NCBI GenBank assembly: GCA_042563095.1 | Contig: JBHPMS010000003.1 | Coordinates: forward strand, 1 to 53,687 | Reading direction: 5' to 3' | Length of the DNA stretch: 53,687 nt | Source of the DNA: Candidatus Margulisiibacteriota bacterium | GTDB lineage: Bacteria > Margulisbacteria > WOR-1 > XYC2-FULL-46-14 | In this document: one piece after another, positions 1 through 53,687 of the stretch | How the letters are laid out: every line of letters begins with the position of its first letter | Numbering within the stretch: position 1 is the stretch's first letter | Program-made: the position numbers and the translations under genes | Notes under the pieces: generated by a model | Told to the model about the DNA's origin: nothing | Databases searched by the model: none | What the model saw: the letters and a program-made list of their open reading frames with translations, nothing else

Positions 1-894
1 TTGAAGAAAATTCTCTATTGATTTTATTTCTCTTAATTTTAAATCTCCAGATTGCTTTAAGAATGATACTACTCCATACTTTTCTCCCCTTGGTGCTATT
101 AATGGAACCATTAGATAGGGGCGATTGGGAAGTGCAGCTAAGGCCTTTGCTGTGACTTTTACAACTAGGGGTGCTTTTGAAAGGGAGGTATCCATAAAAT
201 TAAGTATTATTTCAAACAGACGGTCTTTTGACATCTGTTGATTTATATAGGTTTCCCCAGAAAGATATGTTTGTACATAAAAATTTGGACTGTCTTCTGA
301 TATAAGTATTGGGTATTGACCAAGCTTTTTATGTAAAGCTTTTTCGAGGGTATTGACTATATCTCTTTCTTCTAACCAAATTTCGGTTGGGTAAAAATAT
401 TCTTTTCCGTCGTTTTCTTGCTGTGAAAATCCGATAGTTGGATTAGAACCGCCAAACTCAAAATGAAGGATTTGAACAATTGTTTCTGCTACTTCTTGCT
501 TGGTATTGCACAAAGCTATGGCAGTGTTTATTCTTTTTTGGCGATCAATTAATTCGGTCTCTCTGGGGAAATCTATAAACTGCTTTATCTTAGCCAGGAT
601 CATCTCATCGCTGGCAACCAGACTTACATTTTCTAAATAAGCTTTAACATCAAAACTTCTTTCAACCGAGCGAATAGATTCGAACATTATATCAAAAGTC
701 CTTTCTAGTTGTTCAATTCTAGATGGATTATAAAATCCTTGTTCTTGCAATGTTCTGGTTGTAGATTCGGTGAGATTGGTCTTAATCAGATCGAATTTGA
801 ATCCGAATTCTTTTAATCTTCTAGCTTTTCTGTTTATCCTTCTGATTGCACCTTGCATCTTTGCAAAGTTGGTTATTTTAGCTCTACTGATCAT
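1..894 (-). CDS. Partial CDS running off the window edge; probable GAF-domain signalling protein
   Basis: Not in the ORF track. Hand translation from ATG at 894 (MISRAKITNF...) is open to base 1. The end, PYLMVPLIAPRGEKYGVVSFLKQSGDLKLREIKSIENFLQ, has the strand-strand-helix pattern that ends GAF domains. Confidence 0.55.
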   Translation of the reverse strand, partial: MISRAKITNFAKMQGAIRRINRKARRLKEFGFKFDLIKTNLTESTTRTLQEQGFYNPSRIEQLERTFDIMFESIRSVERSFDVKAYLENVSLVASDEMILAKIKQFIDFPRETELIDRQKRINTAIALCNTKQEVAETIVQILHFEFGGSNPTIGFSQQENDGKEYFYPTEIWLEERDIVNTLEKALHKKLGQYPILISEDSPNFYVQTYLSGETYINQQMSKDRLFEIILNFMDTSLSKAPLVVKVTAKALAALPNRPYLMVPLIAPRGEKYGVVSFLKQSGDLKLREIKSIENFLQ

Positions 895-961
895 GTATTA
901 TTTTCGTGTTTGAAAACAAGAAATTTCACACGATTTTCGAGGCTAATTGATTTAGTGTTTT

Positions 962-2197
962 TTAGCTAGATTTTCGAAGCAGGATACAGGCATTTTTGCC
1001 GCCGAAACCGTAGGAGCAGGTCAGGGTGGTGTTGATATTCTTTTCTATTTTTTTGTTAGGTACATAAAAGAGGTCGCATTCTGGATCGGGTTCTTCATAA
1101 TTGGCGGTGGGGGGAACGATGCCGTGTTTTAGGGCTAAAGCACAAACCGCCAGCTCAACCGCCCCGGCGGCTCCCAGCAGATGCCCGGTAACCGGTTTGG
1201 TAGAACTGATCAGAGTGTTGTATGCATGCTTATTAAAGCTTTTTTTGATCGCCATTGTTTCGGTTTTGTCGTTCAGAATTGTTCCGGTGCCGTGGGCATT
1301 AATATAATCAACTGCAGTCGGATCAATTTTTGCTTTCTTCAGCGCCAGATCAATTGCTCTGGCGATCTGTTCACCACTATTCTCCGGAGCACTCATATGG
1401 TAAGCATCACAGGTTGTCCCGTCACCGATAATTTCGGCATAAATATTGGCTTTGCGGTTTTTTGCGCGATTATATTCTTCCAGAATAAAAAAAGCGCTCC
1501 CTTCTCCAATCACAAAACCATCCCGGTTCTTATCAAATGGTTTGCAGGCACGGTTAGGAGTACTGTTATTCATCGACATCGCTTTAAGGCTGCTCCAGGC
1601 ACCAAAAATGAGGGGGTGCAAGGGGGCTTCGGTCCCCCCCACAATCAGGAGGTCGTTTTCGTCTGCAGCAATAGACTTGCTGGCCAGGATCACCGCGATA
1701 TTGGTAGAAGCGCAACCGGCAGAAACGGTAAAGGAATTACCTTTTAGACCGTGCTCGAGTGCAATCTGCCCGGACGAGGCTCCCGGGAATCCGTAGACCG
1801 GGACCAGGCCATTAATCTTTTTATTCCCCTGTAATAACTTTGCATGCTGATTAAGGGCCCAGGCGGCGCCACCCAGGGAGGTTCCATCATAGATCCCGAT
1901 CCTCTCTTTGTCTTCCTTTTCTAGATCTAACCTGGCATCTTTGATTGCATCATAACTGGCAGCAACTGCAAATTGGGTGGCCAGGTCTAGCCTTCGTGCG
2001 GTTTTTTTATCTATGTATTTGGTTGGATCGAAGTTTTTGACTTCGGCGGCTAATTTTGAGTTAAAGTGTTCGGTATTGAACCTTTTGGTATGAGCCATGT
2101 CGGATTTCCCCTCAATAATGGTTTCCCAAAAACTTTCTTTTGTTAAACCATTAGGGGCGATCACGCCGATCCCGGTTATTACAACTCTTCTTTTCAT
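962..2197 (-). CDS. fabF: Beta-ketoacyl-ACP synthase II (KAS II)
   Basis: RRVVITGIG start; catalytic Cys (SAGCAS), His (NAHGTGT) and His (TGHLLGAAG); PFDKNRDGFVIGEG; GFGGKN end. No acpP alongside, so it may be a paralogue. Confidence 0.9.
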   Translation of the reverse strand: MKRRVVITGIGVIAPNGLTKESFWETIIEGKSDMAHTKRFNTEHFNSKLAAEVKNFDPTKYIDKKTARRLDLATQFAVAASYDAIKDARLDLEKEDKERIGIYDGTSLGGAAWALNQHAKLLQGNKKINGLVPVYGFPGASSGQIALEHGLKGNSFTVSAGCASTNIAVILASKSIAADENDLLIVGGTEAPLHPLIFGAWSSLKAMSMNNSTPNRACKPFDKNRDGFVIGEGSAFFILEEYNRAKNRKANIYAEIIGDGTTCDAYHMSAPENSGEQIARAIDLALKKAKIDPTAVDYINAHGTGTILNDKTETMAIKKSFNKHAYNTLISSTKPVTGHLLGAAGAVELAVCALALKHGIVPPTANYEEPDPECDLFYVPNKKIEKNINTTLTCSYGFGGKNACILLRKSS

Positions 2198-2310
2198 CTC
2201 TATAATGTATTTAGAAAATCACCTTAATAGTGCTTAAATTATTGCATGGATATAAAGAGATTACAAGTAAACAAAAAAAGTATTTGCAGCATACCTGCCT
2301 GGCGAATAAT

Positions 2311-3212
2311 TCCTACTTTGGTACCATCTTTATCTCAAAAGTTATCTCCGGCGGGGTGGTATCGACCCAAAACGGCCACTCTCCGCGGGAAGCACCAACT
2401 TCGCTTTTTGCCTCAACCACGATCTTGTACTGCCCGTCTTTAAGCGGTACCGGAGATTGGTAAGAGAAATTGACCTCGGTCCGGTAGTCATTAACCTTTA
2501 CGTTTTGCTGTGTAAAATTTGGATCGCTTAAAAGATCGGTCAGCAGTTCATCATTCAAATATAGCTTTGCCGAAGTAATGGCAGGAATCCCTTCGCCTAT
2601 TGTTGTGTTTTCTGTATAAACAGACTTGATAAAAGAACCTCCCACAATAGGTTGCGGATTGTTGGTGTAGGTGTTTGGCTTTGGAGTCATATTTGAGATA
2701 AGCATAGGGATGGTGTTGAGGACAAATTTGCAGAGCTGATGAGATTTAACTCCCACCGCATTAGTTGCCCTGATCGCAAGAGTATTTTGTCCTTCGGCAA
2801 AGGGTAAATTTTCTAACACAAATTCGCCGGTAACCGGATGGACATTTTTAATATTTTTCCAGGCGGCGTGGTTGAACGAATACTGGAACTGCTTCATAAG
2901 TTTAGGGATTAGATAATTCAATTTCCCCTCAATCCTTTTCGGTGGTTTGGTGACCAGTATCTCTGTAATATACTTTCTATCACCATCGATCGTGATTGGG
3001 ATTGCCATATTTTGATTGCCGTAATAAACCCGTTTTTCGTTGATCGATTTGATCTTTAATGATTGGTAGCCGGATGGGGGAGTGCGAGGGGTAGTGATGG
3101 ACATTGCCGTAACTTCTCCGGAAGCAGATGACGATGAAGCTGTTGCTTCTTCTTCTTTAGTGGTTTGTATATCCTGGACGGTGAAGATGGCGGGGGTGTC
3201 GAGGATGGCGGT
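2311..3212. repeat. 902-bp direct repeat, copy 1 (3' part of paralogue A)
   Basis: Aligns without gaps to 6674-7575 (offset 4363) with about 15 mismatches by manual comparison. Confidence 0.95.
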
Positions 3213-5033
3213 TCTGATGAGGTTTTGTTCCTCTAAAATCCTATTGTGAGCATCTAGATTTGTGCGAATTTGATCCAAATGAGTATATACATTATTTACA
3301 AGACTTAATGAAGCTGGAATTCTCATCCACCAATAATTTTCCCAGGCGGTCCAATAAGGTATTCCTGATAAGGTTGAAATATATGCAGCAGTCGCTATTG
3401 CAGTTTCTGTTGCAGCCACCTCTAAAGCAAATTGATTTGAAAGATAGTTTTCAAAACTGTCTGATTTAAATTCTTTTAAATAAGTTGGAACATTTTTTAG
3501 GTGTGCAACTCCTTCCCCGCGGGCACTTGATCCGGGAACAACAAAATCACCATCAAGCGTAAAATATCCGCCACCAAAAAAATATTCAGCTATATCAAGC
3601 TTATCCATGGTTCTTGCCATTGAAAGGCTCAAAAACTTACTCTGCCAGTTTGGCAGAGCCCAAAAACCAGGGTGAAACAATGTCGACTCTTGAAAATTTA
3701 AGCTGAAATAAGTATCAATTGCATTGTTCATGAAGTCAATTACTGGTGAGTCAATAAAAGGTGATGAGGATGCATCGCCAGGCCAATCGGGATTGGGAAT
3801 TGAAACAGACAGCGGACCAGACTTAAAAGATTCTGAAAAGAATTCTATAAAACTATTTGCTTCTCTGTGATTAAACATCCATTTGAGACCAGATAAGAAA
3901 GCAGTTGAAGTAGGATCGTAGGTTGGAATTCCATTTGCATAAACAATACTATATGCAGGTTCGCTGGTTGCATCTGTGAGCTTTGCATCTTTTAACGCCC
4001 AACCAAGGCGAGGCCCATTCAGTGCAGACAGAAATAATCCGCTTACTGGTAGAAATTTGATGCTATCTAAATTTCCGGAACTAAAATAGCTAGCTAATGA
4101 TAAAATAGGAGCATTTGATGGAAAAAGTTCTGTTACACTTGGATCAAATGGAACTGTGACTCTTGATCCATTTGGAGATATACCATACAAGCTTTTTATA
4201 AACCATCCGCCTAATGCACCTGCACCACTAAAAGTTGCTGCAGAGTAGTATGGCGACCATGGATTTGTTGGATTTCCCTTGAGTACTTTATACATTTCCT
4301 GTAAATCAAATACATCCATAATTTGTTTGATAGTTACAGGCGGATCTCCCTTTGCAAATATCCATTTATCAGTTTTTGTACCAAAATAAGGAAAATAATC
4401 AAACCATGCCTGCCAGTATAGAAAAGCTGTGCCAGTTCCAGTAAACGGAGCTGCTATAAAAACAACTTTATCAATGTCATTCTGATAGAATCCATCTTCC
4501 TTCTTATGGCTTTTACCTCCGCCTAACGGAGTAACATCAATAACATTGGAATAAATATATGATCTTACAGAAAAATTTCCTGCGCTGTGAGATAAAATAA
4601 TATATCTACTTGGAACTTCTGATTCTGTTGGTGTTTTGCCATATTTACTTTTGAACCATTTTTTGTAATCAATTTTAGCTTGTTCAAGCCAACATAATCC
4701 ATTTGTTTCAGTTGATGGATTTTTGTAGTTTCTACTGCCCAATTCTTTAGCTTTTGTTAGATAATCCCCACTTGGGCTGCTGTATGAATATGTGTATACT
4801 TTGCCTTCAAGTCCTAATCCGCCATTTGAGATAGGTTTTTCTAGATAGTATTTTAAACTCTTATATCCGCCCTCACCTGTAAAAATGGTTTTATCAGCAT
4901 TCCAACCATGAACAAGGATAAATAAATAATCCTGATAAGTATCTGTGCCTTCAATTACTCCAGCTTGTATAATATTCAAGCTTAGAGTGAAAGTCAGAAT
5001 AGTTATTAATAAAATAATTTTTATTACATCCAT
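2313..5033 (-). CDS. Exported alpha/beta-hydrolase (PGAP1/LCAT lipase-like) with conserved Ig-like C-terminal region, paralogue A (906 aa)
   Basis: Signal peptide; oxyanion LVHGW; nucleophile elbow ILSHSAG; FIAAPFTG; putative Asp DGDFVVP and His LDAHNR; ends WVDTTPPEITF (Ig-like). Confidence 0.7.
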   Translation of the reverse strand: MDVIKIILLITILTFTLSLNIIQAGVIEGTDTYQDYLFILVHGWNADKTIFTGEGGYKSLKYYLEKPISNGGLGLEGKVYTYSYSSPSGDYLTKAKELGSRNYKNPSTETNGLCWLEQAKIDYKKWFKSKYGKTPTESEVPSRYIILSHSAGNFSVRSYIYSNVIDVTPLGGGKSHKKEDGFYQNDIDKVVFIAAPFTGTGTAFLYWQAWFDYFPYFGTKTDKWIFAKGDPPVTIKQIMDVFDLQEMYKVLKGNPTNPWSPYYSAATFSGAGALGGWFIKSLYGISPNGSRVTVPFDPSVTELFPSNAPILSLASYFSSGNLDSIKFLPVSGLFLSALNGPRLGWALKDAKLTDATSEPAYSIVYANGIPTYDPTSTAFLSGLKWMFNHREANSFIEFFSESFKSGPLSVSIPNPDWPGDASSSPFIDSPVIDFMNNAIDTYFSLNFQESTLFHPGFWALPNWQSKFLSLSMARTMDKLDIAEYFFGGGYFTLDGDFVVPGSSARGEGVAHLKNVPTYLKEFKSDSFENYLSNQFALEVAATETAIATAAYISTLSGIPYWTAWENYWWMRIPASLSLVNNVYTHLDQIRTNLDAHNRILEEQNLIRTAILDTPAIFTVQDIQTTKEEEATASSSSASGEVTAMSITTPRTPPSGYQSLKIKSINEKRVYYGNQNMAIPITIDGDRKYITEILVTKPPKRIEGKLNYLIPKLMKQFQYSFNHAAWKNIKNVHPVTGEFVLENLPFAEGQNTLAIRATNAVGVKSHQLCKFVLNTIPMLISNMTPKPNTYTNNPQPIVGGSFIKSVYTENTTIGEGIPAITSAKLYLNDELLTDLLSDPNFTQQNVKVNDYRTEVNFSYQSPVPLKDGQYKIVVEAKSEVGASRGEWPFWVDTTPPEITFEIKMVPK

Positions 5034-5043
5034 AATAAGTTTT

Positions 5044-5676
5044 TTAGGCAGATTTTAAGAACCAAGCAAATACTGCCATGAACAATATATAACCTAAAGC
5101 TCCCCTTATAATATTTTGAACAAATTTAGCACCATTATTTTTTTCTGCTATTATTGATTTGTAATGCACGGGAAGAATTAACTCAGCATGGGCAATATTC
5201 GAATCTCTTTTGTCGGTGACTTCTAGGTTATATTCAACAGTTCCAAAAAAATTATTTGGATAATTAACATTTATAATAATCTTATTATTACCAGGTAAAG
5301 TTGAAGAAGTCATTTTATAGTTGTAAGCACCTTTTGTGTCCGGAAATGGGTTTGGGTTTATACTTATAAAGCCATTTGGCACATCAATTTTTAATATGTC
5401 CTTACCAAACTTTATATTTTCGTTTTCCATAATATAAACAGATAAGTTGAATTCTTCGTTTGGCCCGACTTTTTTGGGGGTATTAACCCTAAGCGTAACG
5501 TCCGGGATATTAATTTCTTGAGAGGCACTTGACATTTTTGATAATGGTATTTTTAAATTCTCGTTTTTTCTATCAATAGTTGCCGACATTGCAAGATCGA
5601 TCATGCAAATTGTTGTAAAAAGCGATGTGACCAATAATATGGATATGTATCTTATTGCACTAATAGGCTTTTTCAT
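5044..5676 (-). CDS. Hypothetical exported protein with an Ig-like core and C-terminal transmembrane anchor
   Basis: Hydrophobic N-terminus, beta-rich middle (PKKVGPNEEFNLSVYI), C-terminal hydrophobic helix; GGAGG RBS; 10 bp upstream of paralogue A. Confidence 0.7.
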   Translation of the reverse strand: MKKPISAIRYISILLVTSLFTTICMIDLAMSATIDRKNENLKIPLSKMSSASQEINIPDVTLRVNTPKKVGPNEEFNLSVYIMENENIKFGKDILKIDVPNGFISINPNPFPDTKGAYNYKMTSSTLPGNNKIIINVNYPNNFFGTVEYNLEVTDKRDSNIAHAELILPVHYKSIIAEKNNGAKFVQNIIRGALGYILFMAVFAWFLKSA

Positions 5677-5778
5677 AAAATCCTCCTTCTAAATTATTAT
5701 CGACATGTTTTGGCATGCGTTTCACCTCTATTTATTTCTGCTCTCGGTTTTTATTTTTTCTTTATAATTCTGTATTGC

Positions 5779-5839
5779 CCCATCCGTTTACCTCATTCTA
5801 TCCGATCCTGCCCGGTTTGGGTAGTGGGGCGGGATTGGT
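5779..5839. repeat. 61-bp cassette head repeat, copy 1
   Basis: 59/61 identical to 10425-10485; ends on the minus strand in GAGGT-N6-ATGGG (RBS plus start codon). Confidence 0.9.
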
Positions 5840-5848
5840 AAATTTACT

Positions 5849-5862
5849 GCCTGCCGGCAGGC
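5849..5862. repeat. Perfect 14-bp palindrome GCCTGCCGGCAGGC (REP-like)
   Basis: Read directly; lies between the 61-bp head and the HEPN promoter. Confidence 0.7.
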
Positions 5863-5873
5863 CATGATTTTCC

Positions 5874-5902
5874 TTGTAGGGAAGAGATATATAAAGTATA
5901 AT
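5874..5902 (+). promoter_or_regulatory. Sigma70-type promoter of the HEPN-MNT pair
   Basis: TTGTAG-17 bp-TATAAT; ATG 10 nt downstream with no SD. Confidence 0.65.
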
Positions 5903-5912
5903 TTATATCATA

Positions 5913-6317
5913 ATGACAAAACATCCTGAGCTTGTGTTTAAACATTGGCTTGCACAATCAAATGAAGACCTGAAATCAGCAGAGGCTCTTTTTATTGCCG
6001 GACGCTATACCTGGTGTGCATTTATTTGTCAGCAAACAATAGAAAAAGTATTAAAAGCAGCTTATGTGAAAATATATAAAAAAATTCCTCCGCACATACA
6101 TAAACTAGAAAGGTTGTGCCAACTTCTAGAAATTGTACCTCCTGAAGAATTATTGGCTGCTTTGATTGAGATTGATAAATATTACATTGCAAGCCGGTAT
6201 CCTTCCTATATAAAAAAACTTAATATAAACAATCGAAACAACGCGAAAAGTTTATTAAATGACACAAAGGGGATACAGAAATGGATTATAAAGATCCAAA
6301 AGTTAGAAAAAAGATAA
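5913..6317 (+). CDS. HEPN domain protein (TA component)
   Basis: WLAQSNEDLKSAEAL...AFICQQTIEKVLKA...HIHKLERL...YIASRYP; overlaps an MNT gene. Confidence 0.85.
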   Translation: MTKHPELVFKHWLAQSNEDLKSAEALFIAGRYTWCAFICQQTIEKVLKAAYVKIYKKIPPHIHKLERLCQLLEIVPPEELLAALIEIDKYYIASRYPSYIKKLNINNRNNAKSLLNDTKGIQKWIIKIQKLEKR

Positions 6318-6622
6318 AATGTTTTCTGGATGAGTTTAAAAAAGTAGCTCCGATGGAAAGGGCAATTGTTTTTGGATCCTATGCCCGGGGCAGGGCAAAA
6401 AAATGGTCTGATATAGACCTGGCAATTGTTTCTAAAAGATTTGAAGGTATTAGCAGATTTAGGCGCCTGGTTCTACTTGGCAAATTGGCGTGGAAAGCAA
6501 AATCTACAGAAATTGAGGCAATTGGTTTTACTCCAAAGGAATATAAAACTGTTAATAAATATGATCTACTCCATGAAATAAAAGAAAATGGAATTACAAT
6601 TTATAAAAACGGTAGATCTTAA
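6281..6622 (+). CDS. Minimal nucleotidyltransferase (MNT)
   Basis: FGSYARG...SDIDLAIVS (GS-x10-DxD motif). Confidence 0.85.
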   Translation: MDYKDPKVRKKIKCFLDEFKKVAPMERAIVFGSYARGRAKKWSDIDLAIVSKRFEGISRFRRLVLLGKLAWKAKSTEIEAIGFTPKEYKTVNKYDLLHEIKENGITIYKNGRS

Positions 6623-6673
6623 AATATTAATCTGTTTTTCCCAAATTGATACTAACCCTGTACTGCATCCAAG

Positions 6674-7575
6674 TCCTACTTTGGTACCATCTTTATCTCA
6701 AAAGTTATCTCCGGCGGGGTGGTATCGACCCAAAACGGCCACTCTCCGCGGGAAGCGCCAACTTCGCTTTTAGCTTCCACCACAATCTTGTACTGCCCGT
6801 CTTTGAGAGGTTCAGGGGGATTATAAGAGAAATTGACCTCGGTCCGGTAGTCATTAACCTTTACGTTTTGCTGTGTAAAATTTGGATCGCTTAAAAGATC
6901 GGTCAGCAGTTCATCATTCAAATATAGCTTTGCCGAAGTAATGGCAGGAATCCCTTCGCCTATTGTTGTGTTTTCTGTATAAACAGACTTGATAAAAGAA
7001 CCTCCCACAATAGGTTGCGGATTGTTGGTGTAGGTGTTTGGCTTTGGAGTCATATTTGAGATAAGCATAGGGATGGTGTTGAGGACAAATTTGCAGAGCT
7101 GATGAGATTTAACTCCCACCGCATTAGTTGCCCTGATCGCAAGAGTATTTTGTCCTTCGGCAAAGGGTAAATTTTCTAACACAAATTCGCCGGTAACCGG
7201 ATGGACATTTTTAATATTTTTCCAGGCGGCGTGGTTGAACGAATACTGGAACTGCTTCATAAGTTTAGGGATTAGATAATTCAATTTCCCCTCAATCCTT
7301 TTCGGTGGTTTGGTGACCAGTATCTCTGTAATATACTTTCTATCACCATCGATCGTGATTGGGATTGCCATATTTTGATTGCCGTAATAAACCCGTTTTT
7401 CGTTGATCGATTTGATCTTTAATGATTGGTAGCCGGATGGGGGAGTGCGAGGGGTAGTGATGGACAATGCCGTAACTTCTCCGGAAGCAGATGACGATGA
7501 AGCTGTTGCTTCTTCTTCTTTAGTGGTTTGTATATCCTGGACGGTGAAGATGGCGGGGGTGTCGAGGATGGCGGT
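6674..7575. repeat. 902-bp direct repeat, copy 2 (3' part of paralogue B)
   Basis: Matches 2311-3212. Confidence 0.95.
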
Positions 7576-9168
7576 ACGGATAAGGTCATACTGTCCAACC
7601 ATACGGCCATGAGCTTCAAGATCCCATCTGATATCATCAATATTTGAATGTACTTGAACAACAATCCCAACAGAAACGGGGATTCTCATAGGCCAAAGAC
7701 TTTGCCATGCGACATTATATGGAGTGCCACTCATTGCCATTATTGCTGCGGTTGCCGCAATTGCTGTTTCTGTGGCTGTTATTTCCATTGGCAATTGATT
7801 GCTCAAATAATTCTCAAATCTATCAGTTTTAAATGTGTGGGTATAACGATTTGCTTTTCTTAAATGTTCAACTGTATCTCCTCTTGCACTATATTCAGGA
7901 ACCAGAGCATCACCATCATTTATGAAGAAACCGAAATTAATTAAACTTGCCTGCGTAAAACTTAATAGTCTCGCCTGACTTGTTGAAAGATTACCGAGGA
8001 GGGGTAAAGATAATATCCCATAATTCAATTGTATTCCTTTCATAAATAAATTGTCATACACATCTCCTTTAGAAAAATAATCATATCCTCTAGAAGCACA
8101 TTGTTCAGCATAATCTTCATAATTTGCAATTTTATCGTTAATGCATTTAATTCCGGTCATTGCTAAAGTTGATTCCCAATCAAAAACTGGTATTCCTTTG
8201 CCATAAACAATACTATAAGCCGGTTCTTTCGTCACATCATTTAGTTTTGCAGTTCTTAGTGTTTCTACTATTGGGCTATTAGGCCACATATCGATTAAAC
8301 CACTCAACCACGGCTTAAGAGAATTATAGCCAAAACCATTTTTGATAACCTGATCACTATAAATGTCAACTCCAGCAATTAGCACAGCTGCATAATATGC
8401 ATGAAATGGATTATACTCACGATTCATTAGAATACTAATGATTTCATCCCAGTCCCACTCATAATGGAAATCAGTTATTTCAAATTCACCGTTTGATCCT
8501 TTCCTGATATTTCCCTTGGCGCCATTAAAAAGACCCTGATATCCTTTCCGGGCAGCTCTTGCCCAAAATCCGGCCATTGCAATTGTGCTGTCACTTCCTA
8601 ATAATGGTGGGGCGATGAATACAACTTTTTCCACGTCATTTTGGTAGAAACCATTCGCATTGCCGAATACAGAATCTGAATATATGTAACTTCTTACCGC
8701 AAAATTACCCATTGAATGACTTATTAAAATATATTTTGTGGGAACATTTTTGTTTTTATTTTCTGGATATTTACTGAAGTCCTGAAAATCTTCCCTTGCT
8801 CTTTCTAACCAGGATATAAAATTAGGTGTTGGTTGGTAACTTCTATCCCCCAGTTCTCTGGCATCTTGTTTATTAATACTTTTATACTGGCCATTTTCAA
8901 TGGCTGTTTTACCTGCAGTGTCTGTAAATGTGTATGCAAATACTCTTCCATGTAAATCTAAATTGTCTTCGAGGTATTTTTTTAAATTTCCATAAAGAGT
9001 TTTGCCTTCAAAGATATCTGCACTGCTATTAATTCCATGCACAAGCACAAAGAGATAATCTTTGAATGTTTTTGTTCCCTCATTTTGAAAAGCAAAGGCT
9101 TTGTTTGAAGAGAATAAAAACATTGCAAATAATACAATAAGTAATAAATTAAATAGTATCTTCTTCAT
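6676..9168 (-). CDS. Exported alpha/beta-hydrolase (PGAP1/LCAT lipase-like), paralogue B (830 aa)
   Basis: Signal peptide; LVHGINS; ISHSMG; FIAPPLLG; DGDALVP; LEAHGR. C-terminal ~300 aa nearly identical to paralogue A. Confidence 0.7.
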   Translation of the reverse strand: MKKILFNLLLIVLFAMFLFSSNKAFAFQNEGTKTFKDYLFVLVHGINSSADIFEGKTLYGNLKKYLEDNLDLHGRVFAYTFTDTAGKTAIENGQYKSINKQDARELGDRSYQPTPNFISWLERAREDFQDFSKYPENKNKNVPTKYILISHSMGNFAVRSYIYSDSVFGNANGFYQNDVEKVVFIAPPLLGSDSTIAMAGFWARAARKGYQGLFNGAKGNIRKGSNGEFEITDFHYEWDWDEIISILMNREYNPFHAYYAAVLIAGVDIYSDQVIKNGFGYNSLKPWLSGLIDMWPNSPIVETLRTAKLNDVTKEPAYSIVYGKGIPVFDWESTLAMTGIKCINDKIANYEDYAEQCASRGYDYFSKGDVYDNLFMKGIQLNYGILSLPLLGNLSTSQARLLSFTQASLINFGFFINDGDALVPEYSARGDTVEHLRKANRYTHTFKTDRFENYLSNQLPMEITATETAIAATAAIMAMSGTPYNVAWQSLWPMRIPVSVGIVVQVHSNIDDIRWDLEAHGRMVGQYDLIRTAILDTPAIFTVQDIQTTKEEEATASSSSASGEVTALSITTPRTPPSGYQSLKIKSINEKRVYYGNQNMAIPITIDGDRKYITEILVTKPPKRIEGKLNYLIPKLMKQFQYSFNHAAWKNIKNVHPVTGEFVLENLPFAEGQNTLAIRATNAVGVKSHQLCKFVLNTIPMLISNMTPKPNTYTNNPQPIVGGSFIKSVYTENTTIGEGIPAITSAKLYLNDELLTDLLSDPNFTQQNVKVNDYRTEVNFSYNPPEPLKDGQYKIVVEAKSEVGASRGEWPFWVDTTPPEITFEIKMVPK

Positions 9169-9190
9169 CTTGAATAATTACCCATATTTA

Positions 9191-9679
9191 TCAATTCGAT
9201 GCGGGCCATCCAATGCTCCTAAACAACTCAAGGAAGCCAGCGGGATTCTGGTTTTCTGTTTCGTTCTTTTTATTGAAATCTTTTTGATCGCTTTTCTTGA
9301 CCAAGTGATATACTGTATTAATCCTTATTACTGAACTAATTATCTCATAATATTCTTTCTCAACCAGCTTATCTACTATTTTATTGGATCCGGGTTTTTC
9401 ATATACATTGCATGAATGATACTTTGCTTTCAGCATGGTTTTATTATTATTTATTTCTATATCCTCTTCTGAAACATACCCAATTGGCTTAGACATACTT
9501 GTTCGCAAATGTCCGATGACTGGCAATATAAATATTATTCCTACAATCCCAAAAAACACAAGGTATTCAGCAGTTTTGTTAGATGTATTTTGTACTATTT
9601 GTGCATGAGCTTGGCTGTTATAAATACAAATATTTAATACTGCTAATAATAAAAATATAACAATTATCTTCTTATGCAT
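9191..9679 (-). CDS. Small exported/membrane protein ending in WPASN
   Basis: The ORF-track TTG start at 9697 is the GGAGG RBS itself, so ATG 9679 (MHKKIIVIFLL) is preferred. Signal peptide plus a second TM segment; C-terminal half is homologous to the 9719-10429 product. Confidence 0.7.
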   Translation of the reverse strand: MHKKIIVIFLLLAVLNICIYNSQAHAQIVQNTSNKTAEYLVFFGIVGIIFILPVIGHLRTSMSKPIGYVSEEDIEINNNKTMLKAKYHSCNVYEKPGSNKIVDKLVEKEYYEIISSVIRINTVYHLVKKSDQKDFNKKNETENQNPAGFLELFRSIGWPASN

Positions 9680-9718
9680 TGTAATTATTTCCTCCAAAAA
9701 AAATCTGTATCATCTCAT

Positions 9719-10429
9719 TTAGTTCGATGCGGGCCATAAAGCCCCTCCAAAAAGAAATTCCAATATATTTGACGGATTATCCTTTCTTGTTTTATCTGTA
9801 TTTTCAGTATTTTTATCGGTTCTTACAATAAGATAATATGTAACATTATCTTTTTTTTGAGAACTAATTTTTCGATACTTGTAATTTTTATCTAATTCAC
9901 CAATAATTTTACTGCTTCCAGCCTGTTTATAAATAAGTATATTTTTACGCTTAAAAATAATATGGGCAGATTGCGAATCAACTTTCACATCGTTTTCAGA
10001 AACCCATAACCAATCCTTATTAACAACTTGGAGCTGCGTATTTTTGCTGCTTTTAATTGATGGATATTTAGTAGCGCCCGGGATATTTTGTGCCCATAAC
10101 TTCTCTTTTTCAATAGAAACATTATTTATCCACGCATTTAAGCCTGGTTTTACTTCAACACTAGTCCAGCTATCTATTTCTTCTGCAACCTTGTATCTTT
10201 CACCTTTATTGACATATGATATCCTATCTGCTTTCCAGTTAGGTAAATTATAGGCTACAGAAGCATGTCTAATAATGACATAGAAGTCACTATCTGCTAA
10301 AGAACTTCCTTCCTGTGTGCTGGCAAGTACTTGGTTTGAGAATAAAACCGATAAAATAATTAATACAATAATAATTATAGAGATCCAATCGCAATATTTA
10401 ATAAAATATTTATTCATTTGTTTTCCCAT
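9719..10429 (-). CDS. Exported SH3b-like domain protein ending in WPASN
   Basis: N-terminal TM; RISYVNKGERYKVAEEIDSWTSVEVKPGLNAWI fits a bacterial SH3 pattern; start codon lies inside the 61-bp head. Confidence 0.65.
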   Translation of the reverse strand: MGKQMNKYFIKYCDWISIIIIVLIILSVLFSNQVLASTQEGSSLADSDFYVIIRHASVAYNLPNWKADRISYVNKGERYKVAEEIDSWTSVEVKPGLNAWINNVSIEKEKLWAQNIPGATKYPSIKSSKNTQLQVVNKDWLWVSENDVKVDSQSAHIIFKRKNILIYKQAGSSKIIGELDKNYKYRKISSQKKDNVTYYLIVRTDKNTENTDKTRKDNPSNILEFLFGGALWPASN

Positions 10430-10485
10430 CCGTTTACCTCATTCTATCCGATCCGGCCTGGTTTGGGTAGTGGGGCGGGATTGGT
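10425..10485. repeat. 61-bp cassette head repeat, copy 2
   Basis: 59/61 identical to 5779-5839. Confidence 0.9.
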
Positions 10486-10500
10486 CAAACCGGCGGGATT

Positions 10501-10839
10501 TTAATTGTTTGAGATTATTTTTTCAAGTTGAATTATCAGGAGAGGTATATCATCTGTAATTATTTCCCAGACAATATCCAGGTCAACGTCAAAATATCCA
10601 TGGATAAGACGGTCTCGTGTGCCAGCGATTTCCTTCCAGGCAATTTCCGGATATTGTTGGCGAGAAGATGAAGAAACACCTTTTGCTGCTTCTCCAATAA
10701 CTTCTAATAATCGGATCAATGCTAATGACAATTGTTCGTCTGATTCCAGTTCATCGCGTTTCCTGCCCTGAGCAAAACTTGATGCCTTTTTTGAAGCATC
10801 TAACATATGACGGATTCTAACTAGATCCTCATTAACCAA
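10501..10839 (-). CDS. HepT-like (DUF86) RNase toxin
   Basis: WKEIAGTRDRLIHGYFDVDLDIVW with Rx4H motif; directly downstream of an MNT. Confidence 0.88.
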   Translation of the reverse strand: MVNEDLVRIRHMLDASKKASSFAQGRKRDELESDEQLSLALIRLLEVIGEAAKGVSSSSRQQYPEIAWKEIAGTRDRLIHGYFDVDLDIVWEIITDDIPLLIIQLEKIISNN

Positions 10840-11128
10840 AATATATAACCTCCGCTTTTGATATTACCTGATCACGAAAGTAGCGACTTAAAAAATTGGG
10901 TGTATGTAAATCCACCTTGTGTTTTAAGATTTTTGACAGCTCCTCTTCCATAGTAAAAAAAGCAAATCCAGGTATGTGTTGCTGTTCAAATTCTACAAGA
11001 ACATCTACATCGCTATCTGGACGAAAATCAGAACTGAGAACAGAACCAAAAAAAGATAATTTTAAAATGTGGTGCTGACGGCAATAATCAGCCAGCTTAT
11101 CATTGTCAACAGGTATTCTTACAGTCAT
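10832..11128 (-). CDS. MntA-like nucleotidyltransferase antitoxin
   Basis: FFGSVLSSDFRPDSDVDVLVEF; overlaps the toxin start. Confidence 0.88.
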   Translation of the reverse strand: MTVRIPVDNDKLADYCRQHHILKLSFFGSVLSSDFRPDSDVDVLVEFEQQHIPGFAFFTMEEELSKILKHKVDLHTPNFLSRYFRDQVISKAEVIYFG

Positions 11129-11156
11129 AAGTAAACTCTTTAAAAAGTCGATTTAT

Positions 11157-11185
11157 ATTATGCCATTTTATAGGGGGAAATGCAA
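11157..11185 (-). promoter_or_regulatory. Sigma70-type promoter of MNT-HepT
   Basis: TTGCAT-17 bp-CATAAT on the minus strand. Confidence 0.55.
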
Positions 11186-11314
11186 GGTCGGGTTAAGTGG
11201 ATTTGCATAGTGTTTTATCAATCACGGATCCTCCTTCGTGCTACTTTACGCTTCGTGCATTGTAGAACTCCGGCGGATAAATAGTGGAAAAAAAACCGGG
11301 ATGAGGGATTTTCC

Positions 11315-11343
11315 TTGTACAGTTGTTATTGGAATGCTAAAAT
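11315..11343 (+). promoter_or_regulatory. Sigma70-type promoter of the antitoxin-PIN pair
   Basis: TTGTAC-17 bp-TAAAAT, followed by GAGGAG RBS. Confidence 0.6.
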
Positions 11344-11363
11344 ATTAATTAGAGAGGAGATCT

Positions 11364-11579
11364 ATGAAATATCAAAGGCACCAATTGCTTAATGATCTGG
11401 AAAGAATAACCGGGGAAATTGCTGGCCTAAAAAAAATAATTATACTTGAATTTAAGCCATCCTCCAATGGAAAGAATAAAGCAGCTTGGGATGATCTAAA
11501 AAAATCTATCAGTGAATTATCCAATAAATGGGATAATCTATCAGCTTCTGAAGAGATAAGAAGACAAAGGGAAAAATAA
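11364..11579 (+). CDS. Putative antitoxin (VapB-like position)
   Basis: 71 aa; its stop abuts the TTG start of a PIN gene. Confidence 0.65.
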   Translation: MKYQRHQLLNDLERITGEIAGLKKIIILEFKPSSNGKNKAAWDDLKKSISELSNKWDNLSASEEIRRQREK

Positions 11580-12008
11580 TTGGAACGTTTAACCTTAGAT
11601 AGTTCTGTCATTGTAGCTGCTCTACGAAGACCCGAAGAAAAACATCATGAATGTATAAAATTATTAGAAGGGATTATCAATGGAGATTTTGAAGCTGTAG
11701 AACCATATAGTGTACTGGTAGAAGTAGTCGCCGCCGTTAAGAGAAGAACTGGATCCGAACAATTTGCTCGAAGGATAAGAGATAACCTCTTATCAATTGA
11801 TACAATATCATTTGAAGAGTTAGTAAGATTTCGAGCAGAAAAGGCAGCAGAAATGGCGTTGTTGTCTGGCTTGCGTGGGATGGATGCACTGGTAGTGCAA
11901 ATCGCAAAGGAAAATAATTGTGTATTAGTAACTCTTGATAGTGAAATGATTAAGCTGGGCCAGAGATTTGTTAAAACTAAAACTGTTGAAGAATTGTTGA
12001 AGAATTAA
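11580..12008 (+). CDS. vapC: PIN-domain VapC-family toxin
   Basis: TLDSSV (Asp), VLVEVV (Glu), GMDAL (Asp), VTLDSE acidic PIN pattern. Confidence 0.85.
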   Translation: MERLTLDSSVIVAALRRPEEKHHECIKLLEGIINGDFEAVEPYSVLVEVVAAVKRRTGSEQFARRIRDNLLSIDTISFEELVRFRAEKAAEMALLSGLRGMDALVVQIAKENNCVLVTLDSEMIKLGQRFVKTKTVEELLKN

Positions 12009-12120
12009 TAAAGCCGGATTAACTACCCATTATATTTGGTGATAAAATCCGGGCGGAATGCTTCCATTTAATATGAATTATGCTATAATAATCTCAATCT
12101 TGCATTAGTTTCTTAGGAGT

Positions 12121-12621
12121 GTGAATTATATGAGCAACAAACCTTTGGTAATGGTAGTTGATGACGAGGTTGATCTGGCTGATACTATAAGCAATACAAT
12201 CCGTGAAAGTGGTAAATATGTTTCTTTAACCGCCTATTCTGCCAAAGAAGCGCTTGGTTTAATTGAAGAACATAAGAATTTTTTTAAAGTAAACAATACC
12301 ACCATTCGTTTGATTATACTTGATATAAAAATGCCCGAAATGGATGGGCTGGAATTTTTGGCAAAAGTCAGGGAAACTTACCCGCCCGAAAAAATTGGTG
12401 TGCTGATGTTGACCGCCTGGGAAGATCCGGATAAATGGGAGAAAGCCCGTGAAGGCTTTGTGGTTGCTTATCTTAAAAAACCATTCAAAGCTGATGAGCT
12501 TTTATCAGCCATCGACCGCTTCTTTGCCGGTAAAGATAAATGGATGATTGAACAGACTAAGTGGGAAACCCACGCGCGTGAAACAAAACTCCATGCCCAG
12601 GAAAAAGAGAAGAAGGACTGA
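12121..12621 (+). CDS. Single-domain response regulator (CheY-like) with short C-terminal extension
   Basis: VVDDE, LDIKMPEMDG phosphoacceptor, LTA, KPF motifs. Confidence 0.88.
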   Translation: MNYMSNKPLVMVVDDEVDLADTISNTIRESGKYVSLTAYSAKEALGLIEEHKNFFKVNNTTIRLIILDIKMPEMDGLEFLAKVRETYPPEKIGVLMLTAWEDPDKWEKAREGFVVAYLKKPFKADELLSAIDRFFAGKDKWMIEQTKWETHARETKLHAQEKEKKD

Positions 12622-12622
12622 A

Positions 12623-14707
12623 CTACTCTTGGCTGATCATCCCGATTGACTGGACCTTAACTTGTGGAACAATTTCATTGTAAGATAAAGTTGCAACATC
12701 GGGAAAACTCCGTTCGATAAACTTTTTAAAATGGGGGCGGAGGCGGGGGGAGCCGAGGATAACTGGATTGATCTTCATAGATTTGAAATTGCGCAAATGC
12801 CGCTGCACTTGCAGCAATATCTTTTCACCCATATTCGGATCAACTGCCAAAAATGAACCATACTCTGATTGATGAATTGCCCCAATCAAGGTTTCTTCAA
12901 GCGACGGATCAATGGTTACAACCGTAATTACTCCTTCCTTGTCAGAATAAGCTTCACAAATCTGGCGGGCTAATGACTGCCTGACATATTCAGTTAAAAC
13001 ATTGATATCTCTAGAAAGATGGGCGTAATCGGCTAGTCTTTCTAAAATAGTTGAAAGGTCACGGATCGAGACCCGCTCCCTAACCAAAAGCTGTAATACT
13101 TTATGGACCTGCCCCAAAGATAAAAGGTCAGGAATTAATTCTCTTACAATTGCCGCATTTGAGTTTTTAACCAGTTCAATCAAAGATTGCACATTCTGTC
13201 GGGTCATTATTTCATCAGCATAGCGCTTAATAACTTCGGTAAAGTGGGTTGAGATTGCGTCAATAACGTCGATCGAGGTTATCTCTTCTTTTTGTAATTC
13301 AGATAAAAATTCATCCGGCACCCAGGTGACCGGATCGCCGCTAATCGGATCACGGCTCTCATTTCCACCAATTTTCTTTGCTTTTAAGCTAGAAACCGGA
13401 CGATCTACCCGGTGGTGCCCGGGATATGCTTCACCGGTTGAAACACGGGTACCCCTGATTTCAACCGTATACTGGTTTGGTGGGAGCGAAAGGTCATCCA
13501 TTACTCTTACCCCGGGAATGACAAATCCAAGTTCTTGCCCAATCTGATAACGGATTAAAGTAATTCTTTCAAGCAGCGGACCCTTCTGTCCCGGATCAAT
13601 CAATGGAATAAGGTTTCTTCCGGCTTTTAATGAGAGCGGATCAAGACCCAGTGTGCCAAGTATGCTTTCCGGTTTCTTTAAAACTTCTTTATTTGTAACT
13701 TCATCACCCATAACCTGGACTTCTTGTGATTTATTTTTGCTCTGTACCAGGACAATGGCGGCAGTCCCCGCTGCTCCCGATAACACCAAAAAGGGGAGGG
13801 TGGGGAGCCCCGGAATAATTGCAAACACACCTAATATAATGGATACAAAAGCAAAAGCGCGCGGCTGGGCAAAGATCTGCTGGGCAACGTCCGTTCCCAA
13901 ACTCATTTCAGAAGCTGATTTGGTTATAACTAATCCGGTTGCCACTGATATTAGGAGTGCGGTTAAAGAAGCAAGTATTCCAGCACCAATGGTTAACTGG
14001 GCATAAGTTGTAAGTGCAGTTTGGATATCCAGCCCTCTTTGTAGCCACCCAATTAATATTCCGCCTAAGATATTTACAATTACGATGATGATGCCGGCGA
14101 TTGAATCCCCGCGGACAAATTTGTTAGAACCGTCCATTGAACCGAAGAAGGTTGCTTCACGCTCTATCTTTCTTCTTCTGCCGCGTGCTTCGGTTGCATC
14201 AATTAAGCCCGCATTTAAATCGGCGTCAATTGACATCTGTTTACCAGGCATCGCGTCGAGTGTGAATCTGGCCGCAACTTCTGCAACCCGTTCGGATCCT
14301 TTTGTGATAACCACAAACTGGATGATTGTAATAATTGCAAAAACAATGACGCCAACAATGTAATTTCCACCAACGACAAAGTTTCCAAAGGCGGCAACAA
14401 CCGTTCCGGCATCGCCGTTTAACAAAATTAAACGCGAAGCGGCAATGTTGAGTGAGAGCCGAAAGAGTGTGATCATCAACAAAATAGATGGAAATGCGGC
14501 AAAGTCTAACGGTTCTTTCAAATACATTGCGACCAATAAAACCAGCAGCGAAAAGGCAATACTTAAGCTAAAGAGCAGGTCAAGTACAAAGGTCGGCAGT
14601 GGAATAATGATCAGGGCAATAATGCCGATGATCATTACCGCAATCAAAAAATCAGGCCCGCTGAAGAGCCCTTTCATTAAATCATTATCAAAACCAGGCA
14701 AAGCCAT
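12623..14707 (-). CDS. flhA: Flagellar export protein FlhA
   Basis: RVAEVAARFTLDAMPGKQMSIDADL, FFGSMDGSNKFVRGD, RERVSIRDL. Confidence 0.97.
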   Translation of the reverse strand: MALPGFDNDLMKGLFSGPDFLIAVMIIGIIALIIIPLPTFVLDLLFSLSIAFSLLVLLVAMYLKEPLDFAAFPSILLMITLFRLSLNIAASRLILLNGDAGTVVAAFGNFVVGGNYIVGVIVFAIITIIQFVVITKGSERVAEVAARFTLDAMPGKQMSIDADLNAGLIDATEARGRRRKIEREATFFGSMDGSNKFVRGDSIAGIIIVIVNILGGILIGWLQRGLDIQTALTTYAQLTIGAGILASLTALLISVATGLVITKSASEMSLGTDVAQQIFAQPRAFAFVSIILGVFAIIPGLPTLPFLVLSGAAGTAAIVLVQSKNKSQEVQVMGDEVTNKEVLKKPESILGTLGLDPLSLKAGRNLIPLIDPGQKGPLLERITLIRYQIGQELGFVIPGVRVMDDLSLPPNQYTVEIRGTRVSTGEAYPGHHRVDRPVSSLKAKKIGGNESRDPISGDPVTWVPDEFLSELQKEEITSIDVIDAISTHFTEVIKRYADEIMTRQNVQSLIELVKNSNAAIVRELIPDLLSLGQVHKVLQLLVRERVSIRDLSTILERLADYAHLSRDINVLTEYVRQSLARQICEAYSDKEGVITVVTIDPSLEETLIGAIHQSEYGSFLAVDPNMGEKILLQVQRHLRNFKSMKINPVILGSPRLRPHFKKFIERSFPDVATLSYNEIVPQVKVQSIGMISQE

Positions 14708-14721
14708 ACCAAATTATACTC

Positions 14722-15828
14722 CTATGATTTAATCGGGGCAAGACGAGCTTTGCGTCGAGCGAGTTTTTCGCGTTTCAGTTTATAAATGTAAGCTAAGACT
14801 TCGGCTACCGCTTGATACAATTCCCTTGGCATTTTTTCACCAACATCAGTAGTCCGGTAGATTGAGCGGGCGAGTGGTTCGTTTTCTACAATCGGAACAT
14901 TAGCCTCATCCGCAATTTTTTTGATTTCTTCGGCTGCTTTTCTTAATCCTTTTGCTAAAAGTATCGGTGCTTTCATCTGCCTGGCTTTATACTGTATGGC
15001 AACAGCTACGTGAGTTGGGTTGGTAACAACAACATCAGCCTGTGGAACCGATGACATCATTCGCTGCTGGGCGACCTGGCGCTGCAGGTCTCGCATCCTT
15101 TGTTTAACCATCGGATCTCCCTCCAACCGCTTATATTCCTCTTTTATCTCCTGTTTGGTCATTTTTAAATTACGCATATATTCGAAGCGTTTGTAAAAGT
15201 AATCAAGGATTGCAATTATTATATAAAAAGAGCCGACCCGCATGGCAGCTTTGTAGGCGATCGATCCACCCAGGACCAGTGCATCCCACGGTTGTCCTTC
15301 CATCAAGACAATAATGAAGGGGAGGTCTTCTTGCACCGCCCGGATCATGATATAAAAAACGATAAATATTTTTAATAGTGATTTTATCAGTTCAACAAAT
15401 CCCTGCATCGAAAAAATCTTTTTGAATCCTTCCAGCGGATTCAGTTTCTCAATTTTTGGGGTAAGCGGGTCGAATGATACCACAAACCCGGTCTGCAGAG
15501 CCTCTGTGACCAGTGCGGCAATGTAAGTTATGCCAAAAATTGGCAAAAGCACAAAAGCCATGGCCCTGATCCCGACTAACAGTATATAGGCAACAGTTGA
15601 GAGCGAAAATTCATGGGCAACATGCGGGATTAAATTGAGAATTGTAAAAGCCATACCGTACAGTTCTTTCCACATGTATTCGCCCAGATTCTTAAAAAGA
15701 TAGTATGAAATAAGCAGCAAAACCGCGGTGGTTATCTCTTTGCTTTTTGCTACCTGCCCTTTTTTTCTCGCTTCGCTCAGGCGATGCGGCGTCGGTTCTT
15801 CGGTTTTATCTCCGCCCTGGTCTCCCAT
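14722..15828 (-). CDS. flhB: Flagellar export protein FlhB
   Basis: DKTEEPTPHRL; EYKRLEGDP; NPTH autocleavage motif. Confidence 0.97.
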   Translation of the reverse strand: MGDQGGDKTEEPTPHRLSEARKKGQVAKSKEITTAVLLLISYYLFKNLGEYMWKELYGMAFTILNLIPHVAHEFSLSTVAYILLVGIRAMAFVLLPIFGITYIAALVTEALQTGFVVSFDPLTPKIEKLNPLEGFKKIFSMQGFVELIKSLLKIFIVFYIMIRAVQEDLPFIIVLMEGQPWDALVLGGSIAYKAAMRVGSFYIIIAILDYFYKRFEYMRNLKMTKQEIKEEYKRLEGDPMVKQRMRDLQRQVAQQRMMSSVPQADVVVTNPTHVAVAIQYKARQMKAPILLAKGLRKAAEEIKKIADEANVPIVENEPLARSIYRTTDVGEKMPRELYQAVAEVLAYIYKLKREKLARRKARLAPIKS

Positions 15829-15869
15829 TTTCCCTCCTTAATCCTTAATTCCTGATCCTCTAGAAAGAA

Positions 15870-16643
15870 TCACTTCAAGTACATCAAAACGGTTAAAGTT
15901 TTTTCTGCCATAATTGAAATTAATTTTTGGATCTGGTTAAGCAAAACCGGCAGGGTAAAAAGTATTCCGATTAATCCCAGGGACGGCTTAATTTGAAAGC
16001 CTAACATAAAGACGTTTACCTGTGGAGCAACACGTGAGACGATCCCAAACGAAAAATCAGATAGGAATATCAATAAGACAATCGGAGCGGCGATCCTGAT
16101 CGCGGTTGACCAGAGCATGGTTCCGAGGCTAATTAGTTCAAACAGTGCGGGACGGGATGCAAAGTTGGCAAACTGTCCGGCCGGGATCATTCGAAAACTT
16201 TGTTGCAGTGTCGTTAAAATAAGGTGGTGGCCGTCAAAAAAAAGAAAGGCAACCAGTGCAATCCAAAAAATTAAGCGGGCGACTACAGAGATAACTGATC
16301 CAAAGACCGGATCAAGCGCGGTAGCCACTGATAATCCCATTTGCATGTCCATAATTTCACCAGCCGCCTGGAGACCAATAAAAATTATGTTGCAGATCAA
16401 ACCAATTATCAAACCGAGCGCAACTTCACCCAGCAGCAAGATGACAAAACCGGCCAGGCTGAAAGGTAAATTTGGTGTAATCGGAGTTACAAACCAAAGG
16501 ACCAGGGCAATCCAGATTGCAAAGCCGATCTTGGCAGAAGCAGGAAAAGAACGGGAATTAAAGATGGGAGCTTGCAGAAAAACTCCCATGATCCTGGCGA
16601 GCATCAAAAAAAATGACATTAACTGGCCAAAAGAGATGACCAT
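15870..16643 (-). CDS. fliR: Flagellar export protein FliR
   Basis: AGEIMDMQMGL, DGHH, RVAPQVNVF; gene order. Confidence 0.95.
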   Translation of the reverse strand: MVISFGQLMSFFLMLARIMGVFLQAPIFNSRSFPASAKIGFAIWIALVLWFVTPITPNLPFSLAGFVILLLGEVALGLIIGLICNIIFIGLQAAGEIMDMQMGLSVATALDPVFGSVISVVARLIFWIALVAFLFFDGHHLILTTLQQSFRMIPAGQFANFASRPALFELISLGTMLWSTAIRIAAPIVLLIFLSDFSFGIVSRVAPQVNVFMLGFQIKPSLGLIGILFTLPVLLNQIQKLISIMAEKTLTVLMYLK

Positions 16644-16912
16644 CAGCGCACCATGGCAGGAATATTACCCCAGAGTGTTGATGTAAAATCAACCAACATT
16701 GATATTAACCAGGGAGAAGTGAAGGCTATCATCAACATTACTGTTACCATTTTTGGGACAAAAGTTAATGTTTGCTCCTGGATTTGCGTAACCGCCTGGA
16801 AGAGTGAGACCGTAAAACCGACCAGCAGGCCCGCCCCCACCATTGGAAGGGAAAGCATAAGGATTAACGTTATGCCTTGATATAATACTTGTACCGCAAA
16901 ATCTTGGTTCAT
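16643..16912 (-). CDS. fliQ: Flagellar export protein FliQ
   Basis: FQAVTQIQEQTLTFVPK. Confidence 0.96.
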   Translation of the reverse strand: MNQDFAVQVLYQGITLILMLSLPMVGAGLLVGFTVSLFQAVTQIQEQTLTFVPKMVTVMLMIAFTSPWLISMLVDFTSTLWGNIPAMVR

Positions 16913-17586
16913 CTAAAACTCAATAACAATCCTTTTGTAATTAAATTCCACCCATCTACCAGGACGAATAAAAGTATCTTAAAGGGTAAAGAAACCATAA
17001 CTGGAGACAACATAAACATTCCTAAAGAGAGTAAAATATTGGCAACTACCAGGTCAATTACGATAAACGGGATAAAAAGCAAAAACCCAATCTGGAAAGC
17101 AGTTTTTAATTCAGAAATCATGAATGAGGGAATAATCACATGGGTTGGAACCTCTTCTACACTTTTGGGAGTTGGAATTTTTGAAAAACCGACAAAGAGT
17201 TCCAGGTCTTTTTCCCTGATTTGCCTGATCATAAATTTTTTAAGAGGTTTAACTCCCCGGTCAAAAGCGGCTCTTTCTGAAATCTTTCCCTGGGTGTAGG
17301 GAGTAATCGCAACTTTATTTACATCGTTGAATACCGGCGCCATTACAAAAACTGTCATAAAAATAGCAAGGCTGATCAGGACAGAAGAGGGGGGGACCTG
17401 CTGGGTTCCAACCGCGGTTCTGATTAATGCCAAAACGATTATGGTCCTTAAAAAGCTGGTAACAGAGATCAAGAAAAAGGGGGCGAGTGAGATTAAGGCA
17501 ATCCCAAGGATTAATTGAATGCTGCTGCTAAACTGAGGCGAAGAAAGAATCTGGTTAAAATCAAGGCCGGCTGCCAGTGGATTCAT
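16909..17586 (-). CDS. fliP: Flagellar export protein FliP
   Basis: TSFLRTIIVL, GTQQVPP, SELKTAFQIGF, SLPFKILLFVLVDGW. Confidence 0.97.
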   Translation of the reverse strand: MNPLAAGLDFNQILSSPQFSSSIQLILGIALISLAPFFLISVTSFLRTIIVLALIRTAVGTQQVPPSSVLISLAIFMTVFVMAPVFNDVNKVAITPYTQGKISERAAFDRGVKPLKKFMIRQIREKDLELFVGFSKIPTPKSVEEVPTHVIIPSFMISELKTAFQIGFLLFIPFIVIDLVVANILLSLGMFMLSPVMVSLPFKILLFVLVDGWNLITKGLLLSFR

Positions 17587-17873
17587 GCCTCTTCCTCAAA
17601 AGAATCTAAAAGCAACATGTTCTTCTGGCTTACTGCAACCAGGTAAGATTTGTTGTTTGACTTTATCATGTAAGCAGATACTCCGGGTTCTAATCCGATC
17701 CTCTCTACAATTTTAACTGATTGTCCCATATTTTGCATTTTAAACCTGGGGAGCAGATATTTTGATGCTACGTAAATTAAACCTAGAACAATTGCTAAGG
17801 ACAAAAAAACCTGCATGATGTACCCGAAAGTGATAATTGGAGTATTTTGTAAACTTAAGGCCTCTTGAGTCAT
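17583..17873 (-). CDS. fliO: FliO-like protein
   Basis: One TM followed by VKIVERIGL; lies between fliN and fliP. Confidence 0.75.
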   Translation of the reverse strand: MTQEALSLQNTPIITFGYIMQVFLSLAIVLGLIYVASKYLLPRFKMQNMGQSVKIVERIGLEPGVSAYMIKSNNKSYLVAVSQKNMLLLDSFEEEA

Positions 17874-18160
17874 TGGATTACGACATTGGTTATTCGCAAA
17901 CCATAGCTGTCGTCAATTGCTACTACTTCGCCCTGGGCAATTAACTGTCCACCCACTTTTAAGTCAAGTGGCTCTCCGGCTAAGCGGTCTAACTCTATAA
18001 TCGCTCCTTCTTTTAACTCAAGTATTTCTCGCAGGGTCAATTTGGTCCGCCCCAATTCAACCGCTACTTCGATCGGAATTTCTCCTAAAGTTTTGTCAGT
18101 TAATGATGCTCCGGTAGCCTGTTCTTCTAGTTCTGGAAAATGTACTTTTTTAACTTCCAT
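17870..18160 (-). CDS. fliN: Flagellar motor switch protein FliN
   Basis: IPIEVAVELGRTKL...IIELDRLAGEPLDL...AQGEVV (SpoA domain). Confidence 0.93.
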   Translation of the reverse strand: MEVKKVHFPELEEQATGASLTDKTLGEIPIEVAVELGRTKLTLREILELKEGAIIELDRLAGEPLDLKVGGQLIAQGEVVAIDDSYGLRITNVVIQ

Positions 18161-19407
18161 TATAAGTCCTCCTTATCAATATCATCTTCGCTTAAAATAT
18201 CTTCTTCAAATTGTTCTTCTCCCTCCTCTGCCTCAGCCTCTTCCTCTGTCATTTCGTCACTTTCTTCTTCTGCAAATTCTTGATCATCTGATTCTGAATA
18301 TTCTTCTTCCGTATATTCTTCCTCCGTATATTCTTCCTCAAACTCTTCTTCCGGTTTAACCGGCTCTTCCTCTGCTGGTGCTGGTTCAACTTCTGCTTCA
18401 GTTTCAATAGTTGGCGGGGCAATCTTAACATCAGGAGTGCCCTGATAATCTTTTTCTACACTAATGATTTTGATGGCAACCTTTTCATTTGCAATTCCAG
18501 GCTGGCCTAAAATAATCCGGCGGTCTCCTAATAATATGGGCAGGGCAGAATAGAGGGATTGGTCAAGAGAAATTACATCCCCAATTTCTATGGAATTAAG
18601 GTCACTGGCATTGATCTGTGTTTTCCCTAAAATAATATTTAGCTGGTGTTGGACGGCCCCCAGCAAGCCTTTTGGTAATTTGTTTAATTTTAGCTGGCCG
18701 GTCTTTTTGCTCTGGTTTGTATTTTTCAAGATTGATTTAACTAATTTCCCGGAGTAACCAATAATTATTTTTCCATAACTCTGATTTAGTGTTCCTTCGA
18801 TTACAAAATAAATAAATGAACTATTTGCAGGGATACTGTGCCGGGCGGATAATTCGGACGAAGGGAAAACATTTATTTCTGTTTGTTCCAGCAAGTTGTT
18901 CTCAAAGATAGAGTTGAAAAGGGGCAAATATTTTGAGAGAGTTGTTTCAAAGATTGCATTTTCTGTTTCGGTGGGGGTCTGGCCCGAAAGTGCAGCATCA
19001 GCCCCTCCCAAAGCAGAATTAACGATACTTTCAGTTAAAGGCAGGTCAAACGCTACTAACATTTTTTCATGGAAATTAAGCAGTTTTAATTTTGTTACCA
19101 GCATCGGGAGCGAATAAGTTTCGGTAAAGGTCCCATAGTTGCTCTGACAGGCATCAATCCGGTAAACTTCGCCGTGAGCCCCAAGATCTTTTTTAAGCGC
19201 TTCAAAAAATTTCTGGCCAAACCGGTAGTGTGAAAAATGGGCTTCCTCCAGTTCTTCTTTTGAGAGCCGGTCAAAACCATAAAGGCCTGATTTGACTCTC
19301 TTGATTAATGCACGGGCCGGTTTATAAGTGGTCCAATCCCCCAGGGCGGCAGCTAACTTCAGGCTCCTCTTTTGAGGGGCAAGGTCATTTTTTTTATTTT
19401 CTGGCAT
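18160..19407 (-). CDS. fliM: FliM-like motor switch protein with very acidic C-terminal tail
   Basis: FDRLSKEEL, CheC-like middle (SALGG), SpoA domain (IEIGDVISLD), then ~65 aa rich in E/D. Confidence 0.8.
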   Translation of the reverse strand: MPENKKNDLAPQKRSLKLAAALGDWTTYKPARALIKRVKSGLYGFDRLSKEELEEAHFSHYRFGQKFFEALKKDLGAHGEVYRIDACQSNYGTFTETYSLPMLVTKLKLLNFHEKMLVAFDLPLTESIVNSALGGADAALSGQTPTETENAIFETTLSKYLPLFNSIFENNLLEQTEINVFPSSELSARHSIPANSSFIYFVIEGTLNQSYGKIIIGYSGKLVKSILKNTNQSKKTGQLKLNKLPKGLLGAVQHQLNIILGKTQINASDLNSIEIGDVISLDQSLYSALPILLGDRRIILGQPGIANEKVAIKIISVEKDYQGTPDVKIAPPTIETEAEVEPAPAEEEPVKPEEEFEEEYTEEEYTEEEYSESDDQEFAEEESDEMTEEEAEAEEGEEQFEEDILSEDDIDKEDL

Positions 19408-19416
19408 TTACTTTTT

Positions 19417-20217
19417 TTATCCGAGCTTGGTTATAAAATTATTTATGATATCAGATGCCATCCTGACAACCGACAAGTTTCCGCTAAGGGCTCTCTGGAT
19501 CTCCAGCGAATCAATTGTTTCACCTAGATAAAAAACATTGGATTGTTCGAGGCTGCCACCAGTAACGCTTCCAGCCGAACTCCCGGAGCCCACTGGTGAA
19601 CTTGGTGTTCCTGACGCAAGTGTTTCAATAAAAGTTGTGCCGTCTCCCTGGGCTAATCCTTGCGGATTCGTGAAATAAGTTAAGGCAATTGAGTAAACGG
19701 TATCAGCGCTGTTGTATTGAAGAACTCCTGCAGTTGTCCAGCTATAATTATTTGCGTCTGGATTTAGACCGGATATTGGAACCAAACTACCAGCAGAATT
19801 AAATCCGTATACTTGATGTCCAGCGGCGGTCACCAGATTCCCATTATTAATCGAAAAATCTCCAGCCCTGGTGTAGCGATAAGTGCTTCCTCCATCAGGA
19901 GAAACAATAAACAGTCCATTTCCGGTTATTGCCAGGTCAATATCGGATCCGGCAACAAAACTACCCTGCGAAAAATCAATTCCTACTTCTGCAACTGCAG
20001 CTCCACCGCCATATTGGGTTGGATTGGTCCCACCCAGGTTTGAAAAAGCATCGGCTGCGGTTCCGCTGTTGATTAATTTGTTGAAGATGGATTCAAAAGA
20101 GATGTCCAGCCTTTTATATCCGTTAACTGACATATTTGCAATATTAGCTGAATTAATTGAAAGTGCAGAATTATATGCCTGGATGGTGTCTTTAGCCTGG
20201 TTCATTATATCGAACAT
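19417..20217 (-). CDS. Flagellar hook/rod protein (short FlgE/FlgG-like, 266 aa)
   Basis: ANIANMSVNGYK N-terminal motif, DLAITGNGLF, YTRAGDF, GSLEQSNV C-terminal motif. Confidence 0.85.
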   Translation of the reverse strand: MFDIMNQAKDTIQAYNSALSINSANIANMSVNGYKRLDISFESIFNKLINSGTAADAFSNLGGTNPTQYGGGAAVAEVGIDFSQGSFVAGSDIDLAITGNGLFIVSPDGGSTYRYTRAGDFSINNGNLVTAAGHQVYGFNSAGSLVPISGLNPDANNYSWTTAGVLQYNSADTVYSIALTYFTNPQGLAQGDGTTFIETLASGTPSSPVGSGSSAGSVTGGSLEQSNVFYLGETIDSLEIQRALSGNLSVVRMASDIINNFITKLG

Positions 20218-20890
20218 CTTTTTTTACCTCCGTAATCTTTATGTTTTGAATCTCAATATTTGCATGCTGTAACGCTAATATTAATTCGCTAACCTTGTCT
20301 TCTAATAATTTTTTCGCTTCGGGATTTGCTCCGATTTCGATCAAGACCTGTCCATTTTTAACCGCCAGATCTAAAAACAGATTTCCCAGCTCTTTTTGTG
20401 AAAGTGAAAGTGATAATTTAGTTTTCTGGCTGGACCTGACCAGCTTAGCCTGTTTGACGATCTCGTTTATTAAGTTTTGAAGGTCAACTCTTGAGACCAT
20501 TGGTTGATTGGTCATGTTCATGGCAGACAGGCTGAATGGTGAGATGGGAGATGGGAGATGGGAGATGGGAATATTCTTAGTTAACACTTCCTTTAAAGTG
20601 TCTGTATTGCTATTTTCATACTGTTCGTTTTCGATCTGTTTTTCTGGTTTTTTATCATTAACATTCACCTGGGCTTGGTTATTGTTTAAAGGTTCTTCTG
20701 TATATGGTGTTTTATCTTCAATTGGCGTAGTGGGAAAGTTAAAATCGAATTCAAGCTTTGCAAAATCAAACATTCTTTCGATCTCTGCCTGCAACTTGCC
20801 TTCAAAAGTGCCGTCAGCACGATTTTGACTGCTTTCATTTGGCAGTGCAGTATTATTTATGCGGCCAGTTGTAATTTGTGCTGCAGACAT
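20192..20890 (-). CDS. FliK-like hook-length control protein
   Basis: C-terminal LSLSQKELGNLFLDLAVKNGQVLIEI...LILALQHANIEI resembles the FliK T3S4 domain; upstream of the hook gene. Confidence 0.6.
   Translation of the reverse strand: MSAAQITTGRINNTALPNESSQNRADGTFEGKLQAEIERMFDFAKLEFDFNFPTTPIEDKTPYTEEPLNNNQAQVNVNDKKPEKQIENEQYENSNTDTLKEVLTKNIPISHLPSPISPFSLSAMNMTNQPMVSRVDLQNLINEIVKQAKLVRSSQKTKLSLSLSQKELGNLFLDLAVKNGQVLIEIGANPEAKKLLEDKVSELILALQHANIEIQNIKITEVKKDVRYNEPG
20541..20570. repeat. Heptamer tandem repeat (GAGATGG)x4+GA inside the fliK-like gene
   Basis: Read directly. Confidence 0.95.
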
Positions 20891-20956
20891 TTTTCCCCTT
20901 ACATAATATATTATCGATATTATACATCAATATCTTGCGTAATCAAGAGGGGAAAT

Positions 20957-21038
20957 TGCCGCGGGAGGGATTTGAACCCACACAGTTTTACCTATACGCT
21001 CCTTAAGCGTACGTGTCTGCCAGTTCCACCACCGCGGC
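20957..21038 (-). tRNA. tRNA-Leu, anticodon AAG
   Basis: Acceptor stem GCCGCGG/CCGCGGC plus discriminator A; D-arm GGAACTGGCAGAC; anticodon arm TACGC-TTAAGGA-GCGTA; long variable arm; GGTTCAAATCC T-arm. CCA not encoded. Confidence 0.9.
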
Positions 21039-22097
21039 ATGAAGAGTTTCCATTTTCATCGAGCGGGAGCCTTTCAATAAAATTATATCACCTGAGCGGA
21101 TGGTTGTCTTCAGTTTAGCCAAAAGTTTTGACTTATCTTTGAAAGCTTTTCCAGGCCATTGATTTCCTAAAGTAAAGACTAAATCAATTTTTTTTCTCTT
21201 TGCAAAATCAATGACTTCTTTGTGTTTTGCCTTTGACTTTTTACCTAACTCTAACATATCCCCAAGCACCGCAATCGTCCTGTGTTCAGTGTTCAGTGCT
21301 CTGAGCTCAGTGATCGTTTCCATTGCAGCCCGCATCGATTGCGGATTGGCATTGTAAGTATCATTAATAATTGTAATCCCATGCTTTTTGATAATATCCA
21401 TCCGTTTACTGGAAGGTTTAAATTTTTCCAATCCTCTTTTCATTTTCTTTTTAGAAATTCCTAAACTCTTAGCAGCCGCAATTGCGAAAAGTGCGTTTTC
21501 CTCGTTGTGTTTTCCGGGGAGCGGAAGCTTAATTCCCTTAAGTTCTTTTTTTGCTGCCGGTTTTATCTTTTTGGCCCCAAATTTTAAAATTTTATTTTTT
21601 TCTCGCGCTGTATTCTTTTTACTCCTAAAATACTTCAGATGCGCATCGCCGATATTGGTTACAATGGCATGGGTTGGACGGACAATTTTTACTAACTCAT
21701 CCATGTCACCCGGGCGTTGAACCGCCATCTCAATAACGGCTGCTTTATGTTTCTTTTTTATTTCCAAAAGAGTAAGCGGAACACCAATCTCGTTGTTAAA
21801 GTTCTCATTGTTTTTAAGGGTGGGGTAGGCTTCGTTTAAAATCGAAGCGAGCATATCTTTAGTGGTTGTTTTTCCAGAGCTTCCGGTGATGCCAATAATT
21901 GGGATATCGAATTTTAATCTGTGTTTGTGTGCGATTTCCTGAAGAGCTTTCTTCCCATTTTTTACCTTTAAAACTCTAGCGCCTTTCTTCAATGCATCTT
22001 TTGTAAAATCATGCCCGTCAAAGTTAGGGCCTTTTATCGGAATAAAAAGGTCGCCTTTTTTGATGGTCCGGGTGTCAATTGATATTCTATTTGACAT
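21003..22097 (-). CDS. murF: UDP-MurNAc-tripeptide:D-Ala-D-Ala ligase (compact form)
   Basis: ITGSSGKTTTK, NFNNEIGVP, INDTYNANP, LGDMLELG, KGSR. Confidence 0.93.
   Translation of the reverse strand: MSNRISIDTRTIKKGDLFIPIKGPNFDGHDFTKDALKKGARVLKVKNGKKALQEIAHKHRLKFDIPIIGITGSSGKTTTKDMLASILNEAYPTLKNNENFNNEIGVPLTLLEIKKKHKAAVIEMAVQRPGDMDELVKIVRPTHAIVTNIGDAHLKYFRSKKNTAREKNKILKFGAKKIKPAAKKELKGIKLPLPGKHNEENALFAIAAAKSLGISKKKMKRGLEKFKPSSKRMDIIKKHGITIINDTYNANPQSMRAAMETITELRALNTEHRTIAVLGDMLELGKKSKAKHKEVIDFAKRKKIDLVFTLGNQWPGKAFKDKSKLLAKLKTTIRSGDIILLKGSRSMKMETLHAAVVELADTYA
21281..21315. repeat. Five degenerate heptamers in murF
   Basis: TGTGTTC AGTGTTC AGTGCTC TGAGCTC AGTGATC; encodes ITELRALNTEHR. Confidence 0.8.
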
Positions 22098-23331
22098 CCG
22101 CTGAATCTAAAAATGCCTTATTAGTCTTAAATTCTTTCATTCGGTTTATCAACTGCTCGGTTGCGTCATGTGCATCGTAATCACCCATGATTTTTCTGAG
22201 CAACCTGGTTTTGCCAAGCTCCTGTTCAGTTAATAACAGTTCTTCTTTTCTGGTGCCGGACATCTTAATATCAATTGCCGGGAAAATCCTGGAATCGGCC
22301 AGTTTCCGGTTTAAATGCAGTTCCATATTGCCGGTCCCTTTGAACTCTTCATAAATAATGTCATCCATGCGTGATCCGGTCTCAACCAGGGCGGTTGCGA
22401 TAATTGTCAAGCTTCCGCCTTCTTCGATATTCCTGGCTGCTCCGAAAAATCTTTTTGGACGGTGTAAACAGGTCGGGTCTAATCCGCCAGAAAGAGTTCT
22501 CCCGGATGGGGGAGTGACCAGATTGTAAGCGCGTGCCAGGCGGGTGATTGAGTCTAACAGAACCACAACGTCCTTTTTAGTCTCAACTAATCTTTTTGCT
22601 GATTCAATTAATAATTCAGAAACGTGGATATGTGCTTCTGGTGGGGCATCAAAAGTTGATGCTACAACTTCACCATTAACTGAACGCTGCATATCGGTTA
22701 CTTCTTCCGGCCTTTCATCTACCAGCAGGACTTTGATGATCACATCGGGGAAGTTAGTTGCGATACTATTGGCAATGTTTTTTAGAATAGTTGTTTTTCC
22801 AGCTTTTGGCGGAGAAACAATCATCGCCCTTTGTCCGTTGCCGATGGGTGATAAAAGATCGATCAAGCGCGAAGCCATCGGGCATTTTGGATGTTCCAGC
22901 TTATATCTAATATCCGGAAAAACTGGCGTTAATCTTTCATAATAACTTCGGTCACGGATTATTTCGGGATCGGCGTTGTTGATCGCTTCAATTTTTAAGA
23001 GTGAATAATATTTTTCACCATCTTTTGGTGGGCGGATCTGTCCGGAGACAAAATCACCATTTTGCATGTTAAAACGCCTGATCTGGGTTTGTGAAACATA
23101 AATGTCATCACGCGAGGGGAGGTAACCGTTGGTTCTTAAAAAGCCATAGCCCTCAGGTAATATTTCTAACACACCTTTGGCAAAAATGTTCCCATTCTGC
23201 TTGGTTTTTCCCTCCAGAATTTTAAAGACCAGATCATGCTTTTTGAGCTGCTTGTAATTTTCCAGCCCCATCTTTTTTGAGATATCATACAACTCCGTCA
23301 AATTTTTACCTTCTAACTCAACTATATCCAT
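22087..23331 (-). CDS. rho: Transcription termination factor Rho
   Basis: GVLEILPEGYGFLR, PPKAGKT, DERPEEVTDM, EEFKGTGNME. Start set at ATG 23331 behind AAGGAGG; the ORF-track start runs into a tRNA. Confidence 0.97.
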   Translation of the reverse strand: MDIVELEGKNLTELYDISKKMGLENYKQLKKHDLVFKILEGKTKQNGNIFAKGVLEILPEGYGFLRTNGYLPSRDDIYVSQTQIRRFNMQNGDFVSGQIRPPKDGEKYYSLLKIEAINNADPEIIRDRSYYERLTPVFPDIRYKLEHPKCPMASRLIDLLSPIGNGQRAMIVSPPKAGKTTILKNIANSIATNFPDVIIKVLLVDERPEEVTDMQRSVNGEVVASTFDAPPEAHIHVSELLIESAKRLVETKKDVVVLLDSITRLARAYNLVTPPSGRTLSGGLDPTCLHRPKRFFGAARNIEEGGSLTIIATALVETGSRMDDIIYEEFKGTGNMELHLNRKLADSRIFPAIDIKMSGTRKEELLLTEQELGKTRLLRKIMGDYDAHDATEQLINRMKEFKTNKAFLDSADVK

Positions 23332-23353
23332 TGAAACCTCCTTTTTTGGGTAC

Positions 23354-23435
23354 TGCCCAGGAGAGGATTTGAACCTCCACGGTGTTATCCACACGAACCT
23401 GAATCGTGCGCGTCTGCCAGTTCCGCCACCTGGGC
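23354..23435 (-). tRNA. tRNA-Leu, anticodon CAG
   Basis: GCCCAGG/CCTGGGC acceptor stem; CACGA-TTCAGGT-TCGTG anticodon arm. Confidence 0.95.
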
Positions 23436-23445
23436 GTATTTTTCA

Positions 23446-23529
23446 TGCCGCTGGTCGGATTTGAACCGACATGAGGGTAAACCTCATTCGCTTTTGAGGC
23501 GAACGCGTCTGCCATTCCGCCACAGCGGC
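23446..23529 (-). tRNA. tRNA-Leu, anticodon CAA
   Basis: GCCGCTG/CAGCGGC acceptor stem; TTCGC-CTCAAAA-GCGAA anticodon arm. Confidence 0.95.
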
Positions 23530-23532
23530 AGT

Positions 23533-24555
23533 TTAAACTTCTCTGAAGAATCCCATGTTACGGTATTTGCGGTAGCGATCCGCAATCAACTCGCGGGATG
23601 AAAAAACAAACAATTCTTCTAAATTTTTCTTAATGGCAATTCCAATATAATCAGCAGTTTCTTTGTAATTATTGTGTGCTCCGCCAACCGGTTCTTTTAT
23701 AACTTCATCAACAACATGAAGTTCTAAAAGATCTTTGGAAGTGATTTTTGAAGTTTCTGCAGCTAAGGGTGCTTTTTTAGCATCGCGGAACAAAATTGAA
23801 GCACATCCCTCTGGTGAAATAACCGAATAGATAGCGAACTCGAGCATTAAAACCCGATTTCCCATGCCAATCCCAAGTGCTCCGCCTGAACCGCCTTCTC
23901 CTGTAATGATGGCAATAAATGGAACAGTGAGTGAAGCCATACTTCTCAGGTTTTTTGCAATTGCTTCGGCCTGTCCGCGTTCTTCTGCCCCCAATCCAGG
24001 GAAAGCTCCGGGGGTATCAATAAAAGAAACAATGGGGATATTGAATCTTTCAGCCATGCGCATTAACCTTAAGGCTTTGCGATAACCTTCTGGATGGGCC
24101 ATCCCAAAATTGCGGGAAATATTTTCTTTTGTGGTTGTTCCCTTCTGATGTCCCATTACCATTACCGGGCAATTAAAAGTGTGGTCTCCTAATGGGTGCG
24201 ATTTTGTAATACCGGATAGGGTAGCCAGGCCGCCGATCAGGGCAGGGTCGTTGCTAAAATTTCGGTCGCCGCGTAATTCGATAAAGTCTTTAAAGATCAA
24301 TTTTATTAAATCAATGGTGGTGGGCCGCCTGATATGCCTGGAAACTTGCACGATCTGGATTGGTGTGAGCTTAGAAAAGATATTATGCTGTAAGGTCTTG
24401 ATCCGTTTCTCGAGCATATGAATTTCTTCAGTCATATCAATATTCCCTTCTTTAGAACTATTTTTAAGATCTTCAATCTTTTGAAAAAGCTCTAAGAGTG
24501 GTTTTTCAAATTCTAAGAGTTGTTTTTTATTAGTGGTGTGGGATGATTTTTGCAT
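23533..24555 (-). CDS. accA: Acetyl-CoA carboxylase carboxyltransferase alpha
   Basis: LLEFEKPL, RNFGMAHPEGYRKALR, IDTPGAFPG, YSVISPEGCASIL. Confidence 0.97.
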   Translation of the reverse strand: MQKSSHTTNKKQLLEFEKPLLELFQKIEDLKNSSKEGNIDMTEEIHMLEKRIKTLQHNIFSKLTPIQIVQVSRHIRRPTTIDLIKLIFKDFIELRGDRNFSNDPALIGGLATLSGITKSHPLGDHTFNCPVMVMGHQKGTTTKENISRNFGMAHPEGYRKALRLMRMAERFNIPIVSFIDTPGAFPGLGAEERGQAEAIAKNLRSMASLTVPFIAIITGEGGSGGALGIGMGNRVLMLEFAIYSVISPEGCASILFRDAKKAPLAAETSKITSKDLLELHVVDEVIKEPVGGAHNNYKETADYIGIAIKKNLEELFVFSSRELIADRYRKYRNMGFFREV

Positions 24556-25417
24556 TGCTAAATACCTTTAATATTTTCACCAGTAAATTTCTGAGCTCGA
24601 GCCGTCCAGAAACAATATCGATCATGCCATGCTGTTCTAAAAACTCAGCCCGTTGGAATCCGGCCGGTAATTTTTGGCGGATAGTTTGTTCAATTACCCG
24701 TGGTCCGGCAAAGCAGATTAATGCTCCCGGTTCGGCAATCGTAATATCTCCCAGCATGGCAAAACTGGCAGTGGTTCCACCGGTGGTGGGATCAGTCAGG
24801 ATAGATATATACGGAAGCGAAGCTTCACGTAACCGATTTAAAGCAGCAGAGGTTTTTGCCATTTGCATAAGAGACATAATTCCTTCTTGCATCCTTGCCC
24901 CACCGGAGGACGAAAAGATAATTACCGGGTATTTTTTTTCTAAGCAAAGTTCAATTATTCTGGTTATCTTTTCTCCCACCACCGAACCCATGCTCCCTCC
25001 CATAAATGAGAAATCCATTATCCCAAGACCACAATCCTGCTCACCAATTTTTGCGGTACCAATGGTGACTGCTTCATTAAGGCCCGATTTTTCTTCACTT
25101 CTTTTCAGTCTCTGTGAATAAGCTTGTGAATCAACAAAGTTTAAAAAGTCTTTTGATTTTAGGTTGGGGGATAGTTCTTTGAAAGTGCCGGCATCAGTAA
25201 CCTGGTCAATCCTTTCAGCGGCACTTAATTTAAAGTGATATCCACATTTTGGACAGACCTTTAAATTCTTTTCCAAATCTTTACTAAAAAGAGCTTCGTG
25301 GCATTTGTAACATTTTATCCAGAGGTTTCCAGGAATATCAAGCCGTTCACTTTTATATCCGTTTTCCTGTCCCTCTTTTTTCTTTTGGAACCACTCGGGT
25401 AATGATATTTTTGGCAT
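24530..25417 (-). CDS. accD: Acetyl-CoA carboxylase carboxyltransferase beta
   Basis: LWIKCYKC...CPKC Zn finger, GGSMGSVVGEK, SGGARMQEG, FAGPRVIEQT. Confidence 0.97.
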   Translation of the reverse strand: MPKISLPEWFQKKKEGQENGYKSERLDIPGNLWIKCYKCHEALFSKDLEKNLKVCPKCGYHFKLSAAERIDQVTDAGTFKELSPNLKSKDFLNFVDSQAYSQRLKRSEEKSGLNEAVTIGTAKIGEQDCGLGIMDFSFMGGSMGSVVGEKITRIIELCLEKKYPVIIFSSSGGARMQEGIMSLMQMAKTSAALNRLREASLPYISILTDPTTGGTTASFAMLGDITIAEPGALICFAGPRVIEQTIRQKLPAGFQRAEFLEQHGMIDIVSGRLELRNLLVKILKVFSNAKIIPHH

Positions 25418-25444
25418 TTTACAAAATTGTGTGGTAAGCGTTGG

Positions 25445-25473
25445 TTGTCATGAAAATTTTGATCTGTTATAAT
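25445..25473 (+). promoter_or_regulatory. Sigma70 promoter for rpsT-ispE
   Basis: TTGTCA-17 bp-TATAAT. Confidence 0.75.
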
Positions 25474-25474
25474 T

Positions 25475-25503
25475 AGTATATTCAAATATAGAAGATTTGT
25501 CAA
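25475..25503 (-). promoter_or_regulatory. Sigma70 promoter for the accD-led operon
   Basis: TTGACA-17 bp-TATACT on the minus strand. Confidence 0.8.
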
Positions 25504-25521
25504 GCATCTTAAGGAGGATAC

Positions 25522-25782
25522 ATGGCTAATATTAAATCTGCGAAGAAAAGGATTCAGATAGAGAAGAGAAACCGGAAAAGGAATTCGATCTATAAGAACA
25601 GGGTAAAAAAACTGGTAAAAAATGCTAAAGTCGCGATAAAAAAAGGTTCTGAAGATAAAAAAGAACAGGTCCGGCAGGCTATTAAATGGATTGATAAAGC
25701 TGCCTTAAAAGGGATTATTAAAAAAAGCGCTGGAGCCCGCAAGAAATCCCGCTTAATGAAATTGTTGAATAAAGCAAAATGA
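25522..25782 (+). CDS. rpsT: 30S ribosomal protein S20
   Basis: MANIKSAKKRI...GARKKSRL. Confidence 0.97.
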   Translation: MANIKSAKKRIQIEKRNRKRNSIYKNRVKKLVKNAKVAIKKGSEDKKEQVRQAIKWIDKAALKGIIKKSAGARKKSRLMKLLNKAK

Positions 25783-26627
25783 TAGAGCTGCAAGCTTTTG
25801 CTAAGATTAACCTTTGCTTACAGGTAATTGGCAAGAGAGAAGATGGTTACCACGAGATTGACTCCATTATGCAATCGATTTCTCTTTTTGACCGGATCAG
25901 GTTACTGGTTGACGAAGAGATAAAGGTTGTTAGTACTAATCCACAGGTACCAACCGATGAAAGAAACACCGCCCGTAAAGCAGCTGAAGTTTTTACCGAA
26001 AAAACTGGGATTGCCCGTGGAGTTAGGATTGAACTGGCTAAGATGATCCCGGTATCGGCTGGATTAGCTGGAGGATCGGCTGATGCAGCGGCGGTTTTGA
26101 TTGGAATGAATAAAATGTTTGGGACCAAGCTTTCGGAAGCTGAGCTGATGAGATTAGGAGAAGAGGTTGGATCAGATGTCCCGTTTTGTATTGCCGGTGG
26201 CACCGGTCGGGCACAGGGTAGAGGAGAATTAGTTTCTAAACTGGCAGCACTTCCAAAAAGCTGGTTTGTAGTTGTAACACCGCAACTTTTAGTTGCTACA
26301 ATGTGGGTTTACCAAAACTTTGACCGCTTTTGGGTAAAGGAAGAGCGCAAGGTTGGAGAGCATAAATCGATAGCTTCTATTCAGATGTTCAATGACCTTG
26401 AAAAAGTAGTTTTTTGGAAGCATAAGCAGGTTGAAAAGCTAAAGCAGCAATTAATACAGATGGGTTGTTTGCAAGCTTTGATGACCGGGTCGGGCCCGTC
26501 AGTTTTTGGATTAGTCCCCAACAAAAAGATCGGGGAGCAGATCTTTGAAGAAATCCGCCTCACTTACCCGCAAAGTTTTTTGGTTGAGAATGTCAAGTTT
26601 GGAATTACTATACTGCAAAATTACTGA
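25779..26627 (+). CDS. ispE: 4-diphosphocytidyl-2-C-methyl-D-erythritol kinase
   Basis: AKINLCL...DGYHEI, IPVSAGLAGGSADAAA, MTGSGPSVF. Confidence 0.96.
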   Translation: MIELQAFAKINLCLQVIGKREDGYHEIDSIMQSISLFDRIRLLVDEEIKVVSTNPQVPTDERNTARKAAEVFTEKTGIARGVRIELAKMIPVSAGLAGGSADAAAVLIGMNKMFGTKLSEAELMRLGEEVGSDVPFCIAGGTGRAQGRGELVSKLAALPKSWFVVVTPQLLVATMWVYQNFDRFWVKEERKVGEHKSIASIQMFNDLEKVVFWKHKQVEKLKQQLIQMGCLQALMTGSGPSVFGLVPNKKIGEQIFEEIRLTYPQSFLVENVKFGITILQNY

Positions 26628-27746
26628 TTATTTCACCTTCGGCCAGACCAGATCGTAATTCACACTGCGGCCCTGGCCGGGCAATTGGCGCAGGATTTTT
26701 TTGGCGAGCAAATCTGCAATTTCACGAAAGGCGGTGGCGCGGCTGATCTTGGCTATACTGACATACTTGCGAGTAGTCAAGCCGCCGATAAAATTGCCAG
26801 GTCCGGCTTCTAAAATCCGGTTTAAAACTTTCTTCTGATGCCCGTTAAGATCTGCCTGGGCATGCTTATTCCAAAAGTCAACCCGCATAAATATGTTATT
26901 AATAATGTTCCGGGAATGCTCAATCGAAGCAGTAATACATTTTATAAACCAGAGGAACCACTCTGTTGTGTCAGCCCGGCAGCATTGCACATCTTCAAGG
27001 ATTTGATAGTATTGGTTCCTTTTGCGCATTATTTCGGATGAGACGCTGTAAAACCTGACTTTTAAATTTTCATCCTGTGCCAGAGCCATGTCTGTTAAAG
27101 CCCTGGCCAAACGGCCGTTGCCGTCTTCGTAAGGGTGAATTGTTAAAAAACGTAAGTGTGCTGCTGCCGCGCGCAGTACGCCGTCCATGCTCCCGGATGA
27201 TGAATTCCACCATCTTATAAAAAGACGCATTTCCTCACTTAGCTGCTTTTTTGGAACAGCTTCGAAATGAACCTTCTCCTTTCCGATCGGCCCCGAAACT
27301 ATCTGCATCGGTTCATGTCCACGCAGTTTTCCGGCCGCTATTTTACTCAAGCCTGAATATCCGGCAGGAAAGAGCGCCGCCTGCCAACCGTTAAGCCGCG
27401 ATAGCGTTAAAGGTTTATTGTGAAAACGAACAGCCCCCAATAAAACATCCACCAGGCCATCAACTTTCCTGTCGTGGGATCCAACACCGCGCGGCAAACC
27501 GAGTCTTACCGCCACTGACGACCGAACAGTATTTTGGTTAAGTTTTTGTCCTTCGATTTCTGCAGTCCGGATGGCTTCTTCTACCAAAACAGCCCCCTGT
27601 GCTTCTGTTTCAAGCTTAATATCAAGAGAGGCGATGCGCCCCAATAATTTTCCCTGTATGACCCGTAAATGGCTTAACGGTTCGAGCATAATACTGTCGT
27701 CATATTTAAAATCAAACCAGTTGTTACGCTGCCAGAGGTATTTCAT
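26628..27746 (-). CDS. Fic family protein (DUF4172-type N-terminus, C-terminal HTH)
   Basis: HPYEDGNGRLAR Fic motif; N-terminal inhibitory-type TAEIEG motif. Confidence 0.92.
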   Translation of the reverse strand: MKYLWQRNNWFDFKYDDSIMLEPLSHLRVIQGKLLGRIASLDIKLETEAQGAVLVEEAIRTAEIEGQKLNQNTVRSSVAVRLGLPRGVGSHDRKVDGLVDVLLGAVRFHNKPLTLSRLNGWQAALFPAGYSGLSKIAAGKLRGHEPMQIVSGPIGKEKVHFEAVPKKQLSEEMRLFIRWWNSSSGSMDGVLRAAAAHLRFLTIHPYEDGNGRLARALTDMALAQDENLKVRFYSVSSEIMRKRNQYYQILEDVQCCRADTTEWFLWFIKCITASIEHSRNIINNIFMRVDFWNKHAQADLNGHQKKVLNRILEAGPGNFIGGLTTRKYVSIAKISRATAFREIADLLAKKILRQLPGQGRSVNYDLVWPKVK

Positions 27747-27883
27747 GCATTCTCCTCATGAGGCGATTAGGGGTATTAATCGCTTCACTATTTGATACAA
27801 TTATATAACGGTGTAAGTTGGACAGTCAAGCATCTTTTTGGAGGAAGCCTTTACGAATCCTTAACGATATGTTAAAATAAAAT

Positions 27884-28306
27884 ATGTTGTCCTCCCGCCA
27901 GCGTGAAATTTTAGATTTATTAAAACAGCACCAATATTTGCCAGGCCGAGAACTGCAGAAAACCTTAAAAATATCCCGCGCCCGGCTTAATCAATTGATT
28001 GTGCCGCTGATAAAAAAGAGATTAGTAAAAAGTGAAGGTTATGCCCGCGCTACCAGATATCTAATCACCGACAAACGCACTTTTGAGCAGATTAACGCTG
28101 AAAACTGGAAGCTGAGAAATAAAGTTCGTGAGCTAGAAAATACCTTGGAAGACCGCAGGATAATTGAGCGGGCTAAAGAAATACTGATTGCTGAGTTTGA
28201 TATTTTACCGACCGAAGCGTATCGAAAAATGCAGGAGCAGAGCATGGATTCTGGACGTTCAATGCGCAAAATCGCGGATAGAATTTTATCTGCTTATGAA
28301 GTTTAA
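27884..28306 (+). CDS. Winged-HTH plus ANTAR RNA-binding domain fusion
   Basis: N-terminal RQREILDLL...ELQKTLKISRARLNQLIVPLIKKRLVKSEG; coiled coil; RRIIERAKEILIAEF...EAYRKMQEQSM...KIADRIL (ANTAR). Confidence 0.85.
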   Translation: MLSSRQREILDLLKQHQYLPGRELQKTLKISRARLNQLIVPLIKKRLVKSEGYARATRYLITDKRTFEQINAENWKLRNKVRELENTLEDRRIIERAKEILIAEFDILPTEAYRKMQEQSMDSGRSMRKIADRILSAYEV

Positions 28307-28307
28307 A

Positions 28308-28336
28308 TTGAAGCGCAAGCAATAAAATGGTATAAT
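28308..28336 (+). promoter_or_regulatory. Sigma70 promoter upstream of carA
   Basis: TTGAAG-17 bp-TATAAT. Confidence 0.7.
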
Positions 28337-28351
28337 AGGTCAAAAGACAGG

Positions 28352-28376
28352 GACGTCGCAAGACGTCTTTTTTTTT
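28352..28376 (+). terminator. Intrinsic terminator in the carA leader (attenuator)
   Basis: GACGTC-GCAA-GACGTC hairpin followed by T9, between the promoter and the carA RBS. Confidence 0.8.
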
Positions 28377-28400
28377 ATCCTAAGCAAGGAGGAAAGTAAA

Positions 28401-29411
28401 ATGAAAGCAGTCTTAGCATTAGAAGATGGGACCATATTTGAAGGAAAATCTTTTGGGGCAGAGGGAGAGGCATTGGGAGAAATAGTTTTTAATACCCAGG
28501 TTTTTGGTTACCAGGAAATCTTAACTGATCCAGCCTATGGTGGAAAGCTGGTTACGATGGGCTATCCGCAAATCGGGAATGTTGGTATTAATGATAAATC
28601 TTTTGAATCTGATTCTGCCCACGCTAGAGCTCTGGTCATAAAAGAATACAGCCGGATCTATAGTAACTGGCAGGCGACCGGGTCACTTGCAGATTTTATG
28701 AAAAAACATAAAGTTGTAGGGATCGAAGGAATTGATACACGAGCTTTAACGACACATATCAGAGATAATTGGGAGATGAAGGCTATAGTGTCGACCAAGG
28801 ATTTTGATAAAGATTCTTTGGTGGAAAAAGCTAAACAATTCGAACTTCAAACTGCAAACCTCAAATCTCAAAACAAATCAAAAACTCCAAATTCTAAATC
28901 CAAAACCATAATAATAGATTTAGGAGTTAATAATAGTACCCTGGCAAGATATGAAGGAGCAAAAGTTGTGTCTTCTGCTATAAAAGCGGAAAAGATTTTG
29001 GATGGTAAGCCGAAACAGGTGGTTATTTCTTCTGGGCCGGTAGATCCCAGGAAATTAGATGGATTAGTTGAAGAAGTTAAAAAACTGATCGATAAAGTTC
29101 CTATCTATGGAATACAGAATGGTGCCTGTGTCCTGGCTTTGGCACTCGCTTGCCAGGTACATAAGATGAAGGTTGGGCATCATGGAGTAAATCAGCCGGT
29201 AGTTGATCCGAAAACCGGTCGCGGCGAGATTTCAATGCAGAACCACAGTTATGGGATCAAGGAAGTGCCTAAAAGTATTAAAATAGTCCATGTTAATTTG
29301 AATGATAAGACCATTGAAAGGTTTGAGACCAAAGATGGGGCCTGTGTCGGCACACTCTATTTTCCAATCGATGAACGGGGCAAGTTAGATAAAGGATACA
29401 GGAGGGTATAA
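28401..29411 (+). CDS. carA: Carbamoyl-phosphate synthase small subunit with degenerate glutaminase site
   Basis: LALEDGTIFEG, GEIVFNT, YQEILTDPAY, GIDTRALT. GICLG is GIQNG here and QYHPE is LYFPI. Confidence 0.9.
   Translation: MKAVLALEDGTIFEGKSFGAEGEALGEIVFNTQVFGYQEILTDPAYGGKLVTMGYPQIGNVGINDKSFESDSAHARALVIKEYSRIYSNWQATGSLADFMKKHKVVGIEGIDTRALTTHIRDNWEMKAIVSTKDFDKDSLVEKAKQFELQTANLKSQNKSKTPNSKSKTIIIDLGVNNSTLARYEGAKVVSSAIKAEKILDGKPKQVVISSGPVDPRKLDGLVEEVKKLIDKVPIYGIQNGACVLALALACQVHKMKVGHHGVNQPVVDPKTGRGEISMQNHSYGIKEVPKSIKIVHVNLNDKTIERFETKDGACVGTLYFPIDERGKLDKGYRRV
28845..28905. repeat. Degenerate heptamer array in the carA interdomain linker
   Basis: CTTCAAA CTGCAAA CCTCAAA TCTCAAA ... CTCCAAA TTCTAAA TCCAAAA. 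Confidence 0.75.
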
Positions 29412-29412
29412 C

Positions 29413-32400
29413 GTGCCAAAAAGAACAGACATAAAAAAGATCCTAATCATCAGTTCCGGACCAATTGTGATCGGACAGGCGTGTGAGTTTGATTATTCTG
29501 GATCGCAGGCCTGCAAAGCTTTGCGGGAGGAAGGGTATGAGACGGTTTTGATCAATTCAAATCCAGCAACGATTATGACCGATCCGGGGATGGCGGATCG
29601 GACTTATATTGAACCGCTCGAACCAGAATTTATAGAAAAGATTATTATAAAAGAAAAACCGGATGCTCTCCTTCCAACTTTGGGCGGCCAGACCGGACTT
29701 AACATGGGTTTTTTTCTTTCTAAAGCAGGAATTCTACAAAAATACGGGGTAGAAATTATTGGTGCTGATGCTAAAGCAATTGAGCGGGCCGAAGACCGGG
29801 AGAAATTTAAAGAGACGATGGCCAGTATCGGTTTGGATGTTCCAGAATCAGGAACTGTAAATTCAGTTGAGGACGGATTAGTTCTGGGTGAAAAGATCGG
29901 TTTTCCAATTATTCTACGGCCTGCTTTTACTATGGGGGGGGCGGGAGGATCATGTGTCTATAATGTAGATGAATTAAAGAAGGCTTTAGAATATGCCTTA
30001 GAGGTTTCCCCGCTTAAACAGGTTTTAGTTGAAAAGTCTGTTCTTGGCTGGAAAGAGGTAGAGTTCGAAGTTATCCGTGATTGTAAGGATAATGTAATCA
30101 TTGTAACCTCAATGGAAAATATTGATGCGATGGGCGTACATACTGGTGATTCTATTGTAGTTGCTCCCGCTCAGACAATAACTACAGAAGAATTTTTTGA
30201 ATTGGAGAACTGGTGTAAAAAAATTATCCGCGCAGTTGGAATTAATGGTGGCGGCACCAATATCCAGTTCGCAGTGAATCCGGAGAATGGGAAGATCGTA
30301 ATTATTGAGATCAATCCTCGGGTTTCTCGCTCCTCTGCCTTAGCCTCCAAAGCCACCGGCTTCCCAATCGCCCGGGTGGCAGCAAAGCTGGCAATCGGTT
30401 TAAGTTTGGATGAAATAGTAAACCAGGTAACCGGAAAGACCTATACTTATTTTGAACCGACGGTTGATTACTGTGTTTTCAAAGTATGCCGTTTTACTTT
30501 TGAAAAATTCCCGGATGCAGATCCGATTTTAACCACCTCGATGAAAGCAGTAGGAGAGGCAATGTCGATCGGCAGAAACTATAAAGAGTCATTACAAAAA
30601 GGCATTCGTTCGCTTGAATACCGTCGTTTTGGCCTGGGGGCGGATGGCCGTGATGTTCCAGATGAACTTTCAAAAGACCCTGAACTGGTAAAGCAGAAAC
30701 TGGTTTATCCAAATGCTGATCGGATCTTCTGGGTGCGTTACGCGATAAAGAATGGAATGAGTAACCAAGAAATCTTTGAACATTCAAAAATGGATCCGTG
30801 GTTTGTTGACCAGATGCGCCAGATTGTAGAGGTAGAGGAGGAGGTAGTAAAGTATAAGCTTTCAACCATTCCAGATGCGGTTATGTATAAAGCTAAAGAT
30901 ACCGGTTTTTCTGATGTGCAAATTGCGCATCTTGTAAAATCTGACGAGGTTAAAGTATATAACCACCGTAAAAAGAAAGGGATCATGCCCGGTTATAAAT
31001 TAGTTGATACCTGTGGAGGTGAAGTTGATCCAATGAAACCGTATTTTTATTCTACTTATAATAATTCCAAAGATGAAAGCCGTGCAACGGATAAGAAAAA
31101 GGTGATGGTATTAGGAGGGGGTCCCAACCGGATTGGGCAGGGGATCGAATTTGATTACTGTTGCTGTCATGCTTCGTTTGCCCTAAAAGAAGAAGGCTAT
31201 GAAGCGATCATGGTCAATTCAAATCCAGAAACGGTTTCGACCGACTTTGATACTTCTGACCGGCTCTATTTTGAACCGTTAACCCGCGAAGATGTTTTGC
31301 ATATTGTTGAAAAGGAAAAACCGTTCGGTGTGATTGTCCAATTCGGCGGGCAGACCCCGCTTAATATTGCTCACCAATTAGAAGAAGCGGGTGTTCCGAT
31401 TTTAGGAACCTCGGTTGAATCAATTGACCGTTCCGAGGATCGGAAAAAATTCCAGTCTTTGTTAAAAAAACTTAAACTAACTCAACCAGCTAACGATACA
31501 GCAATTTCTTTCGCAGAAGCAAAAAAGGTTGCGGACCAGATCGGTTATCCGGTAGTTGTTCGTCCTTCTTATGTTTTAGGCGGCCGCGCGATGAAAATTG
31601 TTTATGACGAGGGGGATCTAGAAGAGTATATGCAAAAAGCAGTAATTGCATCCCCGGACCGTCCAATTTTGATCGATAAATTCCTGGAAGATGCGGTTGA
31701 AATTGATGTTGATTGTGTTTCTGATGGTGAAGAGTCGATGGTTTGCGGGATTATGGAGCATATCGAAGAAGCCGGAATCCACTCCGGTGACTCAGCCTGT
31801 GTTATTCCTAGTTTCTCACTTTCAAAATCAATGATCAAAGAACTAAAAGAAGCAAGTTATGCACTCGCAAAAGAATTAAAAGTTAAAGGATTGATGAATA
31901 TCCAGTTTGCAGTAAAAGGGAGCAAACTTTATGTTTTAGAAGTTAATCCACGGGCATCGCGTACGATTCCGTATGTTAGTAAAGCAACTGGAATTCCGTG
32001 GGCCAATATTGCAACCAAAGCGATGCTGGGTACTTCTCTGAAAGAATTAGGCGCTAAGGAATTTGTCCCGGAGCATTTTTCGGTGAAAGAAGCAGTTTTC
32101 CCCTTTAACCGTTTCCACGGAGTTGATGCGATTTTGGGTCCGGAAATGAAATCAACCGGCGAGGTAATGGGGATTGATGCTGATCTCGGGATTGCCTACA
32201 TGAAAGCGCAGATTGCGGCCGGGCAAAAACTTCCTTTGGAAGGAAGAATTTTTGTTTCTGTAAATGATCGGGATAAACGCCGGATTGTTGATGTTGCCAA
32301 GCGGATTGCTGCTTTAGGATATTCAATTGTTTCAACCGCCGGGACGGCGGCAGTATTGCGCAAGAACGGTTTAGAGGTTGAAGAAGTAGCCAAATTAGGA

Positions 32401-32634
32401 GAAGGGCGCCCGGACGTCGTAGATCTGATTAAAAATGGGAAGATTCAACTATTAATAAATACGCCCGGAGATAAAAGGACCAAGGTTGACGAAACCAAAA
32501 TCCGCTCTGGTGCAATCATGCATATGATACCGATTGTCACTACACTTGCCGGGGCACGGGCAACGGTGAACGGACTTGAGGCCGCAAAGAAGAAAGGCTT
32601 TAAAGTAAAAGCCTTGCAGGATTACCATAAGTAA
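29413..32634 (+). CDS. carB: Carbamoyl-phosphate synthase large subunit
   Basis: GPIVIGQACEFDYSG, GVHTGDS, NRIGQGIEFDY, GIHSGDS, EMKSTGEVMG; 1073 aa, full length. Confidence 0.98.
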   Translation: MPKRTDIKKILIISSGPIVIGQACEFDYSGSQACKALREEGYETVLINSNPATIMTDPGMADRTYIEPLEPEFIEKIIIKEKPDALLPTLGGQTGLNMGFFLSKAGILQKYGVEIIGADAKAIERAEDREKFKETMASIGLDVPESGTVNSVEDGLVLGEKIGFPIILRPAFTMGGAGGSCVYNVDELKKALEYALEVSPLKQVLVEKSVLGWKEVEFEVIRDCKDNVIIVTSMENIDAMGVHTGDSIVVAPAQTITTEEFFELENWCKKIIRAVGINGGGTNIQFAVNPENGKIVIIEINPRVSRSSALASKATGFPIARVAAKLAIGLSLDEIVNQVTGKTYTYFEPTVDYCVFKVCRFTFEKFPDADPILTTSMKAVGEAMSIGRNYKESLQKGIRSLEYRRFGLGADGRDVPDELSKDPELVKQKLVYPNADRIFWVRYAIKNGMSNQEIFEHSKMDPWFVDQMRQIVEVEEEVVKYKLSTIPDAVMYKAKDTGFSDVQIAHLVKSDEVKVYNHRKKKGIMPGYKLVDTCGGEVDPMKPYFYSTYNNSKDESRATDKKKVMVLGGGPNRIGQGIEFDYCCCHASFALKEEGYEAIMVNSNPETVSTDFDTSDRLYFEPLTREDVLHIVEKEKPFGVIVQFGGQTPLNIAHQLEEAGVPILGTSVESIDRSEDRKKFQSLLKKLKLTQPANDTAISFAEAKKVADQIGYPVVVRPSYVLGGRAMKIVYDEGDLEEYMQKAVIASPDRPILIDKFLEDAVEIDVDCVSDGEESMVCGIMEHIEEAGIHSGDSACVIPSFSLSKSMIKELKEASYALAKELKVKGLMNIQFAVKGSKLYVLEVNPRASRTIPYVSKATGIPWANIATKAMLGTSLKELGAKEFVPEHFSVKEAVFPFNRFHGVDAILGPEMKSTGEVMGIDADLGIAYMKAQIAAGQKLPLEGRIFVSVNDRDKRRIVDVAKRIAALGYSIVSTAGTAAVLRKNGLEVEEVAKLGEGRPDVVDLIKNGKIQLLINTPGDKRTKVDETKIRSGAIMHMIPIVTTLAGARATVNGLEAAKKKGFKVKALQDYHK

Positions 32635-33301
32635 ACTAATCCGCCTGCAAAAATATTGTTCGGAAAAAGGGATAGCCTCTCGTCGTAAAGCTGAGGAATT
32701 AATTCAGAAAGGTCAAATAAATGTTAATGGTAAAGTTGTAACTGAATTAGGATTCAAGGTTGATCCTGAAAAAGATAAGGTAGAACTTCTTAAAAAGCAA
32801 CAGCATACATATATAATGTTAAACAAACCTTCTGGATTTGTGACTAATCTTCCAAAAGAAGGGGAGCGGGAGGCTTCGGAGCTTTTACCCAAACATCTTC
32901 GTAAAAAATTACATGCAATTGGACGGATGGATAAGCAGTCTGACGGGCTTCTTCTTTTTACCGATGATGGTGTTTTGGCCCATCGCTTAACCTCTCCCAA
33001 GTTTGATCATGAAAAAGAATATATTGTGAAAGTTGATAAAGAGATCGAAGAATGGATTCTAGAGCGTTATCGGAAAGGTATTGTTATTCTTGGAGAAAAA
33101 ACCAAACCAGTTCAGGTTGAGAAAGTTGAAGATAAGGTTTATCGTTTTATCCTGCGCGAAGGAAAAAACCGCCAAATCCGCCGGATGCTGAGCAATTACC
33201 AAATTAGAACATTACGATTGCAAAGAGTGCGAATTGCCAACATAAAATTGGATAACCTAAGAGAAGGCCATTACCGAACAATTAACGTATTCTTCGAATG
33301 A
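32627..33301 (+). CDS. RluB/RsuA-family pseudouridine synthase (S4 plus catalytic domain)
   Basis: GRMDKQSDGLLLFTDDG, EKEYIV, EGKNRQIRRM. The frame upstream of the ORF-track ATG (32816) encodes the S4 domain IRLQKY...SRRKAEELI; only ATA (32627) or ATT (32621) can start it. Confidence 0.88.
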   Translation: MSKLIRLQKYCSEKGIASRRKAEELIQKGQINVNGKVVTELGFKVDPEKDKVELLKKQQHTYIMLNKPSGFVTNLPKEGEREASELLPKHLRKKLHAIGRMDKQSDGLLLFTDDGVLAHRLTSPKFDHEKEYIVKVDKEIEEWILERYRKGIVILGEKTKPVQVEKVEDKVYRFILREGKNRQIRRMLSNYQIRTLRLQRVRIANIKLDNLREGHYRTINVFFE

Positions 33302-33855
33302 TTCTTGTATTTATCGTATTCAGCCTGGTTCCAAAAAATTAATTTCTGTTCCGGTTTTTCTTTTCGTTTGGCTTTAGCTGCTTTTTCTTCATCAATCACC
33401 ACCCGACTAATTCCATCTAACGCAAAACGCATGTTGTAGATATAGTGATCAAAGGGCGGGACGCATTTATAAACATAAACTAAATCTTCAATTTTTTTAG
33501 TTTTGCGGTATTTTTTGTACCAGTGTCGGGTCCCAATTAATTTGTGGGTATAATAAATATTGTGAAAGATATTATTAAAGCCAGTTGCTCCATTTAGGAT
33601 TCCGGTTAAGTTATGTTTACTTTTTGGATAGGCTCTGCCAAAACCGCTCTCTGCTCCAGAGATGGCAACATAAAGACGATAATCGAGGTCGAATTTGTCG
33701 GCACACTCGACAATTTCATCGGTGTATTCTAATAGCGGGCTGTTCGGTTCATAGCGTTGCAGGAATTTTTCGATTCTAACAGCACGCAGATCACGGGCGT
33801 TGACGGATGGGCCAATTAGTAGAATAATAGTAACTAAATAAATTAGGAACTTCAT
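33271..33855 (-). CDS. Exported lysozyme-fold (glucosaminidase-like) protein
   Basis: Signal peptide; SPLLEY...DYRLYVAISGAESGFG pattern. Confidence 0.5.
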   Translation of the reverse strand: MKFLIYLVTIILLIGPSVNARDLRAVRIEKFLQRYEPNSPLLEYTDEIVECADKFDLDYRLYVAISGAESGFGRAYPKSKHNLTGILNGATGFNNIFHNIYYTHKLIGTRHWYKKYRKTKKIEDLVYVYKCVPPFDHYIYNMRFALDGISRVVIDEEKAAKAKRKEKPEQKLIFWNQAEYDKYKNHSKNTLIVR

Positions 33856-33900
33856 AAAATATTATCGCATGATAATAATATAATTTCAGGGAAATTTAAA

Positions 33901-36501
33901 ATGTACATAAAACTCGGTCGGATGATGAACAAACATTACAAATTGGTATTGGTGTTCTGTTTAATCTTTACCGGTATTTGTGTCTGGGGGATAACAAAAC
34001 TAAAAATCCAAACCCAGATGTTTGAACAGTTTCCGCAAAACCATCCTGAGATGCAAGCCTACAAATATGCGCTTGATAACTTTAAAGGAATGGATTCGAT
34101 CATTGTGGTGCTGGAAGGTAAGCGAGAAAAAATAATTCGCTTCATCAATGATCATGCCGCAGCGATTAAAAAAGTTCCTGGTGTCGATGATGTTATTTTT
34201 CAATCCGAAATAGGTTTTCTGGAAAAAAACAGCCTGCTTTTAGTCGGTGATCGGGATGATATGGATAAGATGAAAGGGATGCTGACTGCAAGCAGTTTAA
34301 AAGATTTTATTAAAGGATTGAATGATAATTTAGAAGCAGAATATACCGGATCGGGGGATTCTGAAAAAGTTAGTGACGATCAGCAAGAAGTCCTTTCGAT
34401 GTTGACAACAATAAATAATTTTGCGCAGCTATTTATGAAAAAATCGATTGATAGAGCAAAAATATTGGATCTTTCTGATGAATTTATCCGTGGGCAGCGT
34501 TATTTTATCTCTCATGATGGTAAAGTCGGAATCATGCTTGTGCGTACATCGGTTAACGTTGCAGATATGGAAAACAGCATCCCGATGGTCAACGGGATCG
34601 AAAAGATATTATTTGCGGAACAGGATAAATATGGTTTGAAAGGGACTTTAACCGGGATGATCGTATTACAGCGGGATGAGATGTACTACACCGAAAAAGA
34701 TATGCAGCTCACTTCGATCCTTTCGCTGGTATTAATTCTGATAATTTTCTATGCCGGATTTAAAGCACTCCGTTATTCAATTCTTGCAGGATTACCATTA
34801 ATAGTTGGAATTATCTGGGCATTAGGAATGACCTCTTTTCTGGTCGGTTCACTTTCGATTTTTACCGCGATGATGGTAGCGATCTTAATCGGGCTCGGTA
34901 TTGATTATGCAATTCATGTAATCTCTATTTTTACAGAAATACGCCTCAGTGGAGCAGCAGTTGAAGAATCTATTGCTGCCATATTCGAAAAGTCAGCGCC
35001 TGGGATTGTTACCGGTGCGGTTACTACGGCGCTCGGATTTTTTATTTTTATTCTTAGTAGTTTTGGTGCGTTTGCAGAATTTGGTTTGGTCCTTGGTCTT
35101 GGAATATCCCTTACATTATTAGCTTCATTATCCTTGTTGCCAGCGCTGCTAATTATTTTTCATGCTAAAAAACGGGTAGAGGTTAACAATCGTATCGGAG
35201 AAGCATTATCACATTTTGAAAAAGTTATCATGCACCGCCCGCTGGCCATAATGATTATTATGTTGTTAGTGGTGGTGCTTGCTGTAGCAGCTTTTCCTCG
35301 AGTACATTTTACTAATAACATGTTAGAGGTAGAACCGGTTGGCCTTCCCTCGGTTGAAATCAATAAATTATTGGAGGAAAAATTTAATTTTACTTCTGAT
35401 ACGGCTCTGGTTGTCAGCAAATCACTAGAAGATTCAGCTAAAGTTAAAGAGAAAACTGACGACCTCTCTTCGATCGGTTTTGTTGATTCCATCAACCAAT
35501 ATATTCCGGCAAAAAATGACCAGATTGAAAGGTTGAAAAAACTGCGCGAGATAAAACAAAAATTACAGGGCAGGGTATCTTTGCAATTATTTCCAGGACA
35601 ATTAAAGGCGGAACTGCTCCGCCTGGAAGATAATATTATCGAGCTATCGGACCTGGCTTATATGGGGGGAGAAAAAGAATTAGTCAGGAAGTGTGACAGC
35701 CTGGTTGAATCAAAGATCTTCAGCCAAGCAGCAGAGGCAGCAAGCAAAAATCAAAATATTATTAAAGAGACACAAAACATTTTTATCAGCAATCTGAATA
35801 GAAAAGTTGCAGCTCAAAATGATAAGAATCTTATAACCATTGCTGATCTGCCAGCTAATGTGGTTAATAATTACCGCAATCAAAAAGGAGAATTCCTCAC
35901 AATTATTTATCCAAAAGGGGATGTGTGGAACCGGGATTTTCAAGAAATATTTATTAAACAGTTTGAGAGTATGAATGAACCGCGTTCAACCGGGATGGCG
36001 CAGCTGACTTTAATGCTAATAACGATTGCCGGGACCGAGGGAAAACGGATTTTAATGTTAACGGTTGTGTTTATTTATCTGATTCTGCTTTTTGATTTTA
36101 GAAGCATTAAATATGCAACCTTTGCGATGCTGCCGATGTTTATGTCACTGGCACTGGTTCTGGGGATAATGGGTTGGTTTAATATCCCATTTAATTTTGT
36201 AAACATAATTGCTTTGCCGATGATAATAGGAATTGGGGTAGATGACGGAGTGCACCTGATTCATCGTTATCGGATCGAAAAAAAGCTAAGTCCGGCAATT
36301 AAAAGTACAGGTAGGGCAATTACCCTTTCTACCATAACAACTATGGCTGCTTTTGGAACGTTAATGCTGGCAAAGTATCGCGGCTTTGCATCTTTTGCCC
36401 TGCTCTTAACGATGGGAATCGGATTAGCCTATATTGTTACCATCCTTCTCTTACCGGCACTGATTACTGTCTTTGATAAACCAGGAGATAATAATGTTTA
36501 A
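33901..36501 (+). CDS. MMPL/RND-family transporter
   Basis: Two TM bundles with GLGIDYAIH and GIGVDDGVH motifs separated by large periplasmic loops. Confidence 0.9.
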   Translation: MYIKLGRMMNKHYKLVLVFCLIFTGICVWGITKLKIQTQMFEQFPQNHPEMQAYKYALDNFKGMDSIIVVLEGKREKIIRFINDHAAAIKKVPGVDDVIFQSEIGFLEKNSLLLVGDRDDMDKMKGMLTASSLKDFIKGLNDNLEAEYTGSGDSEKVSDDQQEVLSMLTTINNFAQLFMKKSIDRAKILDLSDEFIRGQRYFISHDGKVGIMLVRTSVNVADMENSIPMVNGIEKILFAEQDKYGLKGTLTGMIVLQRDEMYYTEKDMQLTSILSLVLILIIFYAGFKALRYSILAGLPLIVGIIWALGMTSFLVGSLSIFTAMMVAILIGLGIDYAIHVISIFTEIRLSGAAVEESIAAIFEKSAPGIVTGAVTTALGFFIFILSSFGAFAEFGLVLGLGISLTLLASLSLLPALLIIFHAKKRVEVNNRIGEALSHFEKVIMHRPLAIMIIMLLVVVLAVAAFPRVHFTNNMLEVEPVGLPSVEINKLLEEKFNFTSDTALVVSKSLEDSAKVKEKTDDLSSIGFVDSINQYIPAKNDQIERLKKLREIKQKLQGRVSLQLFPGQLKAELLRLEDNIIELSDLAYMGGEKELVRKCDSLVESKIFSQAAEAASKNQNIIKETQNIFISNLNRKVAAQNDKNLITIADLPANVVNNYRNQKGEFLTIIYPKGDVWNRDFQEIFIKQFESMNEPRSTGMAQLTLMLITIAGTEGKRILMLTVVFIYLILLFDFRSIKYATFAMLPMFMSLALVLGIMGWFNIPFNFVNIIALPMIIGIGVDDGVHLIHRYRIEKKLSPAIKSTGRAITLSTITTMAAFGTLMLAKYRGFASFALLLTMGIGLAYIVTILLLPALITVFDKPGDNNV

Positions 36502-37264
36502 AAAGTTTGGGGTTTGGATATTGGGATTTGTTGTTTGTTTGGGCGTTGGGATTTGGACGTTGGAAGTCGCGGCCGTTGCAGGAGAGAAAGTCGAAACGAT
36601 ATTGAGTAAGATGGAAAGTGCTGGTGACTATAAGACGAATAAAGGTTCAGCAATCATGGAGATAATCAATAAAGACGGAGACAAAACTAGTATGCAGCTG
36701 GAAATGTACGAGGTGATGGGGGAGGGGGATGAGGACAAAAAATCGCTAATGCGTTTCACTGCTCCCGCTCGCTTGAAAGGCACTGCTATCCTCTCGGTCG
36801 GTGATAATATCTGGTATTACAACAATCGCACTAACCGGGTTCGTTTGCTCTCTTCTTCTGCCAAGAAAGGATCGATGATGGGATCGAGCTTTTCTTATGA
36901 AGATCTGTCGATGAGCTACGCAAAAGATTTTGTGGGGCAGATATTAAAAGATGATAAAAAGTCTTATCTTCTTAAAATATTCCCAAAAGATAAAAGTAAA
37001 ACTTATAAATATATTATTATGAAAGTCAGAAAAGCTGATTATATTACAGAGTATGCACAATATTATAAAGGGAAAGATCTAAAATACAAAGTGTTAACAT
37101 CGTTAGAAATAAAAAAAGTGGGTGGGAGGGTAGCTCCGATGAAAGTGACGATGAGAGATATTGAATCAAATAAGATTACAAACTTTATTATAGACGAGAA
37201 AAGGATTGAATATGATATTAAATTAGATGACTCGATCTTTTCGGAGAGAAACCTGAGAAAATGA
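36494..37264 (+). CDS. Outer-membrane lipoprotein-sorting (LolA-like) protein
   Basis: Start moved to ATG 36494 behind AGGAG; LMRFTAPARLKGTAIL, GSMMGSSFSYEDL. Confidence 0.8.
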   Translation: MFKKFGVWILGFVVCLGVGIWTLEVAAVAGEKVETILSKMESAGDYKTNKGSAIMEIINKDGDKTSMQLEMYEVMGEGDEDKKSLMRFTAPARLKGTAILSVGDNIWYYNNRTNRVRLLSSSAKKGSMMGSSFSYEDLSMSYAKDFVGQILKDDKKSYLLKIFPKDKSKTYKYIIMKVRKADYITEYAQYYKGKDLKYKVLTSLEIKKVGGRVAPMKVTMRDIESNKITNFIIDEKRIEYDIKLDDSIFSERNLRK

Positions 37265-38307
37265 AGATGTATCAAATCCGTTCATTCGTTGCTTATTCGT
37301 TGATAGCCTGTTTCTGGTGTCTTCCCGCAGGTGCTTTTGAAAGTGTAACCACCCTGGTTGGTAATTCTGCGCTTGCGGAAAAGGTTTCAGCTGGAGCGTA
37401 TGTCAGTGGGGATATTTGGCTTAAACACGGTTTGGCCGATCTGGATCTCTATTTCGAAAAAGACAAAGCTTGGCTAAATGTTGCTCAGCTAAAACTACAA
37501 ATTCTTGAAACAGATGTAACCATTGGCCGGCAGCAAGTAGGATGGGGAGTTGGTTTTCTTTTGAACCCGATCGATATGCTTAATCCGGTCCCGCTCGGAT
37601 CATCACTTGATCCAGCATATGTTCGGGATGGCAGGGATATTATTAAACTTGAGCGCTATTTTGGGAATTACACAAAATTAGAACTGCTCTATGCTGGTAA
37701 ATTTGAGAAGAGTTCGCAGAATTTTGATCATGACCTTGGAGTTAAATTGAAAGGAAGGCTTTTTGGATACGATACAGCGGTTTCTTATGTTGATAAAGGG
37801 GCCAGAAGTTTTTCTCTTATTCCTGAATTGGCGGATCAAGTATATGGATTAGAACTTTCAGGAACCCTTCCGTGGGAGTGGGGAGGATGGATAGAAGCAG
37901 CCCAATATGTAAAGCAGCAAAAAACAGATTATGTGCTTGGTACTGATTATTATTATGCTGATTACCATCTGGTTTTAGAATATTACAGGAATGGATTTGG
38001 CAGTGCTAACTCGAGTCTTTATGATTTAACTTTGCTTTTCCGCGGAAGGATGTTAGCTCAAGATTATTTAATGCCAACTTTAGTCTGGTCAGTAAACGAA
38101 AAACTTTCACTGACCAGCTTTAATCTCTATAATATGAACGATGCGTCGATGGCATTGGGCGGATTGATCGATTACTATCATAGTGATAATTTAGAATTTA
38201 TTATCATGCCGATTATTCTAAAAGGTGCCAATTCCACAGAATATGGCATGCAAAAACTATCTTATGGCCGCTACGCTCTTTCTGCTAAAGTTAAGTGGGT
38301 TTTCTAG
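37261..38307 (+). CDS. Putative outer-membrane beta-barrel protein
   Basis: IGRQQVGWGVG...NPIDMLNP; ends KWVF; third gene of the MMPL module. Confidence 0.65.
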   Translation: MKMYQIRSFVAYSLIACFWCLPAGAFESVTTLVGNSALAEKVSAGAYVSGDIWLKHGLADLDLYFEKDKAWLNVAQLKLQILETDVTIGRQQVGWGVGFLLNPIDMLNPVPLGSSLDPAYVRDGRDIIKLERYFGNYTKLELLYAGKFEKSSQNFDHDLGVKLKGRLFGYDTAVSYVDKGARSFSLIPELADQVYGLELSGTLPWEWGGWIEAAQYVKQQKTDYVLGTDYYYADYHLVLEYYRNGFGSANSSLYDLTLLFRGRMLAQDYLMPTLVWSVNEKLSLTSFNLYNMNDASMALGGLIDYYHSDNLEFIIMPIILKGANSTEYGMQKLSYGRYALSAKVKWVF

Positions 38308-38357
38308 TAAATGCGTTATTGCAGGCATTATAATTTAGTGTATAATAAGCATAATTT

Positions 38358-40748
38358 ATGAATTACAAAAAGATTCTGTGGATATTTTTGCTGTTTTTTA
38401 TCGTTGCAGTTTTAATAAGCTGTGGCAGGGTAGTTGATCAATCATCTTCTTCATCCGGTTCGATACCATCTCCATCAACCGAAACTTATGTCGAGGATGG
38501 ACAGACTGGTGGAACCTTTTCTTCTTCTGATGGGAATTTTTCAGTTGTCATCCCATCCGGATCAATGCCAGCAGCGTTAAGAGCCAATCCAACGGTTAGC
38601 CAGACTTCAATTGATTCAAGTTATGTATTGTTATCAACCGAAACGGCAGTATCAAATTCTTACGATCTGAATTTAAGCTCAACAGAAAATTTTATAACTA
38701 CTCAAGCTGTACAGGTTACGCTTGCTTTTACTTCATCTTCTGTCCCAGTCGCATACCTGAGTGACGAGTATGTCTATGCCAAAGTTTATGACCCAAATAC
38801 CGAAGCACTTTTTCCGGTAATGGGGACAATTAGTGGTTCCAATCTGGTATTGGATTTAAAAGGACTTCCAAAGAGAGCAGTCTTTACAGTTGTTTATGAT
38901 AGTACTTTACGCAGTGTTTATTCAACTAATTCGGGCTTAAGTATACAGGCGACTCAAACAGGTACATGGGAAACTAATTACTGGAAAGGTTATTATTATT
39001 ATTTGGATGATAACATTCGCAGCACGGTTGCTTCAATTCTGGGAGTAGATAAAGCCAGTTTAACCCAGGCGCAGATTGCAGATGTCATAAAAGCTAGAAT
39101 TGGAGATAATGCGGCAGCTGCCGGAACCATTTACCAGAATGCAGGATTTAGACAACCGAATTTAAAAGTTTGGCCTGCGGCGACCGGTGAAAAATTTTAT
39201 AAGATTATTGTCCATCATCTTGGGAGTAAATACTTCAGTGGAAATCCATTAAACGATAGTGATTTGAGGGAATTTTCTTTTGGCCAGATGTATATCAATC
39301 CGTTCAGACTAGACGACGCAGTCGGGAGTAGTCTGGGATCGGTTAAGGCATCAGTTGCCCACGAAATGTTTCATGCCATTCAGCAGGGATATGATTTTTC
39401 TTGCGCCGATAAGATGAAAGCAGTCATGGAAGGGGGAGCAACCAGTTATGGTGTGACAATTGACCAGGGTGCAACAGAGCCTCAGGTGAGATCTGCATTA
39501 AATTCAGAGATGAAGAGACTTACCACTTATTTACTTTGTGCGGGGATCGATTCTGTGGCATATGATTATGCACATCAAGATTTTTTTGCTTACGTCGGGC
39601 GGGCTTATGGATCAGATAGCCTGACCTATCTAAAAGATATGTATGAACAGCTAAAAAGCGATATTGATGCGGCGGTTTCAAGCGGGACAACATCAGCCCG
39701 GACTTATCCGTCAAGAGTGCTGCAGTTAGAATCGATTAATCAGGCCTTTACTTCACAGTTTGGTTCTGATTTGCCGACTATCTATTTTGATTTTGTAAAG
39801 CAACGTGCGATGGAGCATAATGCTGACAGTCAATTAAGAAGCGGTGAACCGTCAACAATGACTTTAAATACCGATCTGTTCTATACTGGCGGGTATAAAA
39901 CGCATACGGTTGATCCGGATACTCTTGACGATAATCCACTCGAAGATAGTTTTTCAATAGTTGATCCTCTTTCTAGCCGGGCAATCAAAATTTCGGCCAG
40001 TAAAATTGTGGATGATGTGGATGCTTATTTGACAATAACTCCAAGCTGGGGTGTTTTGGGGACCACGCTAAAAGCGATACTTTATCGAAATGGAGTCGGA
40101 ACAGAACTGACTTCTTCTGCACTTATATCTGATTTTGGCGCTTCTGCTGATGATGAACTGATTATCTTGCTTTCAAATGTTAATTACGAAAATATCATGA
40201 ATACGATTTCATATCGCCTTGGGCCAACACCAGGTGTGACCGGAGTCGATACTTTTGAGGCAACCGTGACAATTGAGGGAACCGGATATACTTTTTCTCC
40301 TCAAAGTATAAAGGGAACCTTTGGGACTTATTCTGGCAACGTTGAGCGTTCGGGCCTGCCCGCTGCTTATGCTTCGGAGGGAGCTACCTATACAGATACC
40401 AGTAGTGAACTAATAACTATCTTAACTAATCCGAGTGCAATTTCTTCATCCGGGGGATCTTATACTTTAAACGAGGTAGACCAGGTTTTTGATAACAGCA
40501 ATGGGGATGCAAATCTTAACTATACTACTCCTTCAATAACTAATGTTGATGATGGAAGCCAGGTAGTTTTTGAATCAACCGGCGGAACCATCACTTTTAC
40601 CAGTTACAGCACTTCTTCTGGAGATCGGATGACCGGAACATTTTCGGCACAAGTTAGTGGTGATCGAACAACTGATCAAGCTGGTACAACGACAGTTACT
40701 TTAACTGGAACTATAACCGGAACCTTTGATGTTGCGCTTAAAGATTAA
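38358..40748 (+). CDS. Lipoprotein with putative zinc metallopeptidase domain
   Basis: Lipobox AVLISC; HEXXH motif AHEMFHAIQ; S/T-rich beta domains. Confidence 0.7.
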   Translation: MNYKKILWIFLLFFIVAVLISCGRVVDQSSSSSGSIPSPSTETYVEDGQTGGTFSSSDGNFSVVIPSGSMPAALRANPTVSQTSIDSSYVLLSTETAVSNSYDLNLSSTENFITTQAVQVTLAFTSSSVPVAYLSDEYVYAKVYDPNTEALFPVMGTISGSNLVLDLKGLPKRAVFTVVYDSTLRSVYSTNSGLSIQATQTGTWETNYWKGYYYYLDDNIRSTVASILGVDKASLTQAQIADVIKARIGDNAAAAGTIYQNAGFRQPNLKVWPAATGEKFYKIIVHHLGSKYFSGNPLNDSDLREFSFGQMYINPFRLDDAVGSSLGSVKASVAHEMFHAIQQGYDFSCADKMKAVMEGGATSYGVTIDQGATEPQVRSALNSEMKRLTTYLLCAGIDSVAYDYAHQDFFAYVGRAYGSDSLTYLKDMYEQLKSDIDAAVSSGTTSARTYPSRVLQLESINQAFTSQFGSDLPTIYFDFVKQRAMEHNADSQLRSGEPSTMTLNTDLFYTGGYKTHTVDPDTLDDNPLEDSFSIVDPLSSRAIKISASKIVDDVDAYLTITPSWGVLGTTLKAILYRNGVGTELTSSALISDFGASADDELIILLSNVNYENIMNTISYRLGPTPGVTGVDTFEATVTIEGTGYTFSPQSIKGTFGTYSGNVERSGLPAAYASEGATYTDTSSELITILTNPSAISSSGGSYTLNEVDQVFDNSNGDANLNYTTPSITNVDDGSQVVFESTGGTITFTSYSTSSGDRMTGTFSAQVSGDRTTDQAGTTTVTLTGTITGTFDVALKD

Positions 40749-41365
40749 AACTGATACCCGCCAGTTAACGTAATTGTCGGAACAAAAGTTGCGGACCGGC
40801 CATAGTTACTAAATAAAAATAAGAGTGGTGTTTCAAGTCTCAGATCAAAACCTCCGTCAAAAAGAAAACCTAATCCAAAGTTAATTACCGAGCCGAAAGC
40901 AAATCCAGCTACATCGTAATAACTTCCGCCGCTGCCATCTAGTGTTCCCAGACTGGTATCATTTGTACTTGACCGTTTAAAGGTAACATTTGAACCGGCC
41001 AGACCAACACCGGCTAAAAAGAAAGGATTATTGGGAACATAGTTAGCAATGTAGTTAACCAGCAATCCAAAAACCAGCATCTGTGTTTTATCAGTATAGT
41101 TGTAGCTGTTTTCTGTGTAATCTATAGAATTATTTGTACCATATAAACTTAATCCAATCTCGCCAACGGTTCCTTTATCAACTGGAATATGATAAGTCCC
41201 GGCTAATCCATACGCAATTCCACCACTTATATCCATCCCGACTCCAAGCCGTGCACCATAATTTGATTTCGCTTTCTTATAGGATGCAGATTTCCTTTTT
41301 CTGGCAGAAGCGGTTGTAGTAAAACAGATAGCTAAGATTAAAAATGCAACTAAAACTTTTTTCAT
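40745..41365 (-). CDS. Small outer-membrane beta-barrel protein
   Basis: Signal peptide, amphipathic strands, C-terminal GYQF. Confidence 0.7.
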   Translation of the reverse strand: MKKVLVAFLILAICFTTTASARKRKSASYKKAKSNYGARLGVGMDISGGIAYGLAGTYHIPVDKGTVGEIGLSLYGTNNSIDYTENSYNYTDKTQMLVFGLLVNYIANYVPNNPFFLAGVGLAGSNVTFKRSSTNDTSLGTLDGSGGSYYDVAGFAFGSVINFGLGFLFDGGFDLRLETPLLFLFSNYGRSATFVPTITLTGGYQF

Positions 41366-41421
41366 AATTCCCTCCGATTTATATTTGATACATAATAGTA
41401 TAGCATATAGGTCAAGTCATT

Positions 41422-41508
41422 CGGAGGAGGGAGGATTCGAACCCCCGATGCTGTTTCCAGCATAGTCGCTTTCGAGGCGACCGCTTTCAACCACTCAGCC
41501 ACTCCTCC
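41422..41508 (-). tRNA. tRNA-Ser, anticodon CGA
   Basis: GGAGGAG/CTCCTCC plus discriminator G; GTCGC-CTCGAAA-GCGAC anticodon arm; long variable arm. Confidence 0.95.
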
Positions 41509-41522
41509 GGGTATCGAATAGG

Positions 41523-41542
41523 GTAGGTCTGTAAGCCGGGTT
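41523..41542 (-). ncRNA. rnpB: Isolated 3'-terminal fragment of RNase P RNA (probable att site)
   Basis: Minus strand reads AACCCGGCTTACAGACCTAC, matching the conserved rnpB 3' motif (AG/A)AACCCGGCTTA plus a P1 3' strand. The match stops abruptly and no upstream rnpB body follows. Confidence 0.55.
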
Positions 41543-41785
41543 AACTTTTAATAGAAAAACCTTAAATATTTCCTGTCAATTCGCCGGATTCTTTAGCTTT
41601 TCCCAACCCTTTAAAATTTTTACTCACCTAAACCTGCAATTTTATAACTATCGGAAAAAGCATTAAAAAATCCTTTTACTACAAGGATTATTACCATTTT
41701 ACAGGAAAGGCGTGATGCTGTAAAGAGATATAACCCCTGAAAACGCCCTGCAAAAAAAGAAACGCTATGATATTATATTTATGTT

Positions 41786-42445
41786 ATGAAAAAAAGCAAT
41801 CCAGGGAAAAACAAACAAACAATAAGTATTTTAGAGGAAAGCCCAAAATTTAAATCATTCTGCGAGGAAATAAGAAAAAAATGGGAAAAACATAAAGCGG
41901 CTATTTTTACTGGAACAGGGGATCTTGAATGGTATGATTCGATTTCATTGGGAAGGAATATTCCAATTGCTTTAATAAAAGATTTGTCTGAGATAAGGAA
42001 AGTCTTTGGCCTTGGACCTGAATGGGAACGCACTTTAATCCAATATATTTTTTATGGCGAACAATTACAGCCGCCATTACACCGATTTGACATTCATGGT
42101 GATTGGGTAAGAGGTGAAATTGTTTTAAGAATAGGACTTCAAACAACTAAAGAGGACATTAAGAACAATTTTTCGATAATAGAAGATTTTAAGCAACTGC
42201 TATTTAATAAAAGACGTGCTCTTATTAGAATGGCAAAAAACTTTGAGCGTGCCAAGAAAACATCTAAGTTGAAGAAGAAGGGTAAAACACACAAAACAAT
42301 ATTAAAGATAATTAAAGAGGATAATTTGAGCAGTGAAGAGCTTGGAACGGCACGAAGAAGGTATGAAAAAAAGATAACCGAAGGAAGTCCTACTCCAATT
42401 TTTCCCCCGCATCCTTCCATAATTACCGGACACGAGAATAGCTAA
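41786..42445 (+). CDS. Hypothetical protein (first ORF of the element)
   Basis: 219-aa basic ORF; no family recognised. Confidence 0.55.
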   Translation: MKKSNPGKNKQTISILEESPKFKSFCEEIRKKWEKHKAAIFTGTGDLEWYDSISLGRNIPIALIKDLSEIRKVFGLGPEWERTLIQYIFYGEQLQPPLHRFDIHGDWVRGEIVLRIGLQTTKEDIKNNFSIIEDFKQLLFNKRRALIRMAKNFERAKKTSKLKKKGKTHKTILKIIKEDNLSSEELGTARRRYEKKITEGSPTPIFPPHPSIITGHENS

Positions 42446-42486
42446 TTTCATGACCTGTCAATAATAAATCAATCCTTTAAAATCAT

Positions 42487-42521
42487 TACTGTGAGCCAAA
42501 AAAGGCCACAGTATTTTTTTT
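42487..42521 (+). terminator. Hairpin plus T-run just before the integrase
   Basis: TACTGTG(A)GCC-AAAAAA-GGCCACAGTA followed by a T tract. Confidence 0.6.
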
Positions 42522-42534
42522 AGGGGGAGAGTTA

Positions 42535-43422
42535 ATGTTATTCCAAGAAGCAGTAGAAAAATTCCTAGCCAATATTGAACTCGTCAGAAATTATTCGTGT
42601 GCGACTGTAAGATCTTATCGGAGTGATCTCTATTTATTTATCAGGTACTTATCTACCTTGGGAATATCTTTGCTTGAAGATGTCAATCGAGAAGTGGTTA
42701 TGCGTTTCCTTGCTGATCAGCAGGTTTTAAGCCCAAAGAAACCAGCAACAATTCGCAGAAGAGGGCATGCGATAGGGTCATTATTTAAATTCTGTTTATC
42801 TTGTGGACACGTTGCTCTAAATATTATGAATGGCATCGAGCTTCCGAAAAAGATTAGGAATATCCCTCGGATATTAACTGAAGTTGAGATTGAAAAATAC
42901 CTATTTACACCAATCATATACCGTAAATTCAAGTGGCTGATAAAACGGGACGAAGCTGTTTTGAAAACACTGTTGCTTCTTGGGATACGCTTGGCCGAAT
43001 TGTTGGGGATAAAGGTCACCGATATCGACTTTGTGAATCAGACAATAATTATAACAGGCAAGGGCGGCAAAGTGAGGATACTTCCATTGCCTTTAGTTCT
43101 ACTTAGATTGTGGAAGGAGTATCTTGATATGCGGCCAAGAGTGAAAACTGATAAATTATTTTTAGCGGCTAATGGTAGGAGAGCTTTAGGTCGAAACGGC
43201 CTCTACTCCCTGTTTTATAAGCACCTGAGGCGGTGTGGAATTGATCGGAAAGGCATTACGCCTCATAAGATGAGGCATACATGTGCCGTTCGGGTTTATC
43301 GAAAGAGCCACAATTTGTTGGCGGTTCAGCGATTGTTGGGTCATGCCAGCCTCTCGTCTAGTGAAATTTATCTTCAAATTAGTGACCCAGACTTACGTGC
43401 AGCTGTTGAAGGAGCTTTTTAG
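42535..43422 (+). CDS. Tyrosine recombinase/integrase (XerC/D-like)
   Basis: SAM-like N-terminus; GIRLAEL (R), GKGGKVR (K), HKMRH (HxxR), LLGHAS...EIY (H, Y). Confidence 0.93.
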   Translation: MLFQEAVEKFLANIELVRNYSCATVRSYRSDLYLFIRYLSTLGISLLEDVNREVVMRFLADQQVLSPKKPATIRRRGHAIGSLFKFCLSCGHVALNIMNGIELPKKIRNIPRILTEVEIEKYLFTPIIYRKFKWLIKRDEAVLKTLLLLGIRLAELLGIKVTDIDFVNQTIIITGKGGKVRILPLPLVLLRLWKEYLDMRPRVKTDKLFLAANGRRALGRNGLYSLFYKHLRRCGIDRKGITPHKMRHTCAVRVYRKSHNLLAVQRLLGHASLSSSEIYLQISDPDLRAAVEGAF

Positions 43423-43517
43423 CAATCAAAGGGGGTGTGCCATTAAGTAAAGGCAAAAAAGTATTAAAGGATGTTTAAGCGAGCAAGTGTTTCTTATTTT
43501 TAAAGGAGGGAACTTTT

Positions 43518-44102
43518 ATGACAGTTAGGAAGGGACTAAATTCATTTTCGGAGTCAGGGAAAGAAAGTAGTTGGATAAAATTGAGCTTGGGGGAAAAGAA
43601 AGATCTGCGTTTTGGCGAAAAGGCTGACGACATGCATATTCGCCCAAAACATTTCATTAAATTGAAAACATTCGCTGGCTCAATAAATTGCATGGCGGGT
43701 GTCGTGGATGGTAAAACGAGGGAGTGCTTATTATGCAAAAATGCATCTTCGGGTTGGGATGATCCTATTTCTAAGGCTGTGGATTATTTTGTAACCATTG
43801 TTTTGGATCGCAGCGATGGTCGGGCAAAATTCTACGAAGGGGGGTATTATGTGAGGAATAAATTAATGGAATTTTATAAAGTTAACGGAGACATCCGATT
43901 AATTGATTTTCAGCTATTCAGGCAAAAACAAAAAGGAGCTGGGACATGGAGCATGACTCCCCTTATTAATACTACCCGCCCGCTCAATGATGAAGAAAAA
44001 GATGAAATTGCAAAGCTAGATATTAAACAAGCTTTAAAAATGGGCTTTAAATCGATAGCAGAAATTGAGGAAATAATTAATAGTCTAAAATGTCAGCATT
44101 GA
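43518..44102 (+). CDS. Putative phage-type (gp32-like) ssDNA-binding protein
   Basis: WIKLSLGEKKDLRF...H...CLLC...VLDRSDGRAKFYEGG...DFQLFR...WSMTP pattern; resemblance only. Confidence 0.4.
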   Translation: MTVRKGLNSFSESGKESSWIKLSLGEKKDLRFGEKADDMHIRPKHFIKLKTFAGSINCMAGVVDGKTRECLLCKNASSGWDDPISKAVDYFVTIVLDRSDGRAKFYEGGYYVRNKLMEFYKVNGDIRLIDFQLFRQKQKGAGTWSMTPLINTTRPLNDEEKDEIAKLDIKQALKMGFKSIAEIEEIINSLKCQH

Positions 44103-44356
44103 AGGCCATCAGAAAGTATTGCACATGGTGCTGTTTTGGCCAACGAAAGGAAATTCGACTTTGCCCTATTGAAGATTGTTCGCTTTGGCATTTTCGGATG
44201 AAAAGAGGGCGACCAAGATTAAGGCTACTGCGTACTAAATGTCTTGATTGTTCTGGTAGAAAAAAGAAAGCAATACGACAATGTCCTTTTAACGGGTTGG
44301 AGAAAGATAAGTGCCCGATTTACGACCGCAGGATGGGCCAAAGGCCAAGGAGATGA
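44090..44356 (+). CDS. Small Cys-rich (Zn-binding) protein typical of mobile elements
   Basis: Two repeats of the AIRKYCTWC...CPIEDC / LRTKCLDC...CPF...KC motif. Confidence 0.65.
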   Translation: MSALKAIRKYCTWCCFGQRKEIRLCPIEDCSLWHFRMKRGRPRLRLLRTKCLDCSGRKKKAIRQCPFNGLEKDKCPIYDRRMGQRPRR

Positions 44357-44359
44357 AAT

Positions 44360-44581
44360 ATGACAAGAAGAAATGAAAACACTGGGAAACTAATTGATTA
44401 TTCGACTAGGTACTACGAGTGCATGGGATGTGGACAGCGGTGGATAGCAGCCCTTAAGGAAAAAAGAAAGCCTTTAATGATGTGCCCTAAGGGTTGCAGG
44501 CGGAGTAACTTACATAGAAACGGTTTATTGAATTTTCTTGATGAGGCTAAGCCGATTAAAAGCGAGGGCGGCCAAGATTGA
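44360..44581 (+). CDS. Small Zn-ribbon protein
   Basis: CMGC...CPKGC. Confidence 0.5.
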   Translation: MTRRNENTGKLIDYSTRYYECMGCGQRWIAALKEKRKPLMMCPKGCRRSNLHRNGLLNFLDEAKPIKSEGGQD

Positions 44582-44820
44582 GTACTTTCTGGAAAAACAG
44601 CCGTTTTCAAAGGGGAAAAATTTGAGAGTCATTGAAATGACCCCCTGCCCCTTATTAAAGCTGTCCCATAAAAAAACAGGCTCTCTGATGAATGGATTTT
44701 CTCAATGAACCGATTCTGGCAGGAATCTGTGACCCATAATACCGATGGCACCGAACTGCCAACCTTTTTCTGCAATCATCTAACTTTGTCCTTACCCAAT
44801 ACTTTACATTTTTCTATAAT

Positions 44821-44941
44821 TTTACTTTACCCTTTTTATATTTTACCTTTTTTTTATTTATTTTACCTTTTTTTATTTATTTTAACCTTTTTCTTTAGTT
44901 ACCCTTTTAAGTATTAAATATGATTATTAATAAAGGGTAAC
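44821..44941. repeat. Iteron-like AT-rich repeats (candidate replication origin)
   Basis: T(T/A)ACC(C)TTT cores with ACC at 44829, 44845, 44865, 44885 and 44901, plus an inverted copy TAAAGGGTAA at 44931-44940. Confidence 0.55.
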
Positions 44942-45024
44942 TAATAGTCAAATATTAGGCATACTTATGCCAAAAATGAGGTATACTTAAAATAGGGTGA
45001 TTAGCTTTTAGGAGGTCTTATCAG

Positions 45025-46449
45025 GTGGATATTTCAGTATCAGATGAGTTAGTGATCCCAGAGGATTATCAGTCGGTTGTGAAAAACATTGAGGCTGCAA
45101 GGAAGGCTAACCCGCCAAAAATAGAAATCCCGAAGAGTATAAAGAAAGTGGCAGCTCGCGATAAGAGACCAAATTATATAGCCGTTTTTGATGGTTTGGT
45201 TGATCTGGTATTGGATCAAGGACGCCCAGTTTTTTTAGTGAAAGAGGGAGGAGCATTAGAGCTGAAAGAAGAGGTTCAAATAAATGGCAAATTATATTAT
45301 CCTCCGCCTTTGGAAAAGATACTTTGGACAGTTCCAAGGGCTTCAGAAGTAGTCAAGCATTATGAATGTTATAGCAGGATATCTGAAGAACAAAGAAATA
45401 AAGAAATTTATCAGGAACTGAAAGAACATCACAGAAATATTTCAGAACTTCCAAGCGAAGCCCATTACGATCTCTTGGCTTCATGGGTCTTGCACACCTA
45501 CTTAATGGAAAGGTTTAATTATTCACCGATTTTATGTTTTTATGCGGTAGCCGAGCGAGGAAAAAGCAGAACAGGTAAGGGAATAAGTTATGTGGCATAT
45601 AGAGGGGTGCATTTACTTTCAGTCAGGGAGCATGAGATTTTTAGATTGGCACAACATTCTAACGCTTCACTTTTCTTAGATTGTATGGACATTTGGAAAA
45701 AAACGGAACGGGCAGGGTCAGAAGATGTAATACTCGGCCGTTTTGAGCGAGGAGCAAAAATAACCCGCATACTTCATCCTGACAGGGGAGCATTCAACGA
45801 TACAACCATCTATTACCCTTTTGGTCCGACAATAATTGCAACAAATGTTGAACCGCATAAAATTCTCGGGACAAGGGCAGTATCCATTAACATGCCGGAC
45901 AGCTCTAAAAAATTTAATAACGAGGTTAAAGAGGATTTGTTTTTACCGTTAAGGGAGCGTTTGACCGCCTTTAGGGCATTGAACCTTGATAAAGAGTTTG
46001 AGGTGATCGATAAGCCTGCGGATGGCAGATTGGGAGACATTCTTAAACCATTGTTCCTAATTATTCGATGGATTAGTCCCGAGAGAGAAAAAGACTTTCA
46101 TAATTTGATTAAAAGCATTCATCAAAAAAAGTTAATACTAAAAGCCGAAACCATTGAAGGACAAATACTATGTGTGGTCAGGGATTTACAAGACGTAGTT
46201 AATAAAGGCAGGGTAGCTGTTTCAGATATTACGAATAGGTTTAATGCGGACAAGTCAGAGCGGTCAAAAATTGATGTTAGGACGATTGGCAGGAAATTGG
46301 ATTCGTTGGGTTTTGACAAATTGAGCACCGGGAAAGGGACTTCTGCTATTTACTGGGATGAAGATAAGATTAACAAACTATTAGACTCGTATGGCTTGCC
46401 AAAAACCCAAGAAACCCAAGAAACCCCTGCAAAACAGGGGGGGGGGTAA
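45025..46449 (+). CDS. Putative replication protein with degenerate P-loop (DUF3631-like)
   Basis: LLASWVLHTY, AVAERGKSR, LFLDCMD, FGPTIIATN, winged-helix-like C-terminus, ETQETQETP tail. Confidence 0.55.
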   Translation: MDISVSDELVIPEDYQSVVKNIEAARKANPPKIEIPKSIKKVAARDKRPNYIAVFDGLVDLVLDQGRPVFLVKEGGALELKEEVQINGKLYYPPPLEKILWTVPRASEVVKHYECYSRISEEQRNKEIYQELKEHHRNISELPSEAHYDLLASWVLHTYLMERFNYSPILCFYAVAERGKSRTGKGISYVAYRGVHLLSVREHEIFRLAQHSNASLFLDCMDIWKKTERAGSEDVILGRFERGAKITRILHPDRGAFNDTTIYYPFGPTIIATNVEPHKILGTRAVSINMPDSSKKFNNEVKEDLFLPLRERLTAFRALNLDKEFEVIDKPADGRLGDILKPLFLIIRWISPEREKDFHNLIKSIHQKKLILKAETIEGQILCVVRDLQDVVNKGRVAVSDITNRFNADKSERSKIDVRTIGRKLDSLGFDKLSTGKGTSAIYWDEDKINKLLDSYGLPKTQETQETPAKQGGG

Positions 46450-46572
46450 CTGGGGTTTCTGGGGTATAGGGCGTTATAGTAAGGGGGGGCTGACACCTAA
46501 TACTCCTAATGATGATCTTGTGTGGTAAATGGCTGAAAAATAGAATTAGCAAATATAAGGAGGTAAAAGGTA

Positions 46573-47205
46573 ATGGAACAAAAAGTAGCACTGTACTGCC
46601 GCGTTAGTAGTAAGAAAAATCAACAGACAGAGCAGCAATTATCCGAATTACATAAATATTGTCGGTCTTCAGGATTTGACCAAGTTACAGAATATGTTGA
46701 TGAGGGGGTATCAGCATTTAAGAAGCTAAGGCCAGAGTTTACTAAATTAAAGAGTGATATTCGTAAGAGGAAAATAAACGTGGTAGTAATCTGGAAGTTA
46801 GATCGATTATCCCGGAGCCTAATTGAGTTAGTTACAACAATGGAGTTTTTTAGGGAATATGGTGTGAAGTTTGTTTCTTATAGCCAGCCCCTGGATACTT
46901 CTACCTCTACTGGAAAATTACTGTTTCACGTATTTAGCATGATTGCAGAGTTTGAGAGAAGCCTAATATCAGAAAGAACAAAGTTAAAACTAGCTTTATT
47001 AAAGGAGAAAGGAGTAAAGCTAGGGAGGCCAATTAAAACCGATGCAAAGGCTGTTTGCAACCTATTAGAGGAAGGTTTAACGAAAAGCCAGGTGGCTGCC
47101 CAACTTGGATGTAGTCGTATCACGGTATATCGGGCTTATAAGGCGTTTCAAAAAGGGTACCAAAAAACCCCTCATGAAAAAGCCGAATTACAGGGGGTTT
47201 CATAA
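46573..47205 (+). CDS. Small serine recombinase (resolvase/invertase)
   Basis: YCRVSS, KLDRLSRS, AEFERSLISERT, GRP, C-terminal HTH. Confidence 0.93.
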   Translation: MEQKVALYCRVSSKKNQQTEQQLSELHKYCRSSGFDQVTEYVDEGVSAFKKLRPEFTKLKSDIRKRKINVVVIWKLDRLSRSLIELVTTMEFFREYGVKFVSYSQPLDTSTSTGKLLFHVFSMIAEFERSLISERTKLKLALLKEKGVKLGRPIKTDAKAVCNLLEEGLTKSQVAAQLGCSRITVYRAYKAFQKGYQKTPHEKAELQGVS

Positions 47206-47340
47206 ATGGACGTTTATGAAACTACTAAAGATATTTCAGGGCTATAAAAAATAATGGTTGGTATTATGATAAAAATTCTTGGTTTTGTTTATAGGTTAAA
47301 GCAAACATTAATCAATTTGATGTAGCTAGGAGGTGAAAAA

Positions 47341-47643
47341 ATGGAAGAACCAGAGATAATATTTTCCTATACGTTGCAGGATGCAATTGATGACGGCGTA
47401 TTGGCAGAGGTCTTAAAGCATAGATGGCCAGAGCTAACAGGTGGAAAACCCTTAGTGGCTTCTGCAAAGATAATGAATCAGATCTCATTGGCTGGGATAA
47501 TTGAAATCTGGAATGAGTTTGTCCGATGGAGAGAAACTAATCCGGAAGATAAAACATTCTACAAGACTAAAATGAACGAACAGGAGGTATGGCTGATCGA
47601 AGACGGCCAAGCGTTGACCGTTATGTATCCATCCGATTATTAA
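47341..47643 (+). CDS. Hypothetical protein of a type seen in mobile elements
   Basis: FSYTLQDAIDDGVL...TVMYPSDY; GGAGG RBS. Confidence 0.65.
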   Translation: MEEPEIIFSYTLQDAIDDGVLAEVLKHRWPELTGGKPLVASAKIMNQISLAGIIEIWNEFVRWRETNPEDKTFYKTKMNEQEVWLIEDGQALTVMYPSDY

Positions 47644-47663
47644 AAAGGGAGGTGAAAAAAAAG

Positions 47664-47987
47664 ATGAAAAAGGTAATTTTAACTGGAAGGCTGGCGGCAG
47701 ATCCAATAGTTGGGTACACGAAAGAGAATGCGCCAGTTTGCAGTTTTGGTTTATCCGTTATGAGAAAGCCGGACAATAAAAAGATCGTAATGCGCTGTAC
47801 TGCTTTTGGTGGACTGGCTAAAGTTTGCGGCGAATATCTAGAAAAGGGCAGATTGGTGGCGATAGAAGGAAAATTGCAGGAGAAAAAGTGTGCAAAGAAA
47901 GCAAGACAGAAAAGCTCTCAGATTGAAATTGTGATTGAAAATCTTCAAATGCTGGACAGTAAGTTTTTTAAACAGAATAAAATATAG
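47664..47987 (+). CDS. ssb: Single-stranded DNA-binding protein lacking the acidic tail
   Basis: KVILTGRLAADP, LEKGRLVAIEGKLQ; start moved to ATG 47664 behind GGAGGTG. Confidence 0.85.
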   Translation: MKKVILTGRLAADPIVGYTKENAPVCSFGLSVMRKPDNKKIVMRCTAFGGLAKVCGEYLEKGRLVAIEGKLQEKKCAKKARQKSSQIEIVIENLQMLDSKFFKQNKI

Positions 47988-48131
47988 TATTTAATATTTT
48001 TATAATGGGAAGTCATGAAACTAGGTAATAAGACATGAAAACACTATTCATTGCTAATTTACTGTCGCACCAAAGTATTAATGTTACATTACAAAAGCAG
48101 GTGAATCATCGGCACGCAGGGGCGGTTTTTT

Positions 48132-49049
48132 CTAAAATTTGTAATTCAAAGCAAGAAGATAGGAGTTGCCTAACTCCTCATATGGAAGGTAGGCAAAATC
48201 AATTCTTAAGTTTTTACTGGGGTAAATGCCGCAACCCGCCCCGCAATTGCCGCCCGCTGAAAATTCGGACCGCGTATTATAGCCAAAATTAAAATAGAAA
48301 AGATCAATCTCATTATATTCAACGCCGATGTGATAAATCGGGATTTTCCCCGCTGTCATTTCCATATCAAGCGCGATCGTCGAAGTTACGTTCTGAAAAT
48401 CGAAGGCAAAATTAAGAACATCCTTGGTATAAGCCGTGCCAATGGTCAGGTTTTGAATCGGGCTGGAAAAGGAACTCATGAAATTTTTAGAGGAAACACC
48501 AAAAGCAATGTGCTCAGGTAGTTTTGGATGGGTAAAGTGAATCCCCGCGTCCAGAGAATAGTCGCTGCTAGTTGTATCATAAAGGGTTTCAGAAAAATAG
48601 TTTAAAACCAAGCCCGTGGAAACATATTTATTTATATTTATCGCATAACCGAGATTGAGCTGATCCGCGGTCGGTTGGAAGGTGTTCCCTGTCCCGGTTG
48701 GTTCAGATGTGGTTGTTTCAGTAAATACCCCGTACGATAAATGTTTTACCGCGCAGGCCCAGGAGGAAGATGAATTTACTTTATTCGTGTAAATCATGCT
48801 TCCCTGATAAATATCCTGAAGCCAGATCGTTTGGGTGAGGTAAAGCTGGCTGTTTTTAAGTTTCGCGATACCGGCCGGATTCCAGAACATTGTACTCGGG
48901 TCATCCGCAATCGCGACAAAAGTCCCAGCCATAGCCATCGGCCTTATTCCAAAAGGAATTTTTAGGAAAGCGTATTTTTCGGTTCCGGCTGCGTAAACTG
49001 CCGTGCTAAAGAGCAGGTAAAGCAGTATATAACAAAATATTTTCTTCAT
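48132..49049 (-). CDS. PorV/PorQ-family outer-membrane protein
   Basis: AFLKIPFGIRPMAMAGTFVAIADDPSTMFWNPAG; RIDFAY...LNYKF end. Confidence 0.8.
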   Translation of the reverse strand: MKKIFCYILLYLLFSTAVYAAGTEKYAFLKIPFGIRPMAMAGTFVAIADDPSTMFWNPAGIAKLKNSQLYLTQTIWLQDIYQGSMIYTNKVNSSSSWACAVKHLSYGVFTETTTSEPTGTGNTFQPTADQLNLGYAININKYVSTGLVLNYFSETLYDTTSSDYSLDAGIHFTHPKLPEHIAFGVSSKNFMSSFSSPIQNLTIGTAYTKDVLNFAFDFQNVTSTIALDMEMTAGKIPIYHIGVEYNEIDLFYFNFGYNTRSEFSAGGNCGAGCGIYPSKNLRIDFAYLPYEELGNSYLLALNYKF

Positions 49050-51679
49050 TGTATAATAATAAATTTCCCGGTCTTTTTGTAACTGGTTCCTTTTATCAAA
49101 TAAAAGTACACTCCTTCAACGCAAAGACTGCCGCCGTCATTTTTGCAGTCCCAGTTTAATTGCTGTGAAGAAGATGGATTGGTTAATGAACGCACCTGTT
49201 CACCGAGCAGTGTATATATTCTTATCACCTCGTCTCCGGAAAGGCCGATAAAATTTATGCCGGTTCCGGAACTGCTCCGGTAAGGCAGGGGATAAACAAA
49301 AATCGCGGAGGTCTGGCTTGTAATTGAAAAAGCTTCTGATTCGGCCTCGCTGATATTTCCGGCTAAATCTTCAGCGCAGAGTTTAATTTTGCATTTTGAG
49401 GAATTAACTTCGGGTACAGTCCAGCTGTATGACCCGCTATTTGATAAATCTGAAGCGATCAGAGTATAAGTCACACCGTTATCAGTTGAGTAATAAAGAG
49501 TAATCGGAGCGGTCGCCAGTCCCGCCTCTGAATCGCTGGCAGAATAGCTGATTGCGGCGGTGCTTCCCTTAAAAAACACTTTCCCTCCCAGGGTGGAGGT
49601 AATTGATGTGGTTGGAGAAGTTGAATCGGACAGGACACTTATTGACCCTGATTCGGCGGTAGCAAGGGTTCCGACTAAATCAACTGCAGTAATTTTTATT
49701 TTACAGGAATTTTCAGCAAGGTCTGGAACAGTCCAAGTATAGCTTCCGGTATTGGATTGGCTCGCGGCGATTGACGAATAATTAGCGCCGTCATCAACGC
49801 TGTAGTAAAGCGAGATAGGATTCGCGGCCAAGCCGACCGTGCCGCCGGAAGCCGAATAGCTGATTATGCTATTCCCATTTCGATAAATATCTGATCCAGT
49901 GGCGGGAGCAAAAAGAGAAACCGATAAACTTGACCCGCCTCCCATAGAAGCATAGACATCCGCCCGTCCGTAGCCGTATACGTTATCATAGCCGGATGAA
50001 CCAAGATCAACTGCGTTATTTAAAAGCAGATTTTTTACCTGGGTGTTGGTTAAACTTGTATTAGAACTCCAAATTAAGGCGGCCAGCGCCGCGACATGCG
50101 GTGCGGCGGCCGATGTTCCAGGGAATGGTGACACAAAGCCACCGTTGCCAGTTACAGTAATATTATCAATTCCGCAAATATCCGGTTTCTGGCGAAGCTC
50201 GTAAGAGGGGAAATCAATTCTTACTGGTCCTTGAGATGAATAGTTTTCAATCGCAGTAGGGAAAGAATGATCAATTGCTCCAACTGCGATTGCATTTTTT
50301 GCGGCTTGACTGCCGAAAACACTTCCGGCAGCAGAAGAATATTCATCGAAATCTGTACCAGAAATAAATAATTTTAATTGTTTATCATTTCCGGAATATT
50401 TTTTTACAACTAGGTAAGCATATCCTCCTGCACCATAATTTGTATAACTAATCATTTCTGTTGGATCATCAATCCCGTTTTGGATATTAACGGATGAAGA
50501 ATATTTGTAACTACCCGAGCTGTCAGTTAAATAGAGATCATAATCATTCCCTGAAGCTCCAAATTGGTCATTCCACTGTAAAAAAACCGTTACGGAAGAA
50601 TATGCTGGTATCCATATTCTATTATTCCAATCACCTGAACCAAAATTGTGAACAGTAGATGAATATCCTCCAATAGAATGAATCGTTCCAGAAAATACTC
50701 CTTCATAATATTCGTTATCAGCAAAATTCCCAGCCGCATTGAAATATAGCTTACCTTTATTGAATATAGAATCTTTTTTATTGTTTAGAGATCCATCTTC
50801 AAACATAGGTTCATCAAAAAAAGCTAAATCATCCACAATAATATTGCAGTTATAAGTTTCATCAAGTATTTGTATTGCATTTCGCATTTCTGCGGAAGTA
50901 TTGCAGTTTGAAAAAGCCAAGGATGCTCCCGGAGCAAGATCATGCACAATTTCCATCATAGCCAAACCTTCGGCATCATAAACACCGTTAAATATGTTTA
51001 GGTTCCCATCTGAACGCGCAGAGAGCGCTTCATAACTTAAAGGGATATCTCCAGAAGCTTGAGACGCGCTTATTCCATATATTCCAGTAGAAATCACGCC
51101 AACTTTAATCCCTGCGCCGGTATGGCCAAGATCAGAACGGACTGTGTCGGAGCGATGAATAGTGTCGCCTTCTGAAGTCACGCTTCCGGTTTGCGGAATC
51201 GCGTAGCCCGGAAGCCTAATATTTCTTACATAACTCTTTTTTGCCAGCTCTTCAACTTTGTCATAAGGTATCCATGCCTGGATTAAAGACATCGGTTCGG
51301 AAATTAAATCAACTTTACCTCCAAGACTAATAATATCCTGCGCAAGCTGTTCTTTATTAGAAGTATATTCGACATATAATTGGATTCTTCCGGAGGAATC
51401 AGTCTTCTGGAATTGATTGGAATATTTTACCGCGCTGGCTTGTACTGCCCCTCCCGCTTCTGGAGATATTTGTTCCGATAAAAATAAAACCGAGGTTCCA
51501 ATCTTTTTTTGCTGTTCGTTCAGCTTTTCTTTTTGCAGTTTTGCGAATATTTGCTGGCTTTTCTGGAATTCTGGTGAGGATGTGGAGAGAGCATCAAGAG
51601 AAAAGGCGGGGTTAATACCAAGAAGCAGAATTAGCCACAAAACACTTGCAAATAATATAAGAAAATATCGTTTTTTCAA
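49046..51679 (-). CDS. S8 subtilase-like protein with two Ig-like repeats and a T9SS-CTD-like C-terminus
   Basis: Signal peptide, pro-domain, NAAGN, GTSAAAPHVAA; two YYSxDxGxxY...GSYxWTVP repeats; FVYPLPY...IYTLLGEQV...WDCKN...GVYFYLI...GKFIIIQ. TTG start 51679 is preferred because the track ATG (51697) overlaps the -10 box. Confidence 0.8.
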   Translation of the reverse strand: MKKRYFLILFASVLWLILLLGINPAFSLDALSTSSPEFQKSQQIFAKLQKEKLNEQQKKIGTSVLFLSEQISPEAGGAVQASAVKYSNQFQKTDSSGRIQLYVEYTSNKEQLAQDIISLGGKVDLISEPMSLIQAWIPYDKVEELAKKSYVRNIRLPGYAIPQTGSVTSEGDTIHRSDTVRSDLGHTGAGIKVGVISTGIYGISASQASGDIPLSYEALSARSDGNLNIFNGVYDAEGLAMMEIVHDLAPGASLAFSNCNTSAEMRNAIQILDETYNCNIIVDDLAFFDEPMFEDGSLNNKKDSIFNKGKLYFNAAGNFADNEYYEGVFSGTIHSIGGYSSTVHNFGSGDWNNRIWIPAYSSVTVFLQWNDQFGASGNDYDLYLTDSSGSYKYSSSVNIQNGIDDPTEMISYTNYGAGGYAYLVVKKYSGNDKQLKLFISGTDFDEYSSAAGSVFGSQAAKNAIAVGAIDHSFPTAIENYSSQGPVRIDFPSYELRQKPDICGIDNITVTGNGGFVSPFPGTSAAAPHVAALAALIWSSNTSLTNTQVKNLLLNNAVDLGSSGYDNVYGYGRADVYASMGGGSSLSVSLFAPATGSDIYRNGNSIISYSASGGTVGLAANPISLYYSVDDGANYSSIAASQSNTGSYTWTVPDLAENSCKIKITAVDLVGTLATAESGSISVLSDSTSPTTSITSTLGGKVFFKGSTAAISYSASDSEAGLATAPITLYYSTDNGVTYTLIASDLSNSGSYSWTVPEVNSSKCKIKLCAEDLAGNISEAESEAFSITSQTSAIFVYPLPYRSSSGTGINFIGLSGDEVIRIYTLLGEQVRSLTNPSSSQQLNWDCKNDGGSLCVEGVYFYLIKGTSYKKTGKFIIIQ

Positions 51680-51688
51680 GGCAAATTT

Positions 51689-51717
51689 AGCATACATGTT
51701 GTATTTCGTATTGTCAA
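51689..51717 (-). promoter_or_regulatory. Sigma70 promoter for the subtilase-PorV pair
   Basis: TTGACA-17 bp-TATGCT. Confidence 0.65.
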
Positions 51718-51928
51718 TATCTTGTATTAAATTGTCGCACCAAATAATATGTTGTTTAGTATTATTAAAACGTTACACGTCTTATTGGGGGCAAGCCGAA
51801 ATAGAGATATTATGACCTCTTATGTAAAAAACAAAAGAGTGCTTGCTTACAACAACTGAGCTTGTATATTGAAAAAGTACAATGCAGCAATAATTTGTTT
51901 ATTCGGAATATTACAAAAAGGTATAACC

Positions 51929-52699
51929 TTATTTGTTTACATTATATTTTAACACATCAATGATCACATCAATGTCCTGTTTTTGATGTACAGGGTATCC
52001 GGTCCATTTTTGTGATTCGTCATAAGTGTAGATCATGAAGTGCTTTCTTCGTGGTGCAAAATATGAAAAAACTCTGCCTGAAATTTTAAGTGAAAGATCA
52101 TATTTTGTCGGTTCTATCAGGATGTTTTCAGTATCCCATTTTTTAATGTCTTCGAGAAGATTTGACATTAAGGTTCTTATCTTAGGATCGGTAATATAAT
52201 TTAATTTGTCGTCAATATTATAAGCTTTAACAATTTCAGGCACTGTGGGAATGCTGATCTCTGAAAAAACTATTGAGATTTCTTTTGGATTATCATCAAA
52301 GGCAATACATTTATACATAAAAAGTGAAATAGGTATATCTATCCATTTACATCTATTGATAAGAGCTTGAGAAAAGCTGGGGGCGATTAAAAAGAGACGG
52401 CTGTCTTGATTGGGGTCAATTTCATGTTTTTTATAAACCCTTGCAACACCTTCAACATTTTTGTTGGTATAGTCATAATAATCAATTCCCTGAAACAGCA
52501 TTGAATCGTCCTCGACTACTTTTAATTCCGCTACAACCAGAGCATGTCCGCTGTCAACCATAAGAAGGTCTAAAGGACCCCTGTCGGTTGATCTCTGGTG
52601 GTCTATATACTGCAAGCCGTCCTCAATCAGGTCTGTACCCTGTCTTATCAGGTCTTCTAATTGTTTTTCCGAAACTTCAACAGAATTGTATTTTTTCAT
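51929..52699 (-). CDS. NucS/EndoMS-like PD-(D/E)xK nuclease with extra C-terminal domain
   Basis: SEKQLEDLI, GPLDLLMVD...VVAELK...QGIDY; start moved to ATG 52699 behind GGAGAGG. Confidence 0.7.
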   Translation of the reverse strand: MKKYNSVEVSEKQLEDLIRQGTDLIEDGLQYIDHQRSTDRGPLDLLMVDSGHALVVAELKVVEDDSMLFQGIDYYDYTNKNVEGVARVYKKHEIDPNQDSRLFLIAPSFSQALINRCKWIDIPISLFMYKCIAFDDNPKEISIVFSEISIPTVPEIVKAYNIDDKLNYITDPKIRTLMSNLLEDIKKWDTENILIEPTKYDLSLKISGRVFSYFAPRRKHFMIYTYDESQKWTGYPVHQKQDIDVIIDVLKYNVNK

Positions 52700-52718
52700 A
52701 GTATCCTCTCCCCCCTTA

Positions 52719-52755
52719 CTAATCATTAAAGTGATTAGGGGTTGTCAGCTGACAA
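52719..52755. promoter_or_regulatory. Two operator-like inverted repeats between the nuclease and XRE genes
   Basis: CTAATCA-N6-TGATTAG (52719-52738) and perfect palindrome TTGTCAGCTGACAA (52742-52755). Confidence 0.6.
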
Positions 52756-52789
52756 TACATAAATTCAAGCGTACTGCTAATATTTTACT

Positions 52790-53026
52790 ATGTCAAGCGA
52801 CAACGAAGCTTTAAAGTATAGCAATATTGATCTGGGCAAACATATAACTAAATTGAGGAAAACCATTGGATATAGTATGTATCGGCTATCATTGGAAAGC
52901 GGGATAAGCAATAGTGTTTTAATGAGAATTGAAAAGGGAGAAAGAGAACCCAAAATAAACACGCTATTGAAGGTTATTGCAGGCCTAAATATTACCCCAT
53001 CAAAGTTTTTTGAAAAGTTTAATTGA
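52790..53026 (+). CDS. XRE-family HTH regulator (controller-protein-like)
   Basis: LGKHITKLRK...LSLESGIS...RIEKGEREPKINTLLKV. Confidence 0.88.
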   Translation: MSSDNEALKYSNIDLGKHITKLRKTIGYSMYRLSLESGISNSVLMRIEKGEREPKINTLLKVIAGLNITPSKFFEKFN

Positions 53027-53059
53027 ATTCTTTATTCCTGCCAAAACTTTACAACTTTC

Positions 53060-53317
53060 TTGTCGAAGGTTATAATAGTCAGTAGACACATAAAGGCTAG
53101 AATGAAGAAGAGTAAGAAAAAAAACAAAGAAAGCCATATTTATTCCTGTTCCGCCTGCGGCAGTAGTTCATTTATTCAGGAAGGCACTGCAAATTTCAAA
53201 GAAAAGGTCTCAATCTCTATTGGTAAGTCCGGCATGGTTGTTGAAGGTGGGGATCCCGTGCTGGACAATGTTGATTCAACAATTAAATGTGCTAAGTGTG
53301 GGGTTGAGGCGGTGTAG
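53060..53317 (+). CDS. Small Zn-ribbon protein
   Basis: CSAC...CAKC; true start may be ATG 53102. Confidence 0.5.
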   Translation: MSKVIIVSRHIKARMKKSKKKNKESHIYSCSACGSSSFIQEGTANFKEKVSISIGKSGMVVEGGDPVLDNVDSTIKCAKCGVEAV

Positions 53318-53334
53318 CTCCATAATATTATTTT

Positions 53335-53670
53335 ATGAGTATTTTTAACAAACAAACTGATCCCTATTACAATCTTCCCCTTAATATTGGAGAACCTGTT
53401 TTAAATACTCAATTCCCATGGGAAGATGTTGAATCCTCTATGAAAAACTTGGAATCGTTCGTTAAGGAAGTGGATCAGGATAAACATTTCTTAAAAAAAC
53501 TATTGGAGAAAAGAGTTGATTGCCCGAAATGTGAAAATAAGAACTTAGTGCCAATATATTTTAGAAGCCCTGAAGATACGTGGAGAGGGTTATATGGGAG
53601 AGCAGGGTGGCTATACATATGTCAAAAATGTAAAGAACAGGTCAGATTCTATCTCAAGAGTTTTAATTAA
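53335..53670 (+). CDS. Hypothetical Zn-ribbon protein
   Basis: CPKC...CQKC; FRSPEDTWRGLYGRAGW. Confidence 0.55.
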   Translation: MSIFNKQTDPYYNLPLNIGEPVLNTQFPWEDVESSMKNLESFVKEVDQDKHFLKKLLEKRVDCPKCENKNLVPIYFRSPEDTWRGLYGRAGWLYICQKCKEQVRFYLKSFN

Positions 53671-53687
53671 AGCAAGGGAAAGCAGTT

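What the first reader, a model, noticed from the sequence alone, without database searches (positions are those of the whole stretch)
2311..10485. Polymorphic cassette array of exported lipase-like enzymes with variable N-terminus and constant C-terminus
Seen: two units share one layout on the minus strand: [61-bp head] - [small exported gene(s)] - [signal peptide + alpha/beta-hydrolase + 902-bp constant tail]. The enzyme halves keep the fold motifs (LVHG, SHSxG, DGDxxVP, AHxR) but are otherwise highly divergent and visibly AT-richer. Near-identity starts sharply at RTAILDTPAIF. Established: polymorphic toxins usually have a constant N-terminal carrier and a variable C-terminal tip, and lipase effectors such as Tle come with adjacent cognate immunity genes. 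Inference: this is the reverse architecture, a Sec-exported enzyme head swapped by recombination onto a fixed C-terminal display or assembly module, with the upstream small genes as cognate immunity or partner proteins. I do not recognise it as a named system.
Basis: partly seen in the sequence, partly recalled or inferred. Interest (0 to 1): 0.85.

Follow-up and report, generated by a model that had tools for sequence, protein, structure and literature searches.

The report
Lipase-like paralogues sharing a converted tail
Two neighbouring genes of an uncultured Saganbacteria-type bacterium encode exported lipase-like enzymes with old, very different catalytic heads but a nearly identical Ig-like tail, most likely because the tail DNA was recently copied from one gene to the other, not because they form a toxin-immunity cassette system.

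Summary
Genes A (2313-5033, 906 aa) and B (6676-9168, 830 aa) share a gap-free 916-bp 3' repeat with 19 mismatches. Their heads are 38% identical, and a 64-nt leader recurs upstream of each unit.

The genes belong to a rare family of Saganbacteria/Margulisiibacteriota. It has a Sec signal, a lipase-like alpha/beta-hydrolase head (AF2 pLDDT 87; best folds are bacterial true lipases) and tandem Ig-like domains. In relatives the same module often forms the N-terminus of 1,600-5,300-aa fibre proteins. This half-complete MAG holds at least 9 paralogues.

Head and tail trees disagree strongly. Each head type (A, B, C33, C61) is sister to a head in another genome, while tails cluster by genome. Tail mismatches are clustered, and GC3 jumps from 0.24-0.25 (head) to 0.48 (tail). 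This is segmental concerted evolution by gene conversion, as in H. pylori babA/babB.

The toxin-immunity reading is not supported. Upstream small genes do not co-vary with head type, s210 is an orphan, s168/s236 look SH3b-like, and no T6SS sheath gene occurs in 41 related genomes.

Verdict: a new member of a known kind, of moderate interest.

The parts
2313..5033 (-). Gene A, 906 aa. It has a signal peptide, an A-type lipase-like alpha/beta-hydrolase head (aa 1-~605), a Ser/Thr/Glu-rich linker and three Ig-like domains.
   Evidence: ORF. Family alignment with invariant HSxG / DGD / H. The head is sister to G028_C1 (57% identity, SH-aLRT 99).
2308..3223 (-). Copy A of the 916-bp homogenised tail segment. 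It holds a diverged 67-bp patch at 2394-2460.
   Evidence: blastn gives 97.9% over 916 bp with 0 gaps. Mismatch positions are listed.
5044..5676 (-). s210, a small AT-rich exported or membrane protein (N-terminal signal/anchor and C-terminal TM helix). It is an orphan.
   Evidence: No Pfam hit. No homologue of similar length among 5.8e9 proteins. Residues 90-210 are 39% identical to the C-terminus of the hydrolase fusion P0008. GC is 31.6%, below the 1st percentile.
5779..5842 (-). Leader ('head') copy A. It ends in GAGG-N7-ATG. Here that ATG opens only a 10-codon frame, and s210 starts about 110 nt further on.
5913..6622 (+). HEPN (5913-6317) and nucleotidyltransferase (6281-6622) toxin-antitoxin pair between the two units.
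   Evidence: Pfam HEPN 9.5e-25 and NTP_transf_2 2e-11.
6676..9168 (-). Gene B, 830 aa. It has a signal peptide, a B-type lipase-like head (aa 1-533; Ser152, Asp420, His520), a linker and three Ig-like domains.
   Evidence: ORF. AF2 head model with pLDDT 86.9 and pTM 0.84. Foldseek top hits are bacterial lipases. The tail matches tandem Ig-like domains.
6671..7586 (-). Copy B of the 916-bp homogenised tail segment.
9191..9697 (-). s168, a small exported protein. It is a paralogue of s236, ends in WPASN and is probably SH3b-like.
   Evidence: 33% identity over 96 aa to s236. Weak match (E 1.5e-4) to the 289-aa SH3_3 protein upstream of the G001 giant homologue.
9719..10429 (-). s236, a small exported protein and paralogue of s168. 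Its first ATG lies inside the leader.
10425..10488 (-). Leader ('head') copy B. It supplies the RBS and the first ATG of s236.
10501..11128 (-). HepT (10501-10839) and MNT (10832-11128) toxin-antitoxin pair, directly upstream of unit B.
   Evidence: Pfam HepT-like 1.4e-27 and Polbeta 1.6e-12.

Best explanation
Units A and B are two ancient paralogues of a family specific to Saganbacteria/Margulisiibacteriota, sitting in tandem.

Each protein is Sec-exported. It has a lipase-like serine-hydrolase head of about 530-600 aa, with an inferred triad of Ser152, Asp420 and His520 in B. A Ser/Thr/Glu-rich linker joins the head to three Ig-like beta-sandwich domains.

In relatives the same head plus three domains is the N-terminus of 1,600-5,300-aa Ig-repeat fibre proteins. 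The tail is therefore best read as the base of a stalk that presents the enzyme in the envelope or at the cell surface.

The two heads belong to different, old head types that have orthologues in other genomes. The tails are nearly identical because homologous recombination (gene conversion) between the paralogues recently overwrote one tail with the other. One breakpoint lies at the most conserved junction motif (I-x-T-A-I-L-D-T-P-A-I-F). The other lies at the end of homology, just past the stop codon.

This event is the latest in long-running concerted evolution of the tail within each genome. That process also raised tail GC3, consistent with GC-biased conversion.

The 64-nt leader is a shared 5' control and translation-start segment. 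It was kept or copied in the same way.

The small upstream genes are variable, lineage-specific envelope proteins transcribed with the enzyme. They are not cognate immunity genes.

Shown: the anatomy, identity profile, mosaicism, fold class, family distribution, tree discordance, GC3 contrast and lack of co-variation with upstream genes. Inferred: lipolytic activity, export route and localisation, conversion as the mechanism, and the reason why tails must stay alike.
For: - Identity profile: 916 bp at 97.9% with no gaps against heads that do not align as DNA. The mismatches are clustered into a 67-bp patch at about 21% divergence, which equals the divergence from paralogue C33.
- Pairwise head/tail identity within genomes: own A/B 38/98.7%, own A/C33 39/80%, G001 pair 38/84%, G028 pairs 39-58/54-76%. 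The best head partners lie in other genomes: A-G028_C1 56%, B-P0003 54%, C33-G028_C6 58%, C61-L017 54%.
- Trees: all four own heads fall in separate clades with foreign sisters (SH-aLRT 99-100). The tails group own A+B (98), then +C33 (95), and the G001 pair (99).
- AU tests reject own A+B as a head clade (p 0.001). They also reject A+G028_C1 and B+P0003 as tail clades (p below 1e-30).
- GC3: head 0.24-0.25 (2nd percentile of long ORFs) vs tail 0.48 (98th percentile). The same contrast appears in own C61 and G028.
- Fold: AF2 head pLDDT 86.9. Foldseek finds family I.5 and I.1/I.2 lipases and PlaB at probability 0.99-1.0. The tail matches SiiE-type, RAGE and titin-type tandem Ig domains and Big_13.
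- Family: 251 representatives among 1.84e9 proteins, many of them N-termini of 1,000-7,779-aa proteins. It occurs in 17 of 41 genomes of the class and has at least 9 paralogues in this MAG.
- The tail search finds only hydrolase-headed proteins.
- The same kind of pattern is documented for H. pylori babA/babB and homA/homB 3' segments (PMC3960876).
Against: - The genome is a 52%-complete, 80-contig MAG. A 643-bp exact repeat inside one contig is hard to assemble from short reads.
- With only two copies, the direction of transfer (tail converted vs head replaced) cannot be told.
- Fold matches are weak in E-value (2e-3) and TM-score (0.26-0.34) because of large inserts. Pfam hits to LCAT, Abhydrolase_6, DUF676 and PGAP1 are all below their cut-offs.
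- The geometry of the triad, His520 in particular, could not be inspected.
- Higher conservation of tails could partly reflect purifying selection. However, selection alone would not make tails cluster by genome or be identical at synonymous sites.
Confidence: 0.72

Rival explanations
1. One reading: a reverse-architecture polymorphic toxin array. Sec-exported lipase toxins with swappable heads sit on a fixed delivery or display tail. The small upstream exported proteins are cognate immunity proteins.
For: - The head is lipase-like, as in Tle-type effectors.
- Each unit has its own small exported gene or genes directly upstream, unrelated between the units.
- The small genes are compositionally odd.
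- The region is rich in toxin-antitoxin modules.
- Recombination at the head/tail junction is real.
Against: - Upstream genes do not track head type across genomes, and TolB-like or LolA-like genes accompany several head types.
- Head types are old, conserved lineages with orthologues across families of the class.
- Many homologues are heads of 1,600-5,300-aa fibre proteins.
- No TssC/VipB was found in 41 genomes.
- Each gene is full length with its own signal peptide, and there are no orphan tips.
- s210 has no homologue of similar length anywhere.
- s168/s236 look like SH3b-type proteins.
Confidence: 0.07
2. Cassette import. One unit arose by replacing the interior of a duplicated unit (small gene plus head) with foreign or ectopic DNA. 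The conserved tail and the 64-nt leader served as the two recombination anchors. On this view heads are exchanged, perhaps between strains, rather than tails being converted.
For: - Both ends of the unit are near-identical (64 nt at 95%, 916 bp at 98%) while everything between is unrelated or 38% identical.
- In unit A the leader's ATG is followed by only a 10-codon remnant.
- The interior is AT-rich.
- A second leader class is shared by three other units that have unrelated first genes.
Against: - The low head GC3 is a family-wide property seen in other genomes too, so it is not a mark of recent import.
- The leader was found nowhere else: not in 40 relatives nor in metagenome contigs.
- No strain-level data show alternative cassettes.
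- The mosaic patch inside the tail fits repeated short conversion tracts better than a single double crossover.
Confidence: 0.13
3. Assembly artefact. The near-identity, or the linkage of heads to tails, was produced by repeat collapse or chimeric joining in a short-read metagenome assembly.
For: The MAG is 52% complete in 80 contigs, and several contigs end inside paralogues of this family. The repeat contains a 643-bp exact stretch. Reads could not be examined.
Against: - Two different heads each need a tail.
- The two tail copies differ at 19 positions in a structured way.
- Related genomes, some assembled into 1-6 contigs, show the same pattern of tails resembling each other within a genome (76-84% protein identity) over diverged heads.
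Confidence: 0.06

Closest known systems
Helicobacter pylori babA/babB and homA/homB outer-membrane protein paralogues (segmental concerted evolution; Pride & Blaser 2002 as cited in PMC3960876)
   Same: The paralogues have a 5'/N-terminal functional region that groups by allele type across strains. Their 3'/C-terminal region is homogenised within each genome by gene conversion. Chimeras form at a conserved junction (one search compared).
   Different: Here the variable part is an enzyme head, not an adhesin domain. The constant part is a set of soluble Ig-like stalk domains, not a beta-barrel anchor. The comparison is across genera and families of an uncultured class, not across strains. No link to a host or to antigenic variation is known.
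Bacterial true lipases of families I.1/I.2/I.5 (Burkholderia/Pseudomonas lipases; Geobacillus T1/L1/T6 lipases) and Legionella PlaB
   Same: They share the alpha/beta-hydrolase core, with the nucleophile in an x-H-S-M-G elbow after a beta-strand and a large helical lid or cap insertion. They are the best Foldseek matches.
   Different: Sequence identity is only 10-16% and TM-scores are 0.26-0.34. No Pfam lipase model reaches its cut-off. The head is much larger (about 500 aa), carries an extra C-terminal helical bundle that holds the putative His, and is fused to Ig-like domains or giant stalks.
Type VI lipase effectors (Tle1-5) with Tli immunity proteins, and polymorphic toxin systems in general
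   Same: Both involve a lipase-like hydrolase with small exported proteins encoded next to it. Both are modular proteins that recombine at a domain junction.
   Different: No T6SS is present in this class. The variable part is N-terminal and carries its own Sec signal. The neighbouring genes do not co-vary with the enzyme. The heads are ancient orthologous lineages.
Giant Ig-repeat surface proteins of Gram-negative bacteria (e.g. Salmonella SiiE, BIg/Big_13-type adhesins)
   Same: The tail domains match SiiE-type BIg domains and Big_13. Homologues extend to 4,400-5,300 aa of such repeats.
   Different: These proteins carry an N-terminal Sec signal and an enzyme head, not a T1SS C-terminal signal. 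The two window genes stop after three domains.

Membership tests
alpha/beta-hydrolase fold lipase/esterase | Nucleophile elbow (small-x-Ser-x-small) between a beta-strand and a helix | tested here: met
   H151-S152-M-G154 is invariant in 7 homologues and at least 90% conserved in 40. The AF2 model places it between strand 145-151 and helix 154-162.
alpha/beta-hydrolase fold lipase/esterase | Overall alpha/beta-hydrolase fold | tested here: met
   AF2 pLDDT is 86.9. The Foldseek top 50 hits are almost all lipases, esterases or alpha/beta-hydrolases at probability 0.84-1.0. However, E is about 2e-3 and TM-scores are 0.26-0.34.
alpha/beta-hydrolase fold lipase/esterase | Ser-Asp-His triad in catalytic geometry | tested here: inconclusive
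   D418/D420 and H520 are invariant in the 7-sequence alignment. Model coordinates could not be inspected, and H520 lies in a helical C-terminal segment.
alpha/beta-hydrolase fold lipase/esterase | Match to a curated family model above its threshold | tested here: not met
   LCAT scores 19.5 against a cut-off of 21, Abhydrolase_6 20.3 against 26.3, DUF676 17.5 against 20.3 and PGAP1 13.2 against 24.3. There is no PDB sequence match for the head.
alpha/beta-hydrolase fold lipase/esterase | Lipolytic activity | not testable with these tools
   This needs an enzyme assay with an S152A control.
Polymorphic toxin-immunity system | Adjacent immunity gene that co-varies with the toxin domain | tested here: not met
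   Orthologous heads have unrelated upstream genes, and the same upstream family (TolB-like) serves several head types.
Polymorphic toxin-immunity system | Rapidly exchanged toxin tips or orphan cassettes on a conserved trafficking part | tested here: not met
   The heads form deep, well-supported lineages shared across families of the class. Both genes are complete, each with its own signal peptide.
Polymorphic toxin-immunity system | Toxicity neutralised by the cognate partner | not testable with these tools
   This needs co-expression in a laboratory strain.
T6SS Tle lipase effector | A type VI secretion apparatus in the genome | tested here: not met
   PF05943 (TssC/VipB) is found in 0 of 41 genomes of the class, and the control genome is positive. 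The own genome is only 52% complete.
Segmental concerted evolution of a paralogous family (bab/hom type) | One gene segment is more alike within a genome than between genomes, while the other groups by type across genomes | tested here: met
   Identity tables, head and tail trees, and AU tests.
Segmental concerted evolution of a paralogous family (bab/hom type) | Mosaic conversion tracts with sharp borders | tested here: met
   A 752-bp stretch with 1 mismatch, a 67-bp patch with 14 mismatches, then 86 bp with 1 mismatch. The 5' border is sharp, at 3213-3223.
Segmental concerted evolution of a paralogous family (bab/hom type) | Conversion events observed directly (strain or time series) | not testable with these tools
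Diversity-generating retroelement target | 3' variable region whose differences fall at template adenines | tested here: not met
   bAvd-like genes lie near homologues in relatives. The 67-bp patch differs at C, T, G and A positions alike (alignment read directly).

The most novel reading that the evidence does not exclude
The genome-specific tail is a docking module. All head types of one cell must fit one common surface scaffold or export partner, for example the 4,158-aa Ig-repeat protein and the FadL/PorV-like outer-membrane protein encoded after a paralogue on contig C14. Tails are therefore kept alike, while the conserved junction motif and shared leaders let heads and accessory genes be exchanged as cassettes among paralogues or strains. 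The result would be a lipolytic counterpart of the cellulosome's 'many enzymes, one dockerin' logic.
Probability: 0.12. Interest if true: 0.6.

Novelty: new member of a known kind. Interest (0 to 1): 0.36.

Why it matters
The finding defines an uncharacterised family of exported enzymes on a stalk. The family is largely confined to Saganbacteria/Margulisiibacteriota, non-photosynthetic sister lineages of Cyanobacteria known only from metagenomes, and it is unusually expanded in this genome.

The clean split between ancient heads and genome-specific tails is a textbook-quality case of segmental concerted evolution. It also shows a GC3 signature compatible with GC-biased gene conversion in a bacterium.

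Practically, it warns against reading 'variable domain plus small neighbouring genes' as toxin-immunity without testing co-variation. It does not open a new mechanism.

Tried and rejected
- **RNA element in the leader.** The folds are no better than shuffled sequence (z -0.98 and -0.33). Rfam finds only tRNAs in the window.
- **Sigma-70 promoter in the leader.** The scan found none inside it, and promoter-like hits in the region are not enriched (40 vs 33 expected).
- **Leader in other genomes.** It is absent from 40 relatives and from metagenome contigs, tested with both halves as exact patterns.
- **DGR mutagenesis of the 3' patch.** Rejected, because the mismatches are not adenine-specific.
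- **Contig ends inside paralogues as evidence of further exact repeats.** Rejected, because contig ends are only 72-76% identical to one another.
- **Recent foreign origin of the heads, from their low GC.** Rejected as sole evidence, because the head/tail GC3 contrast is family-wide.
- **First full-length AF2 model (7-sequence alignment).** It was too poor for the head (pLDDT 50) and was used only for the Ig-like tail.
- **PDB sequence search.** It gave nothing for the head.
- **Homologue search for s210.** It returned only itself.

Full report
**Observation.** The window holds two minus-strand genes, A (2313-5033, 906 aa) and B (6676-9168, 830 aa). Their 3' ends share a gap-free 916-bp repeat, 2308-3223 vs 6671-7586, with 19 mismatches. 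Upstream of the repeat the genes do not align as DNA, except for a 64-71-nt patch that encodes the EPAYSIVYG motif. The proteins are 38% identical there.

The mismatches in the repeat are not spread evenly. Fourteen lie in 2394-2460, three at the border (3213-3219), and single ones at 3104 and 2310. A 64-nt segment, 5779-5842 vs 10425-10488 with 3 mismatches, precedes each unit and ends in GAGG-N7-ATG. It occurs only twice in the genome.

GC is 44% in the tails, 35-36% in the heads and 31-32% in the small upstream genes, against 39.8% for the genome. The corrections are 916 bp rather than 902 and 64 nt rather than 61. In addition, the small genes of the two units are unrelated: s210 on one side, the paralogous pair s168/s236 on the other.

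**Organism and family.** The window is contig C23 of a 1.0-Mb, 80-contig genome bin that is 52% complete. Relatives of the proteins are rare: 10 hits among 5.8e9 clustered proteins. A profile of the head finds 251 representatives among 1.84e9 proteins.

Named genomes that carry the family are Candidatus Saganbacteria and Margulisiibacteriota MAGs. The family is present in 17 of 41 genomes of the same class. This half genome holds at least 9 paralogues: the two in the window, plus genes on C33, C61, C70, C60, C49, C73 and C65 and a tail fragment on C14.

Many homologues are not about 800 aa. They are instead the N-terminus of proteins of 1,600 to over 5,000 aa made of Ig-like repeats. On C14 a tail end is followed by a separate 4,158-aa Ig-repeat gene and then a FadL/UPF0164-like outer-membrane protein. 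In G028 and G022 these parts are fused into single 5,257- and 4,567-aa proteins with the same C-terminal ending.

**What the protein is.** Both proteins start with a typical n-h-c signal peptide (read directly from the sequence). Pfam gives only sub-threshold hits to LCAT, Abhydrolase_6, DUF676 and PGAP1 for the head and to Big_13 for the tail.

With a 40-sequence alignment, AlphaFold2 models the head of B well (pLDDT 86.9, pTM 0.84). It shows a strand-Ser152-helix nucleophile elbow, a large helical insertion and a C-terminal helical bundle. Foldseek against the PDB returns mainly bacterial true lipases (Geobacillus family I.5, Burkholderia/Pseudomonas I.1/I.2), Legionella PlaB and other alpha/beta-hydrolases. 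Probability is 0.99-1.0 for the top lipase and PlaB matches, but E-values are weak (about 2e-3) and TM-scores low (0.26-0.34).

Across seven homologues HSxG, DGD and a histidine 10 residues before the junction are invariant. The geometry of the triad could not be inspected. The tail matches tandem Ig-like domains of SiiE, RAGE and titin type.

**Why the tails are identical.** I split an alignment of 17 family members at the junction motif and compared the two parts.

| Pair, within one genome | Head identity | Tail identity |
|---|---|---|
| own A / own B | 38% | 98.7% |
| own A / own C33 | 39% | 80% |
| G001 pair | 38% | 84% |
| G028 pairs | 39-58% | 54-76% |

The closest head of every own paralogue lies in another genome: A with G028_C1 (56%), B with P0003 (54%), C33 with G028_C6 (58%) and C61 with L017 (54%). 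The tails of those partners are only 48-59% identical to the own tails.

Maximum-likelihood trees say the same. The four own heads sit in four separate clades with foreign sisters (SH-aLRT 99-100). The own tails cluster together (A+B 98, +C33 95), as do the two G001 tails (99). AU tests reject own A+B as a head clade (p 0.001). They also reject A+G028_C1 or B+P0003 as tail clades (p below 1e-30). These groups were named after the trees had been seen.

Third-position GC is 0.24-0.25 in the heads (2nd percentile of long ORFs in this genome) and 0.48 in the tails (98th percentile). The same contrast exists in own C61 and in G028.

Together these results show that head types are ancient and evolve independently, while tails are repeatedly homogenised within a genome. 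The 916-bp repeat is the newest such event. Its 5' border falls in the most conserved motif of the family (I-x-T-A-I-L-D-T-P-A-I-F), where homology is sufficient for a crossover. Its 3' border falls where homology between the loci ends, 5 nt past the stop codon.

The 67-bp patch is as diverged (about 21%) as the C33 paralogue is from A/B (23%). This points to more than one tract. The GC3 excess fits GC-biased conversion, which is an inference.

The same pattern is known from the 3' segments of H. pylori babA/babB and homA/homB (PMC3960876).

**The upstream genes and the toxin hypothesis.**
- s210 has no homologue of comparable length among 5.8e9 proteins. Its C-terminal 120 aa resemble the C-terminus of P0008, a 520-aa protein in which a truncated hydrolase head is fused to this module.
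- s168 and s236 are paralogues of each other. They are weakly related to a 289-aa SH3_3 protein that precedes the giant homologue in G001.
- I tabulated the genes upstream of 24 family members. A TolB-like beta-propeller (9 cases) precedes several different head types, including P0003, the nearest relative of head B. LolA-like proteins (Pfam above cut-off) lie two or three genes upstream in 6 cases. Orthologues of heads A and C33 in G028 have other, unrelated neighbours.
- No TssC/VipB was found in 41 genomes.
- A search with the tail alone found only hydrolase-headed proteins.

I conclude that the toxin-immunity reading is unlikely (about 7%). The neighbours look like periplasmic or envelope accessory proteins.

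**The leader.** The 64-nt element shows no significant fold. It does not occur in 40 relatives or in the metagenome contig collection.

A second, unrelated leader of about 68 nt is shared at 81-91% identity by the units on C61, C70 and C60. It ends in GGGAGG-N5-ATG and is followed by unrelated first genes. In C61 and C70 it encodes the end of a short frame whose stop overlaps the next start, as ATGA.

Shared 5' control segments in front of otherwise unrelated first genes are thus a recurring property of these units. Whether they are kept by selection or copied by conversion cannot be told from two or three copies.

**Caveats.** The recurrence of alike tails over diverged heads in better-assembled relatives argues against a pure artefact. 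Enzyme activity, export route and localisation are inferred.

**Verdict.** The recombinational modularity is real and is part of family-wide concerted evolution of the tail. The toxin-immunity cassette model is not supported. The finding is a new member of a known kind, namely a paralogous exported-protein family with segmental gene conversion, built on an uncharacterised lipase-like family. Interest is moderate.

Noticed in passing
own genome contigs C61:2980-3048(-), C70:2-70(+), C60:47-116(+): A second conserved leader of about 68 nt (81-91% identity) heads three other hydrolase units whose first genes are unrelated (TolB-like 302 aa, 184 aa, 352 aa). It ends in GGGAGG-N5-ATG. In C61 and C70 it carries the end of a short frame (..LKS..S..NKMKGRKR*) whose stop overlaps the next start as ATGA. 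In C60 it is fused in frame. Two of the contigs break exactly at this element.
   Followed up: partly
L036 (G035:C3:102901-118500), 424-2502(+) and 8372-10537(-): In another genome of the class, two hydrolase paralogues lie as a 2.9-kb inverted repeat (84.6% identity). They flank two tyrosine-recombinase (Phage_integrase) ORFs and duplicated DprA-like genes. A third paralogue lies next to them. This may be an invertible or integrative element.
   Followed up: partly
L045 (ENA k141_5448731), 1349-2911: P0008 (520 aa) joins the first ~400 aa of a hydrolase head, cut right after FHPGFW and so lacking the Asp and His, to a module homologous to the C-terminal 120 aa of window s210, including its TM helix. 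It is either a natural fusion or pseudo-enzyme, or a chimeric assembly.
   Followed up: partly
own genome contig C14:1-13368 (L040): The last 97 aa of a family tail are followed, with overlapping stop and start, by a 4,158-aa Ig-repeat protein (FlgD_ig, Big_13, weak CHU_C) and then a FadL/UPF0164-like outer-membrane protein. In G028 and G022 the head, tail and fibre are one 5,257- or 4,567-aa protein with the same ...GKIAVLK end and the same downstream gene.
   Followed up: partly
window 2313-5033 and 6676-9168: Within single genes, GC3 jumps from 0.24-0.25 (2nd percentile of the genome's long ORFs) in the head to 0.48 (98th percentile) in the tail. The same contrast appears in own C61 and in G028. 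This may be a signature of GC-biased gene conversion.
   Followed up: yes
window 5913-6622, 10501-11128, 11364-12008: Three toxin-antitoxin-type modules (HEPN/NTase, HepT/MNT, and a small ORF plus PIN) are packed around the two units. They lie between fabF (962-2197) and a response regulator (12121-12621) next to flhA. A similar response regulator neighbours family members in L017 and G035.
   Followed up: partly
window 9191-9205 and 9719-9733: s168 and s236 both end in WPASN, encoded by the same TGGCCCGCATCGAA, while the rest of the shared ~95 aa is only 33% identical. No function was found for this ending.
   Followed up: partly
L044:4704-5054, L039:11826-12197, L036:11263-11760 and 14783-15220: Four-helix-bundle genes of the 23S_rRNA_IVP/bAvd type sit one or two genes upstream of family members in three other genomes. 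The ORF listings of these loci and Pfam scans of a few selected ORFs showed no reverse transcriptase, and the window's 3' patch shows no adenine-specific mismatch pattern.
   Followed up: partly
L017 (MHRF01000002.1): A contig labelled Candidatus Taylorbacteria (CPR) carries a family member whose head is sister to own C61. It has the same neighbours as the Saganbacteria loci (LolA-like, TolB-like, response regulator). Either the contig is mis-binned or the locus was transferred.
   Followed up: no

Follow-up and report, generated by a model that had tools for sequence, protein, structure and literature searches.

The window, meaning the whole 53,687-nucleotide stretch of DNA analyzed here, carries on its minus strand a type-II tRNA-Leu gene (20957-21038) with the anticodon AAG. 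The gene is orthologous to the tRNA-Leu(GAG) gene of related bacteria, replaces that gene in its lineage, and co-occurs with a TadA homologue. The most likely reading is that a CUY-reading leucine tRNA arose through a G34-to-A34 change in the resident Leu(GAG) gene, became fixed, and is edited by TadA to tRNA-Leu(IAG), where the A-to-I editing and the decoding pattern are predictions. With the window gene, a known phenomenon gains a further lineage; the mechanism is not new.

Inosine at the wobble position of tRNAs other than tRNA-Arg is regarded as a eukaryotic hallmark. In bacteria, A34 is normally found in tRNA-Arg(ACG) only and tRNA-Leu(AAG) mainly in Firmicutes, a background that the earlier note on this DNA gave correctly (PMC13249217, PMC11472039, PMC8072771). 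According to a 2026 report, bacterial Leu(AAG) genes lie almost all in the class Bacilli, and AAG and GAG occur together in no family (PMC13249217). The host of the window belongs to a Saganbacteria (WOR-1) lineage, a sister group of the Cyanobacteria that is far from the Bacilli, so the same G34-to-A34 replacement is now seen fixed in an unrelated, uncultured lineage. Our literature search returned no publication tying Saganbacteria or Margulisbacteria to inosine, TadA or the anticodon. The host assembly comprises 80 contigs (the window is contig C23) and 1.0 Mb at 39.8% G+C, and is rated 52% complete. Absences within it therefore prove little, and the absence of Leu-GAG as well as the presence of Leu-UAG and Arg-ACG rest on its relatives.

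The tRNA gene and its locus

ARAGORN predicts four tRNA genes in the whole window, among them a minus-strand tRNA-Leu(aag) at 20956-21039. Rfam RF00005 matches the same strand at 20957-21038, scoring 49.3 bits (gathering score 29, E 1.3e-7). We also built a covariance model (R1) from Leu tRNAs. It assigns at least 66 bits to Leu tRNAs and at most 54 bits to all others, Tyr and Ser tRNAs included, and scores the window gene at 95.3 bits, well within the Leu tier. On the minus strand the gene reads GCCGCGGUGGUGGAACUGGCAGACACGUACGCUUAAGGAGCGUAUAGGUAAAACUGUGUGGGUUCAAAUCCCUCCCGCGGCA. It has a 7-bp acceptor stem, an anticodon stem of five Watson-Crick pairs (UACGC/GCGUA) and the anticodon loop U32 U33 A34 A35 G36 G37 A38 (UUAAGGA). 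A34 is base 21004, a T on the plus strand, and is a G in the GAG orthologues. The 5-bp anticodon stem, the AAG anticodon and A34 at base 21004 had been read from the letters in the earlier note, and ARAGORN, Rfam, the covariance model and the sequence all agree with them.

Recognition by LeuRS draws on a long variable arm, G18G19, A14 and the discriminator A73 as identity elements. All of these are present in the window gene, as judged from the sequence and alignment, and CCA is not encoded. Only the T stem is imperfect, with a U50-U64 mismatch that the relative G003 also has. The window gene is confirmed as a real tRNA gene, and a functional tRNA-Leu(AAG) is the best explanation of these features. 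The gene and its neighbors, all on the minus strand, are as follows.

20192..20890, minus: fliK-like (Flg_hook) ORF, downstream synteny anchor (Pfam PF02120; tblastn synteny)
20957..21038, minus: tRNA-Leu(AAG), type II, no CCA (ARAGORN; Rfam RF00005; model R1)
21002..21004, minus: anticodon A34-A35-G36 (sequence; alignment with GAG orthologues)
21003..22097, minus: Mur-ligase family ORF (ORF list; Pfam Mur_ligase_M, Mur_ligase_C, Mur_ligase)
21082..21110, minus: promoter-like site, AAGACA, 17-nt spacer, TG-n-TATAAT (consensus match only)
22087..23394, minus: rho, transcription termination factor, upstream synteny anchor (Pfam Rho_RNA_bind, Rho_N, ATP-synt_ab; tblastn synteny)
23354..23435, minus: tRNA-Leu(CAG), CUG reader (ARAGORN, Rfam)
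23446..23529, minus: tRNA-Leu(CAA), UUG reader (ARAGORN, Rfam)

The order rho, Mur ligase, tRNA-Leu, fliK-like ORF is kept both in lineages with AAG (families f1 and f4) and in lineages with GAG (f2, f5, f9 and f13), as seen by tblastn, and the tRNA-Leu(CAA)-tRNA-Leu(CAG) pair lies ~2.4 kb upstream in AAG and GAG lineages alike. In 60 relatives, the best tRNA matches can be aligned from end to end; their anticodon arm is conserved, with A or G at position 34 depending on the family. Within this otherwise conserved arm, position 34 is the sole difference between the AAG and GAG orthologues. The common gene order and upstream Leu pair indicate that the AAG gene is the resident GAG gene after one transition.

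The last 12 codons of the Mur-ligase ORF overlap the first 36 nt of the tRNA (21003-21038), and its stop codon, TAA, coincides with U33-A34-A35. With the ancestral G34 this codon would read TGA; as either triplet is a stop, the anticodon change is silent for the Mur-ligase ORF. The end of the same ORF also contains the promoter-like site, which a consensus scan places ~44 nt upstream of the tRNA 5' end with 10 of 12 consensus matches and an extended -10. The tRNA is followed immediately, on its own strand, by a flagellar cluster (window 16900-20900) with fliK-like, FlgE/F/G D1-domain and FliM/FliN-like ORFs.

Distribution and origins of A34 in the class

The class was scanned with an anticodon-arm pattern accepting either purine at position 34. 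Exactly one match was found in 58 of the 65 genomes, AAG in 9 and GAG in 49, and AAG and GAG together in none of these 58. The AAG genomes comprise all four of the window's family (f1), the single genome of f3, all three of f4 and the single genome of f8, G016, a member of another order. Eight class assemblies other than our own, independent and from different projects, therefore carry the same A34 in the orthologous gene.

These counts bear directly on whether the A34 is an artefact. Base 21004 might have been misread or misassembled, the contig might be a contaminant, or the gene might be a decaying pseudogene whose working Leu(GAG) counterpart sits in the half of the genome that the assembly misses. 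The 52% completeness of the MAG and the T-stem mismatch could be taken in favor of such an explanation. Conservation of the A across species at the syntenic locus of eight other assemblies argues that it is not an assembly error, which is how the doubt over this base in the earlier note is settled, and the same observation largely refutes contamination. The U-U mismatch is conserved in G003, the G+C and gene content of the contig agree with those of relatives, no genome of the class holds both AAG and GAG, and the near-complete relative G002 lacks GAG. We consider an artefact scarcely credible.

In G002, a member of the same family (99% complete, 4 contigs), all 46 tRNAs were recovered. Its four-codon boxes each have G34, U34 and C34 tRNAs, with the exceptions of Arg (ACG, UCG, CCG) and Leu (AAG, UAG, CAG), and Arg-ACG and Leu-AAG are its only A34 tRNAs. 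Leu(GAG) was not found in this full set, nor in our own assembly (52% complete) by tRNA calls and the Leu model. The earlier note had asked whether Leu-GAG is absent; it was seen in neither the host assembly nor G002, and no AAG genome of the class has it, so that a hidden Leu(GAG) paralogue is rejected as far as can be tested.

The complete Leu set of G002 (CAA, CAG, AAG, UAG, UAA) recurs in G008 and G010, and likewise in G001, where CAG was not found, and in G003, where the AAG gene is cut by a contig end. G016 has AAG, UAG, CAG, CAA and UAA (twice), without GAG. Leu-UAG is thus retained in G001, G002, G003, G008, G010 and G016; it was not found in our own MAG (52% complete) or in G006 (35 tRNAs found). 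The genome of G006 is rated 100% complete and yielded four Leu tRNAs only (CAA, CAG, AAG, UAA), while CUA makes up 8% of its Leu codons. With only 35 tRNAs found, the missing Leu-UAG is probably an assembly gap; if the absence were real, inosine would be needed for reading CUA.

A maximum-likelihood RpoC tree recovers the window's order with support of 100/100. Within it, f3 and f1, all AAG, group together (88/83), and f4 (AAG) groups with f2 (GAG) (91/87). Outside it, G016 joins the GAG family f7 (93/89). Three changes are needed over the whole tree, and at least two of them are forced by its well-supported branches. Within the order, this branching implies that A34 was gained twice, or that it was gained once and reverted in f2. 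Taken together, the sequences indicate that A34 is fixed in a branch of the Saganbacteria, that G016 is a separate origin, and that at least two origins lie within the class.

A scan of public genomes with the Saganbacteria anticodon arm also retrieved genuine tRNA-Leu(AAG) genes (L021-L031). The MAGs concerned are labelled Desantisbacteria, Elusimicrobia (2), Pseudobdellovibrionaceae, 'Deltaproteobacteria', Clostridia and Auribacterota, and two more are 'uncultured bacterium' MAGs. The origins in Saganbacteria and in these other lineages indicate that the step towards eukaryote-like decoding is recurrent in bacteria.

Two further tRNA-like sequences were noted. In G003, a second tRNA-Leu(AAG)-like copy (G003:C126:9770-9851, L059) matches the gene over its 3' 65 nt and is unrelated in its 5' part; it looks as if an element had integrated into the tRNA gene and its attachment site had been duplicated. 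In our own genome, G000:C46:4299-4366 gives a weak Rfam tRNA match (35.5 bits) without an ARAGORN call.

TadA and the predicted editing of A34

A TadA homologue is encoded in our own genome at G000:C3 ~19874-20326. It displays the features by which the family is recognized, namely the H(A)E and PCxxC zinc motifs (intact as HAE and PCPLC), a C-terminal helix with FF (here DFF) and a length of ~150 aa. Its top PDB matches are the TadA structures 7cph, 2b3j (S. aureus) and 2nx8 (S. pyogenes), at E ~1e-34 to 1e-36. The top NCBIfam family is likewise TadA (NF008113), at 113.6 bits, which is under the curated cut-off of 150. Every TadA of the window's order scores 112-144 bits against this model, the GAG family f2 included. 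TadA was found in 9 of 9 AAG genomes.

Throughout the order, again including f2, TadA lacks eight residues of the loop that follows the DPK motif, and with them the conserved LNH motif. The TadA of G016 keeps the loop length, with DNLLWG replacing DDPKAG. Seven of eight unrelated AAG-bearing MAGs have remodelled TadA loops, showing deletions (Desantisbacteria, Elusimicrobia), insertions or loss of DPK/NH, and S. pyogenes TadA is near-canonical with a full-length loop. A single TadA signature for all AAG lineages was not found, as the deletion occurs in the GAG family f2 too and the loops of G016 and S. pyogenes are full-length. Without a common signature, the remodelled loop is treated as a lead only. 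The comparison of TadA sequences that the earlier note had suggested therefore gave a divided result: TadA is present and its active site is intact, while a signature common to all AAG lineages is absent.

Activity of TadA on a leucine tRNA has precedents. In S. pyogenes, tRNA-Leu(IAG) was established by RNase T1 treatment, Sanger sequencing and in vitro TadA assays (PMC11472039). The S. pyogenes TadA, whose editing motif is YUAMGRA, edits tRNA-Leu(AAG), and E. coli TadA fails on this tRNA (PMC11472039). The loop of the window gene, UUAAGGA, fits the S. pyogenes motif. It differs from the Arg-ACG loop of a relative (CUACGAA) at positions 32, 35 and 37, and the Leu-AAG loop of G002 is UUAAGGG, with G at position 38. 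Since a G37-containing AAG loop is not edited by E. coli TadA (PMC11066159, PMC11472039), editing in Saganbacteria would require an altered enzyme.

The proposed sequence of events is as follows. In an ancestor of the order, the resident tRNA-Leu(GAG) would have taken a single G34-to-A34 transition, which then became fixed. The lineage's TadA would deaminate A34 to give tRNA-Leu(IAG), which may read CUU and CUC and, weakly, CUA, with tRNA-Leu(UAG) and tRNA-Leu(CAG) covering CUA and CUG. The Leu CUN box would then be decoded like the bacterial Arg CGN box (ICG, UCG, CCG) and as in Streptococcus, Lactobacillus and Oenococcus. Standing against the editing reading are the TadA score below the cut-off, the loop deletion, and the missing CUU/CUC shift of Lactobacillales (see below).

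The divergence of TadA (below the family cut-off, loop deletion) might also suggest that a different deaminase edits A34, or that position 34 bears some other modification. G016 might be cited in the same sense, being an AAG genome with TadA and no Arg-ACG among 45 detected tRNAs. However, the NF008113 search of these genomes matched, besides TadA, only RibD-like and short dCMP-deaminase-like sequences, and TadA alone suffices in Streptococcus (PMC11472039, PMC13249217). This alternative is thus very unlikely. In G016 (loci L203-L223, L160-L162, L084), neither Arg-ACG nor Arg-GCG was detected among the 45 tRNAs; Ser-GCT is missing too, which marks its tRNA set as incomplete. If Arg-ACG is truly absent there, TadA would be kept for tRNA-Leu alone.

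Arg-ACG was found in all TadA-bearing relatives checked in the window's order. The reverse arrangement occurs in f10 and f13, 31 genomes in sister clades of the RpoC tree, where the TadA model found RibD-like matches only and no TadA. These genomes have tRNA-Arg(GCG) instead of ACG, and Leu-GAG in all with a match. In these two TadA-less families both tRNAs have G34, and the A34 tRNAs of the class occur only alongside TadA; given the few independent evolutionary events, this co-occurrence is supportive, not statistical. As an observation in its own right, f10 and f13 represent the opposite A34/G34 switch in the same class (e.g., G043:C9:18201-18230, G034:C2:347692-347721 and G039:C2:169844-169873). 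Replacement of Arg-ACG by Arg-GCG is known from Thermotogae and Spirochaetes (PMC8007984).

Codon usage and the nearest known systems

Inosine and unmodified A34 make different predictions for codon use, based on published decoding data (PMC11066159). If A34 were left unmodified, the tRNA would read CUU and, inefficiently, CUC, Leu(UAG) would cover the rest by extended wobble, and the G-to-A change, neutral or slightly deleterious, would reflect drift in genomes that are small and AT-leaning. Several points favor this explanation. The Thr and Ser A34 tRNAs of O. oeni remain unedited (PMC8072771); bacterial TadA is normally very sequence-specific, as the failure of E. coli TadA on Leu-AAG illustrates (PMC11472039); Leu-UAG is kept in relatives; and CUC is rare in the rpoB/rpoC genes of f4, at 1-4% of CUY.

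We compared codon usage across 21 genomes, using all of our own genome and, for each of 20 relatives, ~60 kb of sequence (G005 and G012 contributed less). In our own genome (712 long ORFs), the Leu codons are UUA 0.29, CUU about 0.19-0.20, CUG 0.18, UUG 0.15, CUC 0.09 and CUA 0.09. CUC/(CUC+CUU) is 0.32, and other NNY boxes range over 0.19-0.54. The CUC share of each genome was expressed as a logit, from which the mean logit of seven G34-read NNY boxes was subtracted. The resulting delta logit is -1.00 in AAG versus -1.04 in GAG genomes (Mann-Whitney p 0.46), and CUC still accounts for 4-12% of Leu codons in all AAG lineages. The depletion in f4 rpoB/rpoC is gone once ~60 kb per genome is normalized to other NNY boxes, and no avoidance of CUC was found. 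CUC is used as freely in AAG lineages as in GAG lineages, in line with the inosine prediction and not with that for unmodified A34.

Further points also weigh against unmodified A34. The change is fixed in three families with at least two origins, the 31 TadA-less genomes of the class have no A34 tRNAs, and the loop fits the known motif of an expanded TadA. We therefore regard an unmodified A34 as unlikely. The earlier note had offered both an expanded TadA range and unmodified A34 as possibilities; the former appears the better supported by the sequence comparisons, given the presence of TadA, the loop motif, normal CUC use and the restriction of A34 to TadA-bearing genomes.

Among known systems, predicted TadA editing of the Saganbacteria tRNA-Leu most closely resembles that in Lactobacillales (Oenococcus oeni, Streptococcus pyogenes, S. 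mutans, Lactobacillaceae). The tRNA-Leu(IAG) of O. oeni was demonstrated by Rafels-Ybern 2019, as cited in PMC8072771, and that of S. mutans and the oral microbiome has been shown as well (PMC13249217). In both groups AAG replaces GAG and the two are never found together, Leu-UAG is kept, and Arg-ACG and Leu-AAG are the sole A34 tRNAs (here from G002). Both have a single homodimer-type TadA, and a Leu loop that differs from that of Arg-ACG at positions 35 and 37 and fits YUAMGRA. The host here, in contrast, belongs to Saganbacteria/WOR-1 and not to Bacilli, with at least two origins within the class; the different phylum implies an origin independent of Lactobacillales. The TadA of the window's order also differs from that of Streptococcus by its 8-residue loop deletion.

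Codon usage separates the two groups further. Lactobacillales are enriched in CUU/CUC (PMC13249217), with CUU/CUC up and UUA down relative to GAG sisters (Katanski et al. 2026). Neither the rise in CUU/CUC nor the fall in UUA was seen between AAG and GAG genomes among the 21 compared, where the CUY share is 0.25-0.42 with AAG and 0.26-0.51 with GAG, and GC3 spans 0.28-0.67 and dominates the codon pattern. We treat this shift as an associated and not a defining feature of the Leu(AAG to IAG) type. Saganbacteria thus depart from Lactobacillales in lacking CUU/CUC enrichment and UUA depletion, and in that editing is predicted here and demonstrated there.

The bacterial tRNA-Arg(ACG to ICG) shares with the window gene a box composed of A34, U34 and C34 tRNAs and, presumably, the same enzyme; the amino acid differs, as do the loop (UUAAGGA versus CUACGAA) and the type II structure of the tRNA. 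In eukaryotic tRNA-Leu(IAG), A34 likewise replaces G34 in the CUN box, and I34 reads U, C and weakly A. However, the eukaryotic ADAT2/ADAT3 enzyme is a heterodimer that is sequence-independent, needs the whole tRNA and edits seven or eight tRNAs, whereas the AAG lineage here has two A34 tRNAs only (as seen in G002) and a TadA-type enzyme only. The tRNA-Thr(AGU) of Mycoplasma is an unmodified A34 tRNA. Along with the unedited tRNAs of O. oeni, it resembles the window gene in having A34 outside the Arg box and in belonging to a small bacterial genome. Such unmodified tRNAs occur with or without TadA and serve mainly U-ending codons, while the AAG genomes of Saganbacteria use CUC normally and all encode TadA.

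A tentative proposal, which we regard as rather doubtful, places the enzyme first: the order-wide loop deletion may have relaxed TadA specificity and pre-adapted the order for G34-to-A34 in tRNA-Leu. A34 may then have been fixed twice, or once with reversal in f2, which would still or again have Leu-GAG. The model derived from O. oeni, by contrast, puts the substrate first. If the enzyme-first proposal were true, Saganbacteria would be a natural experiment on the expansion and contraction of wobble inosine and a source of naturally relaxed TadA variants, f10 and f13 having gone the opposite way (TadA lost, Arg ACG to GCG). Lineages of the class can be paired by anticodon (AAG versus GAG) and by the presence or absence of TadA, which makes it possible to ask what enables TadA to take a second substrate, a question that bears on engineered TadA base editors.

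The TadA gene itself lies next to tRNA genes. In our own genome its ORF overlaps the neighboring tRNA-Ser(GGA) by 22 nt (G000:C3:20305-20391). TadA also adjoins tRNA-Ser(GGA) in G002, and it adjoins a type-II tRNA in G006 and G008.

Follow-up and report, generated by a model that had tools for sequence, protein, structure and literature searches.

In published descriptions, ANTAR antiterminators are coupled to a sensor, which is a REC, GAF, PAS or NIT domain, and require two hexaloop hairpins. EutV from Enterococcus faecalis is a REC-coiled-coil-ANTAR antiterminator of eut leaders (PDB 6WSH, 6WW6; PMC3369931, PMC8934654), and its dimer binds one hexaloop at a time (Walshe 2022, PMC8934654). 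The minimal ANTAR site has been redefined as a single hexaloop (PMC8934654), and the accepted criterion for an ANTAR target includes a stem of at least 3 bp (PMC8164766). A literature search retrieved no paper on winged-helix ANTAR proteins or on ANTAR control of carAB.

Here we analyze a locus within a Margulisbacteria DNA stretch of 53,687 nt, called the window throughout. We propose that it is a three-gene cassette whose first product would be a single-hexaloop ANTAR antiterminator of the two following genes, designated carA' and carB', and we give this reading a probability of about 0.77. The features of the locus are as follows.

27850–27868, forward strand: tandem direct repeat with an 11-nt period, candidate winged-helix operator (aligned upstream regions)
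27873–27878, forward strand: −10 box TAAAAT of the regulator gene, 5 nt before the ATG (promoter scan, TTTACG-17-TAAAAT)
27884–28306, forward strand: gene for the wHTH-ANTAR regulator, 140 aa (ORF list, Pfam, alignment of conserved columns)
27884–28069, forward strand: winged helix-turn-helix domain, residues 1–62 (AlphaFold2, Foldseek, invariant columns)
28082–28288, forward strand: long coiled-coil-type helix (residues 67–105) leading into the ANTAR three-helix bundle (AlphaFold2, Pfam, phmmer, Foldseek)
28308–28336, forward strand: carA'B' promoter, TTGAAG-17-TATAAT with a TG-extended −10 (promoter scan, conservation in leaders)
28346–28357, forward strand: mini-hairpin, predicted ANTAR-dimer site (sequence, covariation, folding)
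28349–28376, forward strand: intrinsic terminator AGGGACGUC-GCAA-GACGUCUUU plus U run, its 5' arm overlapping the mini-hairpin (terminator scan, folding)
28388–28392, forward strand: Shine-Dalgarno sequence GGAGG of carA' (sequence)
28401–29411, forward strand: carA', carbamoyl-phosphate synthetase (CPS) small subunit (profile match, triad alignment)
29413–32634, forward strand: carB', full-length large subunit of 1073 aa with all domains (ORF list, profiles)

A winged helix fused to an ANTAR domain

The conserved N-terminus of the regulator shows that translation starts at the ATG at 27884, the start chosen by the gene caller corresponding to residue 19. Residues 83–135 match the Pfam ANTAR profile (PF03861) over positions 2–54 of its 54 (E 8.6e-17; 61.1 bits, with a cut-off of 27.3), and the N-terminus is matched by HTH_11, HTH_24 and MarR_2, all below their Pfam cut-offs. 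No sensor domain was found in a Pfam scan of the 140 residues. In the AlphaFold2 model (pLDDT 90) the N-terminal part is a classical winged helix, with helices at residues 4–15, 21–28 and 32–44 and a wing at 48–61, followed by the long helix 67–105 and two short ones (109–123 and 127–138) that form the ANTAR part. Foldseek retrieved MarR, AdcR, ZitR, SmtB and AspA with the winged helix and the EutV structures 6ww6 and 6wsh with the ANTAR part; phmmer retrieved EutV, Rv1626 and NasR.

In an ungapped alignment, the RNA-contacting residues R142, K149, Y164 and M172 of EutV correspond to R91, K98, Y113 and M121 of the regulator, which are invariant in 36 family members; E160 of EutV aligns with P109. 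Invariant positions also occur in the recognition helix (R32, R34, Q37) and in the wing (G52, A54-R55-A56-T57, Y59) of the winged helix. A Fic protein from the same phylum ends in a winged helix with 55 % identity to this domain (E 2e-18). Assignment to HrcA of the ca. 345-aa proteins that share the N-terminal domain of the regulator was rejected, their proper identity being Fic proteins with a C-terminal winged helix. In a search for the fusion elsewhere, the more distant matches were GAF-ANTAR proteins, REC-ANTAR proteins or fragments.

Two mutually exclusive hairpins in the carA' leader

The carA'B' promoter matches 10 of 12 consensus positions and begins 1 nt past the stop codon of the regulator gene; transcription would start at around 28343. 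The leader RNA spanning the mini-hairpin reads 5'-AAAGACAGGGACGUCGCAA. The mini-hairpin is composed of GAC (28346–28348), the hexaloop AGGGAC (28349–28354), with A1 at 28349 and G4 at 28352, and GTC (28355–28357), and by itself folds with only −0.7 to −2.8 kcal/mol. The terminator stem, which can also be given as AGGGACGTC-GCAA-GACGTCTTT, is followed by nine T to 28376 and folds with −12.8 kcal/mol (z −4.7). The six-base GC core of its 5' arm is made up of loop positions 4–6 and the 3' stem of the mini-hairpin and, because both structures use this same core, they cannot coexist. The carA' ATG is at 28401. Promoter, GAC-AGGGAC-GTC element, overlapping terminator and carA ribosome binding site thus lie exactly where the original prediction had placed them, and its claim that the two hairpins exclude each other is borne out by the shared core.

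Scanning the leader against Rfam, at gathering and at permissive thresholds, did not identify a PyrR site, a riboswitch or a known leader, and no further intergenic ANTAR target appeared in a scan of the rest of the genome. Two of the 51 stringent terminators in this genome (ca. 3–4 %) overlap a 3-bp hairpin with an A1/G4 hexaloop, the second of them inside a gene. Taken alone, the mini-hairpin of the window is not above chance, and its reality rests on comparative data. This chance frequency favors the view that there is no regulation in the leader, the large hairpin being a leaky terminator of the regulator gene and the 3-bp complementarity a by-product of near-palindromic GRCGYC stems. The same view gains from the fact that many stems are palindromic hexamers, in which the upstream GRC and the initial half of the arm are often the same sequence. 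Nevertheless, a promoter is situated between the regulator stop codon and the terminator at every locus, so that transcripts from it must pass the terminator. Additionally, a -10 box is present in all of the 34 leaders compared below, 8–23 nt upstream of the hairpin, and the upstream triplet is always transcribed because it lies at least 8 nt from this box. Together with the base changes in non-palindromic stems described below, these observations make an unregulated leader very unlikely.

Synteny and co-occurrence of the cassette

The original prediction had made its case depend in part on the linkage of the fusion to carAB in other genomes. In all 16 genomes of the phylum that carry it, the fusion is situated immediately 5' of carA-carB in the same orientation, and there, as in every metagenome contig reaching far enough downstream (22 of 22), the order regulator-promoter-hairpin-terminator-carA-carB is identical. 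The genes flanking the cassette on both sides vary between genomes, and no conserved partner gene is linked to it. Each of the 16 genomes with the fusion has a single true site for the hairpin-plus-terminator motif, always in the carA' leader; a phylum-wide pattern search returned only sporadic matches, none of them hairpin-forming, from the 130 genomes without the fusion. A TTGA −35 element at the usual spacing accompanies TATAAT or TAAAAT in most of the 34 leaders. All of them contain a hairpin with a T run (dG −11 to −18.7 kcal/mol), and the terminator stems differ in sequence and in loop length yet keep their pairing and the T run.

These data also bear on a further explanation, in which the leader is a true attenuator that is relieved otherwise, by nucleotide-sensitive initiation, reiterative transcription or an unlinked factor, with the ANTAR protein acting elsewhere. 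Precedents for reiterative or nucleotide-sensitive control are B. subtilis pyrG, E. coli pyrBI and carAB P1, and carAB and pyr operons are classically under UTP- or CTP-sensitive control. The extreme shortness of the leader, with a start within a few nt of the hairpin, and the lack of a sensor domain in the regulator would also agree with it. However, the start lacks a conserved U or G run, the initial transcribed stretch varying in sequence as well as in length, from 8 to 23 nt, and reiterative transcription of the pyrG or pyrBI type was rejected, since there is no conserved homopolymer there. No Rfam family, including PyrR, matches the leader; motif and fusion co-occur perfectly, with one site per genome; and such a scheme offers no role for covariation in the upstream triplet. 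Relief by a route other than the ANTAR protein consequently appears unlikely.

Covariation in the mini-hairpin

Covariation was analyzed in a set of 34 distinct leaders from genomes and metagenome contigs. As the original prediction had proposed to examine, the leaders of other genomes with the fusion retain the pairing, with compensatory changes and G·U pairs: the stem is exactly 3 bp and mismatch-free in the 34 leaders, being GGC/GCC in 21, GAC/GTC in nine, GGT/GCC in two and GGC/GCT in two. These include four G·U pairs and nine double changes. Pairing reached 100 % of cells, compared with 26–67 % when the partner was slid, and none of 500 shuffles attained the observed value. The seven independent pairs all covary (7/7). 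On the best tree there are seven compensatory switches from A-U to G-C, of which at least three are forced by well-supported branches; with these branches alone, three independent switches give p = 0.25 in a sign test. The double changes are confined to one of the three stem pairs, and only the upstream triplet constitutes independent evidence. The loop is ARRGRC in all leaders, with A1, G4 and C6 invariant, but terminator pairing and the U tract can also account for the conservation of loop positions A1–A3 and G4–C6.

Non-palindromic stems, such as GGC-AAAGAC-GCC and GAC-AAAGGC-GUC, are informative: here the upstream base tracks its pairing partner and not the neighboring triplet. A stem U that forms a Watson-Crick pair in the mini-hairpin is a G·U wobble in the terminator of leaders L011 and L044, and faces a mismatch in that of L012.

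The GRC-N6-GYC element is palindromic as DNA in 30 of the 34 leaders, and the winged helix has an invariant recognition helix and wing. Both facts fit an action on DNA only, whereby the winged helix would bind this element, or the terminator's inverted repeat, as its operator, and the protein would serve as a roadblock or repressor just past the start site. Four leaders, however, pair through G·U only, which is a mismatch in DNA, and these wobbles occur on the sense strand only, which argues for RNA and against a DNA palindrome. The terminator stems vary as RNA hairpins do, with pairing and T run retained, and the ANTAR residues that would contact RNA are invariant. A far better operator candidate, common to the Fic genes, lies in the promoter of the regulator itself. 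We regard a DNA-only action as the least likely of the explanations considered.

From the stop codon of the regulator gene to the motif, promoter region included, no second A1/G4 hexaloop hairpin is conserved among the 34 leaders, so that the single hairpin noticed in the original prediction, in place of the usual two, is common to all of them. The two tandem hairpins with a linker of 2–25 nt that make up the dual-hexaloop motif (Ramesh 2012; Mehta 2021) are thus not found, and the lone hairpin is compatible with the single-hexaloop minimal site. Walshe (2022) expected such sites mainly in settings where no transcribing polymerase imposes a time limit (PMC8934654); the interval from hairpin to terminator in the carA' leader is only about 20 nt.

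The carA'B' genes encode a second carbamoyl-phosphate synthetase

CarA' scores 315.6 bits with TIGR01368, whose cut-off is 307.35. It is devoid of the Cys-His-Glu glutaminase triad (Cys269-His353-Glu355 in E. coli numbering): all 25 full-length CarA' proteins from cassettes have GIQNGAC for GICLGHQ and LYFPIDE for QYHPEA. A canonical CarA copy is found elsewhere in 12 of the 16 genomes bearing the fusion. The CarA under putative control is a paralogue, not that of the housekeeping carAB and, because its small subunit lacks the glutaminase triad, CarA'B' is probably ammonia-dependent. The original idea of ANTAR antitermination of carAB is hence supported by linkage, co-occurrence and covariation, but with this triad-less paralogue as its target in place of the housekeeping genes. 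Margulisbacteria/Saganbacteria have two CPS enzymes, one encoded beside an NrpR-like gene and the other under putative ANTAR control.

A candidate operator in the promoter of the regulator gene

The tandem repeat upstream of the regulator gene consists of TTTACGAAT (27850–27858) and TTAACGAT (27861–27868), a degenerate version of the consensus of the family, CTTGACGATTnC-TTGACGAT; the consensus of the tandem repeats is also given as TTGACGATTCCTTGACGAT. In the regulator promoter the −35 box is formed by the first unit, and the repeats overlap the −35 and the spacer. In 14 of 16 genomes the exact sequence TTKACRATNNNTTKACRAT lies directly 5' of the fusion gene, and a repeat of this kind is located upstream of each of the 12 Fic genes that encode a homologous winged helix. 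Single TTDACGAW sites occur in the window at chance frequency and only the tandem pair is special, this being the one pair with an 11-nt spacing in the window. Since the repeats are common to the regulator and Fic promoters, they are probably an autoregulatory operator. The original prediction had further supposed that the protein binds DNA as well as RNA, and the conserved repeat lends indirect support to the DNA-binding half. The −10 box ends 5 nt before the ATG (5–8 nt in the orthologues), suggesting that the mRNA of the regulator is leaderless or nearly so.

Proposed mechanism

From the sequence comparisons and models above we infer RNA binding, read-through, dimerisation and DNA binding for the regulator, which could operate as follows. 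The strong promoter right behind the regulator gene would start the carA'B' transcript at ca. 28343. In the absence of the protein, the first 35 nt would fold as the terminator (−12.8 kcal/mol and nine U), and transcription would end before carA'. A regulator dimer, joined through the long helix, would catch the 12-nt GAC-AGGGAC-GUC as the RNA exits the polymerase; by homology to EutV, G4 would be stacked on Y113 and touched by R91 and K98, while M121 would act as a plug. The bound hairpin would sequester the six-base GC core of the 5' arm of the terminator, leading to read-through and to production of the second, probably ammonia-dependent CPS. The winged helix would most likely sit on the tandem TTGACGAT repeats over its own −35 and spacer, resulting in autoregulation.

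A more specific version, which we consider doubtful, would make the regulator a sensor-less dual nucleic-acid binder. Its winged helix, on the repeats in its own promoter, would set its concentration, and its ANTAR dimer would act on the hexaloop at the 5' end. The regulated variable would then be the time that the polymerase spends over the ca. 20 nt, depending on NTP supply or pausing, or else the partitioning of the protein between DNA and RNA. If true, a natural ANTAR switch that works co-transcriptionally with a single hexaloop would be seen here for the first time, as would the combination of an ANTAR and a DNA-binding domain in one protein, and the enzyme under its control would be a probably ammonia-dependent second CPS.

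Comparison with known systems

The regulator resembles EutV in its coiled-coil helix and three-helix ANTAR bundle with conserved RNA contacts, and its putative target in the A1/G4 hexaloop on a short stem whose 3' side shares bases with the 5' arm of an intrinsic terminator. However, EutV has a phosphorylatable REC domain and needs two tandem hairpins, whereas the protein described here has a winged helix, no REC, and one hairpin, which is located right at the beginning of the transcript, as the only target in each genome and in a different pathway. AmiR/AmiC from Pseudomonas aeruginosa, NasR from Klebsiella oxytoca and NasT/NasS are likewise ANTAR systems for antitermination, serving nitrogen-related operons. 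AmiR and NasT, which lack a built-in ligand sensor, are governed by a partner protein, and the present sensor-less regulator could work on the same principle, although the N-termini of AmiR, NasR and NasT are pseudo-receiver or NIT domains and do not bind DNA, and the Margulisbacteria cassette has no linked, conserved partner gene.

The fold of the winged helix matches MarR/ArsR-type regulators such as AdcR, ZitR and SmtB. MarR proteins, in contrast, use inverted repeats and dimerise through flanking helices, whereas here the candidate operator consists of direct repeats with a period of 11 nt, and dimerisation would occur through the ANTAR coiled coil. The C-terminal winged helix of the Fic proteins is the nearer likeness, because of its 55 % identity and of the TTGAC-type tandem repeats in the promoters of both gene families; we know of no demonstration of DNA binding for this subfamily. 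The link between the winged-helix subfamily and the tandem TTGAC repeat reaches Fic proteins as well.

Initiation-coupled or post-initiation control through a leader terminator would be shared with E. coli carAB P1/P2 (PMC6245113), PyrR attenuation and reiterative transcription of Bacillus pyrG. Unlike these, the cassette has neither a PyrR site nor an operator of the ArgR or PurR type, and its start site lacks a U or G run; its effector would be an ANTAR protein and its enzyme is a triad-less paralogue. With the cassette, the uncultivated Margulisbacteria/Saganbacteria gain a putative trait in regulation and metabolism, and a 140-aa protein with a 35-nt leader would make a compact, orthogonal switch for study in vitro. 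It would also provide a minimal natural setting, in which transcription itself limits the time available, for testing whether one hexaloop suffices, as proposed in 2022. With respect to the known ANTAR antiterminators, the cassette thus departs in three ways: a winged helix takes the place of the sensor, a single 12-nt hairpin at the 5' end would be the binding site, and the sole putative target is a triad-less CPS paralogue.

Architecture of the carA' leader

Between the gene for the winged-helix and ANTAR regulator and carA', the first carbamoyl-phosphate synthetase (CPS) gene of the cassette, lie a promoter, a hexaloop hairpin with a 3-bp stem (the mini-hairpin), which overlaps the 5' arm of a terminator, and a Shine-Dalgarno site. 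The coordinates given in the original prediction, in which the ANTAR protein controls carAB by antitermination at this hairpin, are all correct.

Features in the window (position, strand, feature)
27829-27800, -, near-consensus promoter of the DUF4172-Fic gene, TTGACT-18-TATAAT
27850 and 27861, +, degenerate repeat upstream of the regulator gene, TTTACGAAT and TTAACGAT, respectively
27884-28306, +, winged-helix and ANTAR regulator gene, 140 aa
28308-28336, +, carA' promoter TTGAAG-17-TG-extended TATAAT, one base past the regulator stop codon
28346-28357, +, mini-hairpin GAC-AGGGAC-GTC, nine bases past the -10 box
28349-28376, +, terminator hairpin AGGGACGTC-GCAA-GACGTCTTT followed by nine T
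28388-28392, +, Shine-Dalgarno site GGAGG
28401-29411, +, carA'
29413-32634, +, carB'

The terminator folds with -12.8 kcal/mol (z -4.7) versus merely -0.7 to -2.1 kcal/mol for the mini-hairpin alone, suggesting that termination is the default state of the leader. No Rfam family matched. A scan of the 1.0-Mb assembly identified 51 stringent terminators, two of them overlapped by a 3-bp-stem hexaloop with A1 and G4 (the carA' leader and one inside a gene), close to a rough chance estimate of about 3%; from the window sequence alone, the mini-hairpin is not above chance.

Conservation of the locus and covariation of the mini-hairpin

A full-length orthologue of the fusion occurs in 16 of 146 genomes of the phylum, in all 16 directly upstream of carA-carB and on the same strand. 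We added 24 full-length or nearly full-length fusion loci from metagenomes, and the 22 that extend beyond the intergenic region share this arrangement, so the proposed linkage of fusion and carAB holds in other genomes. The intergenic order is also constant. The stop codon and a TTGA -35 box, which sometimes falls inside the end of the coding region, are followed by TATAAT or TAAAAT; 8-23 nt further on comes GRY-ARRGRC-GYY, then the remainder of the GC-rich hairpin with its T run, and finally the Shine-Dalgarno site and carA.

Covariance analysis bore out the predicted stem, which pairs in 34/34 distinct leaders with compensatory changes and zero mismatches (GGC/GCC in 21, GAC/GTC in nine, GGT/GCC in two and GGC/GCT in two), loop positions A1, G4 and C6 being invariant. 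In the alignment, stem cells were paired in 100%, versus 26-67% when the 3' partner was slid by 1-3 columns, and none of 500 shuffles matched the observed pairing or covariation score. A tree built from concatenated regulator and CarA protein sequences implies seven switches between A-U and G-C, at least three of them forced by well-supported branches, and even sister leaders differ (GGU/GCC in L002, GAC/GUC in L003). The independent pairs covary in 7/7 cases on the best tree and in 3/3 using supported branches only; restricted to the latter, the sign test lacks power (p = 0.25), so that the statistical argument depends on intermediates being entirely absent.

Such conservation might also arise from a palindrome in the DNA or as a side effect of the terminator. 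Nevertheless, the four wobble leaders pair solely as G·U, in the sense strand, and in the non-palindromic stems GGC-AAAGAC-GCC and GAC-AAAGGC-GUC the upstream base tracks its proposed partner, not the neighbouring triplet. Additionally, the stem U is a mere G·U wobble in the terminator of leaders L011 and L044, and opposite a mismatch in that of L012, yet in all three mini-hairpins its pairing is Watson-Crick. These patterns favour pairing at the RNA level.

In a phylum-wide search with the pattern GRYARRGRCGYY-N6-16-TTTTTT, every fusion-bearing genome (16/16) gave exactly one hairpin-forming match, without exception at the carA' leader; in the 130 genomes without the fusion, matches were scattered, at about the level of a reversed-pattern control, and none formed the hairpin. 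The regulator thus appears to have a single target, the neighbouring operon.

The regulator and its predicted recognition of the hexaloop

The ANTAR domain spans residues 83-135 (Pfam, E 8.6e-17), and N-terminal HTH matches were under the Pfam cut-offs. An AlphaFold2 model built from 36 family members (mean pLDDT 90) contains a canonical N-terminal winged helix (helices 4-15, 21-28 and 32-44, β-wing 48-61), then a helix of 39 residues (67-105) and a pair of short helices. Foldseek matched the first part to MarR, AdcR, ZitR, SmtB and AspA, and the second to EutV (6WW6, 6WSH). The fusion family is tight (about 100 sequences, 54-75% identity), its named members all being Margulisbacteria or Saganbacteria. 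Among 1.84 billion cluster representatives searched with HMMER, just two full-length clusters and two fragments covered both domains, the remaining matches covering the ANTAR part or the winged helix alone.

The conserved N-terminus MLxxRQxEIL and a -10 box 5 nt upstream of the ATG at 27884 indicate that the regulator starts there, from a leaderless mRNA with no Shine-Dalgarno site. In the collection, the gene call (P0001, 122 aa) begins later, at TTG codon 19.

An ungapped alignment to EutV was read against the EutV-RNA structure, in which Arg142 and Lys149 contact G4, Tyr164 stacks on the flipped-out G4 and Met172 is an obligatory hydrophobic plug (PMC8934654). These residues correspond to R91, K98, Y113 and M121 of the regulator, all four invariant in the family; the position of EutV Glu160 is occupied by Pro109. 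The regulator is a bona fide member of the ANTAR family.

No conserved second A1/G4 hexaloop was found between the regulator stop codon and the motif in the 34 leaders, and the 8-23 nt from the -10 box leave no room for one in the carA' promoter transcript, in agreement with the earlier caveat of one hairpin instead of two. Both hairpins are needed for EutV (Ramesh 2012, PMC3369931). The ANTAR dimer touches one hexaloop at a time, and the minimal ANTAR site was redefined as a single hexaloop, expected mainly where the polymerase sets no time limit (Walshe 2022, PMC8934654). The leader RNA lacks the classical dual hairpin and fits only this minimal definition, and its 3-bp stem satisfies the criterion for actinobacterial ANTAR RNAs (PMC8164766). 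These data point to a carA' leader with one hexaloop as its ANTAR site, in a co-transcriptional context.

Promoter repeats and the winged helix

The N-terminal 60 residues of the regulator share 45-55% identity with the winged helix at the C-terminus of Fic proteins of roughly 340 aa from the same phylum. At almost all loci, the regulator gene is preceded by two tandem units (three in one case), CTTGACGATTnC-TTGACGATWnn, followed by a TATAAT box and, 5-8 nt on, the ATG. The first unit serves as the -35 box at most loci, with the second inside the spacer; in one subclade the pair is just upstream of another -35 box. Exact TTKACRATNNNTTKACRAT directly precedes the fusion gene in 14/16 genomes, and several other matches in the phylum directly precede Fic genes with the homologous winged helix (genome:contig:position G005:C69:7034, G083:C8:88842 and G126:C3:27262). 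The 12 Fic loci that could be oriented (L018, L019-L025 and L027-L030) all show two to three CTTGAC-type repeats of 11 nt, arranged in tandem and placed correspondingly, immediately ahead of the -10 box. The Fic repeats read CTTGAC(GAT/GCA/GCT/ACA), with the ATG 6-10 nt past the -10 box; their 3' half varies by locus and might track the recognition helix. The window's repeat pair is the only one in 53.7 kb, where single units occur at chance frequency. Since winged-helix subtype and promoter repeat co-occur in two unrelated gene families, DNA binding with autoregulation would be the most likely role of the winged helix, at slightly better than even odds.

The divergent neighbour (26628-27746, minus strand) codes for a 372-aa DUF4172-Fic protein whose C-terminal DNA-binding-like domain (DIP2311-like_C match below cut-off) is unlike the regulator's winged helix. 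About one third of the leaders, not including the window's (28308-28336), contain YTGAK exactly 11 nt past the -35 TTGA in the carA' promoter spacer (e.g. TTGATCCGGGCTTGATTTTTTGATATAAT), echoing the repeats of the regulator's own promoter; it could represent either a second, weak operator or a remnant of a duplicated promoter.

The cassette codes for a probable second carbamoyl-phosphate synthetase

CarA' has GIQNGAC in place of GICLGHQ, the seat of the nucleophile Cys269 in E. coli CarA (alignment, PDB 1C30), and the entire Cys-His-Glu glutaminase triad is missing. GIQNGAC, and LYFPIDE for QYHPEA, are common to 25/25 full-length cassette CarA' proteins, suggesting that this loss is old and conserved. 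The linker that joins the N-terminal domain of CarA' to its amidotransferase-like domain carries a low-complexity Lys/Ser/Asn-rich insertion (LKSQNKSKTPNSKSK, 28845-28905). The carB' gene is full length and encodes every domain of the large subunit. An unrelated pseudouridine synthase gene follows carB', and the genes upstream of the cassette vary, which points to a unit of regulator, carA' and carB'.

Judged by its sequence, CarA' is not the housekeeping enzyme. An additional canonical carA occurs in 12 of the 16 fusion genomes, its copies being 77-100% identical mutually and 42-51% identical to the cassette copy; of the other four genomes, three are 52-77% complete and one (G090) is 94% complete. 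Two genomes have the canonical genes on the cassette contig, directly preceding the cassette (L016, G091:C83; L009, G115:C109), in the order carA-carB-regulator-carA'-carB' on one strand. The canonical carA of genome G143 (L106, contig C10, 2563-3540) retains the triad (FGICLGHQ, QYHPEA) and adjoins a gene for an NrpR-type nitrogen repressor (Pfam NRD1_2, E 9.5e-85), so each CPS system may answer to a nitrogen-related regulator of its own. Ammonia-dependent CPS I also has a dead glutaminase domain (PDB 5DOT, among the hits), an analogy that makes ammonia dependence probable for the cassette enzyme, which would be a second CPS.

Signal and comparison with known systems

We found no ligand-binding domain in the regulator and no conserved partner gene at the cassette. 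Possible inputs include control by a partner, as in AmiR/AmiC or NasT/NasS, kinetic sensing via elongation speed across the roughly 20 nt from hairpin to terminator, and competition of DNA and RNA for the same regulator dimer.

A literature search found no paper on ANTAR proteins with a winged helix or on carAB under ANTAR control. By analogy, antitermination would work in the carA' system as it does with EutV, AmiR and NasR. However, classical ANTAR targets have dual hairpins and the carA' leader has one hexaloop, and this single co-transcriptional hexaloop is both the main uncertainty and the point at which the system departs most from the established mechanism.

Follow-up and report, generated by a model that had tools for sequence, protein, structure and literature searches.

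In the window, by which we mean the whole 53,687-nt stretch of DNA analyzed here, an uncultured Margulisbacteria-type bacterium encodes a small subunit of carbamoyl-phosphate synthase (CPS), denoted CarA*, in which the entire Cys-His-Glu triad of the glutaminase has been replaced (in Escherichia coli numbering, Cys269 by Gln, His353 by Phe, and Glu355 by Ile), just as an earlier note on this DNA had read it. The gene sits in a conserved cassette between a gene for an ANTAR-domain regulator and a full-length carB, and the sequences of its relatives support a conserved pseudo-glutaminase and not a decaying gene. On this comparative evidence, we consider it rather probable that CarA* and CarB constitute a second CPS that uses free ammonia in the manner of CPS I and is switched by antitermination. 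The features of the cassette are as follows.

27850..27878, forward strand: predicted promoter of the regulator gene (TTTACG-17-TAAAAT; promoter scan)
27884..28306, forward strand: wHTH-ANTAR regulator, 140 aa, with an N-terminal winged-helix-like domain, a coiled coil, and a C-terminal ANTAR domain
28308..28336, forward strand: predicted carA*-carB promoter (TTGAAG-17-TATAAT, extended -10 TG; promoter scan)
28346..28357, forward strand: candidate ANTAR target with a 3-bp stem (GAC/GUC) and the hexaloop AGGGAC (A1, G4)
28349..28379, forward strand: intrinsic terminator of the carA* leader (GACGUC stem, GCAA loop, GACGUC stem, A/U-pair extension, U9; terminator scan)
28401..29411, forward strand: carA*, glutaminase-dead CPS small subunit, 336 aa, frame intact
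29028..29048, forward strand: SSGPVDP, residues 210 to 216, counterpart of SNGPGDP
29109..29129, forward strand: GIQNGAC, residues 237 to 243, the former nucleophile elbow (Cys269 to Gln, Leu270 to Asn, His272 to Ala, Gln273 to Cys)
29355..29369, forward strand: LYFPI, residues 319 to 323, counterpart of QYHPE
29355..29387, forward strand: the former His/Glu strand and tunnel wall (clade motif LY(F/Y)PIDERGKL)
29413..32634, forward strand: carB, full length, 1,073 aa, beginning at a GTG one base past the stop codon of carA*
29413..31062, forward strand: N-terminal half of carB, of a divergent type (N*)

Loss of the glutaminase triad and conservation of CarA*

A Pfam search recognized in the carA* product an N-terminal CPSase_sm_chain domain (PF00988, 4.5e-49, full model covered) and a C-terminal class I glutamine amidotransferase fold (PF00117 GATase, 1.7e-20), and in a phmmer comparison with E. 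coli CarA structures the GIQNGAC segment lies opposite GICLGHQ. For the numbering, residues 5 to 150 and 217 to 344 of E. coli CarA were taken from the phmmer alignment to structures; the remaining residues were filled in separately, and the resulting length (382 aa) and the residue names established for this protein are consistent with the numbering. Along the former His/Glu strand, the changes comprise His353 to Phe, Glu355 to Ile, Ala356 to Asp, Ser357 to Glu, Pro358 to Arg, Pro360 to Lys, and His361 to Leu; elsewhere, Ser35 reads Gln, Ser47 Ala, Asn240 Ser, and Gly313 Ser, and the C-terminal helix of canonical CarA is missing. The N-terminal domain is better preserved than the GATase-like domain, with 47% identity to E. 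coli versus 53% for a canonical relative, compared with 27% versus 50% in the GATase-like domain. The conserved N-terminal domain, the intact carA* frame, and the full-length carB described in the earlier note are thus all confirmed. Its reading of SSGPVDP as an altered oxyanion motif holds with one difference in detail: the change of Gly to Val is specific to this genome (2 of 85 relatives), and the clade-wide change is that of Asn240 to Ser (72/85).

With CarA* as the query, a search over 5.8 billion proteins recovered about 90 clusters of proteins of about 335 aa at 63 to 74% identity, those with a name being assigned to Margulisiibacteriota, Saganbacteria, or WOR-1; canonical CarA proteins came next, at 44 to 50% identity. 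The clade-wide alignment that the earlier note had called for was built from 85 full-length members, and not one of them retains Cys269, His353, or Glu355 (0/85). In their place, and around them, new residues are invariant (Gln269, Ser313, Leu351, Asp356, Arg358, Lys360, Leu361, and Gln35), and positions that bind glutamine or form the oxyanion hole have changed across the clade: Ser47 to Ala in 69 members, Leu270 to Asn in 83, Gln273 to Cys in 80, and Gly313 to Ser in all 85. CarA* therefore lacks both the catalytic triad and the set of glutamine-binding and oxyanion residues that characterize the type II enzyme (EC 6.3.5.5), and it retains an inactive glutaminase-like domain of the kind found in CPS I-like enzymes (EC 6.3.4.16). 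The glutamine-binding loop still has His312 and Asn311, and Gly293 is Val or Met in 78 of the 85.

CarA* is under strong purifying selection. For the sole unsaturated pair, G001/G003, dN is 0.086 and dS is 1.05, giving an omega of 0.08, with equal constraint on the dead domain (0.084) and the N-terminal domain (0.089). An AlphaFold2 model of CarA* (pLDDT 90.1, pTM 0.90, with only the low-complexity linker at residues 152 to 162 falling below a pLDDT of 50) superimposes with TM scores of 0.88 on E. coli CarA and 0.82 on the N-terminal moiety of human CPS1. Foldseek matches of the model are led by CarA, followed by the TrpG, PabA, and GuaA GATases. The model thus indicates that the two-domain CarA fold is retained, and the low omega, the missing triad in all 85 members, and the preserved fold together uphold the earlier proposal of a pseudo-glutaminase subunit that has been kept.

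The large subunit and the distribution of the cassette

The CarB encoded by the cassette contains all six expected Pfam domains, including the two ATP-grasp halves, the oligomerization domain, and the MGS-like allosteric domain, and scores 1,623 bits against NF003671. An alignment to E. coli CarB shows that R129, R169, E215, H243, Q285, E299, N301, and R303 are kept and that the catalytic motifs of both ATP-grasp halves are unchanged. The two halves have had distinct histories. Identity to other CarB proteins is 55 to 59% in the N-terminal half and 70 to 79% in the C-terminal half, and a comparison of 11 cassette CarBs with 19 canonical sequences revealed 39 fixed differences, all of which fall within residues 14 to 545 of the N-terminal half, with none in the C-terminal half. 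The N-terminal half is the one that we take to dock CarA. In trees, the stem leading to this half is 0.86 substitutions per site long (0.07 to 0.12 for others), and the internal branches are short; the C-terminal halves are of the ordinary type and interleave with the stand-alone carB-C genes of relatives.

The 39 substitutions include Cys232 to Thr, Thr249 to Val, Asp258 to Thr, Arg265 to Glu, Asp266 to Asn, and Met300 to Ile. CarB Arg265, together with CarA Pro360 and His361, was reportedly the site of the tunnel-wall perforation mutant of Kim and Raushel in 2004, and these three positions read Glu, Lys, and Leu in the cassette. Cys232 belongs to the ammonia gate A314-A251-C232 (PMC8674909, PMC4655335), the CPS1 equivalents of whose residues are given in PMC4655335. 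Two other dead-CarA lineages (the P0108 and P0092 loci) have CarB partners with 20 to 22 of the 39 substitutions. These sequence patterns argue that the large subunit is co-evolved with CarA*, and in its N-terminal half only.

We surveyed 146 species genomes of the phylum for CarA* (64% identity or more) and found it in 17, all of them in the class of the window and spread over five families. In at least 12 of these 17, a canonical carA with intact GICLGHQ and HPE motifs is present besides carA* and adjoins a half-size carB. No canonical carA was seen in the window's own assembly (52% complete), in G128 and G134 (76 to 77%), or in G015 (94%). The title of the earlier note implies that the organism's CarA is devoid of the triad, and that note had asked for a second intact carA. 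The former is not supported as stated, since CarA* is a paralogue in the relatives, and that CarA* is the sole CarA is probably untrue of most of them; nor do the genomes support the ammonia-only organism that this would imply. The second gene was found in at least 12 of the genomes with CarA*, while the half-complete assembly of the window's own organism speaks neither for nor against its presence there.

The order of wHTH-ANTAR gene, carA*, and full-length carB is preserved in 12 of the 13 cassettes examined, and one relative, G014, has a broken cassette carB. Across the class, genomes fall into four groups: those with a split CPS (carA-carB-N plus a separate carB-C), those with carA-carB-N plus the cassette and no separate carB-C, those with an unsplit carAB, and rare mixtures. 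The second group comprises 12 species genomes from five families that are 86 to 97% complete, and an assembly gap cannot account for the missing free C-terminal half. A stand-alone C-half carB would be expected as part of the canonical split enzyme, yet the cassette genomes are without it. In G020 and G135 all five genes stand in one row, and in G141 the cassette occurs alongside an unsplit carAB. The stand-alone N-terminal halves of cassette genomes look normally constrained, and a comparison of those from genomes with and without a free C-terminal half disclosed no near-fixed difference, only a shorter tail. An internal start that could yield a separate C-terminal half from the cassette carB was considered and rejected, the Met at the junction not being conserved (Ile in G025 and G135). 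In G015, the cassette is the sole source of CarA and CarB; a search of this genome for carbamate kinase, as another source of carbamoyl phosphate, gave nothing above the cutoff, and two transcarbamylases are present in it as in all near-complete genomes. In this genome, the arginine and pyrimidine pathways would both seem to draw on the cassette, and the lack of another CarA is indirect support for free ammonia as the probable nitrogen donor.

The regulator and the carA* leader

The 140-aa regulator is recognized by its ANTAR domain (PF03861, 8.6e-17), which resembles those of EutV, Rv1626, and NasR (EutV, PDB code 6WSH, 1.3e-4). Its N-terminal part gives weak matches to HTH_11, HTH_24, and MarR_2, and a domain search found no recognizable sensor domain. 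The regulator gene immediately precedes carA* in 12 of 13 cassettes. Its -10 element stands 5 nt ahead of the ATG, which makes a leaderless transcript probable. The promoter contains a direct repeat, TTTACGAAT-CC-TTAACGATA, and in most of the 12 relatives that we inspected, the regulator gene is preceded by a conserved repeat of the form TT(T/G)ACGATT-N2-TTGACGATT; in the window's own assembly, no further copies occur outside the cassette. For another dead carA (L072), the preceding gene, of 146 aa, was checked as a possible relative of the ANTAR regulator and showed no similarity.

Downstream of the regulator, the layout of the carA* promoter is common to 12 relatives, with the extended -10 in 10 of the 12. 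The terminator in the leader is conserved in relatives and folds with -18 kcal/mol (z = -3.5). The candidate hexaloop hairpin overlaps the 5' arm of this terminator and may consequently act as an antiterminator. A leader consensus, G(A/G)(C/U)-A(A/G)(A/G)G(A/G)C-G(U/C)(C/U), could be written for 12 of 12 cassettes; every one of the 36 cells of the stem forms a pair, and at the middle position seven cassettes have GC and five have AU, so that covariation supports the stem. A1 and G4 are the conserved positions of ANTAR targets (PMC3369931, PMC8934654), and a single hexaloop with both constitutes a minimal target (PMC8934654). In the 1.0-Mb own assembly, the motif has a single occurrence, with no copy outside the cassette; a search of that assembly for the leader motif and the direct repeat gave one look-alike, within a purM-like coding region, which we dismissed. 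An Rfam scan of the leader for ANTAR-target families gave only chance-level hits. A second hexaloop (P1) upstream was also considered and rejected, since the hairpin follows the -10 box after an unconserved spacer of 8 to 15 nt, which leaves too little room for another loop. Control by an ANTAR regulator, which the earlier note had brought in as fitting its proposal, thus gains support from the conserved synteny and the conserved hexaloop/terminator leader.

Readings of the cassette and its relation to known enzymes

We favor the following scheme. CarA* would still dock on CarB while being unable to hydrolyze glutamine, and with the adjacent full-length CarB it would form a second CPS that takes up free cellular ammonia. 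The CarA* pocket and the N-terminal half of CarB appear to have changed together in one burst and then to have been frozen, which suggests that ammonia entry was re-plumbed: the old tunnel would be narrowed and the tunnel wall and gate altered. By default, transcripts from the carA* promoter would stop at the leader terminator; upon a signal that we infer the wHTH-ANTAR protein to sense, it would stabilize the hexaloop hairpin, sequester the 5' arm of the terminator, and allow read-through. Several observations weigh against parts of this scheme. Most cassette genomes keep an active CarA, so that some mixed assembly might in principle still supply ammonia derived from glutamine; residues of the former active site are invariant and not relaxed, which might reflect a new ligand or a new chemistry and not the mere entry of ammonia; the leader has one hexaloop with a stem of only 3 bp, whereas classical targets have two; the case of G015 as a genome in which the cassette is the only CPS rests on one 94%-complete MAG; and the genome of the window is half complete.

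Among the other readings, that of a decaying pseudogene or an annotation artifact is scarcely credible, as it is refuted by the 85-member alignment and the dN/dS analysis. Nothing was found in its support, the nearest hints being the poorly modeled linker and the broken carB of G014. These hints are set against a frame intact in all relatives, the low omega, the roughly 90 clusters, a strong ribosome-binding site before carA*, and a stop codon one base ahead of the carB start; the relaxed selection that the earlier note named as contrary to its proposal was not seen, both domains being alike. The same note had pointed to the Cys of GAC, at position 273, as a possible nucleophile, and residual glutaminase activity through this residue is very improbable. 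Although 80 of the 85 members have the Cys, it is Ile or Gly in the remaining five, including P0002 (74% identity), and so is not a conserved rescue nucleophile; the His and Glu are gone from all, and the nucleophile elbow itself carries Gln. The side chain at E. coli position 273, moreover, presumably faces the carboxamide of the substrate and not its acyl carbon (1A9X/1C3O), which also counts against this activity. The invariance of the former active-site positions over 85 sequences, the constraint on the dead domain, which equals that on the docking domain, and the retention of His312 and Asn311 are what would be expected if the remodeled pocket (Gln269, Asn270, Cys273, Ser313, Asp356, Glu357, Arg358, and Lys360) had become a new site that binds a metabolite, either as an allosteric sensor, for instance of glutamine or another nitrogen signal, or for obtaining ammonia from a donor other than glutamine. 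We think this unlikely: the invariance is equally expected of a new ammonia entry or an interface with CarB Glu265, there is no conserved nucleophile, with Cys273 itself not universal, and the glutamine-binding residues of the E. coli enzyme (Ser47, Gln273, Gly313, and Asn240) are changed.

The distribution of split genes lends itself to a further reading, in which the canonical CarA and the stand-alone CarB-N, having no C-terminal half of their own, use that of the cassette CarB. Synthesis would then stay glutamine fed, with CarA* and N* as an alternative or regulatory front end. The 12 species genomes that have carA-carB-N and the cassette, none with a stand-alone carB-C, are in its favor, as are the interleaving of cassette C-terminal halves with stand-alone ones without any clade-specific substitution, the stand-alone N-terminal halves that differ near-fixedly in nothing besides the shorter tail, and the five-gene rows of G020 and G135. 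However, N* is covalently paired with the C-terminal half and carbamate must be tunneled, leaving no obvious place for a third N-terminal half; isolated halves and a 41-kDa archaeal CPS are able to catalyze the complete reaction as homodimers (PMC6022934), so that CarA and CarB-N may be self-sufficient; and the cassette occurs alone in G015 and next to an unsplit carAB in G141. We regard this reading as unlikely. In such a modular enzyme, an ammonia front end would be fused to the lineage's sole carbamate-phosphorylating, allosteric C-terminal half; that two nitrogen front ends (CarA with CarB-N, and the ANTAR-switched CarA* with N*) are interchangeable on one such back end is likewise improbable. 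Were it true, the nitrogen donor would be chosen by antitermination while a single regulated catalytic back end is kept, a modular CPS architecture without described precedent.

An ammonia-using CarA*-CarB can be set beside several known systems. With the type II enzyme of E. coli (PDB codes 1JDB, 1A9X, and 1C30) it shares the two-gene layout, the two-domain small subunit, and a CarB with the same six domains and ATP-grasp catalytic residues. It differs in lacking the triad and the C-terminal helix of CarA, in its altered glutamine-binding residues, in the 39 fixed N-half changes of CarB that include the Cys232 gate and Arg265, and in its predicted ANTAR antitermination, as opposed to promoter control of the PepA/PurR/ArgR/IHF type (PMC6245113). 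The NCBIfam carA model scores CarA* at 315.6 bits, just over its cutoff of 307.35 (a canonical relative scores 537), and hence its clade carries "glutamine-hydrolyzing" labels in the database. Like human CPS1 (PDB codes 5DOU and 5DOT), CarA* keeps an inactive glutaminase-like domain, and CarA*-CarB would likewise use ammonia. In CPS1, Gln318, at the equivalent of E. coli CarA Gly293, blocks the ancestral tunnel (PMC4655335), and the CarA* clade has Val or Met there. CPS1, however, is a single chain that depends on N-acetylglutamate, retains the gate Cys, and has lost from the triad only the Cys, which is Ser, whereas the cassette encodes two chains from two genes, in contrast to the single polypeptide of CPS I, has lost the whole triad, has Thr in place of the gate Cys, and has an allosteric C-terminal half indistinguishable from ordinary bacterial ones. 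CarA* and CPS1 are of independent origin.

The split CPS of Aquifex aeolicus and Methanocaldococcus, with separate CarA, CPS.A, and CPS.B (PMC6022934), is the same split enzyme as that of relatives in the same class; in the cassette, by contrast, a C-terminal half orthologous to their stand-alone one is fused to a divergent N-terminal half that goes with a dead CarA. As in EutV/eut, NasR/nasF, and AmiR/ami, a coiled coil precedes the ANTAR domain, and an A1/G4 hexaloop overlaps a terminator (PMC3369931, PMC8934654). Unlike these classical systems, the regulator has a small wHTH-like domain in place of a receiver or ligand sensor, the single hexaloop lies few nucleotides from the predicted transcription start, and the target operon is one for carbamoyl-phosphate synthesis. 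Other glutaminase-dead CarA lineages known from metagenomes have the same triad loss and an intact CarB partner, and two of them group with CarA* in the tree and share about half of the CarB N-half substitutions. The clade marked by QNGAC and LY(F/Y)PIDERGKL is set apart from them as a separate tight branch, confined to one class, with its own ANTAR cassette and a C-terminal half of local origin. As 83 of the 147 nearest cluster representatives at 50% identity lack GxCxG and/or HPE, dead CarA proteins are common in uncultured diversity.

Reviews hold that all bacterial ATP-grasp CPSs are glutamine-dependent type II enzymes and that the ammonia-only form is the animal CPS I (PMC6022934, PMC4655335), and we found no description of a bacterial CPS with a dead CarA in the searchable literature. 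The cassette exposes a systematic misannotation, given that the NCBI carA model names CarA* proteins as glutamine hydrolyzing; it offers a natural experiment on the re-plumbing of ammonia tunnels, adds a target in central metabolism to the ANTAR regulon, and, through the stand-alone C-terminal half absent from cassette genomes, poses a testable question on the assembly of split CPS. As a conserved bacterial CPS with a dead glutaminase and a large subunit that co-evolved at the ammonia gate, CarA*-CarB would amount to a counterpart of CPS I that arose independently in bacteria. Should it use free ammonia, it would save the ATP of glutamine synthesis, which is relevant to energy-limited anaerobes.

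carB halves accompanying the cassette

In 12 of the relatives that carry the cassette (species genomes G001, G003, G014, G020, G025, G125, G127, G129, G130, G133, G135, and G136), we found a canonical carA, with an intact triad, together with a gene for the N-half of CarB (about 545 aa); example loci are L041 to L045 and L065 to L067. A stand-alone C-half carB gene was found in none of these 12 genomes, and the only C-half they encode is the one fused within the cassette carB.

Two interrupted genes were observed. The cassette carB of G014 (L038, 4454-7720) is split into three ORFs; the cause is a frameshift, an assembly error, or else incipient loss. In G146, one in-frame TGA interrupts the carB adjoining another triad-less carA (protein P0108), and gene callers divide this carB into two genes (L070, 7050-10289); this genome additionally carries canonical N-half and C-half carB as separate genes.

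Locus variants and other own-genome features

26628-27746, (-) strand: Fic/DUF4172 protein gene, between ispE and the cassette
28845-28905: linker joining the two CarA* domains (residues about 149-169)
Contig C12 of the same assembly, 68964-71686, (-) strand: two adjacent purF-like (amidophosphoribosyltransferase) paralogues

The site syntenic to the Fic/DUF4172 gene is occupied in G002 (L046) by a canonical carA-carB, and in G025 the cassette adjoins the same ispE/accD/accA genes. At the G141 locus (L055, 1636-11316), an unsplit canonical carAB lies immediately upstream of carA*-carB, where both the ANTAR gene and the leader terminator are absent.

The CarA* linker, a low-complexity Lys/Ser/Asn stretch (KSQNKSKTPNSKSKT) whose length differs between relatives, is the sole low-confidence part of the AlphaFold2 model. 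Both purF-like paralogues have the N-terminal Cys.

Promoter of the ANTAR regulator gene

27850-27886: promoter region of the ANTAR gene, with the -10 box TAAAAT

Because this -10 box ends 5 nt before the ATG in the window, the ANTAR mRNA is probably leaderless. A direct repeat, TT(T/G)ACGATT-N2-TTGACGATT, lies within the -35/spacer region and is kept across families. It may be an operator, perhaps one bound by the regulator's own wHTH domain.

What the first reader, a model, noticed from the sequence alone, without database searches (positions are those of the whole stretch)
41422..43422. Integrative element that appears to target the RNase P RNA gene
Seen: the element lies on the 5' side of tRNA-Ser, the wrong side for ordinary tRNA 3'-end integration. 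Between them, 14 bp from the tRNA, is AACCCGGCTTACAGACCTAC (minus strand), the conserved 3' end of rnpB cut off from the rest of the gene. Established: tyrosine-integrase islands typically duplicate the 3' end of tRNA or tmRNA targets. Inference: the native locus is rnpB-tRNA-Ser, and the integrase recombines within the P4 3' strand, leaving this displaced fragment here and a restored rnpB at the far end. This would be an unusual att target and would separate tRNA-Ser from its promoter; a TTGACA on the minus strand at about 41574-41579 might substitute.
Basis: partly seen in the sequence, partly recalled or inferred. Interest (0 to 1): 0.78.

Follow-up and report, generated by a model that had tools for sequence, protein, structure and literature searches.

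The report
Mobile element inserted into rnpB gene
A mobile DNA element of at least 30 kb has inserted into the last ~20 bases of the essential RNase P RNA gene of an uncultured Margulisiibacteriota bacterium, replacing that end with its own copy; related elements in other metagenomes do the same, so this gene serves as a docking site much as tRNA genes do.

Summary
The 20-mer beside tRNA-Ser(CGA) is the native 3' end of rnpB. It forms 10 Watson-Crick pairs with the 5' end of the genome's only rnpB, which lies on another contig (C2). That gene now ends in a different, element-supplied tail (7 WC + 2 G-U). The two share only AACCCGGCTTA, which contains the P4 3' strand.

In five relatives the genes flanking rnpB on C2 and the genes on the window side of the fragment sit on opposite sides of one intact rnpB. 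The intervening DNA, at least 29.7 kb, is therefore an insertion.

One Xer-like tyrosine recombinase sits at each end, facing inward: IntA next to rnpB and IntB in the window. The same layout occurs on single contigs in two other MAGs, with 27-nt and about 25-nt rnpB-tail direct repeats. All six IntA homologues of at least 58% identity abut rnpB. More distant relatives abut rnpB tails. 77 ordinary Xer-like genes do not.

The TTGACA proposed as a tRNA-Ser promoter is part of a conserved subterminal inverted repeat and is not supported as a promoter. No publication on rnpB as an att site was found. Read-level tests were unavailable.

The parts
41421..41509 (-). tRNA-Ser(CGA). This is the chromosomal gene immediately downstream of the displaced rnpB tail and lies outside the element.
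   Evidence: ARAGORN; Rfam RF00005, 58.5 bits.
41520..41531 (-). Native rnpB 3' tail (CAGACCTACCCT), the P1 3' strand displaced by the insertion. It is the host side of attR.
   Evidence: It forms 10 of 10 Watson-Crick pairs with the rnpB 5' end AGGGTAGGTC on C2.
41532..41542 (-). Core AACCCGGCTTA. This is the only block identical between attR (window) and attL (C2:17568-17578), so the crossover lay here. It contains the P4 3' strand CCGGCUU and the left half of the dyad GGC-T-TATA-G-GCC.
41546..53687 (.). The window's share of the inserted element. It continues off the contig end and resumes on C2:1-17551, up to rnpB.
   Evidence: Synteny. Element-type homologues shared with the G132 element extend as far as 52790-53026.
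41569..41581 (-). Subterminal inverted-repeat arm AATTGACAGGAAA. Its partner TTTTCCTTGTCAATT lies about 38 nt inside attL on C2.
   Evidence: The same motif at the same offsets is found in G132, L085, L092 and L181. No promoter was called here.
41721..41742 (+). Conserved box TAAAGAGATATAACCCCTGAAA upstream of ORF219-intB. [AG]TAACCCNNGAAA occurs exactly twice in the 1.0-Mb assembly, here and upstream of intA on C2 (17472, -).
   Evidence: The same box at the same 220-nt offset is present in G132, and a variant is present in L181.
41786..42445 (+). ORF219, a conserved accessory protein of the attR module. It has no Pfam or PHROG hit and a possible C-terminal LuxR/GerE-like HTH. It is a candidate DNA-binding or directionality factor.
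   Evidence: 33% identity to G132 ORF205 at the same position. 35% identity to the L181 ORF207 that precedes an integrase beside an rnpB tail. Only 21 representatives among 1.8 billion proteins. AF2 pLDDT 79.8, with only weak HTH matches and no E<0.7.
42535..43422 (+). IntB, a 295-aa Xer-like tyrosine recombinase adjacent to attR and transcribed inward.
   Evidence: PF00589 + PF02899. 38% identity to IntA on C2 and 45% to the G132 IntB. Its clade has 100/99 support and is sister to IntA, apart from the housekeeping Xer genes.
44833..44891 (+). Three tandem 20-nt AT-rich repeats just upstream of the helicase-like gene, a possible iteron-type origin.
   Evidence: the repeat finder family D1. The function is inferred.
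45025..46449 (+). A 474-aa protein homologous to the C-terminal P-loop part of the G132 element's AEP primase-helicase. It is the likely replication protein.
   Evidence: BLASTP E=1e-11 to the G132 771-aa protein, which carries PF22548 AEP. L181 has a DnaG-type primase at the same position.
46573..47205 (+). Small serine recombinase (resolvase plus HTH).
   Evidence: PF00239, 3.5e-43. A resolvase is also present in the L085 element.
47589..47987 (+). Single-strand DNA-binding protein.
   Evidence: PF00436, 1.2e-21.
52790..53026 (+). XRE/Cro-type HTH regulator of the element.
   Evidence: 66% identity to a gene inside the G132 element.

Best explanation
A site-specific integrative element has recombined into the 3' end of the single-copy RNase P RNA gene. 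It may be composite, is at least 29.7 kb, and is split between contigs C23 and C2.

The element's attP mimics the last ~25-30 nt of rnpB: the P4 3' strand, a linker and the P1 3' strand. Crossover within AACCCGGCTTA left two products. The first is an intact rnpB whose last ~16 nt and a hairpin-plus-U-tract terminator come from the element (attL, on C2). The second is the native tail, stranded ~30 kb away beside tRNA-Ser (attR, in the window).

The element encodes two paralogous Xer-like tyrosine recombinases, one just inside each end and both facing inward. IntA is next to rnpB. ORF219-IntB is next to the displaced tail. It also carries a replication module, an XRE regulator, a resolvase and accessory or defence-type cargo.

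Shown: the junction sequences, the synteny, the recurrence of the layout, and the family-wide association with rnpB. Inferred: that IntA and IntB together catalyse the reaction, in the manner of XerC/XerD, on the GGC-T-TATA-G-GCC dyad; that ORF219 and the subterminal repeats are accessory parts; and that the element can still excise.
For: 1. The displaced tail pairs perfectly with the rnpB 5' end, whereas the resident tail needs two G-U pairs.
2. In G001, G002, G003, G006 and G011, homologues of the C2 genes (17932 onward) and of the window genes (28401-38307) flank one intact rnpB in matching orientation.
3. rnpB in 30 relatives has no integrase downstream. Only 2 of 146 phylum genomes carry the recombinase pair.
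4. G132 (JBAZZP010000004.1) has, on one contig, rnpB-IntA(72%)...IntB(45%)-ORF205 followed by the rnpB tail. A perfect 27-nt direct repeat brackets 17.7 kb.
5. L085 has rnpB-IntA(61%)...second integrase, then a ~25-nt direct repeat, about 10 kb with a type III R-M system.
6. L092, L093 and L094 (71%, 58% and 58% IntA) all lie directly after an rnpB 3' end.
7. More distant relatives sit at rnpB tails: L088 (two tandem tails), L089 (a ~200-nt rnpB 3' fragment, E=1.8e-7), L095, L102 and L181.
8. None of 77 other Xer-like loci of <=35% identity is near an rnpB motif.
9. The C2 dprA-like and PRTase genes are accessory. The true dprA is on C35, and the PRTase gene has no orthologue in 25 relatives.
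10. The box [AG]TAACCCNNGAAA occurs only twice in the assembly, once at each element end.
11. The attL hairpin shows compensatory changes among four elements.
12. IntA and IntB form two well-supported sister clades, separate from the vertically inherited Xer genes.
Against: - C2 and C23 are not physically joined. No contig-end overlap was found, and the MAG is only 52% complete. The interior is therefore incomplete, and a single element cannot be distinguished from a tandem or nested array.
- The insertion contains two IS elements, an integrase fragment and a third integrase, so it is at least partly composite.
- No relative shows the exact empty junction rnpB-tRNA-Ser.
- A metagenome scan for the native tail found nothing.
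- In L085 the tail resident in the gene pairs slightly better than the displaced one, so the P1 argument does not hold in every instance.
Confidence: 0.88

Rival explanations
1. The insertion is a tandem or nested array of at least two independent rnpB-targeting elements, an 'IntA element' and an 'IntB element', and not one element with two recombinases. Each integrase would then work alone as a homotetramer.
For: L088 shows true tandem rnpB-tail repeats, each with an adjacent integrase. The G000 insertion is large and mosaic, with IS elements and extra integrases. In the distant relative L095, an IntB-like gene occupies the rnpB-proximal position.
Against: G132 and L085 have only two core copies, bracketing both integrases, on single contigs. 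The IntA/IntB pairing recurs with different cargo. The same ATAACCC box and the same subterminal inverted repeat occur at both ends. IntA and IntB are sister clades.
Confidence: 0.2
2. The locus is a fossil. The element integrated long ago and is now immobile, so the fragment is only a scar and the recombinases now do something else or are decaying.
For: IS insertions and an integrase fragment lie inside the insertion. The element tail and the native tail have diverged. There is no evidence of excision.
Against: Both recombinase ORFs are full length, and I read the catalytic R-K-H-R-H-Y positions as present (sequences). The terminal motifs are intact and match those of other elements. The distribution is sporadic, 2 of 146 genomes, which argues for recent mobility of the family.
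Confidence: 0.3
3. The result is an assembly or binning artefact. C2 and C23 would come from different organisms or strains, and the fragment would be unrelated to the C2 rnpB.
For: The genome is a 52%-complete MAG of 80 contigs, and the contigs do not overlap.
Against: The fragment is exactly complementary to the 5' end of this rnpB. Both contigs are syntenic with the same rnpB neighbourhood of the same-family genomes at 50-88% protein identity. Contamination is estimated at 0.01. The rare box motif is shared by the two ends.
Confidence: 0.04

Closest known systems
Genomic islands, prophages and satellites integrated in the 3' ends of tRNA and tmRNA genes by tyrosine integrases (Islander/TIGER-class islands; Williams 2002, from my own knowledge; PMC12424338 for the database)
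   Same: A tyrosine recombinase sits next to the att site. The direct repeat is the 3' part of a structural RNA gene. The element carries a replacement 3' end, so the essential gene stays intact. The distribution among relatives is sporadic. The cargo is of accessory and defence type.
   Different: The target is rnpB, with the crossover in or next to the universally conserved P4 3' strand. PMC12424338 classifies integration sites only as tRNA/tmRNA genes, coding sequences or intergenic. Seven literature searches found no report of rnpB as an att site. The recombinases are short Xer-type proteins of ~295 aa. From size and Pfam architecture I infer that they lack an arm-binding N-domain. There are two of them, one at each end.
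XerC/XerD-dif chromosome dimer resolution, and the IMEX elements that exploit it (own knowledge)
   Same: Two paralogous ~295-aa recombinases with SAM_1 + Phage_integrase architecture. The core site has dyad symmetry around a short central region.
   Different: The pair is encoded by the element, lies outside the vertically inherited Xer clade, and is absent from most relatives. The site is the rnpB 3' end, not dif. IMEXs carry no recombinase of their own. Heteromeric action here is inferred, not shown.
Tn554-type elements that need two tyrosine recombinases (TnpA and TnpB) for site-specific insertion (own knowledge)
   Same: More than one tyrosine recombinase per element, and a highly site-specific target.
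   Different: In Tn554 the genes are adjacent at one end, the target is a protein-coding region, and no duplicated gene end restores the target. Here the genes are at opposite ends and convergent.
Tandem island arrays behind the tmRNA gene
   Same: A single-copy structural RNA gene acts as a repeated landing pad. L088 shows two tandem rnpB tails.
   Different: The target gene and the recombinase clade differ.

Membership tests
Bacterial RNase P RNA, type A (RF00010): the C2 gene and the window fragment | A covariance-model match above the gathering score over the full model | tested here: met
   C2:17552-17896(-) scores 257.9 bits against a cut-off of 100, over model positions 1-367. The window itself has no match, because only the last ~23 nt are present.
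Bacterial RNase P RNA, type A (RF00010): the C2 gene and the window fragment | The P1 helix is formed between the 5' and 3' ends | tested here: met
   The displaced tail gives 10 WC pairs. The resident tail gives 7 WC + 2 G-U.
Integrative elements at the 3' ends of structural RNA genes (tRNA/tmRNA-island class) | Direct repeats made of the 3' part of the RNA gene flank the element | tested here: met
   G000 has an 11-nt identical core plus similar tails on two contigs. G132 has a 27-nt perfect repeat. L085 has a ~25-nt repeat with 2 mismatches.
Integrative elements at the 3' ends of structural RNA genes (tRNA/tmRNA-island class) | A tyrosine integrase is encoded next to an att junction | tested here: met
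   IntB lies about 1 kb from attR. IntA lies about 130 nt from attL.
Integrative elements at the 3' ends of structural RNA genes (tRNA/tmRNA-island class) | The insertion is absent from related genomes, with the flanks contiguous | tested here: met
   Synteny in five relatives. No integrase lies behind rnpB in 30 relatives. The exact rnpB-tRNA-Ser junction was not seen.
Integrative elements at the 3' ends of structural RNA genes (tRNA/tmRNA-island class) | The target is a tRNA or tmRNA gene | tested here: not met
   The target is rnpB. The adjacent tRNA-Ser is intact and lies outside the repeat.
Integrative elements at the 3' ends of structural RNA genes (tRNA/tmRNA-island class) | Excision to a circle with attP and a restored attB | not testable with these tools
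The metagenome scan for the native junction gave 0 hits.
Housekeeping XerC/XerD | SAM-like N-domain plus tyrosine-recombinase catalytic domain, ~300 aa | tested here: met
   PF02899 + PF00589 in both IntA and IntB.
Housekeeping XerC/XerD | Vertically inherited orthologue present in nearly all relatives | tested here: not met
   IntA and IntB form clades of their own, outside the group that tracks host taxonomy. The pair is present in only 2 of 146 phylum genomes. G132 has two further Xer-like genes elsewhere.
Housekeeping XerC/XerD | Acts at a dif site | not tested
   No dif search was made. The junctions here are rnpB sequence.
IMEX (elements that exploit host Xer) | The element lacks its own recombinase and integrates at dif | tested here: not met
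   The element encodes two recombinases, and the site is rnpB.
Temperate phage | Virion structural and packaging genes | tested here: not met
   No capsid, terminase or tail hits in Pfam or PHROGs among the ORFs scanned. No phage relative of IntA above 35% identity. The interior of the element is incomplete.

The most novel reading that the evidence does not exclude
A clade of mobile elements, apparently undescribed, uses a dedicated element-encoded pair of Xer-like tyrosine recombinases placed at opposite ends and facing inward. The pair would act as a heteromer on a dyad (GGC-T-TATA-G-GCC) that overlaps the catalytic-core P4 3' strand of RNase P RNA. That sequence is nearly invariant across Bacteria, so it would give the elements a near-universal landing site. 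The elements also re-terminate rnpB with their own hairpin and co-regulate both recombinase operons through a shared ATAACCC box.
Probability: 0.4. Interest if true: 0.8.

Novelty: new variant of a known kind. Interest (0 to 1): 0.66.

Why it matters
In the sources I checked, tRNA and tmRNA genes are the recognised RNA-gene docking sites for integrative elements. The Islander island finder is limited to tRNA and tmRNA genes (PMC12424338).

This locus, together with at least eight related loci found here, shows that the single-copy essential ribozyme gene rnpB is used in the same way. The crossover falls in or beside the P4 strand, one of the most conserved sequences in bacteria. Such a site could give a broad potential host range.

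Three practical points follow. Island finders could add rnpB as a target. The integrases are candidates for a 'safe-harbour' integration tool aimed at a site present in nearly every bacterium. The paired, end-located Xer-like recombinases raise a testable question about heteromeric integrases.

The insertion also changes how an essential RNA is terminated. It cuts the neighbouring tRNA-Ser off from whatever promoter it used before.

Tried and rejected
- Looked for a second core copy or direct repeat inside the window. There was none.
- Looked for contig-end overlaps joining C23 to C2. There were none.
- Scanned metagenome contigs for the native tail 20-mer to find empty sites. 0 hits.
- Looked for rnpB followed by tRNA-Ser in 30 relatives. 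There was none.
- Considered that C2:1-3319 (dprA-like, PRTase, tRNA-Asn) is chromosomal, which would imply a rearrangement. I rejected this because the true dprA is on C35 and the PRTase gene has no orthologue in relatives.
It was not called by the scan and is better explained as part of a conserved inverted repeat. Another promoter-like site at 41724->41696(-) scores 10/12, but the number of such sites is no higher than in shuffles.
- DNA similarity between the two element halves is nil apart from the att sites.
- The genome-contig scan with the IntA alignment recovered only G132.
- The phage collection has only <=35% Xer-like hits.
- ORF219 has no Pfam or PHROG hit, and the fold search gave no match with E<0.7.
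- L102's integrase is split by a stop or frameshift, so I did not pursue it.
- Seven literature searches found no report of rnpB as an att site.
Full report
**1. The observation**

tRNA-Ser(CGA) lies on the minus strand at 41421-41509. The 20-mer AACCCGGCTTACAGACCTAC sits 13-14 nt upstream of its 5' end, at 41523-41542(-). It is unique in the window even with three mismatches allowed, and no shuffle produced a match.

A 295-aa tyrosine recombinase (PF00589 + PF02899) is encoded at 42535-43422(+), on the 5' side of the tRNA. The window contains no RNase P RNA gene.

**2. Where rnpB is**

The window is the whole of contig C23 of an 80-contig, 1.0-Mb, 52%-complete MAG. The only RF00010 match is on contig C2:17552-17896(-), at 257.9 bits.

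- Its 3' end reads ...ACAGAACCCGGCTTA-TAGGCCTGCCCGCCTG.
- The window fragment reads ...GTTAACCCGGCTTA-CAGACCTACCCT.
- Only AACCCGGCTTA is shared. From established knowledge of the RNase P RNA structure, CCGGCUU is the 3' strand of helix P4, so this block contains it.

The rnpB 5' end is AGGGTAGGTC. The displaced tail GACCTACCCT pairs with it in 10 of 10 Watson-Crick pairs. The tail now in the gene gives 7 WC + 2 G-U. The window fragment is therefore the tail that co-evolved with this gene. The resident tail is identical to the rnpB tail of other lineages such as G003 and G132, as expected for a copy brought in by a mobile element.

**3. The two contigs were once neighbours**

I compared three same-family genomes (G001-G003) and two same-order genomes (G006, G011).

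- Homologues of the C2 genes from 17932 onward lie on the 5' side of rnpB.
- Homologues of the window genes 28401-38307 lie on its 3' side.
- Strands match, and protein identity is 50-88%.

The ancestral order was therefore C23(+)...[tail] | rnpB body - C2 17932 onward. Everything between is inserted: C23:41546-53687, an unknown gap, and C2:1-17551. That is at least 29.7 kb.

The distal C2 genes are not chromosomal. The dprA-like gene is a divergent second copy (33-37% identity to relatives), while the true orthologue (60-75%) is on C35. The adjacent PRTase/zinc-ribbon gene has no orthologue in 25 relatives.

None of 30 relatives has an integrase or a tRNA-Ser directly after rnpB. The exact rnpB-tRNA-Ser junction is therefore inferred, not observed.

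**4. Anatomy of the element**

Directly after rnpB on C2, on the same strand, is a 296-aa Xer-like recombinase, IntA (16531-17421). It is 38% identical over its full length to the window enzyme, IntB. The two face inward from opposite ends.

Contents of the window part:
- ORF219, an orphan (41786-42445)
- IntB
- small orphan ORFs
- three 20-nt tandem repeats (44833-44891)
- a 474-aa protein that matches the P-loop half of a primase-helicase
- a serine resolvase and an SSB
- a PorV-like protein and an S8 peptidase with a T9SS signal
- an XRE regulator at 52790-53026

Contents of the C2 part:
- two IS elements
- an integrase fragment
- a staphylococcal-nuclease homologue
- HTH proteins
- a third integrase of 362 aa
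- the dprA-like/PRTase pair
- a tRNA-Asn

The insertion is thus at least partly mosaic.

**5. The same element on single contigs elsewhere**

G132 is JBAZZP010000004.1, a Ca. Margulisiibacteriota MAG of another family. Its layout is:
- rnpB(-) at 100904-101342 (244 bits)
- IntA (72% identity) directly downstream
- IntB (45% identity) about 15 kb further on, at 84200-85084(+), preceded by an ORF219 homologue (33% identity)
- the rnpB tail

A perfect 27-nt direct repeat, AATCCGGCTTATAGGCCTGCCCTTTTT, brackets 17.7 kb. Its cargo includes an AEP primase-helicase, a WYL regulator and an OLD-family nuclease.

L085 (GCA_964546385.1) has:
- rnpB (191 bits)
- IntA (61% identity)
- a resolvase and a type III R-M system
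- a second, inward-facing integrase whose best match is IntB (37.5% identity to the G132 IntB)
- a second tail copy, AACCCGGCTTAT..GCTTGCCCCCT

The two tail copies are about 10 kb apart.

**6. Family-wide association with rnpB**

| Group | Loci | Result |
|---|---|---|
| IntA homologues at >=58% identity | G000, G132, L092, L085/L086, L093, L094 | All six lie 110-130 nt after an rnpB 3' end on the same strand |
| Relatives at 36-41% identity | L088 | Two tandem tails, AATCCGGCTTACGGGCTAGTTGTCACT, each with an integrase |
| | L089 | A ~200-nt rnpB 3' fragment (RF00010 E=1.8e-7); the island carries ThsB-TIR, Dcm and Vsr genes |
| | L095 | rnpB, then an integrase, then a convergent second integrase |
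| | L102 | Integrase next to an rnpB tail |
| ORF219 homologue | L181 | Tail, TTGTCAA motif, box, ORF207, integrase and DnaG primase, in the window's order |
| Control: other Xer-like loci at <=35% identity | 77 loci from the same metagenome scan | None is near an rnpB motif |

In a maximum-likelihood tree, IntA (100/98) and IntB (100/99) are sister clades (89/89). They stand apart from the Xer genes that follow host taxonomy. Only 2 of 146 phylum genomes carry the pair.

**7. att-site features**

Aligned junctions show a dyad, GGC-T-TATA-G-GCC, centred just 3' of the P4 strand.

About 32 nt to the left and about 38 nt to the right of the core lie inverted repeats, AATTGACA(A)GGAAA. These are conserved in G000, G132, L085, L092 and L181.

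On the attL side, this repeat forms the apical stem of a long hairpin followed by a U-tract.
- The predicted folding energy is -24 to -35 kcal/mol.
- The outer stem shows compensatory changes among four elements.
- This is a plausible element-supplied terminator for rnpB.

A box, AAAG..(C/T)ATAACCC..GAAA, precedes intA in six loci. It also precedes ORF219/205-intB at the same 220-nt offset in G000 and G132. In the whole assembly, [AG]TAACCCNNGAAA occurs exactly twice, once at each element end.

**8. Mechanism, and how sure each step is**

- Integration by site-specific recombination in the rnpB 3' end, with the gene restored by the element's copy, is strongly supported. I put it at about 0.9.
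- IntA and IntB acting together as a XerC/XerD-like heteromer on the dyad is an inference. It rests on their constant pairing, their sister-clade relationship, their Xer-type size and architecture, and the symmetric site. I put it at about 0.4-0.45. A tandem or independent-element reading is the main rival.
- ORF219 is a rare family, with 21 representatives among 1.8 billion proteins. The AF2 model is confident (pLDDT 79.8). The fold search found only weak, local LuxR/GerE-type HTH resemblance at the C-terminus. A role as a DNA-binding accessory or directionality factor is a guess.

**9. The tRNA-Ser promoter idea**

The insertion does separate tRNA-Ser from rnpB, and from any promoter the two once shared. 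The TTGACA at 41574-41579(-) has no -10 partner at 16-18 nt in the scan. It belongs to the conserved inverted repeat, which is also present in elements that have no downstream tRNA. A 10/12 promoter-like site lies at 41724->41696(-), but the number of such sites is no higher than in shuffles. The question remains open.

**10. Comparison with what is known, and novelty**

The logic is that of tRNA/tmRNA-gene islands. The target gene and the paired, end-located Xer-like recombinases are different.

Seven full-text searches found no paper describing rnpB as an attachment site. The TIGER/Islander resource reports only tRNA/tmRNA, CDS and intergenic classes.

Earlier notes from this scan report rnpB-targeting elements in other phyla, and in one case a convergent Xer-like pair. 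I reached the same layout from G132 and L085 before reading those notes. They are unreviewed AI notes, so I treat them as leads only.

I class this finding as a new variant of a known kind.

Noticed in passing
G000 contig C2:876-948 (+), off-window: The only tRNA-Asn(GTT) found in this 52%-complete MAG lies inside the inserted region. It sits beside the accessory dprA-like/PRTase pair and a 362-aa integrase. It may be element-borne, or it may mark a nested element.
   Followed up: partly
G000 contig C2:1068-3319 (-), off-window: A divergent DprA/SLOG-like protein is directly followed by a 436-aa phosphoribosyltransferase with zinc ribbons. The second gene has no orthologue in 25 relatives. The pair looks like a two-gene conflict or defence module.
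   Followed up: partly
window 48132-51697 (-): A PorV/FadL-like outer-membrane protein and an 883-aa S8 peptidase with Ig-like domains and a CHU_C type IX secretion signal lie within the inserted region. A paralogous stretch is on contig C56 (80% DNA identity over 99 nt).
   Followed up: no
window 44833-44891: Three tandem 20-nt AT-rich repeats (TTTTTATATTTTACCTTTTT) lie just upstream of the helicase-like gene. They are a possible iteron origin.
   Followed up: no
window 41604-41624 and 42470-42490: Two 21-nt direct repeats, CAA(C/T)CCTTTAAAAT..TTACT (86% identity), flank ORF219. They may be protein-binding sites in the attR arm.
   Followed up: no
L095 100-175: In a GC-rich metagenome contig, the rnpB tail GGCTTATATGCCC is followed about 40 nt later by its exact reverse complement, GGGCATATAAGCC. 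An integrase and a convergent second integrase come next. This is a long inverted repeat at the att site.
   Followed up: no
L088 (Logan contig from SRR24035588): Two rnpB-tail repeats 8.6 kb apart, neither preceded by an rnpB body, with three integrases on a 10.4-kb contig. This is a tandem array of rnpB-targeting elements.
   Followed up: partly
The tRNA-Leu genes at 20956-21039, 23354-23435 and 23445-23530 are confirmed by ARAGORN and Rfam. I did not examine the overlap.
   Followed up: no
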